Made by a program: the position numbers and the translations under genes. A DNA stretch of 31,986 nucleotides, taken from IMG/VR virus record IMGVR_UViG_3300033149_003138; one strand, given 5' to 3'. The notes under the pieces were generated by a model. It was not told the DNA's origin and ran no database searches. It saw nothing but the letters and a program-made list of their open reading frames with translations. How positions within the stretch are numbered: the first letter of the stretch is position 1; every line of letters begins with the position of its first letter. The stretch comes from an uncultured virus (IMG/VR IMGVR_UViG_3300033149_003138). Lineage: Duplodnaviria > Heunggongvirae > Uroviricota > Caudoviricetes. This document shows positions 1-31,986 of the stretch, piece after piece.

Positions 1-90
1 AAGTACATCGATAACCTCATCCAGCTTCTCGTAAGAGAAACAAGCATCCAGTCTTGTGATCTACCTGTTAAACCAAGGAGGCTTATCTAA
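1..90 (+). CDS. 3' end of a hypothetical protein (partial)
   Basis: Frame open from base 1 (KYIDNLIQLL...PRRLI*). Its TAA overlaps the next ATG (TAATG). Confidence 0.55.
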   Translation, partial: KYIDNLIQLLVRETSIQSCDLPVKPRRLI

Positions 91-482
91 TGAGCAAACC
101 CACCCAAAAGGAACTCATCAAGTTCAGAACTGATGAGAAGATTAGGCTCGAAAAAGAACGCCACAGGCTGTCAATGCTGGAGATGCAGACTGAACATAAA
201 CAGTATATCGAGGAACAGCAAATAGAGATAGAAAATTCCATAATATCCTTCAATAAAGAGTTGGAGAGACTTAAACATGAGTTAGAACTTGTAGAGAAAC
301 AGATGGAACTGACAAACGCACAGACCGAACTAGCAATCCAGTCTCAACAAGCATACGAAGCAATGAAAGATGCTAACATCAACCCTCAGCCTTTCGATGA
401 GGAACGGTTTGTCGAGATTTTCCTTAAAAAAATGATGGAACTCGATGAACTGAAGAAAAAAAACAAACATATTGGAGGCTGA
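90..482 (+). CDS. Coiled-coil hypothetical protein
   Basis: E/K/Q/L-rich heptad-like sequence; AGGAGG upstream. Confidence 0.75.
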   Translation: MSKPTQKELIKFRTDEKIRLEKERHRLSMLEMQTEHKQYIEEQQIEIENSIISFNKELERLKHELELVEKQMELTNAQTELAIQSQQAYEAMKDANINPQPFDEERFVEIFLKKMMELDELKKKNKHIGG

Positions 483-530
483 CTAAAAACGTCTCTAAAT
501 TCAGGTGGAGGAAATAAGCACATCCAGCTT

Positions 531-1013
531 GTGAAATCTGCCTCTCACCACGTTATTGAGACCTTCAACTTAGATAAGATGGAGGTTGGGTACGAGGAAC
601 GCGGTCTCGATGTTGACATACATATGAGGATGGGTCTTGGTGGTAGTGGCTACACTAATGCAAGGTTCAGTTTCAGACCTGACATGGTTGTATGCACCTT
701 CAAGAAGAGAGATGATAAATTGCGTTTTAGTGATAGAAAATGGGAGAAGTTTGAGGATAGTAATTGGATCGTCTTCGAGGCTGAGACCAACCCACGTAAC
801 ATATTCAACAATCTTCTGAAGATGACGGCATACGAGACGATCAGGGCAAAGCCTCAGCTTGGTCGTGTAGCCTATGCCTTTGTCCTTCTCACGTTCACTA
901 AATATGAAAAATTCTTGGCGAAACGAAGCATTGACCCTTTTGATGAGGCATGGCTTTTCAATGAGGAAAACATGCAGTCAGAGCCAAAGATAATACGGGA
1001 TGATACAATATGA
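531..1013 (+). CDS. Putative PD-(D/E)xK-fold nuclease-like protein
   Basis: FRPDMVV...IVFEAET resembles the PD...ExE/K catalytic arrangement; C-terminal FDEAWL strand. Confidence 0.45.
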   Translation: MKSASHHVIETFNLDKMEVGYEERGLDVDIHMRMGLGGSGYTNARFSFRPDMVVCTFKKRDDKLRFSDRKWEKFEDSNWIVFEAETNPRNIFNNLLKMTAYETIRAKPQLGRVAYAFVLLTFTKYEKFLAKRSIDPFDEAWLFNEENMQSEPKIIRDDTI

Positions 1014-1474
1014 ATCAACCTGTGTTTTTGACCCTGCAACTGCTTGGCATCCTTTTCATCACAGTAACGGTTCACGAGTTAGCCCACTACTTTGCCTGTA
1101 GACACTATGGCATACTCAGGGGCTATGGTATCTGGAAGGGAAACCCGACAATAGACAACTCCGACTATAATGCTGTTGTGGTCTTGGTTGGATTTCTCTC
1201 TTCAATTCCAATGTATCCCTTAATGTGGCTGGTGCCCATTTATGGATGGAGAGTCCCATTCTCCTACTGGATCATATACTGGGCAATCGCATCTGGATAT
1301 GACCTGTACCAGTTCTTCAAACACTCGATTCTAGGCATACCATACATGGATGAAACATACCCTGTAGGCGAATTGGGGGGGTGGTGGTTATACATACCAT
1401 ACAAGGAAGGTGGTTTATCTCTGTTTAAAGAACCACATCATCCCGTCCGTCAATACGGAGGGCAAATGGAGTGA
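1010..1474 (+). CDS. Membrane zinc metallopeptidase-like protein (HExxH, M50/zincin-like)
   Basis: Hydrophobic helix containing TVHELAH, further TM segments, and a downstream SGYDLY as possible third ligand. Confidence 0.6.
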   Translation: MNQPVFLTLQLLGILFITVTVHELAHYFACRHYGILRGYGIWKGNPTIDNSDYNAVVVLVGFLSSIPMYPLMWLVPIYGWRVPFSYWIIYWAIASGYDLYQFFKHSILGIPYMDETYPVGELGGWWLYIPYKEGGLSLFKEPHHPVRQYGGQME

Positions 1475-1608
1475 ATATCTGTTTTACTTGTGCTAAGAAT
1501 GAAACTAAGTGCAAGACGTTTCTATATAGAAAATGGTATGCTTACATGAGGGAATCTTGTACCCTATACTTCCAGAAAGAGGGAGAGTCGAAGGATGGTA
1601 TTTCCTAA
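1471..1608 (+). CDS. Small Cys-containing hypothetical protein (45 aa)
   Basis: GTG overlaps the previous stop (GTGA); MNICFTCAKNETKC...; fills the gap in the operon. Confidence 0.45.
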   Translation: MNICFTCAKNETKCKTFLYRKWYAYMRESCTLYFQKEGESKDGIS

Positions 1609-2137
1609 ACATTATGTAGGTCGCTATCCTAAGCTCGCCAAACATCTGAGTGAAAACGGGTTCATAGTTTACTCAATGGAAATGGTGTCGCGGGAGATAG
1701 TTCACCCAAAGAACTATGTTGTTGATGTGGTTGCAGTTAAATCAAATGAGATATGGGCTTTTGAGTATAAAAGTTTCAATGACCCTGTAAAAAAAGCTAA
1801 GTTACAAGTGGAAAATTATGTAAAATGTTTTGATCGTGTAGTAGTCGTGGCTGAAAATTTAACCGCTTTAACACGGCATAGAGAGTTTTTCCGTGAACTT
1901 GGGGTTGGGGTATGGTGGGTTAAAGATAATGTCTTTGAAGTTCTTGATGAGCCACAGCTTCAGAATCCTACTCTCTTAAAAAAACCTAACTTTTATCATA
2001 ATTGTAATAGCATCAGAGATGTGATGATGAGTAAATTTAAGAGATATATGGGGTTACAGAAATATAGGAAACTAAGCCTCCATCAAAAAGATTTAAAAAC
2101 CATGTTTGTCCGTCAATCGGAGGATCAAACGGAATGA
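1595..2137 (+). CDS. PD-(D/E)xK nuclease-family protein
   Basis: E...VVDVVAV...AFEYKS...QVENY...FDRVVVV...GVGVW is a typical D...ExK...QxxxY pattern. Confidence 0.7.
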   Translation: MVFPKHYVGRYPKLAKHLSENGFIVYSMEMVSREIVHPKNYVVDVVAVKSNEIWAFEYKSFNDPVKKAKLQVENYVKCFDRVVVVAENLTALTRHREFFRELGVGVWWVKDNVFEVLDEPQLQNPTLLKKPNFYHNCNSIRDVMMSKFKRYMGLQKYRKLSLHQKDLKTMFVRQSEDQTE

Positions 2138-2370
2138 TACAAGATATTGAGAAATTTAAGAAAGAGATGCTTGAGTGGGGGTACCAAGAGGATGTAGATT
2201 ATAAAATAATTGTAAACACCGAATCCTCAATTACGCTAGAGTTGATCAATATTGACCCTATGGAGGAAATTGTAACGATCCATGAGACAATACATAACTG
2301 TGATCCAAACTCTATCTATGATCTCAAGTTTCTGAAAATGGTGGTTAAATGGGTGAAGGAAGATGACTGA
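2134..2370 (+). CDS. Hypothetical protein
   Basis: ATGA overlap; GGAGGA upstream. Confidence 0.65.
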   Translation: MIQDIEKFKKEMLEWGYQEDVDYKIIVNTESSITLELINIDPMEEIVTIHETIHNCDPNSIYDLKFLKMVVKWVKEDD

Positions 2371-2623
2371 GAAAACGCTTTTATCCGTCATAATGGCTAT
2401 GTTCGACTTGTCCTCAGTGTGGTTCGGCTGGTTGACTCAACACTACTGGACTAAAAGCCTACATGCTCAGAACTATTATTGGACATCTGAACGAGTATTC
2501 CTTTTTACTTGGCTTCAGGAAATGGCTGTACTCTCTAGTTGCATGTTAGTTGTATCCGTCTGTCTTTTCCTTCTATTGCTACACAGGGTCTACAACATCC
2601 GAGTAAGTTGGGGTGATGAATAA
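2363..2623 (+). CDS. Small membrane protein (2 TM)
   Basis: Two hydrophobic segments; overlaps both neighbours. Confidence 0.6.
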   Translation: MTEKTLLSVIMAMFDLSSVWFGWLTQHYWTKSLHAQNYYWTSERVFLFTWLQEMAVLSSCMLVVSVCLFLLLLHRVYNIRVSWGDE

Positions 2624-3360
2624 TGCACTATAGATATGAGGCAAACATAACGGATTTCATAGATATGCTTATTGATAGGGGTATAGCCTTCAACGGGATC
2701 ATCACTGACAGCCCTTATGATGCCCTTGAGGAACACAGGGCTATCGGCACAACAACGAGACTCAAGAAAAGCTGGTTTCCCGTACTCACAATCGATGAGA
2801 TCACCCAGATAATGAATCTGATGCTAGACCTACTGAAAAAGGGTAGTCATGTCTACTTCTGGGGCAACACGGTCAGCATCTATGACTTCAAGGATATGTT
2901 CAAGAGCCTTGGCTACGAGTACAACAACACACTGTTCTGGGTGAAGACAGGTAACTTAGGCATGGGCTACAGCTACCGAAACAACTGCGAACCCATCCTC
3001 TTCGTAAGCAAGGGAACCAGAAGAAGCCTGAGAGACAAATCCACCAAGAACGTCTTCAGCTATCCCAGCCCCTACCATAGAAACAGCGACATGCCTCCAT
3101 ACGCAAAGCCCCCGATAATCTATGAGAGGATACTGAAGACGGCTAGTGAAGAGGAAGACCTTTGGCTAGACCCCTTCGCAGGAACAGACCCGATGAGCCT
3201 AACAGAAGGGAAGACGCTTACCGCTAAGGTGGATGGTAAATGGAAGTCATGGCAAATCAAAACAGCCTCAGTTGACATCAAGTACCCAGATCAAGCGTAT
3301 CCCTTCACCCTATCTTCTTTGGATACTGTTAGACTTGACTTAGGGGAGGTGAAACTATGA
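2623..3360 (+). CDS. DNA N6-adenine/N4-cytosine methyltransferase, beta class
   Basis: Motif IV-like IITDSPY near the N-terminus; LFWVK-GMG-YR-EPILF; AKP; motif I WLDPFAGT near the C-terminus. Confidence 0.8.
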   Translation: MHYRYEANITDFIDMLIDRGIAFNGIITDSPYDALEEHRAIGTTTRLKKSWFPVLTIDEITQIMNLMLDLLKKGSHVYFWGNTVSIYDFKDMFKSLGYEYNNTLFWVKTGNLGMGYSYRNNCEPILFVSKGTRRSLRDKSTKNVFSYPSPYHRNSDMPPYAKPPIIYERILKTASEEEDLWLDPFAGTDPMSLTEGKTLTAKVDGKWKSWQIKTASVDIKYPDQAYPFTLSSLDTVRLDLGEVKL

Positions 3361-3989
3361 AAGCATTGAAAACCCTTGGGATATTGATTTGCCTTTCAGC
3401 TTGCCTTTCTCTAATAGGATCGGCAATAATGCTTAAGAATGCAAACGGAATAAACAGGGAAACTAAGCCAACAGATTCGGTGAAAGACCCGTTTTGGTCT
3501 TACCACGCCACAACCTCTGAAACAGTGATTGGATATAATATGACACCCATTGAACCTCCAGATACACCAGTCTTCAAAATAGAAGCTGATAAACTTGTTG
3601 ACCTGATTGAGCCTTTCAACTTAGTCACTTTCATATGGGAGGCTCTTAAGGATGGAGATGACTATGATCAGCTAGATGTTGATGCTTCCTTCCACATGAA
3701 CGATACAACAATCTTCATGTCCTTCTACAACGTGAACATATTGTACGACGGAGACCTCATCACGCAACAGCTAGATGTAGACGAAATACATGCCGTCTTC
3801 AAAAACAACCTCAATGATACCACGGGTATAGGCTTCCTAGCAAACTATTACATAGAGTACAGCAACTTGACTATAACCCAGACGCTACATAACTCACTAT
3901 TGGGAGGCTCTATCGATGTCTACCAAGTTGACGGTAACATGAAGGTATCACACCACTACAGCCCATACGTTCCAAAGGATTGGTCTTGA
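3357..3989 (+). CDS. Secreted or membrane-anchored hypothetical glycoprotein
   Basis: N-terminal hydrophobic signal, several N-x-T sequons, GGAGGTGA SD. Confidence 0.7.
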   Translation: MKALKTLGILICLSACLSLIGSAIMLKNANGINRETKPTDSVKDPFWSYHATTSETVIGYNMTPIEPPDTPVFKIEADKLVDLIEPFNLVTFIWEALKDGDDYDQLDVDASFHMNDTTIFMSFYNVNILYDGDLITQQLDVDEIHAVFKNNLNDTTGIGFLANYYIEYSNLTITQTLHNSLLGGSIDVYQVDGNMKVSHHYSPYVPKDWS

Positions 3990-4002
3990 AGGAGGTGAAT
4001 AA

Positions 4003-4212
4003 ATGCCTAAGAAAATAAGGCTTGAGATGCCAAGTTCAGTTGAGCAGTCAGGGAGTCTTGTGCTTGAGATGTCCACTGCTGATCCCAACAACTCAGACAT
4101 ATCGGTGATGATAAAGGATGCAAGTGGAGCAGATAAAGTCACCACCGCTGTAGATGCCTTCGATTTATTGATGGCTATCGATGCAATCAGAGCCTACTTC
4201 CCCTACATGTGA
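4003..4212 (+). CDS. Hypothetical protein
   Basis: Perfect GGAGGTGA SD just before the ATG. Confidence 0.75.
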   Translation: MPKKIRLEMPSSVEQSGSLVLEMSTADPNNSDISVMIKDASGADKVTTAVDAFDLLMAIDAIRAYFPYM

Positions 4213-4454
4213 TACAATTTGTATCAATTGGTCTCCATATGGAGGAAGGGGTGACTGGGGTGGGTTTCATGGCGTGGGTGTCTACCCTACTCAGGGTTCA
4301 AGACCTAGTGAGATAAGCCCCATCACCCCAAAACCTATATATTCAGACGATAACTCACACCCAGTTTCACACCCAACCCAATGTTACGATACCTGAAAGT
4401 GTGCTGAGGGGTGATGAAGGGGTCTAAAAGCCCCCGAACCCCATATTTTAAAAC

Positions 4455-4484
4455 TGGTATCTAATACCATAAACCTTTTATACA
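4455..4484 (+). promoter_or_regulatory. Archaeal BRE/TATA promoter with an adjacent inverted repeat
   Basis: AAACCTTTTATA at 4471-4482, about 30 nt before ATG 4512. TGGTAT-cta-ATACCA at 4455-4469 lies directly upstream. Confidence 0.6.
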
Positions 4485-4511
4485 TTCTCAGTGTAGAACC
4501 TTCGAGTAAGT

Positions 4512-4886
4512 ATGGCAGTAATAGAAACTTATCTAGGAAGCCTTGAGATAACGGGTCTCAGGGAAGATTCCCTTGGATTCCACGTCTTTACAGGTAGCGA
4601 AAAAGAAGGGAACGCTAGGTCTTGGATGGTCTCAGAGGAAGACTATGAAGCATTCAAGACCCAGATGGATGAGGTTGAGCCTGACAAGTCTGTTTTCTTT
4701 GCCAACCACTCTCACTGCTGGTTCTGTGGGAGGAAGATCAGTAAACCCAAACTTCTCGTGAAGGAAGGCATGTACAGCTACGGTAGCTTCGTCGGCTACA
4801 AGGTCACTGGGGTCATACACGCTTCATGTGCAGAGAAAGCAGAAGAAGAGTACAAAGGCTATCAATTCAAGGTTGTTGAGGCATAG
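4512..4886 (+). CDS. Putative Zn-finger protein
   Basis: CWFC...HASC (CxxC...HxxC). Confidence 0.65.
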   Translation: MAVIETYLGSLEITGLREDSLGFHVFTGSEKEGNARSWMVSEEDYEAFKTQMDEVEPDKSVFFANHSHCWFCGRKISKPKLLVKEGMYSYGSFVGYKVTGVIHASCAEKAEEEYKGYQFKVVEA

Positions 4887-5092
4887 TGGTCAGCAAGAAA
4901 GACATCAGGGCAATAGCCAACCTCCTTAACAAATACGAGGAGGAATTTCAGGAATTAAATGCCCAAGAACCCAGATCAGCTAGACAAATCAGTGATATTC
5001 AGATGCAAGTCGCAGGTGTCAACGACGTGATTGATGCTCTCGACATCAATTATAATGACATCTACAGGGCACAAAGGGGAGACCCAATCTAA
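4886..5092 (+). CDS. Hypothetical helical protein
   Basis: Start overlaps the previous stop (TAGTG). Confidence 0.65.
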   Translation: MVSKKDIRAIANLLNKYEEEFQELNAQEPRSARQISDIQMQVAGVNDVIDALDINYNDIYRAQRGDPI

Positions 5093-5203
5093 ATGTTTCC
5101 CTCAGAATATTATTGGGATGAAGAGGCACAGGCTTACCACGCATTGCTTGAGTTGGCTGAGGATGACGAAATCATGGAAAGGGAGGGCTGTCAGCTAGAA
5201 TGA
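5093..5203 (+). CDS. Small acidic hypothetical protein (36 aa)
   Basis: MFPSEYYWDEEAQ...; begins right after the previous stop and ends in an ATGA overlap. Confidence 0.5.
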   Translation: MFPSEYYWDEEAQAYHALLELAEDDEIMEREGCQLE

Positions 5204-5607
5204 AGATCATTCTCCTTGGATACACTGGGAAGGGAAGCTACCTGCTTGGAGATGGACATCTCTTCCCCATTACACGTAAGTTCAGACCTCCAGCAACCAT
5301 TGAGTTTCAGACAGATGAGGAAGACAAAGGCACGAAGACACCAATACTCATCAACATGTCAGCACCCAACAACTACTACGTGAACATTACCGATTATCGG
5401 GGGTACACTGATCAAATATTCGATGTTGAGTGGAACATGGGTGGGGAAATAGTGAGACACGAGGGACTAAAACCAACCTCCAGTATTGGAGGTAACTTCA
5501 GGCAGAATATTCATCCAATACCTCTTACAATCGAAAAAATGTTCGAGTTGGCTAAGAATAAAAAACCACTCACGATCAGCGTGACTTATAGAAGGGGGAG
5601 ATCATAG
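5200..5607 (+). CDS. Hypothetical protein
   Basis: 135-aa ORF with GGGAGG upstream. Confidence 0.7.
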   Translation: MKIILLGYTGKGSYLLGDGHLFPITRKFRPPATIEFQTDEEDKGTKTPILINMSAPNNYYVNITDYRGYTDQIFDVEWNMGGEIVRHEGLKPTSSIGGNFRQNIHPIPLTIEKMFELAKNKKPLTISVTYRRGRS

Positions 5608-5638
5608 AGTGGGTCATAATTACGCGGGAGGTGACTGT

Positions 5639-5764
5639 ATGAAAGCTAGGGGCTTGGAGGACTTCACCTTTGCTGAGAGGCTGTATGTAGCTTTGGCACT
5701 CACAGCACTCATTATAGGCATGATGGTAAGAGACTTCGTTGACACAGTAAGGAGGTTGATCTGA
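5639..5764 (+). CDS. Small single-TM protein (41 aa)
   Basis: GGAGGTGA SD; MKARGLEDFTFAERLYVALALTALIIGMMV... Confidence 0.6.
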   Translation: MKARGLEDFTFAERLYVALALTALIIGMMVRDFVDTVRRLI

Positions 5765-5846
5765 AACGGAATACCTTGAGTGGACTTGCTTCTGTGGTGC
5801 AACCTTCAGGCACGAGACCAAGGTTCTGCTTGGTCTAGCCAAGAAG

Positions 5847-6257
5847 ATGCACCTTCTAAACAAGCATAGTGTTCATAACGACATCGAGAGAATAGCCTGT
5901 ATGCAGACCTTCTTTAAAGGAAAAGAAGATGCAACAAAGTTTGTCCTTCCTCAGATTGATGCAAACGATCCTTGGTGGAACGCATACATGGATGGTTGGG
6001 AGTCTCAGGAGAATAAGAAGAACCCTATTGAATATGCTGGTGTCGCAAAGACTACAATGGATGTCTACGGGGGAAGAAGCAGGAAACTGAGCAAGATGCA
6101 CAAGATACCTGAAGGCACCGAGGTCGTACTTTACAGAGACCTGAGATCACCGTGGTCAGGATACCTTCTAAAGTTCCCCAAGCTGAAGACGCTTCAAGGC
6201 TTCTTCGATGAGGACTGCTTTGAAATCCTAGAAAGTAAAGAGGTAAATGAAACATGA
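5847..6257 (+). CDS. Hypothetical protein; frame extends upstream to 5760 with a C2H2-like motif
   Basis: The in-frame upstream extension reads WTCFCGATF...KKMHLLNKH. True start uncertain. Confidence 0.65.
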   Translation: MHLLNKHSVHNDIERIACMQTFFKGKEDATKFVLPQIDANDPWWNAYMDGWESQENKKNPIEYAGVAKTTMDVYGGRSRKLSKMHKIPEGTEVVLYRDLRSPWSGYLLKFPKLKTLQGFFDEDCFEILESKEVNET

Positions 6258-6481
6258 CTCTCTACAAGGTATTCATCGGCATCGTTGAGGCTGGGGGAGA
6301 GGATGAACATGATGTTAAACTTTCAAGTGTCGAATGGGTTGCCTCTGTGCCTCTAACAATAGAAACTGCAAGGGAGGTCAACGAGAGAGTGGATGAAGCA
6401 CTCATCCTTTGGGAGGAAGAACATGGACATAACCCTTTTCCACCCGACGCTGAGAAAGACCCAGACTTGGAGGAATCTTAA
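6254..6481 (+). CDS. Acidic hypothetical protein
   Basis: ATGA overlap; part of the operon. Confidence 0.65.
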   Translation: MTLYKVFIGIVEAGGEDEHDVKLSSVEWVASVPLTIETAREVNERVDEALILWEEEHGHNPFPPDAEKDPDLEES

Positions 6482-6957
6482 TGGAGAAAATAACGAAAGA
6501 AGAGTATCTTAGAAAATGGTTTGAGCATATAGATCAGATTGAAAAGATACCGACATTCGATTCAACGCTACATGCTCAACTCACGGAATCCATCAAAAAA
6601 CTGAAGAAAGTAATCATCAGGGCATCTAGGCAGATGTATTACTTTGAGGATGGTGAAGGCTATTCCCAACTGCTTGAGAAATTCAAAGACGATCCCACGA
6701 GACCTGACTTGTCTGCTTTCACAAGTGATGATTATCTATCAGAGGTGCCATTTGACCAGAGATCAGACCTTTGGGGCTCTGTGCTGAAACACTTTCAGAT
6801 GACTTCCTGTATAAACGCTGATTCTGTTCAGTCTTATAAAATGACCAGTGAAGGCTTCAATAAAATCTATCTGATGTGTCACAGGCTTCTCCAGAAAGGC
6901 ATCTGTTTGACTGCTTTAACTACACCAAACCCAAGGAGGAATCGTAATGGAAAATAA
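6481..6957 (+). CDS. Hypothetical protein
   Basis: TAATG overlap; GGAGG SD. Confidence 0.7.
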   Translation: MEKITKEEYLRKWFEHIDQIEKIPTFDSTLHAQLTESIKKLKKVIIRASRQMYYFEDGEGYSQLLEKFKDDPTRPDLSAFTSDDYLSEVPFDQRSDLWGSVLKHFQMTSCINADSVQSYKMTSEGFNKIYLMCHRLLQKGICLTALTTPNPRRNRNGK

Positions 6958-7138
6958 TGAACGAGAAGCATATTGGAGTTGGATAGACTTCCTTGGAACC
7001 GATGTGGATGATCATGTTTGGCATACCCATCTATACATGGGTTCTATTGGACTGATCAAAGTCCCTGATTCTTGGCGATGGTGGTGTGATGGAGAATGGT
7101 ATCTTAGGTTTTCTAGTCAACTAAAGAGGGATAGATAA
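6947..7138 (+). CDS. Trp-rich small hypothetical protein
   Basis: AGGAGG SD; overlaps neighbours. Confidence 0.55.
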   Translation: MENNEREAYWSWIDFLGTDVDDHVWHTHLYMGSIGLIKVPDSWRWWCDGEWYLRFSSQLKRDR

Positions 7139-7818
7139 TGAAGATATTCGAGGTTCCAAGAAACTGGAGGACAATCGATTACCCAGAGGACACTATCGGT
7201 AGTGCAAGCATCACCAAGACGGAGTACGATGAGGGATTTCAGTTGATGGAGGGTGTAGACGGATACGAGTTGTCCCAGACTATTGAACCCATCACAATCA
7301 CTGAACTGAACATCGACGGAGAAACCGTGATGATAGATGACCCTATGCACTGGATAGGCATGAAGAAACTTGCTGAAGCCTGTGAAGGCAGAGTCCTCAT
7401 CGGGGGTCTGGGTCTTGGCTTGATACTCCACCACCTAGTCAAAAACGACAAGGTATCCAAGGTTGACGTTGTTGAGATCAACGAAGATGTGATAACCCTA
7501 ATCAAACCACTTCTTCCCAGAGACGACAGAGTAACCGTACACCACCACGACATATTTGCCCACAGGTGGGTACACAGAGACTATGACACAATCGTTCTCG
7601 ATCTCTGGGTAAAACACGATAACGAGGCAATGACGATCGCAGGGGCAGTGGGGGGTATGAGTCTGATACCAACCTACATGCGTTTCAAGGCAAACAACCC
7701 CCACTCCAAGATATACGTCTGGGGGCACCGTGACTCAGCAATAAATCCCGCCGTAGAGCCTGTCAGTGAAGAGTACATGGCACTCGTGAGAAACATGACT
7801 GAGTTGGAGGCGAACTAG
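7138..7818 (+). CDS. Class I SAM-dependent methyltransferase, spermidine-synthase-like
   Basis: VLIGGLGLG (motif I), VDVVEINEDVI, HHDIF, YDTIVLDLW. Confidence 0.8.
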   Translation: MKIFEVPRNWRTIDYPEDTIGSASITKTEYDEGFQLMEGVDGYELSQTIEPITITELNIDGETVMIDDPMHWIGMKKLAEACEGRVLIGGLGLGLILHHLVKNDKVSKVDVVEINEDVITLIKPLLPRDDRVTVHHHDIFAHRWVHRDYDTIVLDLWVKHDNEAMTIAGAVGGMSLIPTYMRFKANNPHSKIYVWGHRDSAINPAVEPVSEEYMALVRNMTELEAN

Positions 7819-7822
7819 AGGC

Positions 7823-7945
7823 GTGACGATCCAAAAGGAAGTGGCTAAGGTCTACTTGAAAGAACTTACTCCCCTGCCTGACACCCAGTTTTTCCACACA
7901 AAAAACACCAGAGAACGGGATGAAACTCTCAAGAGGAATCTATGA
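7823..7945 (+). CDS. Small hypothetical protein (40 aa)
   Basis: GTG start after GGAGG/GAGG; its stop overlaps the next ATG. Confidence 0.4.
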   Translation: MTIQKEVAKVYLKELTPLPDTQFFHTKNTRERDETLKRNL

Positions 7946-8337
7946 TGAAAGAAACAGCGACAATGAAACCACTCATCGATGCAAACCGAGTCGGAGAAAT
8001 CTATGAAGCCTGTCTCTCCAAGGAGGGAAAAGAAGTAGAGGTTTGCGGTAAACATACCTTCAACTTCTCAAAAGTAGAAGAACATAAAGATGAGATACTG
8101 AAGATGCTAATGAACCTTCCATTGGAGTTTAGAGAGAAAGAGGGTGGAGGTTGGAGTTTCCTTAAAGCCTGTAACGACAAAAACGATATACAGTGGACTG
8201 GGTTTCACGCAAGGATGGAGCAACTATTTGCTCTTGGCGTTGCCATAGACAGAGTGGTTTTACTTCTCCCGAGATCGCTATGGAGTTCCCTTCCTGCTGG
8301 GATGCCATACCTGACGATAAAGGATGATGGATCATGA
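7942..8337 (+). CDS. Conserved viral hypothetical protein
   Basis: GGGWSFLKACNDK..QWTG.H..MEQLFALG...LPAGMPY resembles a motif I recall from uncharacterised phage proteins; not verified. Confidence 0.65.
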   Translation: MMKETATMKPLIDANRVGEIYEACLSKEGKEVEVCGKHTFNFSKVEEHKDEILKMLMNLPLEFREKEGGGWSFLKACNDKNDIQWTGFHARMEQLFALGVAIDRVVLLLPRSLWSSLPAGMPYLTIKDDGS

Positions 8338-8552
8338 TGTCTAAAGAAAGAGTCAAACGGATAAAACGGGTGCCCATCCGTGGGGGGATTCCCCTTAAAC
8401 GAATACATACTTTGACCTGTCTCTGTGAACACGAGTTTACCGTGGACTTGGATGCAAGAAACATGGGTGACGAAATTCACTGTCCTAAGTGTGGGGTACT
8501 ATTAGGAAAAATAGAAGACGTTATCTTCAAAAAATGGAGGGTTGAGTGGTGA
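8334..8552 (+). CDS. Zn-ribbon protein
   Basis: CLC...CPKCG. Confidence 0.65.
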   Translation: MMSKERVKRIKRVPIRGGIPLKRIHTLTCLCEHEFTVDLDARNMGDEIHCPKCGVLLGKIEDVIFKKWRVEW

Positions 8553-9145
8553 ATGTAACAGGAAGAAACCCAGTTGAAGTGAACATAGCTATAAATGAGG
8601 AATGCGCTAAGGAGAACCAGAAAAGCCATATAATCGTTCAGCTAGAAGATGGGTCTCTCATCAACCTTGTGGGAGTAGAGACTAGCTTCCTAAGCATTCT
8701 CGTGGATAAGACCAACAAACATCTAGCATACCTTGTACACAAGAATGACCTCGATAAAAAAGAAGCCGTAATAGACTTTCTGGAGAACGGTTCCAACCAC
8801 GAAGCTGAGGAAGAGACCACACCACCAGATATGCCCAATGGGGAGGAATCTACTTGGAGAGACCTTGAATATAACTACAAGAAGGTGGGGAAATTCAGAG
8901 TTGATTCTGGGAAAGTTGGTAGAACTGTCTGGTTTGAATCTGACAAGGACTATCCTAACGATGTAGAACCCATCAGCAATCTGAAGGATTGGCTGGATGA
9001 TCTTCTCGACATGGGGGTGACCTATAAGTTCCATAACGATATGACAAGTGCTTTCATGGTATCTACTCCATCTAAATACGGTATATCTGAACTTCTTAGA
9101 AGAACATCCATTGCATACGATAAACTCAAGGAGGGGTTTTTCTGA
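8546..9145 (+). CDS. Hypothetical protein
   Basis: 199-aa ORF with GGAGG upstream. Confidence 0.7.
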   Translation: MVNVTGRNPVEVNIAINEECAKENQKSHIIVQLEDGSLINLVGVETSFLSILVDKTNKHLAYLVHKNDLDKKEAVIDFLENGSNHEAEEETTPPDMPNGEESTWRDLEYNYKKVGKFRVDSGKVGRTVWFESDKDYPNDVEPISNLKDWLDDLLDMGVTYKFHNDMTSAFMVSTPSKYGISELLRRTSIAYDKLKEGFF

Positions 9146-9366
9146 TGCAGAGTCTAATTAGGTGTCCTAGCTGTGGATCAGAGGTTGATGAGACCTTCGA
9201 GTGCTGGGAGTGTGGAACAGAAATCTGTGAACACTGCATGTATCAATCAATAGCTGTGGCTGGTGACTACTGTGAAGGCTGTGGGGAAATCGAAGAGGCT
9301 AAACAAGACATAGAGGGAGCAAGGGAGGTTCTGGAAAATCATGGTGTCACGTATGAAACGACTTAA
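9145..9366 (+). CDS. Multi-CxxC Zn-finger protein
   Basis: CPSC, CWEC, CEHC, CEGC. Confidence 0.7.
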   Translation: MQSLIRCPSCGSEVDETFECWECGTEICEHCMYQSIAVAGDYCEGCGEIEEAKQDIEGAREVLENHGVTYETT

Positions 9367-9541
9367 AGTAAAGAAGGATGTACAGATACATCATCCCACC
9401 ATTCTAGTAGCCGAAAAAGGCTCAGTTCTAAGATGCAGGTGCATCCTCTTTGGAAGCATTGGTGATACCATGATAAGAAATGAGACAACTGACCCAAAGC
9501 AGTTTGAGGAATATTTTGAAATATTGGAGGAATTGGAGTGA
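9341..9541 (+). CDS. Hypothetical protein
   Basis: Operon-coupled ORF; start may be ATG 9353. Confidence 0.55.
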   Translation: MVSRMKRLKVKKDVQIHHPTILVAEKGSVLRCRCILFGSIGDTMIRNETTDPKQFEEYFEILEELE

Positions 9542-9586
9542 CTCAAAGACCCGTAGATAAAATAGTTGGAGAAAAACTAATGGAGG

Positions 9587-9826
9587 GTGATTAGGATGCC
9601 GATCAAGAAACCAGACTTCGCTGACGATAACACGTTCACACAGAAGATAGACGTTCTCGACTTACTAATCAACGTAATCAGGGAAGAGGAGGAAAAACTG
9701 GAAGAATTGGTCACACGCCTTGAGATCGTTGCTTCTATAGTTGAAGAGAGATGCTCCGAGGCAGGTGATACAAGTTGTATCCATCAGGCTGTAGACCTCA
9801 AGGAATACCTGACTAAGGGGCAATAG
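9587..9826 (+). CDS. Small coiled-coil protein
   Basis: IDVLDLLINVIREEEEKLEELVTRLE heptads; GAGGGTGA SD favours ATG 9596. Confidence 0.7.
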   Translation: MIRMPIKKPDFADDNTFTQKIDVLDLLINVIREEEEKLEELVTRLEIVASIVEERCSEAGDTSCIHQAVDLKEYLTKGQ

Positions 9827-9854
9827 CTATAAACTCCGACACCCTCCCTCATAC

Positions 9855-10113
9855 TGGAGTCCTGCCCAGTGGTTCTTTAGAGCCATACTTACTCAAAGTA
9901 GCTGGGCAGGACATCCACATGCCGTTGGGTGGAGACCCTTCTGGTAGCACAGAAAAACCCTCAAGCTACGAAAGCCCCGTAGTATGCTCTTGAGGGTCTT
10001 CAGGGTCTCCACTATCTTTATCAAGATTGTATGCAAACGCTATCATGGATAGGGGTGTCTTCTCTGCCCTCTGGGGTTGAGGGGCATGGGTTGCTCTCAG
10101 CCCCTATCCACAA
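9855..10113 (+). ncRNA. Candidate structured ncRNA with three branched stem-loop domains
   Basis: Stems 9859-9869/9902-9912, 9929-9939/10002-10012, 9957-9965/9989-9997 and 10046-10055/10101-10110. TATAAA at 9828-9833. No ORF here. Confidence 0.55.
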
Positions 10114-10118
10114 AATTG

Positions 10119-10161
10119 AGTGATCTAGCGCGTGATCTAGTAGATCACTAACTAGATCACT
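10119..10161. repeat. Double inverted repeat of GTGATCTA(G/C)
   Basis: GTGATCTAG at 10120 and 10132; reverse copies GTAGATCAC at 10140 and CTAGATCAC at 10152. Confidence 0.85.
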
Positions 10162-10305
10162 TGTAATATTCATCGATTATTTTCAATTTTATATTGGGGT
10201 TAATTTGGAGTGGGGTGTAAGTTTGGTTAATCTCATTTACGGATACTACTCTCATGAATTTATTTCCAGTTTGTCGTGTGGGGCATAATGATTATTTCCT
10301 TATGC

Positions 10306-10428
10306 CTATTCAAGAGGAAAAATCGCCACTGTTTTTCCCTTCAACTGTTTTTCGACTTGTTTAAAGGCTCTACTTCGTCTTTTTTGGCTTTTCCCTTCGT
10401 ATATTTTAATTTTAACGACTATAGACAC
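10306..10428 (-). CDS. Small basic hypothetical protein (40 aa)
   Basis: GTG start after GGAAGGA; MSIVVKIKIYEGKSQKRRSRAF... Confidence 0.35.
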   Translation of the reverse strand: MSIVVKIKIYEGKSQKRRSRAFKQVEKQLKGKTVAIFPLE

Positions 10429-10494
10429 AATTCCTTCCTGAATGTTATCAGTTATCTGTTCTACACTGCCTCTAAACTCCAAGGTTATCCCCCC

Positions 10495-10770
10495 TCAGTC
10501 TTTGTTGTCTAGTTTTGGTTCCTGTTTTCTGAGTAGTCTTCCTAGCCTCTGGGATTTTCCGCTATCTAGCCAATTGTTTGCAGTGTTGACTGTATTTCTA
10601 GCTTTCTCGATTTTAATCCTCATTCTATACAGAGTGCTGTAGATGACTGATGGATTTACATCAAGCTGTTCAGCCACTTCTTTGACTTCCTTTTCTTTGA
10701 GAAGTTCAGCTATCCTGTACTCCCTTTCAGAGAAATATGATTTATGCACTATTGACATTATCATCCTCAC
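10495..10770 (-). CDS. HTH transcription regulator (LuxR/sigma70 region-4-like)
   Basis: FSEREYRIAELL...VKEVAEQLDVNPSVIYSTLYRMRIKI. TATA-like ACCTATATATT on the - strand at 10810-10820. Confidence 0.75.
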   Translation of the reverse strand: MRMIMSIVHKSYFSEREYRIAELLKEKEVKEVAEQLDVNPSVIYSTLYRMRIKIEKARNTVNTANNWLDSGKSQRLGRLLRKQEPKLDNKD

Positions 10771-10902
10771 CGTTTAGACCATATACTGATAATGTTTATA
10801 ATCTAAACAAATATATAGGTATTGCGATTTTTGTATATAAAATAAACAATATGTGTTTAAAGAGAAGGTTTCGACGGGGAGTTTTTTCGGTTGTTACCCT
10901 TA

Positions 10903-11766
10903 TTAGTGTCTCTCGAACATGTATTGGTTCATCTTTTGGGTTGCTGTCAGCGTGAATCGTCTGCTTTTGCTGATGTAGTTCTCGATGGTGACTAGGTGGA
11001 GACCTGTCCAGTTTCGTATCTCTGCAATGCTGAATCGTGGGTCTGAGCAGAAGAATGTGATCCTGTTCTCTCTTAACCAGTGGGGGTAAAATTTCTTACC
11101 GAACACTTCTTTATGCCATCTCCACCACGTCGTTCTATCGATGTTCCACGGTTTTTCTCCTGAGTCAAATCTTTCTATCCATTGGATGATTTCAGGCACG
11201 AACGTCCAGTCTGTTCTCAGTTCGATTGGGAACGTTGCTTGCTGTCTCGTAACTCTCTTCCCCTTCTTGAGCCTGAATGCGATGATTCTAAGGACTTCGT
11301 TGCCTTCCGTATCTTCGTCAAACTCGAAATGGTCTCTTGTTAAATGTCTGTTTTCCGTGTTTCTGAAGCCTCCCCAGAAACCAAGACAACAACCTGCTTC
11401 TTTACGATACTCGTTGAAGGAATGTGGGTTAATGGAATCGATTTTTTTAATCATGTCATCTAGGTCGAGTATAGCGTCCTGCTTCCCGTATTTATACCTG
11501 TGTGGGTATCTCACATTGTCATGTCTCTTGGGGAGGTTGAATTTGTGTCTATAGTGATAGATTCTCTCTGGGTCTAGGTCGGCATATGGGTTTATGCTTC
11601 CATCTGGAAGGGTCTCCACGCCTCCAAATCCAAGTGCCTGTGCTATCTGTTTTCCACTGAATCTTGGGTTTCCTTCTCTGTCAGTAAGCATCCATAACTG
11701 CTTCAACTGGGTCTCCAGAACCGCTTCCTGTTCTGGAGTGAGTACGCTATAGCCTCTCATCCCCAT
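10903..11766 (-). CDS. Tyrosine recombinase/integrase
   Basis: Catalytic set: R (GFRNTE), K (RLKKG), HxxR (PHWLR), TGLH, Y (IENY). Confidence 0.85.
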   Translation of the reverse strand: MGMRGYSVLTPEQEAVLETQLKQLWMLTDREGNPRFSGKQIAQALGFGGVETLPDGSINPYADLDPERIYHYRHKFNLPKRHDNVRYPHRYKYGKQDAILDLDDMIKKIDSINPHSFNEYRKEAGCCLGFWGGFRNTENRHLTRDHFEFDEDTEGNEVLRIIAFRLKKGKRVTRQQATFPIELRTDWTFVPEIIQWIERFDSGEKPWNIDRTTWWRWHKEVFGKKFYPHWLRENRITFFCSDPRFSIAEIRNWTGLHLVTIENYISKSRRFTLTATQKMNQYMFERH

Positions 11767-11785
11767 CTTTCAATTCTCCTTGAAG

Positions 11786-12099
11786 GTGATCTACCGTCGT
11801 GATCTAGTGACCCCCTAAAACAGAGTTTTTCAGACCCTCTGAAAACGATTACCCCCCTAGTAAATCTGCCCCGTTCTACCCCTCTCTCTAGGTCAAAATG
11901 ATCTAGTTGAGGGGAGCCGTTTTTGAGGCTTTTTTTCAAATCCATGCGTTTTCAGCCCTTATTGGGTTTGCACTAGATCGCAGGGGCGATGCAACTAAAC
12001 CTATGTTTAGTTGCACTTTATATATACCTTCCGTTTTTTGATCTGGTACCCTCTCTCCCCCTTGTGTGGTAGTTGAGGATGACCCCTACACTAGATCGA
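11786..12099. repeat. Dispersed (G)TGATCTAG-like motifs upstream of the recombinase
   Basis: GTGATCTAC 11786, GTGATCTAG 11799, ATGATCTAG 11898; reverse copies CTAGATCGC 11973 and CTAGATCGA 12091. Confidence 0.7.
11990..12015. promoter_or_regulatory. Perfect 11-bp inverted repeat (operator or recombination site) beside a TATA box
   Basis: TGCAACTAAAC-ctat-GTTTAGTTGCA followed by CTTTATATATACC. Confidence 0.65.
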
Positions 12100-12278
12100 T
12101 CGGGGTAGAGGCTTTGAATGCGATTGGCTGTTAGATATACATAAATGTAATGCTGATGCCTTGGGGCACAGTGTCCTGTGGCTGATGCTTCTTGATGGTG
12201 CTATCTCTGTCTTCCGCTTTGTTGGCTCTGATTCCCTAAAAGACGGTATGCTGTTATATATATATGAATGTAAGTGTA

Positions 12279-14492
12279 TTATAATGGTAAGTGGCTTTTG
12301 GCTTGGGCTTCCTCTGCTAGAGGTATCCATCCTGTCTTCTTTATGATGTCTTTGTACAGAAGTCCTCCTGCCCTTCTGCATCTGGGGCAGTATCCGAATT
12401 TGGCTACATCGGTATCGTGATACAGTTGGTGATCGGATATTGTTTGGAAGGCTCTGCCTGTCTTTCTTGCCATTTCTCTCATGCTTGCTTTGTCGATGCT
12501 TACGCCTCTCTTGTTTCTGATTTTGGCTGGTGCCGTGGCTTCGATTATTGCTACGTGTTCTTGGTCACTTACGCTATCTCCTGCTCCCTGTGGCTGAGAC
12601 TCTACCATGCCTTCATGTTCGATGACTTTGATTCCTGTTTCATGAAGGATGTTTTCTTTCTCTTGCTTGTGCCATTCGACTTCAGGGAACCATCCTACTC
12701 CAAGATTCCCTTCTTTGGTTAGGATCACGAAGTCGCTTGGTGACATATTTCTTATCCAATCTGGATTGAAATAACGGTAAATGAACTTGAGATCGTCTGG
12801 TAGTCCAAGGTATCCTTGTCCTTTGAAGATCGTGTTGTCCACTAATACACGTATGTCGATGTCGATTGACGTGTACTTCAGCGTATCCAGTTCGAGTGCA
12901 AGACCCATGTGGCGTGCCTCTCTGATCAGGTAGATCATGTAGGCTTTGGCTTGTGTCTGGTTGTTGCTCACCCTAAGTCGGCTGTAGTACAGGTTGGATG
13001 CTTCACGTACTATGCCTACAACCAGCTTCTTCCAGCCCTTTACTCCCCTCTCGTAGAGCAAGTCTGTGACGATGTTCACATTTCCATATTCGTCGTTCAG
13101 GTCTTTGTGGAGTGGACTTGCTGTAACAAGCACGTCGTACTTTCTTAGGTGGGTGTGGTTCAGCCTGTTGATGGGTATCTCATCAAAGCAGGAGTCCAGC
13201 GTGACGTTGGGTGAGTGGACTAGGGCTAGTTTCTTATCTCCGTTTGCTCTGCCAACACCATCCACCTCTGGGCATCTGCACCATGCAAGACCCTCTCCAT
13301 CTCTACTATTTCCAGACCAACATGTTTTGCCCTTACGCATTACAAGGATGAGTCCATTGGGCACAGTAACGTCATAGATTTTTCCCTTATAGTGAGTCTT
13401 CTTGATCTTATCTCTTCTAATCTGTGGATTAATTGCCACTCTACTAAGTATCACAATGTATTCAGGATGGTTGCCTTTTACTTCCCTTCCATCTTTCATT
13501 ACAGAGTTTCTGGATGGTCTCATGTATCTTGATGTACCGTATCCGCTTTTTATTGCGATCTCTTGGAAGTCATCTGCTAGTTTTTTGGATGATGTTGAAT
13601 AGGTGTTTTTCTGGGTTCTATGCCCATCTCCTTTTATCATTGTCTCAACAAGGATTTTAAGGAGTTTTGAGGGGAGGTCTTTAACTTCTTGAGGGATGTA
13701 TTTTTCTGATGATTTTCCTAATGGGTAGAAATAATCATACAATGCAGGTGAATTTATGATAACTCTGTCGTTAGACCAATAAGCGTCAACCCCAAGAACT
13801 TTACATGATTCGAGGATTTCCTTAATATCATCTTCCACGAAATGAACTATTTCGATCCTCTTTGTGCTAGGTTTAACGAAGTGTGGAAATCCCCGAGTTA
13901 TATACCATCCAATTATTTTGACTAAGTTTTCGAGTTTTAGGGCTGAGGAATGCTGGATACCTACGCTGATGGGGGTATTTTTAAAATAACCTCTCCATTT
14001 TGTTTCCCTTATGAAGCGATATGGTATATGATGCGAAGAGTATTTCTCAGATAGATTAGGAAACTTTATAGCAGTCATTATTTTTTGTGTTCTCTTCTTA
14101 TAATGTTCGACAAAGCATCTGTGGTCAGGTGTAATTAGTAGGTTGTAGGGCGTTTTCCCTTCTCCTATTTGAATCATTTCTCCGTCGTAATCATAGACTT
14201 GAATTGCTGTAGGGTGTTGATATTCTAAATAGCCTTCTTTATCTCTTGTAGCTAGAAGACTTTCCTTAGTAACATCCTTAAACAATAACCAGCCTTCTTT
14301 AGAAAGAGTGTAGGTATCTGAGTCAAAACATCCAAATATGTCGAAGACGGTGTGACCGTTCTCAAGATAAGTCAATGCTCTGTGTTCTAGGAAGCTGGAT
14401 TTGCCTCCCCCACGGATGGGGGACATAACAAAGTCGGTGTGGGGTCTGTTGGTTAGGATTTTCTGTGTTCCTCTCACCCATACGATATTCAT
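12279..14492 (-). CDS. FtsK/HerA/A32-like P-loop ATPase, intein-containing (putative genome packaging or extrusion motor)
   Basis: Walker A GGGKSS; Walker B-like VGIVREAS; arginine-finger-like IREARHMGL; C-terminal HTH-like segment and CPRC. About 396 aa after splicing. Confidence 0.75.
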   Translation of the reverse strand: MNIVWVRGTQKILTNRPHTDFVMSPIRGGGKSSFLEHRALTYLENGHTVFDIFGCFDSDTYTLSKEGWLLFKDVTKESLLATRDKEGYLEYQHPTAIQVYDYDGEMIQIGEGKTPYNLLITPDHRCFVEHYKKRTQKIMTAIKFPNLSEKYSSHHIPYRFIRETKWRGYFKNTPISVGIQHSSALKLENLVKIIGWYITRGFPHFVKPSTKRIEIVHFVEDDIKEILESCKVLGVDAYWSNDRVIINSPALYDYFYPLGKSSEKYIPQEVKDLPSKLLKILVETMIKGDGHRTQKNTYSTSSKKLADDFQEIAIKSGYGTSRYMRPSRNSVMKDGREVKGNHPEYIVILSRVAINPQIRRDKIKKTHYKGKIYDVTVPNGLILVMRKGKTCWSGNSRDGEGLAWCRCPEVDGVGRANGDKKLALVHSPNVTLDSCFDEIPINRLNHTHLRKYDVLVTASPLHKDLNDEYGNVNIVTDLLYERGVKGWKKLVVGIVREASNLYYSRLRVSNNQTQAKAYMIYLIREARHMGLALELDTLKYTSIDIDIRVLVDNTIFKGQGYLGLPDDLKFIYRYFNPDWIRNMSPSDFVILTKEGNLGVGWFPEVEWHKQEKENILHETGIKVIEHEGMVESQPQGAGDSVSDQEHVAIIEATAPAKIRNKRGVSIDKASMREMARKTGRAFQTISDHQLYHDTDVAKFGYCPRCRRAGGLLYKDIIKKTGWIPLAEEAQAKSHLPL
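13308..14330 (-). mobile_element. Intein (341 aa) with a LAGLIDADG-type endonuclease domain
   Basis: Block A CFDSDTYTL, block B ITPDHR, blocks F/G IYDVTVPNG...WSGN|S. LAGLIDADG-like IIGWYITRG and ETMIKGDG; TSSKKLADDFQEI. Confidence 0.92.
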
Positions 14493-14553
14493 GCTTCTTA
14501 ACCTTTTACTGAAAATGATTCTAATCTACATATTGCTTTTGATCTTGGGGGCA

Positions 14554-15384
14554 TCATGGTGTTAGTTTTCCCCCAAAGGATGCTAGTGCTTCCTTGAAGC
14601 TACTTGGGGAGACCTTCTGCATAATCTTTTTGAACCACTGCATTGCCTGTGGTGTGTATTCGGTTATGAAGGCTGTAAAGAATGCGTTGTAGCTTTCATA
14701 TGTGAGTCCATCTCTGAAGCACCAGTACAGGTATTTGGCTTTGAACTTGTTTATTTCATCGAATACCTGAGTATCAATTATCTCTGTTTCTTGATAGAGG
14801 TCTATGGCTTCGTAGACAAGTCTTCTCATATGTCTTATCATTTCCTGTAGCTGTTGGGAGGCTAGTCTTCCTTCATTGGGGTAGCTTTCAAAGGGTAGGC
14901 GGGTTGCCCACGGGTGAAGGTAATCGTATGCCTCTGCCTCTGTGAAGGGGAACCCGATTTTGATCATTTCTCTGGGGTTCCAGTATTCGTCGTAGTCGAA
15001 GTCCTCTCTTGTGTTGCTGAATGATTGGCTTAATGCGTGAACTCTTTTTATCGTCGGTAGAACGGTTTTCATTCCAAGTTCTATGACCTCTTTCTCTTCT
15101 AGGATCATGAAGGCTTCACAGATATGCCTGATTTTTTCGATGGGTCTTGAAATTATTGCTAGTGCTAGTTCCTGTGCTATGAGGTGTTCTGCCCCTGTGG
15201 GTGGCGGTCTTACAGCCTTGTCGAGAAGGGCTAGAACTTTTACCCCGTCTTCCGCACTGAACTCCTTCTGGTCTGTGAAATATATGGGGGTTTCAAGGGC
15301 TTTTTGGACTTCATCTACATCTAGGGTATCCTGCGTCACTGGTAGAGGGGTATCCTCAATTGGAGTATTTTTAGACTCGTTCAT
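14554..15384 (-). CDS. Hypothetical helical protein in the ATPase operon
   Basis: 276-aa ORF overlapping the upstream gene. Confidence 0.75.
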   Translation of the reverse strand: MNESKNTPIEDTPLPVTQDTLDVDEVQKALETPIYFTDQKEFSAEDGVKVLALLDKAVRPPPTGAEHLIAQELALAIISRPIEKIRHICEAFMILEEKEVIELGMKTVLPTIKRVHALSQSFSNTREDFDYDEYWNPREMIKIGFPFTEAEAYDYLHPWATRLPFESYPNEGRLASQQLQEMIRHMRRLVYEAIDLYQETEIIDTQVFDEINKFKAKYLYWCFRDGLTYESYNAFFTAFITEYTPQAMQWFKKIMQKVSPSSFKEALASFGGKLTP

Positions 15385-16204
15385 GTTGCCTCATTGCATA
15401 GTATTCTAGAGTCTGTATTCCTTGTGTAAGTTCCATGAGGTCACGGTTTGTCCTGAAGGTAGGTGGTGCTGAGACTCTTTGGGGTATCTCCTGTCTGGAG
15501 ATCACTATTGGTGGCTGTGGCTCCACGTCTTCTTTGCTGAAGCTGAGTGCTATCAACAGCTTGGAGTATCTGAGCATGTCTATTCTTCTCTGGTTTAGGT
15601 TCAATTCAAGGGTCTCGACTGCGTACCTGTTTAGCTTTGCCTGTATCTCCAATGGAAGCCTCTCAATCATTATGCTTAACCGCATCTCCCTGTCAAGCAG
15701 TGCATCTTGGTCAAGGATGTAATCTCCGTCATCTTCAAAAGCCTCCTCTTGCAGAACTTCACTGATTGCCTTAACATTTTCTTCGGTTACACCGTCATAT
15801 GCTTCAGGTACGGCAACGATCTCTTCTAGGTAAAGGTTTCTTCTCCTCTTGTTGCTCTCATAGTTTTGCTTTATCTTCATGAATCGGCTGTGCTGTCTAA
15901 GGTAAGCCAAGACTTTTTTCAGCATTCTTGGGTCTGCCTGTATCTTGAGCCAAGGGATAGCACTTGTCCAAGTCTGAACCGAGAATCCGATGAAACGGTC
16001 TACTTCTGATGCGTTGTTTTCATCGAAACTCATTTCAGCTAAGTCCTGCAACCTGTCAGAAAGGTATCCTCCCTTGTTGATTGCTTTGAACCCAGCTTCC
16101 TCTGAGGCTCTGACGGGATCAAACTTGCCTGATAACCATCTTCCTGCTCTTGCAGGTGCCTGTCGTAGTCCTCTCAGGAAACTCATCTTAGTAAGAACCA
16201 CCAT
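15371..16204 (-). CDS. Hypothetical helical/coiled-coil protein in the ATPase operon
   Basis: 277-aa ORF; likely start at MSFLRG (16186), overlapping the previous stop. Confidence 0.75.
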   Translation of the reverse strand: MVVLTKMSFLRGLRQAPARAGRWLSGKFDPVRASEEAGFKAINKGGYLSDRLQDLAEMSFDENNASEVDRFIGFSVQTWTSAIPWLKIQADPRMLKKVLAYLRQHSRFMKIKQNYESNKRRRNLYLEEIVAVPEAYDGVTEENVKAISEVLQEEAFEDDGDYILDQDALLDREMRLSIMIERLPLEIQAKLNRYAVETLELNLNQRRIDMLRYSKLLIALSFSKEDVEPQPPIVISRQEIPQRVSAPPTFRTNRDLMELTQGIQTLEYYAMRQHERV

Positions 16205-17337
16205 ACTACAAAGGCTAGTATAGACGTACCTAGAACCGCTAGTAATATATGCTTCCAGTTGGTTGGATCAAAGAAGGGTCTAATGTCTTCTATCTCCCTT
16301 TCGTTTGCCTCCCATTCACCCCACACAGATAAGGCTAAGTCCTCAACATCCCTTCTGCCCTCTGTCACTGCCTGTAGCGTGTTTGTCCTTGCCTTGAGTA
16401 TCTGGGCTAGTGCCATTGCTTGATTGCTGTCTCCCAGTTTTATTGCCTCAGCTATCTCCATCCTCAGCTTTTTCCCGTATTCATCAACTTTACCATCCTC
16501 TACTGACTCTAGAATCGGTTTGATGCCTACCGCTATCTGAGTGAGGTCTGCTAATGCTGGACTCATTTGCACCTTGAAAACGGGTATGGGTTCGCCTCTC
16601 TCCCCCCAATAAAGGAATGTAGCACCCACAACTGCTGATGAACCTCCAAGGACTTGTGCTTGGTGTACTACAAACTGGTCTGGGCAGGGATAGAAGTCAT
16701 CTTGGTACGGGAAGTCGTGTATGAACTGGATTCTTTTGTATGGTATTCCGTTTGGTGCAAAGCTGTTGTGGTGAAGTATTACTTCAGTTGTCTTGGTTCC
16801 TGCAAGGAAGTTCTCTATGATTTCAGGGTTTGAAACGACTATTTGGTGAAGCCCTATCTGCACATCCTCTGGTTCAAAAGGAACCTCAATTACCTCCCTT
16901 ACATATTGTCTCTTTTTCGGGTTGTAGGTTAAGACCTCCTTCTTGAACACGGGAGGATTGAGGAACTGGGGCTTTCCCTCTTTCAAGTCGTTTGCTCTTA
17001 AAGTGGCATCGTTTCTCAGAGATACCCTATCAATGATCATCTGGTTTTCCCACGTGACTTTTTCTTTACTCCAGAACAGTATAGCGTTTATAGGTTCAAA
17101 TTCCACGATCTCTCTTCTAACCCCATCTCTCCACATATACCAGAGAACTATGCCTCCCGATGAGAAGGCAAAGCTGACTGCGAATGCTAGAAGTACAGAC
17201 CATCGATAGAAGATTAGGAGTACAAAGAATATCGATTCTCCCAGCAGTATCGGTATGAAGGGTAGAAGCATTCCTATGGCGATCTGTCTCTCCATAGGCA
17301 TTTCGGAGAAGTCTAGGATTCTGTTTATTATGCCCAT
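16183..17337 (-). CDS. Membrane protein (2 N-terminal TM, 1 C-terminal TM)
   Basis: Hydrophobic residues about 19-68, plus C-terminal HILLAVLGTSILAFVVWWFLL. Confidence 0.8.
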   Translation of the reverse strand: MGIINRILDFSEMPMERQIAIGMLLPFIPILLGESIFFVLLIFYRWSVLLAFAVSFAFSSGGIVLWYMWRDGVRREIVEFEPINAILFWSKEKVTWENQMIIDRVSLRNDATLRANDLKEGKPQFLNPPVFKKEVLTYNPKKRQYVREVIEVPFEPEDVQIGLHQIVVSNPEIIENFLAGTKTTEVILHHNSFAPNGIPYKRIQFIHDFPYQDDFYPCPDQFVVHQAQVLGGSSAVVGATFLYWGERGEPIPVFKVQMSPALADLTQIAVGIKPILESVEDGKVDEYGKKLRMEIAEAIKLGDSNQAMALAQILKARTNTLQAVTEGRRDVEDLALSVWGEWEANEREIEDIRPFFDPTNWKHILLAVLGTSILAFVVWWFLLR

Positions 17338-17639
17338 TATTTCACCACCCTCTCTATGGGGAAATCTGAGGACTCCATCACAAGCATTCCGTAAAACTCA
17401 AGGTTGGCTAACCTTGCCATTGCTGGGACTCTCACTTTCAGGAGAACTTTGAGGACTTCTGCGTTATCTGTGAAGTGCATCTCCCATTGAAATGGTAAGA
17501 CAACTTGGTTACTTGAACCCTGACGCTGTATTTTCTGTGCAGGTATTCTTTCATTGGGTATTATGTCAACGATCTCACAGTCTAAATGTCCTAGCTTGAA
17601 TTTTTGTTTTCTCAGATTATTCGTTCCCATATGAATCAT
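17337..17639 (-). CDS. Hypothetical protein, first gene of the - strand operon
   Basis: Its stop overlaps the next ATG (TAATG). Confidence 0.65.
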   Translation of the reverse strand: MIHMGTNNLRKQKFKLGHLDCEIVDIIPNERIPAQKIQRQGSSNQVVLPFQWEMHFTDNAEVLKVLLKVRVPAMARLANLEFYGMLVMESSDFPIERVVK

Positions 17640-17759
17640 TATGTTTTTTTGAGATTATATTGATTGCTATAAGTATATCAAATACCTGTCATAAGAGGTG
17701 TCTGTAGCCATGATTTAGCTTATAAGTACATGATACAACTTGCCTCACGGATAACAAAA
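17640..17759. promoter_or_regulatory. Divergent promoter region
   Basis: AT-rich gap between divergent operons, with TATA-like CTATAAGTATAT (about 17667) and CTTATAAG (about 17719). Confidence 0.5.
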
Positions 17760-18779
17760 ATGAAGTTCGAGTTTGATCTTCAGAACCTTGCTATCGCAGT
17801 AATACTTGTGATGGGGCTTGCTTTAGGTGGAATGTATGTTTACAACAACATACTCACACCTCAAGAGGTAGTTGACGGTACTACCATCCCTGCTGATGAA
17901 GTCTTTGCTGGAAACCTTGACGTAAAGACATCTGAGAACGACTTCCTCTCGGGTGGGGCACACACATCCAGCAACGCAAAGCTGTACTTCTATACTTTAG
18001 AGCCTTCCAGTGAAGCAGACGGCGTAGTTATCTCAAGCTCAGCGAAGACCATCGAGATTCAGAGGTCTTCAAAGGGCTGGGCTTGGATAAGCATCCACAA
18101 CGAAGATGACGGGTACTTGATTACCCCGTGGATGGAGTCTGCCTTCAAGAACCAGAACCCCAGAGTCAAAGAGGTCTACTACAAAGACCTTGACAACGAT
18201 GACAAGAAAGAGATGATCGGTAAGTGCTGGTTCGGTGACATAGTTGTAGCCTCTGGGCAAGACCCTGAGTGGACACTGAACATCAACTGGATCGATGAAG
18301 ACGTGTCAGGGATCACCACAGACAACCCATCGGATCAGACGGGTCTAGGAGAGACAAGCGGAACCGCTTTCACTATAACGTGGAAGATAAGTGGGTGTTC
18401 TGCTGGGGATGGATTCGTCATTGGTAAGATATACGTCGTGACTAACGACACCAGAGAAGGCGAAGACATCAGGCTGGAAGACCTACGACTCTACGGAGAC
18501 TTGACTGTACACGGTAAGACAAGCTGGGGCACTCCTGTCAGCACCTCTGCTGGTGATTATGAGGGCTACTACTTTATGCCTACCGAGTACACTGACCCCT
18601 TCAACGGGATACTAGTCTACCGTGGCGTTCAGGCTTCAGACCAGCTATACGTTACTCTAAAGGGTAAGCTGTACCTAGAAACCAACAACAAGATTACCGT
18701 TGCTCTCTACTTCGAGACCGTCGGCGGTGACGGTACAACTGCTCAGGTATCTGACTCTGTACTCCTGAACGAAGCATAG
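17730..18779 (+). CDS. N-terminally anchored beta-rich protein, candidate major structural/envelope protein
   Basis: TM LAIAVILVMGLALGGMYVY followed by an acidic beta-rich ectodomain. First gene of a short terminated operon; likely start ATG 17760. Confidence 0.7.
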   Translation: MIQLASRITKMKFEFDLQNLAIAVILVMGLALGGMYVYNNILTPQEVVDGTTIPADEVFAGNLDVKTSENDFLSGGAHTSSNAKLYFYTLEPSSEADGVVISSSAKTIEIQRSSKGWAWISIHNEDDGYLITPWMESAFKNQNPRVKEVYYKDLDNDDKKEMIGKCWFGDIVVASGQDPEWTLNINWIDEDVSGITTDNPSDQTGLGETSGTAFTITWKISGCSAGDGFVIGKIYVVTNDTREGEDIRLEDLRLYGDLTVHGKTSWGTPVSTSAGDYEGYYFMPTEYTDPFNGILVYRGVQASDQLYVTLKGKLYLETNNKITVALYFETVGGDGTTAQVSDSVLLNEA

Positions 18780-18792
18780 GTGTGATGGAAGA

Positions 18793-19035
18793 ATGTCTGC
18801 CAAGTTGAGAGGACAAGTCAACATGGGGCTTGTCTACGTCGTACTGGGTATATTGATGTCCGTCGCATCTATGGTAGTTGGGTACATCATCGTCTTTGCT
18901 GAACCAGCAGTCATGCCATTGGGACAGATCGGCAAGTTCATATTGGTTGTGGTCATCCTTGGCGTGAACGGCATCCTAGTTGTCTGGGTTGCCTCGTTAA
19001 GAAGCAAGGTTCAGCGACAGATGCCTAAGATATAG
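18793..19035 (+). CDS. Small two-helix hydrophobic protein, candidate capsid/envelope protein
   Basis: MSAKLRG|QVN followed by two hydrophobic helices and a basic tail. Confidence 0.7.
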   Translation: MSAKLRGQVNMGLVYVVLGILMSVASMVVGYIIVFAEPAVMPLGQIGKFILVVVILGVNGILVVWVASLRSKVQRQMPKI

Positions 19036-19039
19036 CAAC

Positions 19040-19058
19040 TCTTCCCTCTTCTTTTTTT
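19040..19058 (+). terminator. Archaeal pyrimidine/oligo-T terminator
   Basis: TCTTCCCTCTTCTTTTTTT just after the stop at 19035; a new promoter-like AAACTCTTATAG follows. Confidence 0.6.
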
Positions 19059-19104
19059 AAACAATAAACTCTTATAGTTTTAGTGCCTTCATCTCCTTGT
19101 AGAG

Positions 19105-19869
19105 ATGGGACTAGCTAAATACTGGATAGAGTCTAGGAATCAGAGAACCAAAATAGACTCGATCTCAACCATCTGCATTATAGGTGCATTCCTCCTGTTT
19201 GGGATCGAGATGTTTGTGTTCTTGCCCAATGTGTCTGATGATCCCCTGATAATGGAGTTGGTTCTGAGATCAGTGATATGCTTCGTTCTCCTAATCAGTG
19301 GGCTTGTCGGCATGCTATTCTTTGGTGTACACATACCCAAACCAGAGACCAAGGGGGGAGACATCGACTTGGTTGTAAGTAGTGCCGAATGGACTCTGAT
19401 ACTTTTCTGGATGGCTGTCGATCTCATGTTCATAGTCGTGATGAATATAATCACCTTCCAAAACTCAGCACTTTTCCAAGCATCATTCATCCATTATCCC
19501 GATAGCCTTGTAAGATGGATGATCTTCAGCACCGCTATAGGCTGGACTGAGGAAGTCATATTCAGGGGCATGATGATCCCAGCAATGGCAAGGGCATCGG
19601 GAAAAGTAATAGCCGTGTTAGCGTCAACCTTGGCTTGGGTAGCCTTCCACGGAGGGGTCTATGGACTAGCACCCGCACCATTGATACTGATATTCTTCAC
19701 AGGCATTGGACTAGCAATCAGCTTCATGGCAACCGACTACAGGCTATCCACACCAATGCTTCCACATGGTTTAAACAACTTCATAGCAGTAGGATCAAGG
19801 GGTGCAATCTTGACTAGGACAATCGCTATAACCGAAGGGATGAGGGTTTTAAGTAGATGTTTAGGATAG
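19105..19869 (+). CDS. CPBP family (type II CAAX/Rce1/Abi) intramembrane glutamic protease
   Basis: Multi-TM protein with EEVIFRG (EExxxR), WVAFH and HGLNN (HxxxN). Confidence 0.88.
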   Translation: MGLAKYWIESRNQRTKIDSISTICIIGAFLLFGIEMFVFLPNVSDDPLIMELVLRSVICFVLLISGLVGMLFFGVHIPKPETKGGDIDLVVSSAEWTLILFWMAVDLMFIVVMNIITFQNSALFQASFIHYPDSLVRWMIFSTAIGWTEEVIFRGMMIPAMARASGKVIAVLASTLAWVAFHGGVYGLAPAPLILIFFTGIGLAISFMATDYRLSTPMLPHGLNNFIAVGSRGAILTRTIAITEGMRVLSRCLG

Positions 19870-21011
19870 GCTCAAAAAGAGACCTTAAAACAATAGGACA
19901 GGCATATCAGATAATCGCATTAATCATCTTCATTGCGGTCTTTGGCTTCATTTTGCTGAGGCACGGCGTAATGGGTTATAGCATATCGTCAGGCTTCACG
20001 ACAGCCTATGAGGGAGTGAAACCTAGCTTCCAAGGTGTCTACTACGAGAACATAGCCTACGAGCAGGGCATCAGGGGAACACAGTTAAACTTTGATCCAG
20101 ATGACCCACGAACAGGGCTTCCTGATCTTGAGGGAGAGATGACCAGCATCTTCCTACCGAAAGACGTGTCTTTCGCAGACATTCCTGACTGGGTTCCACA
20201 GGCAAGAGCAATAGCACTATCCGACCAGACAGGCGAACCTGTTGAAGAGTACGAATGGATTGTAGATAACACAGCCTACAGGATGGAGGAATACGATCTG
20301 AAGTGGTTCGTAAGCATGGAGGCAGGGTTCGACACATACGGAATCTTCGATGAAGAGGGCAACAACCAGAGATGGAGTAACGCAGAAATCTGGTTCAAAC
20401 TGGATACAAGCCCAAACTGGATATTCGAAGGGGCAGACGAAACCCACTTCACCGTAGCCAAAATCGTTGTTGATTACGTTGAGAAAGAAGGGCACGACAT
20501 AGACCGCATAGACGTAAGCCCAGAATCACAGGGAACCGCAGTGAGCCTCTTCTACATGCCTTATGGTGAAGCAATCAACTTGGATGAAGAAAACTTTAGA
20601 GGCTTTGCAGTAGGTAAAACTCGCCTGAATCCTGAGATATTTAGAAACGAGTTGTACACCATGATAAGGCTTGACAACTTTGGAAGTCAGGCTTGGTGGG
20701 AGGGAGTCTCACGGAAGTATTCGAGTGACGTGGTGACTTGGGAGTTTACAGTAAAGGTCTTCGTTGTCGGAGAGTGGATACTGAAAGACATTCAGGATGC
20801 ATCAGAGTTGACCGAAGGTGGGTACGGCAGACAAGTCCAGATAGAGACCACGGGTTTCACCTTCGACTGGATTGAGTTCTGGAGTTGGGATGTTAAAATA
20901 GGCTTTCTGTTAGCCATAATAGCTGTTTTTATAGGAATTATTTTCTTAATATACGCCTTTGCCACTAGCTACGCTAGTGCATTGGGAGGTAGAGCAGGAG
21001 GGTTGAGATGA
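19857..21011 (+). CDS. Doubly membrane-anchored acidic protein (putative virion/envelope protein)
   Basis: N-terminal TM IIALIIFIAVFGFILL and C-terminal TM IGFLLAIIAVFIGIIFLIYAF. Confidence 0.8.
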   Translation: MFRIGSKRDLKTIGQAYQIIALIIFIAVFGFILLRHGVMGYSISSGFTTAYEGVKPSFQGVYYENIAYEQGIRGTQLNFDPDDPRTGLPDLEGEMTSIFLPKDVSFADIPDWVPQARAIALSDQTGEPVEEYEWIVDNTAYRMEEYDLKWFVSMEAGFDTYGIFDEEGNNQRWSNAEIWFKLDTSPNWIFEGADETHFTVAKIVVDYVEKEGHDIDRIDVSPESQGTAVSLFYMPYGEAINLDEENFRGFAVGKTRLNPEIFRNELYTMIRLDNFGSQAWWEGVSRKYSSDVVTWEFTVKVFVVGEWILKDIQDASELTEGGYGRQVQIETTGFTFDWIEFWSWDVKIGFLLAIIAVFIGIIFLIYAFATSYASALGGRAGGLR

Positions 21012-21913
21012 GCAGAAGACAAGTATTGGACTTTACAGGTTTCTTCACTCTGCTAGGCATCGTGTTCATTGTAGTGGGGCTGGGGGGAGGAATCTACATC
21101 TTGAGCAGAGGCTTCGAGAAAGCAATGGGGGAGGACACCCAGACAACAATCGTCAACATAAGCGACATAACCGATCTCCCTGATGAGTTTAACACTACAG
21201 ACCCAGACCCACCACCTGATCCACCTGATGACGGTGACGATGACGTAACCATCATAGAAGACCCTACTGATCCAGATGATGACCAAGACCCTATGACCCC
21301 ACCAACTTATGACCACAGCTTCACGGGGAAGATAACGGTTAAAGCTGAGTTGATAGGCGTAAGCGGAAACCCACTAGCCTTCGTTAAGGAACTATACGGA
21401 GAACCAATCGACAAGCTGAAGATACGGTACGAGTGGGACTTCAAGCTAGGTGAAGACCTAGACCCACAGACATTCACACTTAACACCATAGGCACCATCA
21501 AGAAAATTTACTACCAAGACCTTGTTGATACCTATAACAAGGGAGAATATTTCGGGGGTAAAATCTTCACAACTTATGCCTTTGACGCTAAGGGCTGGGA
21601 TACACAGACCTTCGACATAGAATCAGAGAAGCTAGGCTTCATACAAATAAAGAATATAGGATCAGGTACAATACTACTCACCACCACATCAAGTAGCTTC
21701 CCTATAGAGTGGGAGGCTCTTGTAAGCACAAAAGGTGGAACCGTAAAAAAGATTCAGGGACAGAGTGGCATAGCTTTAAGCATAATTTATGACTACGATC
21801 AATCAGACTATTACACACCAGACCCGCATGACCCGTCATCACCTTACTATCCCTATGATCCCTACTATGACCCACACAGCCAAGAGCCTCTGATGAGCAT
21901 CGTAGTAAGGTAA
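21008..21913 (+). CDS. Membrane-anchored protein with a D/P-rich linker and a Y/D/P-rich tail
   Basis: N-terminal TM; DPDPPPDPPDDGDDD linker; YYPYDPYYDP tail. Confidence 0.8.
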   Translation: MSRRQVLDFTGFFTLLGIVFIVVGLGGGIYILSRGFEKAMGEDTQTTIVNISDITDLPDEFNTTDPDPPPDPPDDGDDDVTIIEDPTDPDDDQDPMTPPTYDHSFTGKITVKAELIGVSGNPLAFVKELYGEPIDKLKIRYEWDFKLGEDLDPQTFTLNTIGTIKKIYYQDLVDTYNKGEYFGGKIFTTYAFDAKGWDTQTFDIESEKLGFIQIKNIGSGTILLTTTSSSFPIEWEALVSTKGGTVKKIQGQSGIALSIIYDYDQSDYYTPDPHDPSSPYYPYDPYYDPHSQEPLMSIVVR

Positions 21914-21922
21914 AGCTAAAAG
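21909..21922 (+). promoter_or_regulatory. Shared BRE/TATA-like motif, surface gene 1
   Basis: GGTAAAGCTAAAAG starts 39 nt before the ATG; matches the motifs at 26859 and 31018. Confidence 0.5.
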
Positions 21923-21947
21923 CCTACAAGGTTTATTCTTTATTAAG

Positions 21948-24900
21948 ATGAAGTATAAAAAAGAGTTTTGTTTTTTAACGGTTTTAATCTTATTAAGTTC
22001 ATCTGTATCTCTATTTTTGAGAGAGTTTAATGTACCCTTAGTTAGGGCAGCAGGTATTGAAGACCTTACAACATGGTCTATCTCAGGAACAGATGCTGGT
22101 TCAGTTCTTTCAGTTACTACATTAACAGATAGTTTCACTCAAGCTGAGAGGCAGGATGATTTTTATGTTTATAAGGAAATTTCAATGAATAATTTCTCTA
22201 TCTTGTTAGATTTTACACTTTCAGACCTTGAGGCAGGGGATGTAACTGAACGAACTGCATTTACTATAGTAGCTGTAACTTCAAAAACAGGTAATATGGT
22301 AGACTTGGATACAGATGGGAAACAAATAGCTCTTTATATTATTCAAACTACGGATATTGATGACCAGTTCAATTTTGCTTTGGTAAGCAAACAGGATGGT
22401 GTAGCTGATGGTTATGAACATGATGCAACTGCTTATGGATTAGACACCTATTATATTAAATTGCAGAGAGTGGATACAAATCTAAACTGTAAAATTTATG
22501 ACTCTGAATCTGATAGGTCTACTGACACTGATGCTTTAGAATCACTTTCAATAGACTGTTTTTCAACAATTACAGACTATGTGATGATCTCACCATCTGA
22601 AAAAAGAACGGGAGACCCAACAGATCATGTATCTGGTAGTATTAGTAATGTTCAAGTTATCTCTGAGACAGGAACAACATGGACTGATCTTTCAACTTGG
22701 AGTGAATTTGACCCCAATGGAACCCTTAGTCAAGATACAAGCATTTTCAAATTGGATGTCACTGATCTAGATCGCCCTGATCACGCAAGATGGACTGTTG
22801 ATAATACAACTATTGGCGATTTTGATATTTTTTATAAGATTCGCTTTTCCGAGGTTGCTTATGGTTCAGGTGGTTGGAACTTTTTCTTAGGAGCATTAAC
22901 ACAATCTAATGAATCAGTACCCTATCATTCTGCGAACGATGAAGATGCAGTTGCGCTCCTTGTCCATAGGGGGGGTGATAACTCAGAGTTTTATCTCTCT
23001 CCACGGGCTACGGATAACGGTGATGCGATAGCGCAGAATGTTTCAACGCTTCTTGATTGTGATGTCACCTATTATTTGAGGTGGTGGAGTGATTCGGGGA
23101 TTTATTATGTTAGAATATGGACTGGTAATTGGTGGACAGGCTCACTTATTGCTAACGCTCAAACCAATACCGCTGCTGATCTAACTTTGCGATATGAATC
23201 TCTTATTTCCAACGGGGAGTATGGGGACACAGGTGTAGCGGAATCATCAGGCTATATTATGAGGCATAAAGGTGTAGTTGAGGAAGAAAGTTTTCCTTAT
23301 GAATACCTAAAGGACTACGTAGAAGAGGACGCTGCAAATAGGTTCGACATTTTTAGTTATAGTGCAGATGTTGACAATCTGCTCAGAAGTGATAGTGACC
23401 ACAATTTATATACAGATGGTGGCGTAGATTACTATGCTGATTTTGCATTAGATTTTGATTTAATTGTCACCCATATGGATATGACTAGTGGCACATATTG
23501 GCGTGGCATGATAGCTTCTTTCAGTGATGAAGCTGGTCAAGATTATAGTTGGCATGATGACAATAATAAGCACATATGGGGATTGGTTCTCCATTGTCAA
23601 AATGCTGGAGCAACATACGCAGTTGGCATATTGAATATAGCTGGAACTAGTAACAATCATGGCGGCACGGTAGCCAATCTTGCCGTCAATACGCAATATT
23701 ACCTCACTTTAAGTAAGACCAAAGACGTGGCAAAACTAATAGTGTATAGTGACTCCAATAGAGAAACGCAGGTCGGTTTGACGGAGCATACATTGAATCG
23801 GGATTATGCCCTTAGATATTTCTATGCACTTCAATCTATGGATAGTTCTGGTGACTATGATTGGTGTGGGACTGTAGCGAATTATCGCTTCACTGGAGGT
23901 ATATATGTTGAAAGTTTGACATCCACGGATTTGTTGCTTTGGACTGAGATCGCTTATGTTTCTAATACAACAGGCTCTCATAAACTCGAATATGATCTAG
24001 ACCCCCTTTTTGGAAGTGTGGATGGGATTCTATGGTCTAATTCTACTTCAACGCCTCAATTCTATATTCCTCAATCAGCTTACAATGTTAATCAAACGCT
24101 CTATTATAGAGTTACAATTAACGGTTATCAGGAGGAAAGTAACTTCACTTACACCAGTTCACCTAATGAGGATGTTCTTACTCAGATAACATTCCCTACA
24201 GAACAGTATCAGGGTGGAGACCACAGCCCTCCTACTGTTCTGTCTAATAAACGGATTTGGGTTGATCCTGTTAGTGGAAAGTGGACTATCAAAGTTGGTT
24301 CTGGGAGTGCAGTAAAAGTCTATCAAAGTAGTGATAGAGGGCTTAATTGGTCTCAAGTGGGTTCTAATATTGACACCACCACAGACCTCCCAGCGGGATG
24401 GAGTATAACTGTCAGCATGGGAGTATTTGCTTATGATGGTGCAAACTATTACCTTTTACTTTCAGGTAAAAACCTTGTAGGAACGGGTTCATTTCTTTAC
24501 AAGGGTGCTTCTTTCTCATCAATGTCTTATCAAGGAAAGCTATGTGATTATGGTTCGGGGTTCCCCCACCTTACTAAAAATTGTAGAGCGCATGATATGT
24601 GGTATAATAAAACCGATGGTAAGATGTGGTATGCTGTTGGAGGAGCAGATGATACAATGGGGTCTTGGGATTGGGTGTATAAAGTCTGTGATACAGACTC
24701 TGACAATGATCTTTCTGATGAGACTCCGACCCTTATCTATGACCAATCAGATTGGGGTACTGATAATTGGGCAAGTGGTTTTATATATCCTCCCAATGGA
24801 ATGTGGTGGGATTGGGATAATAATAGAGGTATTGGAGCCGTAGTAGGGTGTGGAAAAACTGAACAAGACTATGATTTTGAATCAGGGCTGTGTTTCCCCT

Positions 24901-26852
24901 CTTCCCCCATCTCAACCGCTGCAACACCAGCATATTTCTATCAGGATGTTACAAGTGCAAAGGGCTATTTTGGATTAAAATTTGACACAGGCGGGGATCA
25001 AAGCATTGATATGACAGATATTAATGATGCCTGTGTTTTTTGGGAACCCACAGGTGGTTTATTTGTTAAAATAAGAGAGTCAGGTATTAGCGGAAACCCA
25101 GACCCAGACAAGAATGACTTATGGCTGGGAGTAATGAGAGGCTTTTGGGCTAATACTACAATAGGAGTTGAGTCGGGTTATGCTAGAATAATGAGATACT
25201 ATAGTCTTCCAACAAAGGCGAACTTTAAGACTGATATGTTGAAGGTAGAAGTTTGGACTACGGGGCTGATTAATTGTACTTGGTCTCATACTAACGGTGT
25301 AGCTCCAACCTATGCTTATTGGACTATTGCTAATACAACCGAAGATGTGACCGTTACAATGAAGATTCAAGACCTAGTGGCTGATACTTGCTATCTCCAC
25401 CAATCGGATGAATCTGGATATTATGACTATGAAATAACAAATAGTAGTGTTGGAGCCATAAAGACACTTACCCCCTCTGGAAGTGGGGATGACTTCATGT
25501 TCACATTCACGCAAACCGTTTCAGGAGGCGCATCACCTCCACCAAATAATCTTACTATTGGTTATAATGAGACTAGAATAAACCTGCCCTGTGAGTTTTA
25601 CTCTAAGTGGAACCAGATGGGACTAGCAAATCTTACTTATTCTCTCTTCGAGTGGGACATCACGGGTTCCTATCAGCAGGTTGCTAACATCAGCCTCTCT
25701 GGTCAGCTTGACCTCTACCTACTAACAGGTCTTCGATAAACTACAGGTTCACCACATTCAACACAGATGGGAATAGCACCACAGCGTCAGACTCTCTCAC
25801 TCTTACAGAGCATCCCCCGACCAATGAGGCTATTGGACATAACGAGACAAACCCAAATCTTCCCTGCCTCTTCTACTCTAAGTGGAACCAGATGGGACTA
25901 GCAAATCTTACTTATTCTCTCTTCGAGTGGGACATCACGGGTTCCTATCAGCAGGTTGCTAACATCAGCCTCTCTGGTCAGCTTGACTAACAGGTCTTCG
26001 ATAAACTACAGGTTCACCACATTCAACACAGATGGATTTAATACCACTACATCAAACTCACTTACTATTGCAAATTCTGCCCCTACAGCCACAAGTTTGG
26101 AGATTACCAACCCGTCAGATGGGGTCTACATACTCGCTGGGAGTGAACGAGACTACACGTTGAGGATGGTAGGAACTGACGCGGATGGGGGAAGTGACAT
26201 CTCAACGATCCACGGAAGCCTAGCCTTCGATGACACCCACATGCTGAACATATCGATGTCAGGAGGAACCGTTACCTTCCAAGAGGGTGGTGATTACGTC
26301 AGGGAAGTGGAGAACACCGTAACAACCTCTGGGACAAACGTTACCGTTGACGTGGTTCTGGTCTTCAGTCAGACCACGCCAATAGTAAACAACATTGATG
26401 GATACCTCAAAGTCACGGATTCAGCTAGTAACTCATCTGGATGGACTGCCTTCAACGACATTGTATCTACAATGCTTTACGCGGAAGATGGTGGTGGAGG
26501 GGGTTGGGTCACACCTACAGAAGATGAAGAAGAAGCCATTTATCCCGAATCTGAATCCGAACCTGAATTACTCCCTGCACCAGAGGGACTCGTGATCTTC
26601 ACAAACAACCCTGAACTGTACTCAACTGAGTATCTTATAGAATCAAGAAACCCACTGACAAACCAGTATATCAATGCCATACCGATTCCTTGGCAATGGA
26701 CACCCGCACAGAAAATGATAGTCATAATAGGATTGCCAATGACTGTAATATTCCTCCTAAGCATTATATACAAGAAACGTGAGGAATCCAAGAAAAGAAA
26801 ACGCAGGAAGGATGCAGTGTTTGTTAACCCTATACTCAAGGCTAAATACTGA
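21948..26852 (+). CDS. Large modular surface glycoprotein 1 (about 1650 aa if repaired; two frameshifting deletions)
   Basis: Signal peptide, three ~200-aa lectin-like beta repeats, Asp-box SSDRGLNW, two Ig-like repeats, Gly linker, C-terminal TM. ORFs 21948-25739 and 25956-26852 join through an open segment 25713-25987 once 19 and 29 nt are restored. Confidence 0.8.
25650..25703 (+). repeat. 54-nt identical core, copy 1
   Basis: GAGTGGGACATCACGGGTTCCTATCAGCAGGTTGCTAACATCAGCCTCTCTGGT. Confidence 0.95.
25925..25978 (+). repeat. 54-nt identical core, copy 2
   Basis: Identical to copy 1, with identity extending about 50 nt further upstream. Confidence 0.95.
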
Positions 26853-26858
26853 ATCAAG

Positions 26859-26872
26859 GGTAAACCTATAAG
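26859..26872 (+). promoter_or_regulatory. Shared BRE/TATA motif, surface gene 2
   Basis: GGTAAACCTATAAG starts 38 nt before the ATG. Confidence 0.65.
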
Positions 26873-26896
26873 CCAACATCCTTATTTCTATCCAAG

Positions 26897-29800
26897 ATGA
26901 AGTCTTCAAAACCACTATTCCTCTTAATGTGCGCACTCCTTTTTTCCCCTCTGCTTTCTGCATATTTTGGTTTCCCCGACATTCCACCTGTAAAGGCAAG
27001 TTGGCTTACAGGGTGGGGATACCGTAAGTCCCTGACTCTGGGAGGGAGTACTGACGGAGACCTCACAGACTTCCTTATTGAGATTGTTGTGCATAGATCA
27101 ACTGGGACAGACAGTGGAAAAAACGTATATGTTGGAAATAATTGTGAGAACGACTTCAGTGACATCCGTTTCACAACGTCAGATGAAACAACCCAATTAG
27201 ATTACCACAGGGTTTCCTACACATCTGGTGTAAGTGGAACCTTCATGGTGGAGGTTAATTCCATTTCAGCAAGCCCCGCTACTACGAAAATATACCTTTA
27301 TTATGGAAATTCGGGGGCATCAACCACCAGTAGTACGGGAGTCTACATGCTCTACGAAGATTTTAGCAGTGGTATTTCTAGCTGGTCGGGTTCGGGAGAT
27401 GCCTTCTCGGTATCTGCGGGAAAGCTCATTACTCCCCACGCAGATGAGGATTACGACTATCTCTACAAGGAGTTTACAAAGAAGTCAAATTCAAAGGTAA
27501 AAGTGAAGTTCACCTTTAGGTCAAATTACGAAAAAAGTATCAGTGGAGGATGGCGACCAAGGGCACCCTGCATAGCACTTGTTCATGGAACAGCTACAGA
27601 TTTTACTCAAGACTCCATACGGATACAGTACCGAAACATTGACAATGTAAAATATTGGCGAGGGGACTTATTCGAAGGCGGGGCTGGGCATACAAGTGAG
27701 CAGACGTATGCTTGGAGTGAAGACACATGGATAACTACCACGGCTGAATACGACGGCTCAACCCTAACCGTGAATAACGATGACGGAGGTACTACGCGAA
27801 CCGTTAATAATGTCCAGACTACCACTTGGAAGTATTTCGCCATTAAAAACAGGCGATCCCAAGGATGGATAGATGATATTAAGATATGGGAAATCGCAAG
27901 CGATATGCCTTCATACGATGGCTGGGGGTCACAAGAATCTGATTCCGATCCAGCCCCCATCAATGAGTCTATTGGGTACAACGAGACAAGAATGGATGAA
28001 CCCTGTCTCTTCTACTCTTACTGGAATCAGACAGGCAGTGCCAACCTAACCTATTCCATACTTGAGTGGGACATCACGGGTTCCTATCAGCAGGTTGCTA
28101 ACATCAGCCTCTCTGGTAACTACAGGTTCAACACATATAACACGGATGGAAGCAACACCACAGCATCAGACACTTTGACCTTAACCGCAAGCCCCGTTCC
28201 AAGTAACCTCAGCATCGGTTATAATGCGACGGAGAAAAACGAGCCATGTCTCTTCTACTCTTACTGGAATCAGACAGGCAGTGCCAACCTAACCTATTCC
28301 ATACTTGAGTGGGACATCACGGGTTCCTATCAGCAGGTTGCTAACATCAGCCTCTCTGGTTTCCAACTAACAGGTCTTCGATAAACTACAGGTTCACGAC
28401 CTACAACACGGATGGAAGCAACACCACAGCATCAGACATAATCACGGTCTCAGAGTATCCACCTACTAATGATGCAGTTGGAAATAATGAAACCAAACCA
28501 AACTATCCATGCCTGTTTTACAGTAAATGGAGTCAAACAGGTGATAGAACCTTAGATAAAGCTAGATTCCAGTGGAATGTTACAGGCTCGTTTCTGGATG
28601 TAGAGACCAAATCTCTAAGTGGAGGCTGGGCTAATTTTACACAGACAATACCTTTCAGTGTTGAAGAATCAACACTTGGTTACAAAGTCATATGTAATAA
28701 CACATTGGGAGAAGAGACCACGGCTACAGGCTCATTTCCAGTATTATCCTCTTCTCCAGTTGAGTCAGATATTGGAACCAATAACACACATTATCCACTA
28801 CCGATCCTGTTCTATGTTGACTGGAGTTCTGCTGGGTCTCTAACAAACAGCACCTTCCACTATAACGCTACAGGATCATGGACAAGCGAATCAGCTACAA
28901 TATCAAATTTAAGAACCAAAATCGTGAAGGAATTTGATTACACTTACGCTGGTGAGACAATATCCTTCTACTTCCGAGTGACAAACAGCTACGGGAACAC
29001 AACCCAATCCTCAACATATAATCTGTCTATGACAGCTAGAAACCTTGTTAAAATTACTTATTACCCTTCAACTATCAATGGTGTGTTTGAAAAATGCAGG
29101 GAATGGATGTTCAGATCAAAAACAACTGGATATTATCATTTATTCTTCAAGGATGAAACACACGTAAACTATGACGCCCACCACATCTTCAGCAAGAATG
29201 GGATAAATTGGGATGACGCTAATAGAACACAGCTAGATGACGTGTTGAACGGGCATATACATATGGACTTTGAAATGTGGTACAACAGCACATCTGATAT
29301 AACCTATTTTGATTCAATATGGACTAAAAACGGGGGCACAGGCGGTCAGCATGAGTTATGGTACGGAAGATGGAGGGAGCATCCTAATGGATCAGTTGCT
29401 CTCCTTAATCCTTTAACTAAAATAGCGTACTGCGACACACAGTATCCAATTCCCCCTGAGAACGAATATTATACTTACGCTGATCTTATGGGAATTTCTT
29501 TGGATGTAACTACGGATGGCTACGCTGTTGTCGAATACTTCTTTGCAACTCCTTACGCTGGGAAAACTTGGTGGAACATTTTAGTTAATGGTAATAGAGA
29601 TGGTACGTGGGTGAACAGTACAACCCTGACGGTACACGACATAGAGGATGGTGGGTACCTATATGCAGGTGACATAAATAACCTTCTCTGGATCGGAGCC
29701 TATCTAAACATATCTGGGGGAGGGCTTTCAGATACAGCCTTCATGCGTCACTCATCAAATGGGGGGGCATCTTGGTCTTCCTTCGTAGACACTGGCATTC

Positions 29801-31011
29801 ATGCTACTGGGGGTTGGGGTGAATCGGTTATGGGCAACCCCAAATGCATAGTTCTTAACAATACCTTCTACGTGATAGCGTCCATTGATGACTCTCCGTA
29901 TCCTTTGAACCTATATCGTATTGACCCTGATAATTCGTGGGCTGTAGAGTCTCTAGGCACTATAAACGCAACAATGTCTAGTGATGACGTAAACACTTTT
30001 CCCATATATGACTCGATTTTCAATAGGCTACTACTGATCTACAAAACAGATGCCTATCGATGGTATTATCTCAATAACAACACGTTTTCAGACGAAGTTA
30101 AGGGCGTTTTATTCACAAAAAACACAGGATCAGTGGTAATGGATTTTGGGACTTATTCACAAAACCCTACAAGAAGACATATAGGAGCTATGGATGAAAA
30201 CGGTATCAGCTTCACTTATTACGAGTTCAACCCAACAGGATCACCACTATCAGCCAACAACGCACCGACAACTTCCTCCGCTAGTTTCACTAACCTCAAT
30301 GACGGTAGATTTATTCTTGCTGGTCTCGAAAAAGAGTATGCTCTTGAGCTAGTTGGCTATGACTCAGATGGGGCATCTGACATTTCAACACATCAATTTG
30401 CTCTTGAACTAATTAACGACAATTGGATTAATGGAACCTATGATGCATCTTCTTTTTCATGCAGTATAACGGCTGGAAGTGAGTATGTAAACATACTCCA
30501 AGTAAGCAGAACCAATAGCAGATTATCTCAGACCGTCACCATAAGCATAAGGTTCGCACCCTCCACACCGTTAACCCCCTTCCTTGACTGTTGGTATCAG
30601 ACAACGGATAGTTCATCAGACGTGTCAGGCTGGACAGAGTACACAGACTTGGCTGAGATAGTTCTTTACGAAGAGGGAGGTGGAGGGGGAGGTGGTGGAG
30701 GCTGGGGTGGTGGAAGCACTCCTTCCTTGCCTATAACACCAAAACAGCCTATAATGATTACTAATGAGCCTGAGATTTTCTCAGAGGAATACCTGATCGA
30801 GGTCAGGAACCCGATAACGAATCAGTACATCAACCTGTTTCCAATTCCGTGGGACTGGACTGAGGCTCAGAAACTTGCTGTTCTCTGGATACTTTTGATC
30901 ATCATACTGTTGTTGGTGGGTGCAATCTACAAGATGTCAAAGGACTCTGCAAAGAAGAGAAGCAAGGAAGAGGCAAAGTATCTTAACCCGATAATCAAGG
31001 TGAAATACTGA
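26897..31011 (+). CDS. Large modular surface glycoprotein 2 with a DUF2341-like domain (about 1400 aa if repaired; one frameshift)
   Basis: Signal peptide; WLTGWGYRKSLTL...DFSDIRFT...IYLYYGN (DUF2341-like); ConA-like region; Ig-like repeats; Asp-boxes SKNGINW and SSNGGASW; Gly linker; C-terminal TM. The frame of 28705-31011 is open back to about 28363. Confidence 0.8.
28064..28117 (+). repeat. 54-nt identical core, copy 3
   Basis: Identical core; shares about 60 extra upstream nt with copy 4. Confidence 0.95.
28307..28360 (+). repeat. 54-nt identical core, copy 4
   Basis: Identical core. Confidence 0.95.
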
Positions 31012-31017
31012 GTCTGG

Positions 31018-31031
31018 GGTAAACCTATAAA
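31018..31031 (+). promoter_or_regulatory. Shared BRE/TATA motif, surface gene 3
   Basis: GGTAAACCTATAAA starts 42 nt before the ATG. Confidence 0.65.
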
Positions 31032-31059
31032 CATATATCAATATATTCTCTTGTCCAAG

Positions 31060-31986
31060 ATGAAGCCACGGAAACTGATCTCCCTTCTATTGCTCGTTGT
31101 ATTGCTTCTACCCAATAGACCGATACAAGTTGTATCAGCCTCAACTGAGAATTTATCGACGTGGACTGAAAGCGACTCACTTGGTAAATTATCTACAACC
31201 TCTGATAGAGTCACTTTCACGAACCTTGAACGAGATGACCCCAGCACTTATTTGTATGACACAAAGACAGGTGAACTAGCAGACTTTGAATTAACCTTCC
31301 AGATGAAAATAACGCACATCGATTCAAGCACAAAGACCGTCAGAATGATGCCTTTGAACATAGGACAAAAAGTAGGACAGGGATTCAGACAAAACTGGTT
31401 AGACGGTGACACCCAAATTGGTTTGCAGATTCGTAGCTGGAGTAGCACATCGACATATACCATACTTCTCGTTGAAACCTATTCAGGTTTAGCATATTCG
31501 GCAGGGGCACAAACGGGCAACTTGAACGTAAACACTCTTTACTATGTGTATATGAAAAAAGATGGAACCTCATTAACATACAAGGTTGACGATAACTCAG
31601 ACTTTTCAAGCCCAATACAAAATGCTGGTCTAACTCTCCACGCCGACCACGACTTGAATTACATCATGTTTCCTCAATCAGTATATAGCTATGCGGGAAC
31701 CGAAAGAATTTCAGGCTATCAAGAATATCTGGATATGGGTGGTGAGGATGCGTTTAGTCCCGTACCTACAAATCTAAGTATAGGTCATAACGCTACCGAG
31801 AAGAACCAGCCCTGTCTTATGCACTCTCAATGGAACCAGACTGGTACTGCTAACCTGACGTATTCATTGCTTGAGTGGGACATCACGGGTTCCTATCAGC
31901 AGGTTGCTAACATCAGCCTCTCTGGTCAGCTTGACTGGGCTAACAGCACCCAGACTCTACCTACTAACAGGTCTTCGATAAACTAC
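31060..31986 (+). CDS. Modular surface glycoprotein 3 (partial; missing from the ORF track)
   Basis: MKPRKLISLLLLVVLLLP... is open for 309 codons to the window end. It has one lectin-like repeat (ENLSTWTESD...LERDD) homologous to those of gene 1, then an intact Ig-like repeat. Confidence 0.88.
   Translation, partial: MKPRKLISLLLLVVLLLPNRPIQVVSASTENLSTWTESDSLGKLSTTSDRVTFTNLERDDPSTYLYDTKTGELADFELTFQMKITHIDSSTKTVRMMPLNIGQKVGQGFRQNWLDGDTQIGLQIRSWSSTSTYTILLVETYSGLAYSAGAQTGNLNVNTLYYVYMKKDGTSLTYKVDDNSDFSSPIQNAGLTLHADHDLNYIMFPQSVYSYAGTERISGYQEYLDMGGEDAFSPVPTNLSIGHNATEKNQPCLMHSQWNQTGTANLTYSLLEWDITGSYQQVANISLSGQLDWANSTQTLPTNRSSINY
31873..31926 (+). repeat. 54-nt identical core, copy 5, followed by the longest (apparently undeleted) continuation
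   Basis: Core followed by CAGCTTGACTGGGCTAACAGCACCCAGACTCTACCTACTAACAGGTCTTCGATAAACTAC. Confidence 0.95.

Follow-up and report, generated by a model that had tools for sequence, protein, structure and literature searches.

A candidate gene for a structured non-coding RNA next to a predicted tyrosine recombinase gene in an uncultured head-tailed virus

The phi29-type pRNA, a member of a family represented in Rfam, contains a three-way junction and carries its second domain on a single-stranded linker. Immunity and antisense RNAs of temperate phages, as well as the copy-control RNAs of plasmids, are simple hairpins that engage in loop–loop pairing with an overlapping transcript. Archaeal H/ACA guides consist of a hairpin with a pseudouridylation pocket, a K-turn or K-loop in the upper stem and an ACA box. 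The attC sites of integrons are simple imperfect hairpins with conserved core boxes at their base that can act strand-specifically as folded single strands, and IS110-type bridge RNAs are encoded beside the gene of an IS110-family recombinase. RNAs of the GOLLD and ROOL type are several hundred nucleotides long and consist of multiple domains, in which helices covary and loops are conserved. These structured RNAs of unknown function have been described by comparative genomics from the genomes of phages and prophages (cf. bioRxiv 10.1101/2024.12.08.627333).

Here, we describe an element at positions 9828–10113 of a 31,986-nt stretch of DNA from an uncultured virus of the Caudoviricetes (IMG/VR record IMGVR_UViG_3300033149_003138), referred to as the window in its full length. 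Like the GOLLD and ROOL RNAs, the element belongs to a viral or mobile genome and folds into several non-coding domains, with covarying helices, conserved loops and no known partner. Unlike these, it measures ~165–255 nt instead of several hundred and matches them neither by sequence nor by covariance model, and the taxon-labelled relatives of the recombinase encoded nearby belong to Asgard MAGs, not to bacteria. With phi29 pRNA it shares its viral origin, a three-way junction and a second domain attached via a single-stranded linker, but it comes without an Rfam match, a demonstrated ring-forming loop–loop complementarity or a link to a packaging motor. Comparable to immunity, antisense and copy-control RNAs, it is located beside an integration and regulator region and forms consecutive stem-loops that fold on both strands. 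In contrast to these RNAs, it is branched and covarying, and no complementary target was found in the window.

Fold, conservation and covariation of the element

A sequence-only reading of the window had proposed three consecutive hairpin domains, D1 to D3, in this stretch. All stems that it named were recovered at the proposed places. The domains and the genes on either side are as follows:

9587–9826, + strand: ORF of 79 aa, helical, with 52% identity over 63 aa to an ORF of the homologous locus L015
9855–9917, + strand: D1, a 16-pair stem with one bulge that closes a three-way junction with two 5-bp hairpins
9918–9927, + strand: unpaired linker between D1 and D2, invariant at 9919–9927
9928–10013, + strand: D2, a 12-bp stem closing a three-way junction with a short and a long hairpin
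10046–10110, + strand: D3, a hairpin with an inner hairpin, conserved in its 3' strand (10086–10104)
10903–11766, − strand: predicted gene of a divergent tyrosine recombinase, the 287-aa product of which is 83% identical to that of L015

The outer stem of D2 (9929–9939 with 10002–10012) is complementary at 11 of 11 positions and that of D3 (10046–10055 with 10101–10110) at 10 of 10; the 12-nt inner stem of D2 (9954–9965 with 9989–10000) reaches 92%, and the stem of D1 is part of a 30-nt imperfect repeat. In the predicted folds, D1 and D2 form three-way junctions in which hardly any base of the junction is left unpaired, and D3 is a hairpin enclosing a second one. The short hairpin of D2 exposes an invariant 6-nt loop and the long hairpin carries a one-sided bulge of 5–6 nt, which is invariant as well; four Watson–Crick pairs could form between this loop and the bulge. 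For the + strand of the 286-nt stretch, a folding energy of −119.2 kcal/mol was obtained, whereas dinucleotide shuffles averaged −89.3 ± 5.2 (z −5.81; none of 200 was as good). The reverse strand of the full stretch is equal in this respect (−119.3, z −5.43). Among the 11 intergenic regions of the window, the one that harbors the element has the lowest z (−7.2 / −6.1), followed by the neighbouring palindrome region (−3.1 / −5.0), and all others lie above −2.2.

A metagenome scan with the neighbouring 287-aa protein led to two loci, L015 (83% identical, on a 2,334-bp contig) and L016 (57%). The metagenome contig L015 is the single homologue of the RNA element that was reached, and the element occupies the same position there, with the counterpart of the 79-aa ORF on one side and the recombinase gene on the other. 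At L016, no copy was detected with the covariance model R1 in the 4 kb downstream of the recombinase gene. Between the window and L015, 144 of the 164 aligned positions of D1–D2 are identical (88%), compared with 731/864 for the recombinase gene (85%; 72% at third codon positions) and 140/235 for the 79-aa ORF (60%). D1–D2 is hence better conserved at the nucleotide level than the surrounding coding sequence. D3 has diverged further, being identical at 60% of its aligned positions (47/79), and the spacer that follows the element is effectively unalignable (99/189, 52%). A run of 34 nt that includes the D1–D2 linker is free of substitutions, and in D1 both hairpin stems and the ACUCA loop are invariant. 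The L015 copy likewise folds well, with a z of −4.13.

The alignment of the two copies contains indels of 1, 1, 5, 1 and 1 nt that break every frame. Consequently, there is no conserved reading frame, which argues against a coding function. The sequence-only reading had described the stretch as devoid of ORFs; this does not hold literally, as minus-strand ORFs of 33–50 aa overlap it, but it does hold in the sense that all frames are broken relative to L015. A small peptide starting from a conserved ATG at 9919 (9919–9993, + strand) was considered and judged non-coding: the ORF comprises 24 codons in the window and 16 in L015, codons 1–11 are identical, lacking even synonymous changes, and past codon 11 it is frameshifted by the 5-nt indel. 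A protein search with a 47-aa ORF translated from the element in the window gave no match, and three matches of a 68-aa ORF translated from the L015 element to long proteins with numerous matching segments were judged spurious.

A consensus structure was computed with RNAalifold from the window and L015, i.e. from only two sequences. It contains 69 predicted pairs, all 69 of which are standard pairs in both sequences. Ten of them are changed on both sides and a further four show one-sided, G-U-compatible changes; these counts lean toward structure, because the structure was derived from the same two sequences, and three of the double changes, located at the very base of D3, rest on a gapped alignment. 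Column shuffles yielded 5.1 ± 1.6 double changes on average, and none of 500 reached ten. In six slid controls, for which the 3' partners were moved by 1–3 columns, 0–1 double changes remained and 35–49% of the cells were paired. Examples of pairs changed on both sides are:

9868/9903 (D1): A-U in the window, C-G in L015
9968/9980 (D2 inner stem): A-U in the window, G-C in L015
9969/9979 (D2 inner stem): C-G in the window, U-A in L015
9970/9978 (D2 inner stem): G-C in the window, A-U in L015
10069/10081 (D3 inner stem): C-G in the window, G-C in L015
10051/10105 (D3 outer stem): A-U in the window, G-C in L015

The pair 10059/10090 of D3 is also changed on both sides. In D2, pair 9939/10002 turns from U-A in the window into U-G in L015, and a deletion affecting both strands of the long hairpin removes one of its base pairs. 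Judged from these two sequences, this is a conserved structured non-coding element whose structure is kept by compensatory substitutions, for which the sequence-only reading had suggested searching in homologues.

A different picture emerges for the base of the domains. In the window, all three share a TGGA/TCCA helix and end in TCCACA, TCCACT and TCCACA, respectively, exactly as had been noted before. In L015, the 3' side of the D1 base reads CTTCAC and the helix is kept in another register, including a change from G-C to G-U. The basal helix of D3 is CAGG/CCTG there and is followed by unrelated sequence; these four basal pairs differ in sequence, in an alignment that depends on a 6-nt gap. 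Because L015 deviates at both D1 and D3, the shared TGGA/TCCAC base is a feature of one genome and not a conserved motif.

The element matches no known RNA family in the collections searched, in line with its earlier description as a candidate novel ncRNA. None of the Rfam 15 covariance models matched the window at its gathering score. A permissive search (E ≤ 10) gave six matches at chance level, the best of which scored 18.3 bits against a gathering score of 74, and L015 likewise produced sub-threshold matches only. With ARAGORN, 0 tRNA or tmRNA genes were predicted in the window, and the same result was obtained for positions 9700–10300 with intron, low-score, tmRNA and mitochondrial settings; this covers attachment-site fragments that contain a complete tRNA or tmRNA gene.

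Transcribed strand, putative promoter and possible RNA ends

According to the sequence-only reading, several stem mismatches become G-U pairs on the + strand only. The counts bear this out, with 9 G-U pairs in the + strand fold versus 4 in the − strand fold of the window and 7 versus 2 in L015, and on the minus strand, A-C mismatches would take the place of several conserved G-U pairs. For the element without its flanks, the + strand fold is more stable than the − strand fold in the window (−115.6 vs −109.5) and in L015 (−100.5 vs −90.1), and likewise in the alignment fold (−85.8 vs −73.25). In a simulation, all wobbles were repaired and nine wobble-type mismatches were then placed randomly on either strand; the observed bias of −6.5 kcal/mol toward the + strand fell within the lowest 4.3% of 300 trials. 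With parameters for single-stranded DNA, the strands are equal (−61.3 vs −60.5; z −7.4 and −8.0). Taken together, the folds appear to favour the + strand as the transcribed one to a moderate, not decisive, extent.

Three short conserved blocks bear on the possible start and end of such a transcript:

9820–9835, + strand: promoter-like block with TATAAA at 9828–9833, 16 nt identical in the window and L015
9849–9859, + strand: block where the transcript is predicted to start, at the foot of D1, with the two genomes agreeing at all 11 positions
10007–10021, + strand: tail behind D2, identical at 14 of 15 nt and containing a short T-run, a possible 3' end of a D1–D2 core RNA

The first block overlaps the stop codon of the 79-aa ORF in the window, whereas the L015 ORF reads through it in another frame. 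Since the reading frames differ between the genomes, coding does not explain its conservation. The block, positioned ~27 nt before D1, is followed by 13–14 unconserved nucleotides that differ by one in length; conservation then resumes at 9849, and the second block is situated 16–26 nt downstream of the TATAAA hexamer. A conserved box, an unconserved spacer and a conserved block would fit a TATA-type promoter with a start at ~9853–9858, which favours the earlier suggestion that the TATAAA at 9828 places a transcription start near 9855. The hexamer is not enriched in the window (24 found vs 19.9 expected), so that its weight derives from conservation only. Boxes of the form [CT]TATAA[AG] were also read by eye 25–38 nt before several start codons of the window, for example that of a gene for a 91-aa HTH protein.

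As the T-run in the tail after D2 consists of just three T, a terminator role of this segment is conjectural. Directly after D1, D2 or D3, no T-run was found in the window; T4 runs occur ~70 nt past D3, in the window only. A scan for intrinsic terminators, i.e. a G+C-rich hairpin followed by a T-run, returned one weak site inside D1, where 1.1 would be expected from shuffles, and such a terminator was dismissed as an identity of the element. Long-range pairing of the TATAAA block with the T-rich segment behind D2 was likewise discarded; such a helix would comprise 7 bp in L015 and 5 bp in the window, with no compensation.

Genes and repeats in the neighbourhood

The element marks the meeting point of converging gene blocks, with the + strand genes ending at 9826 and the − strand ORFs at 10306–10495. 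No family match was found for the 79-aa ORF. The 287-aa protein, too, has no match in Pfam, PHROG or NCBIfam. An AlphaFold model based on 17 relatives (pLDDT 78.1) was compared with the PDB by Foldseek, which gave 16 matches at E ≤ 0.001 and pointed to Cre, XerH, XerA, the Tn1549 integrase and XerD. In 17 sequences, the residues R135, E138, K167/168, H229, R232 and Y264 are invariant. A profile search against PDB sequences produced weak matches judged spurious, plus XerH at E = 0.049. Judged by its modelled structure, the protein is a divergent tyrosine recombinase. Its family members measure ~285 aa, and the copies in L015 and L016 are encoded at 400–1263 and 40–897, respectively. An IS110-type bridge RNA was rejected as an identity of the element, as the neighbour has the predicted tyrosine recombinase fold of Cre and Xer and no IS110 Pfam domains.

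Among 385 candidates, 19 proteins were related to the recombinase at E ≤ 0.001. Two of these carry NCBI labels from MAGs of Thorarchaeota and Hodarchaeales (Asgard). The archaeal host that these labels may indicate should be taken as a lead only. For Hodarchaeales and Thorarchaeia, associated head-tailed viruses have been reported (Microbiome 2026;14:238, PMC13700489). In the main text of that paper, the terms 'non-coding' and 'ncRNA' are absent, and the same applies to the main text of another paper on Asgard viruses (bioRxiv 10.64898/2026.08.12.739948). A full-text literature search that combined Asgard viruses with structured or non-coding RNA returned no relevant paper. None of this proves that the element is unpublished.

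Next to D3, a group of short repeats is located:

10119–10161, no strand assigned: four GTGATCTA half-sites in palindromic arrangement, probable protein-binding sites

This 8-nt sequence has seven copies in the window, where 1.4 would be expected and none of 100 shuffles attains that number, and eight in L015, with copies at 56–63, 10119–10161 and 11786–11806 of the window and at 195–380 and 1260–1301 of L015. In both genomes, direct and inverted copies are clustered to the left and right of the recombinase gene, at differing distances from the RNA element. A regulator or the recombinase itself probably binds to them. One copy also precedes the first + strand ORF of the window by ~30 nt.

The segment between the element and the recombinase gene (10162–10902 in the window, 1302–1780 in L015) is not homologous in the two genomes. 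Each version encodes a small HTH protein (91 aa in the window, 92 aa in L015); these proteins show no similarity to each other and are encoded in opposite orientation. The segment looks like an exchangeable regulator or immunity cassette. A basic 58-aa ORF is also present in the window at 10306–10482 (− strand). On the minus strand, TATAAA boxes are found at 10188–10193, 10795–10800 and 12017–12022. The box at 10795–10800 is located ~25 nt upstream of the start of the HTH ORF, a spacing that suggests a leaderless mRNA, and the one at 12017–12022 lies upstream of the recombinase operon. The box at 10188–10193 could drive a transcript that runs over the GTGATCTA cluster into the element.

Farther downstream, a 737-aa ORF (12279–14492, − strand) with an N-terminal GGGKS P-loop was noted, for which neither a Pfam match nor a PDB sequence match was found. 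Its residues ~53–400 match segments inside variously annotated phage genes (terminase, nicotinamide phosphoribosyltransferase, nucleotidyltransferase, HNH endonuclease), which suggests an intein or homing-endonuclease insert in an ATPase. The 333-nt gap between the ATPase gene and the recombinase operon (11946–12278) has an unremarkable folding z (−1.2 / −2.0); it contains a perfect 8-bp hairpin adjoining a TATATATA run, as well as further CTAGATC-like motifs.

Candidate explanations and searches for further members

We tentatively read the element as the gene of a previously undescribed structured RNA family that is independently transcribed from the + strand, an interpretation to which we give somewhat less than an even chance. 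The putative TATA-type promoter at 9828–9833 would start a + strand transcript at ~9853–9858, at the foot of D1. The RNA core would be formed by the two three-way-junction domains D1 and D2, joined by their invariant single-stranded linker, and the transcript may extend into the third, faster-evolving hairpin D3. This would result in an RNA of either ~165 nt for the core, ending at ~10020, or ~255 nt, ending at ~10110. The folded RNA could then act in trans as a scaffold or decoy to which a protein of the virus or its host binds. A folded, protein-bound RNA is preferred to a plain antisense RNA because the helices covary and the loops, the D2 bulge and the linker are invariant, a combination that would be expected of a defined tertiary fold or of a protein partner. 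In the window, the invariant single-stranded segments have only scattered complementary matches of 8–10 nt. Protein binding is probable as judged from anatomy and position. Position also suggests a role in an integration or immunity region, as the element adjoins the recombinase and regulator genes. A more specific variant, in which the RNA is a subunit of a ribonucleoprotein of this element group, e.g. as a cofactor or guide of the recombinase or as a decoy for a host defence or RNA-processing protein, appears highly improbable; we know of no description of RNA-assisted site choice or directionality in the tyrosine recombinase superfamily.

Alternatively, the element may operate at the DNA level. 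Hairpins or cruciforms arising from single-stranded or supercoiled DNA could be the point where replication or priming begins, mark the DNA for packaging or be acted on by a recombinase, and the GTGATCTA sites and an adjoining AT-rich stretch may contribute. This is unlikely. The strong and equal folds of both strands obtained with DNA parameters (z −7.4, −8.0) are in its favour, as are the location where converging gene blocks meet, the contact with the four half-sites and a 36% G+C stretch in the window and the tyrosine recombinase gene at a distance of 0.8 kb, and G-T wobbles are tolerated in DNA hairpins, too. The adjacency to repeats and AT-rich sequence is not conserved, however, since the L015 cluster lies beyond another gene, beside the recombinase gene. 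Moreover, origins and recombination sites do not usually take the form of branched three-way junctions with invariant loops, and the conserved TATA block with its unconserved spacer fits a promoter better. As to a single-strand origin, which should fold strand-specifically on a replicon that encodes a rolling-circle Rep, both DNA strands fold equally, and no Rep, initiator or primase family was found among the ORFs of the window, although the latter represents only part of a genome. Integron attC sites resemble the element as imperfect inverted repeats near a tyrosine recombinase gene with a structure more conserved than the sequence. They were nonetheless rejected, as the domains described here are branched and have highly conserved interiors, the basal TGGA/TCCAC is not kept in L015, and the domains are not separated by gene cassettes. 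A cis-acting role as the structured 3' end of an early + strand operon transcript, which could shield against 3' exonucleases or insulate the converging units, seems rather improbable. It would account for the fact that the element begins 1 nt past the stop codon of the last + strand ORF and between the converging blocks. Yet, a stabiliser or terminator needs neither invariant loops, an invariant linker nor two three-way junctions, a T-run typical of termination is missing, and the conserved TATA block with the unconserved 13–14 nt behind it would be left unexplained.

Conceivably, the RNA could also be read from the minus strand, starting at ~10163 from the TATAAA at 10188–10193 under the control of the GTGATCTA sites at that start. 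The placement of this box ~25 nt upstream of the repeat cluster, a single GTGATCT ~55 nt from the D3 side in L015 and the significant fold of the minus strand (z −5.43) are compatible with such a transcript. We nevertheless regard it as distinctly improbable, given that its promoter region is not conserved between the window and L015, that the minus strand fold is worse once trimmed to the element and that the A-C mismatches described above would replace several conserved G-U pairs. The proposal of the sequence-only reading, namely three equivalent units processed or recognised by a protein at their TGGA/TCCAC base and reminiscent of H/ACA guides, deserves next to no credence. In the window, all three domains do possess the basal helix and end in TCCAC(A/T), and archaeal H/ACA sRNAs likewise comprise one to three consecutive hairpins. 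As the motif is lost in L015 at D1 and D3, though, the ideas of a processed array and of an H/ACA guide fall with it. D1 and D2 are three-way junctions without a pseudouridylation pocket. Neither a K-turn nor a K-loop was recognised by reading the folds, in agreement with the earlier remark that no clear K-turn is visible; tandem G-A pairs beside a 3-nt bulge are absent, and the D2 bulge is one-sided, without unpaired bases opposite. The ACA triplet is not conserved either, with ACT following D2 in both genomes, unrelated sequence after D3 in L015 and a differing 3' flank of D1, and the Rfam H/ACA-type snoRNA match does not exceed chance (17 bits, with the gathering score at 35; E = 3).

If the element is indeed an RNA gene, as we tentatively prefer, it would represent a conserved compact RNA of a poorly understood group of viruses or mobile elements. 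With a defined putative promoter, two three-way junctions and invariant loops, it would offer handles for experiments and might lead to a protein partner of viral or host origin in organisms that resist cultivation. From the window and L015, the covariance model R1 was built, which can be used to find further members in related contigs. Run on the window and 17 loci, it recovered the two sequences that it had been trained on and otherwise only weak echoes on the reverse strand, and genome G001 gave nothing. In viral contigs, exact D1 and D2 patterns had 0 matches; searches there with the recombinase protein and its alignments gave 9, 355 and 34 candidate stretches and one with the C-terminal part of the 737-aa ATPase gave 18, none of which was confirmed. 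The full 737-aa ORF led to 14 distant viral loci via its central insert only, and none of these carries the RNA element. Among 87 stretches of genome contigs obtained with the recombinase alignment, the sole match, of 21 residues in a Desulfurivibrionaceae MAG (L017), was treated as spurious. Neither blastn of the element against phage and plasmid collections nor tblastn of the recombinase against phages gave a match. Sequencing runs were searched as well, with no RNA run containing the element sequence. One DNA run (X1), labelled as a hydrothermal vent metagenome (share 0.09), contained identical contigs of 151–268 nt that include positions 9829–9979 and show no variants.

What the first reader, a model, noticed from the sequence alone, without database searches (positions are those of the whole stretch)
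21909..31986. Array of paralogous adhesin-like cassettes with interchangeable heads joined at a DNA-identical hinge
Seen: at least three tandem genes, each with its own GGTAAA(C/G)CTA(T/A)AA motif and an AAGATGAAG start. Heads differ: three lectin-like repeats plus an Asp-box region; DUF2341-like plus ConA-like; one lectin-like repeat. All contain a ~98-aa Ig-like module whose central 54 nt are identical in five copies, including third codon positions, while flanks diverge. Copies within one gene share longer identity (1=2, 3=4), and a sixth copy near 28460-28740 is fully diverged. Inference: ongoing gene conversion or recombination at the hinge could swap heads and stalks, giving a combinatorial receptor-binding repertoire without a reverse transcriptase or shufflon inversion. 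Assembler consensus could inflate the identity.
Basis: partly seen in the sequence, partly recalled or inferred. Interest (0 to 1): 0.75.

Follow-up and report, generated by a model that had tools for sequence, protein, structure and literature searches.

The report
Gene-converted hinge in archaeal adhesin array
Three neighbouring surface-protein genes of an uncharacterised archaeal virus-like element share a short stretch kept almost letter-for-letter identical by recombination between the copies; this is a known process in a new protein family, and the repeat also tripped the genome assembler into making false frameshifts.

Summary
The identity is real, but its stated shape is partly an assembly artefact. 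Five fibronectin-III-like modules in three tandem, membrane-anchored surface-protein genes share 54 identical bases, while silent sites in their flanks are about 60% diverged (P about 2e-7 per pair). Right after the core, copies 1-4 lack 19, 29, 54 and 31 bases. Other assemblies of the same genes break elsewhere, a separate run reads on through the missing bases, and seven junctions fit 114-base contig ends (k=115). So the frameshifts are errors, and the true shared tract is longer: about 83-122 bases between genes, with three silent differences, and about 180-190 within genes. The best explanation is gene conversion and unequal crossing-over at the most conserved part of a repeated stalk module. 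Domain swapping over evolutionary time is supported: relatives mix the same domains, and gene 1's low-GC3 head meets its stalk at the first module. Ongoing combinatorial switching is not shown. No alternative joins were seen (low power), there is no recombination-site symmetry, and all copies are direct repeats. New member of a known kind; modest interest.

The parts
21909..21921 (+). Promoter-like motif 1 (resembles an archaeal BRE-TATA; label recalled, function not tested)
21948..26852 (+). Gene 1: signal/TM segment, three homologous ~200-aa head repeats, a ~450-aa probable propeller region, two A-type Fn3-like modules, tail domain, Gly linker, conserved anchor motif, TM helix and basic end. 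About 1650 aa once the two assembly deletions (48 nt in all) are allowed for; split into ORFs 21948-25739 and 25956-26852 in the window
   Evidence: length only
25455..25647 (+). Interval holding the GC3 change point of gene 1 (best position 25581): head 0.27, tail 0.44
25539..25813 (+). Module copy 1 (core 25650-25703); 19-nt assembly deletion after 25712
25814..26078 (+). Module copy 2 (core 25925-25978); 29-nt assembly deletion after 25985-25988
26073..26852 (+). Tail and membrane anchor of gene 1; 43% identical to tail 2 over alignment A1, with silent sites diverged (35 of 102 same codon)
26859..26871 (+). Promoter-like motif 2
26897..31011 (+). Gene 2: DUF2341-containing head, two A-type modules, two diverged modules, a ~400-aa payload domain, tail and anchor. 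About 1399 aa once the two assembly deletions (85 nt) are allowed for; split into ORFs 26897-28384 and 28705-31011 in the window
   Evidence: length only
27152..27373 (+). DUF2341 (PF10102), residues 86-159 of gene 2
27953..28195 (+). Module copy 3 (core 28064-28117); 54-nt in-frame assembly deletion after 28117. That stretch is intact in P0002 and in the loose end of run X1
28196..28458 (+). Module copy 4 (core 28307-28360); 31-nt assembly deletion after 28360
28459..28755 (+). Module copy 6 (diverged, intact; Fn3-like)
28756..29031 (+).
30250..31011 (+). Tail and membrane anchor of gene 2
31018..31030 (+). Promoter-like motif 3
31060..31986 (+). Gene 3, 5' part: one head repeat and module copy 5; runs off the end of the window
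31765..31986 (+). Module copy 5 (core 31873-31926), the only A-type copy without a deletion; the window ends exactly 114 nt after the core start

Best explanation
A tandem array of at least three large, modular, membrane-anchored surface proteins (probable adhesins) on an archaeal, virus-like mobile element of about 94 kb. Their stalks are strings of ~97-aa fibronectin-III-like modules. One module type (A) occurs five times. Ordinary homology-driven recombination between these copies (non-crossover gene conversion, plus occasional unequal crossing-over between genome copies or relatives) has recently overwritten the middle of the module. Conversion persists where the protein is most constrained, so a near-identical tract of about 83-122 nt is shared between genes and about 180-190 nt within genes. 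The same modules are natural crossover points, so over evolutionary time heads and payload domains are exchanged, duplicated or lost there. The apparent 54-nt boundary and the frameshifts are scaffolding errors caused by this repeat. SHOWN: the identity and its contrast with the flanks; the artefactual deletions; the Fn3-like fold; mixed domain architectures among relatives; the compositional break in gene 1. INFERRED: conversion as the cause; the full tract lengths; k=115 scaffolding as the source of the errors; adhesin function; viral nature and circularity; a foreign origin of head 1.
For: Silent-site contrast: 17 of 17 in the core against 74 of 184 in the flanks; the two tails show 35 of 102. 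Tracts are mosaic, with different ends for different pairs: left ends at -51 (1=2), -60 (3=4), -3 (3/4 with 5) and +1; right ends at +140, +122 and +121. Artefact evidence: P0002 (contig 93,916) has the same first 370 residues as head 2, carries the post-core segment intact and lacks a stretch left of the core instead; P0005 (contig 93,949) also breaks left of the core. A contig of run X1 leaves the window at 28117 and continues with 29 letters identical to copy 5. Left pieces end 114 nt into each pairwise repeat (copy 1 at +63, copy 2 at +61..64, copies 3 and 4 at +54, the window end at +114). Right pieces in P0002 start at +8 and at +8 or +9, 114 nt before the 3=4 repeat ends at +121. Constraint: relatives' A-type modules match copy 5 at 29 of 38 and 24 of 38 residues in the tract, against 15 of 36 and 14 of 36 in the left flank. 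Exchange over time: among 16 relatives examined, the same head repeats, propeller regions, DUF2341 block, modules and tail occur in different orders. Gene 1 GC3 switches from 0.27 to 0.48 at 25581 (interval 25455-25647; 0 of 200 permutations reach it); head against tail with the tracts left out gives 0.27 against 0.44, p 1.3e-7. P0001 and P0003 carry one A-type module where genes 1 and 2 carry two.
Against: No DNA of a relative's module was obtained, so concerted evolution could be checked against relatives only at the protein level. The middle of the tract in copies 1 and 2 is inferred, not read. Run X1 is held as short-word contigs at depth 2-3, which can join paths across a repeat. The other assemblies may come from the same or sibling samples. 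The GC3 test was chosen after seeing the data. At fourfold sites, heads 2 and 3 (0.37, 0.34) look like the backbone (0.38), so only head 1 (0.26) shows the signal. Simple recent duplication cannot be separated from conversion for the within-gene pairs.
Confidence: 0.78

Rival explanations
1. A dedicated diversification system: the tract is a maintained recombination hot spot that reshuffles heads and stalks within the living population, possibly catalysed by the element's own tyrosine-recombinase-like protein (10903-11766) acting with low sequence specificity.
For: The tract sits between head and stalk in all three genes. Its inferred length (over 104 nt for most pairs) exceeds the 104-bp identity used by the pTN3 integrase (PMC8371274, passage). 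The compositional break of gene 1 falls at the first module. Each gene has its own promoter-like motif.
Against: No alternative joins in X1 (low power); P0002 shows the same head 2 - copy 3 - copy 4 order. No inverted symmetry in the tract: 85-100% of 157 background windows score as well. The recombinase label rests on a recalled motif only (no Pfam, NCBIfam or relevant PDB hit), and the gene lies 10 kb from the array. Direct repeats would delete genes on crossover within one molecule. Three silent differences persist inside the tract.
Confidence: 0.12
2. The identity itself is an assembler product: diverged copies were collapsed to one consensus by read correction or bubble merging.
For: Every copy lies at an assembly junction, and raw reads were not available.
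Against: A de Bruijn graph breaks only where copies really share a whole k-mer. The 114-nt ends are anchored in copy-specific flanks. X1, assembled separately with short words, had 12 of 13 laid records at 99% identity or better, no listed letter differences, and a record that runs through the core. Copy-specific silent differences survive at +84, +87 and +90. The flanks are far too diverged to merge.
Confidence: 0.05
3. The tract is held constant by a function at DNA or RNA level (antisense RNA structure, protein-binding site or overlapping element) rather than by copying.
For: The minus strand of the tract folds with z about -2.8 to -3.1; it holds a 10-of-13 inverted repeat.
Against: 3 of 61 array windows reach z of -2.5 or lower on one strand or the other, and 15 of 61 hold an equally good inverted repeat. 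Two of the three silent differences fall in the predicted stem. No Rfam match. Tract ends differ from pair to pair.
Confidence: 0.04
4. The frameshifts after the cores are real scars or phase-variable switches.
For: They are in the window sequence.
Against: Other assemblies of the same genes break at other places. X1 reads on through the missing bases. A further assembly has a similar local deletion far from any module (P0040).
Confidence: 0.02

Closest known systems
Ectopic recombination and gene conversion among cell-surface adhesin paralogs (yeast FLO family, PMC3512402, abstract read; prokaryotic concerted evolution, PMC6053082, abstract read; H. pylori bab paralogs, seen in a search listing only)
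   Same: Paralogous surface proteins with diverged binding ends share homogenised segments; recombination at shared repeats can yield chimeric alleles.
   Different: Here the genes lie on an archaeal mobile element, the tract is short and lies inside an Fn3-like stalk module, and no chimeric alleles have been observed.
Conserved DNA motifs at domain borders of phage receptor-binding proteins, proposed as recombination hot spots (44- and 95-nt motifs, PMC10408124, passages read; 10.64898/2026.05.12.724579, passages read)
   Same: A short conserved stretch at the border between a constant anchor part and an exchangeable binding part, with binding domains moving between genomes.
   Different: Those motifs are 63-81% identical across genera; this tract is nearly 100% identical within one genome. 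The anchor here is a C-terminal membrane helix, not an N-terminal tail anchor. Conservation across genomes could not be tested.
Modular lectin proteins of spindle-shaped Thermococcales viruses (PMC12934983, passages read) and the adhesin of wyrdviruses (10.1101/2021.07.29.453957, passages and section 8 read)
   Same: Archaeal virus surface proteins with a transmembrane helix whose binding domains are gained, lost and replaced; the one run holding this sequence is labelled a hydrothermal vent metagenome (confirmed present).
   Different: No sequence link to these families was shown; this element is about 94 kb; the passages read describe no DNA-identical tract.
Invertible tail-fibre modules of haloviruses phiCh1, phiH1 and ChaoS9 (PMC6471424, passages read)
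   Same: Archaeal virus adhesin genes with shared repeats that can exchange parts.
   Different: Those are two inverted copies around a central recombinase. Here all copies are direct, each gene has its own promoter-like motif, and no recombinase gene lies in the array.

Membership tests
Concerted evolution by segmental gene conversion | A paralog segment far more alike at silent sites than its flanks | tested here: met
   17 of 17 against 74 of 184
Concerted evolution by segmental gene conversion | Mosaic tracts with different ends for different pairs | tested here: met
   Left ends -60, -51, -3, +1; right ends +121, +122, +140; the middles of copies 1 and 2 are inferred
Concerted evolution by segmental gene conversion | Paralogs closer to each other than to the counterparts in relatives | tested here: inconclusive
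   Met at protein level (relatives 24 and 29 of 38 residues); no relative's DNA was available
Phage RBP recombination hot-spot motifs | Motif conserved in DNA across genomes | not testable with these tools
   No relative's module DNA was recovered
Phage RBP recombination hot-spot motifs | Binding domains exchanged at the motif | tested here: inconclusive
   Mixed architectures and the GC3 break at copy 1 fit; crossover points in relatives were not mapped, and some relatives mix the same domains without this module type
phiCh1/phiH1-type invertible tail-fibre module | Two copies in inverted orientation | tested here: not met
   All copies are on the + strand; no exact inverted 22-mer in the window
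phiCh1/phiH1-type invertible tail-fibre module | Recombinase gene between or beside the copies | tested here: not met
   None in the visible array; the only candidate is 10 kb away and has no profile support; the DNA beyond gene 3 was not seen
Site-specific recombination site (att/dif type) | Inverted arms of 9-13 nt around a 5-8 nt spacer | tested here: not met
   Best scores are no higher than background
Diversity-generating retroelement (features recalled) | Template and variable repeats differing at adenines | tested here: not met
   The differences are three silent changes (T/G, A/T, T/A), not adenine-specific variation
Diversity-generating retroelement (features recalled) | Reverse transcriptase gene | tested here: inconclusive
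   None among the 20 window proteins scanned; about 62 kb of the contig was not available
Silent-cassette antigenic variation (vlsE or pilE type; features recalled) | Promoterless donor cassettes and one expression site | tested here: inconclusive
   All three genes have a start codon, a hydrophobic N-terminus and a promoter-like motif; expression was not tested
Spindle-shaped archaeal viruses | Small two-helix hydrophobic major capsid protein homologous to the His1/SSV type | tested here: inconclusive
   An 80-aa hydrophobic ORF at 18793-19035 fits in size but has no family hit

The most novel reading that the evidence does not exclude
The A-type Fn3 module is a maintained recombination hinge that lets an archaeal enveloped virus reshuffle, duplicate and delete adhesin heads and stalks within its population, and import heads from relatives. 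It would use only direct repeats of about 120 nt and possibly its own low-specificity tyrosine recombinase: an accordion-like receptor repertoire without inversion, silent cassettes or reverse transcriptase.
Probability: 0.12. Interest if true: 0.7.

Novelty: new member of a known kind. Interest (0 to 1): 0.33.

Why it matters
The process is known, so the main value is modest. (1) It is a clean example of segmental concerted evolution in an apparently undescribed family of modular archaeal surface proteins (13 cluster representatives at E of 1e-10 or better with the tail profile), on an unclassified element of about 94 kb. The array probably sets host attachment, and one head appears to have been imported at the module. 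(2) It is a caution: public records of these genes are broken in different places by scaffolding errors, so apparent pseudogenes, frameshifts or sharp 'identical cores' at such repeats should not be read as biology. If population-level shuffling were shown, it would be a new route to receptor diversity in archaeal viruses.

Tried and rejected
No whole genome is held. The exact core pattern found 0 hits in viral, metagenome and genome contigs. Protein-seeded locus searches found nothing in viral contigs or genome contigs, and one 1-kb locus in metagenomes (an anchor end only). The cluster-member look-up could not be made, so the number and independence of the assemblies behind P0002, P0004 and P0005 remain open. 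My first guess, a k=55 signature (54 nt), was dropped once all junctions fitted 114. The +8 position follows from the 114 rule, but it was not written down before P0002 was seen; my note calling it prospective overstates this. Rejected: RNA structure or inverted repeat; att-like site; Rfam family; tRNA; sigma-70 promoters and terminators, at chance level. The gene 1 change point had one piece out of frame and is replaced; genes 2 and 3 gave only weak change points (3 and 19 of 200 permutations). P0040 looked like a possible swapped allele but is gene 1 from another assembly with a local deletion. The element could not be classified: the conserved 339-aa protein has 13 homolog clusters (one of them itself; the others 49-74% identical) and a two-domain beta-sandwich model without a convincing viral or PDB match. 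The ATPase-like ORF matched phages only through its intein, and its C-terminal part matched no solved structure. A weak Pfam HEWD hit on the core (below cut-off) was disregarded. X1 covered only 14 of 30 bins, so its lack of alternative joins is no evidence. No complex prediction was run. Searches did not turn up a description of this family (102: 0 papers with 5 of 6 terms); most subscription journals are not searched, and no supplements were read, so gene tables in supplements could hold it.
Full report
OBSERVATION. The 54-nt core is exact in five copies (25650, 25925, 28064, 28307, 31873), and pairs 1=2 and 3=4 are identical over 114 nt each. The contrast with the flanks is far beyond chance. 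In the 36 codons left of the core, copies from different genes use the same codon at 74 of 184 positions where the residue is the same and degenerate; in the core, all 17 degenerate codons agree (P about 1.9e-7 per pair). The two tails behave like the flanks, at 35 of 102. A sixth copy (28459-28755) and a seventh, unreported copy (28756-29031) are diverged. An AlphaFold model of copies 6 and 7 has mean pLDDT 93. Its best matches are fibronectin-III domains (Foldseek E 6e-7; VIA Z about 11, with single domains at rmsd 1.5-2.5 over about 85 residues). DUF2341 in head 2 is confirmed; the lectin and Asp-box labels got no profile support.

Against copy 5, copies 1-4 lack 19, 29, 54 and 31 nt immediately after the core, and three of these break the frame. 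Four results show that these are errors. First, the protein database holds the same genes from other assemblies. P0002 (contig 93,916) matches head 2 for 370 residues, has the post-core segment intact, and lacks a stretch left of the core; P0005 (contig 93,949) also breaks on the left. Second, in the one run that holds the sequence (X1, share 0.11, depth 2-3), 12 of 13 laid records were 99% identical or better, and a loose end at 28117 continues with 29 letters equal to copy 5 and then one silent change. Third, the junctions obey one rule. Left pieces stop 114 nt into each pairwise repeat (+63, +61..64, +54, +54, and the window end at +114), and the right pieces in P0002 start at +8 and at +8 or +9, 114 nt before the 3=4 identity ends at +121. 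This is what contig ends of a k=115 de Bruijn graph, joined with a mis-estimated overlap, would give (inference). That setting occurs in print (listing only), and local errors of this kind are described, with IDBA-UD suspected as especially prone (PMC7111523, passages). Fourth, yet another assembly has a local deletion in gene 1 far from any module (P0040). Allowing for the 48 and 85 missing bases gives open frames of about 1650 and 1399 codons.

THE TRUE TRACT. Because a graph breaks only at real shared words, the errors argue that the repeat is real and longer than 54 nt. Between the gene-2 copies and copy 5, the identity runs from about +1 to +83, with silent differences at +84, +87 and +90, and resumes from +91. 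Applying the 114 rule to P0005's +9 start implies that copy 5 equals copy 1 or 2 from +1 to +122 (inference). Within genes the tracts span about -51 to +140 and -60 to +121 (ends read, middles partly inferred). P0005's assembly has a join inside copy 5 although its contig is as long as ours appears to be (93,986 for P0004, identical to tail 2). The element is therefore probably a circle of about 94 kb opened at different repeats (inference).

CONTEXT. The window looks like an archaeal mobile element. It has a DNA methylase, a nuclease-like ORF and a CAAX protease, an ATPase-like ORF with an intein and many membrane proteins; no capsid or tail family was recognised in the 18 proteins scanned. 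A conserved 339-aa membrane-anchored protein has 13 homolog clusters, one on a 92.7-kb contig, but neither fold nor sequence searches classified it. An earlier AI note on the same contig also calls it an uncharacterised archaeal virus-like element (not checked here).

THE FAMILY. A profile of the two tails found 24 cluster representatives at E of 0.001 or better, 13 at 1e-10 (two are the element's own tails). I mapped window domains on 16 of them. The same blocks recur in different orders. P0010 and P0012 carry gene 1's head repeat and propeller region without this module type. P0009 carries head repeats, modules and gene 2's payload domain. P0001 has the DUF2341 block internally, followed by modules. 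P0007 has a module and tail each about 72% identical to gene 2's, around a different payload; whether it is this element's missing third tail or a relative's gene is unknown. The tract is also the most conserved part of the A-type module in P0003 and P0001 (29 and 24 of 38 residues, against 15 and 14 of 36 in the left flank), and these have one A-type module where genes 1 and 2 have two. P0011's two similar modules share 48 of 97 residues with a 10-residue identical run, a faint hint of older homogenisation elsewhere in the family. Gene 1 changes composition at its first module: GC3 goes from 0.27 to 0.48 at 25581 (interval 25455-25647; 0 of 200 permutations), and head against tail without the tracts is 0.27 against 0.44 (p 1.3e-7; fourfold sites 0.26, 0.40, backbone 0.38). 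Heads 2 and 3 show no such signal.

MECHANISM. The simplest account is homology-driven recombination between stalk modules. Conversion homogenises the stretch where copying is harmless to the protein, and rare crossovers duplicate modules, delete payloads or bring in heads from relatives. Confidence 0.78. A programmed system is not excluded (0.12): the pTN3 integrase recombines identical segments as short as 104 bp (PMC8371274, passage), and the window has a recombinase-like ORF by recalled motif. But that ORF has no profile support, the tract has no site symmetry, all copies are direct repeats, and no alternative join was seen (weak test). RNA-level constraint was examined and rejected.

COMPARISON AND VERDICT. 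It works like ectopic recombination among adhesin paralogs (PMC3512402, abstract; PMC6053082, abstract) and like the proposed hot-spot motifs of phage receptor-binding proteins (PMC10408124, passages; 10.64898/2026.05.12.724579, passages). Modular gain and loss of lectin domains is already reported for archaeal vent viruses (PMC12934983, passages). It is not an invertible tail-fibre module (PMC6471424, passages), and the differences between copies are not those of a DGR. Searches did not find this family described; supplements were not read. Several earlier AI notes report the same pattern in other genomes, which suggests that it is common, but they are not evidence. Verdict: real feature, partly misdescribed because of assembly errors; new member of a known kind; interest 0.33.

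Noticed in passing
window 12279-14492 (-): P-loop ATPase-like ORF with an intein at about residues 53-397 that matches inteins in unrelated phage genes; the extein has no PDB or Pfam hit. Possibly the packaging or extrusion ATPase.
   Followed up: partly
window 10903-11766 (-): 287-aa ORF with a recalled tyrosine-recombinase residue pattern but no Pfam, NCBIfam or relevant PDB support: either a very diverged recombinase or a look-alike.
   Followed up: partly
window 17730-18779 (+): Highly conserved 339-aa protein (12 other clusters at 49-74% identity; N-terminal helix and two beta-sandwich domains) without a known family; a candidate major envelope protein and marker for this unclassified group of elements.
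   Followed up: partly
window 18793-19869 (+): An 80-aa hydrophobic two-segment ORF next to a CAAX (Rce1-like) protease; the size fits small spindle-virus capsid proteins, but there is no homology support.
   Followed up: no
window 26640-26852 and 30790-31011; P0001, P0003, P0007-P0014; L001 21-272: A conserved motif just before the C-terminal membrane helix is shared by the family, including the 206-aa P0014; it could be a sorting or virion-incorporation signal.
   Followed up: no
window 24297-24318: Another assembly (P0040, 5-kb contig) has a local deletion here, outside any repeat found, showing that public versions of gene 1 are broken in more than one way.
   Followed up: yes
P0007 (no coordinates): 866-aa fragment, 72% identical to module 6 and to the tail domain of gene 2, with a similar C-terminal end; it may be the missing tail of gene 3 or belong to a close relative.
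   Followed up: partly
window 1595-3360: A nuclease-like ORF (weak Cas4/Hjc hits, E about 0.001-0.003) close to an N6/N4 DNA methylase; possibly a restriction-modification pair.
   Followed up: no
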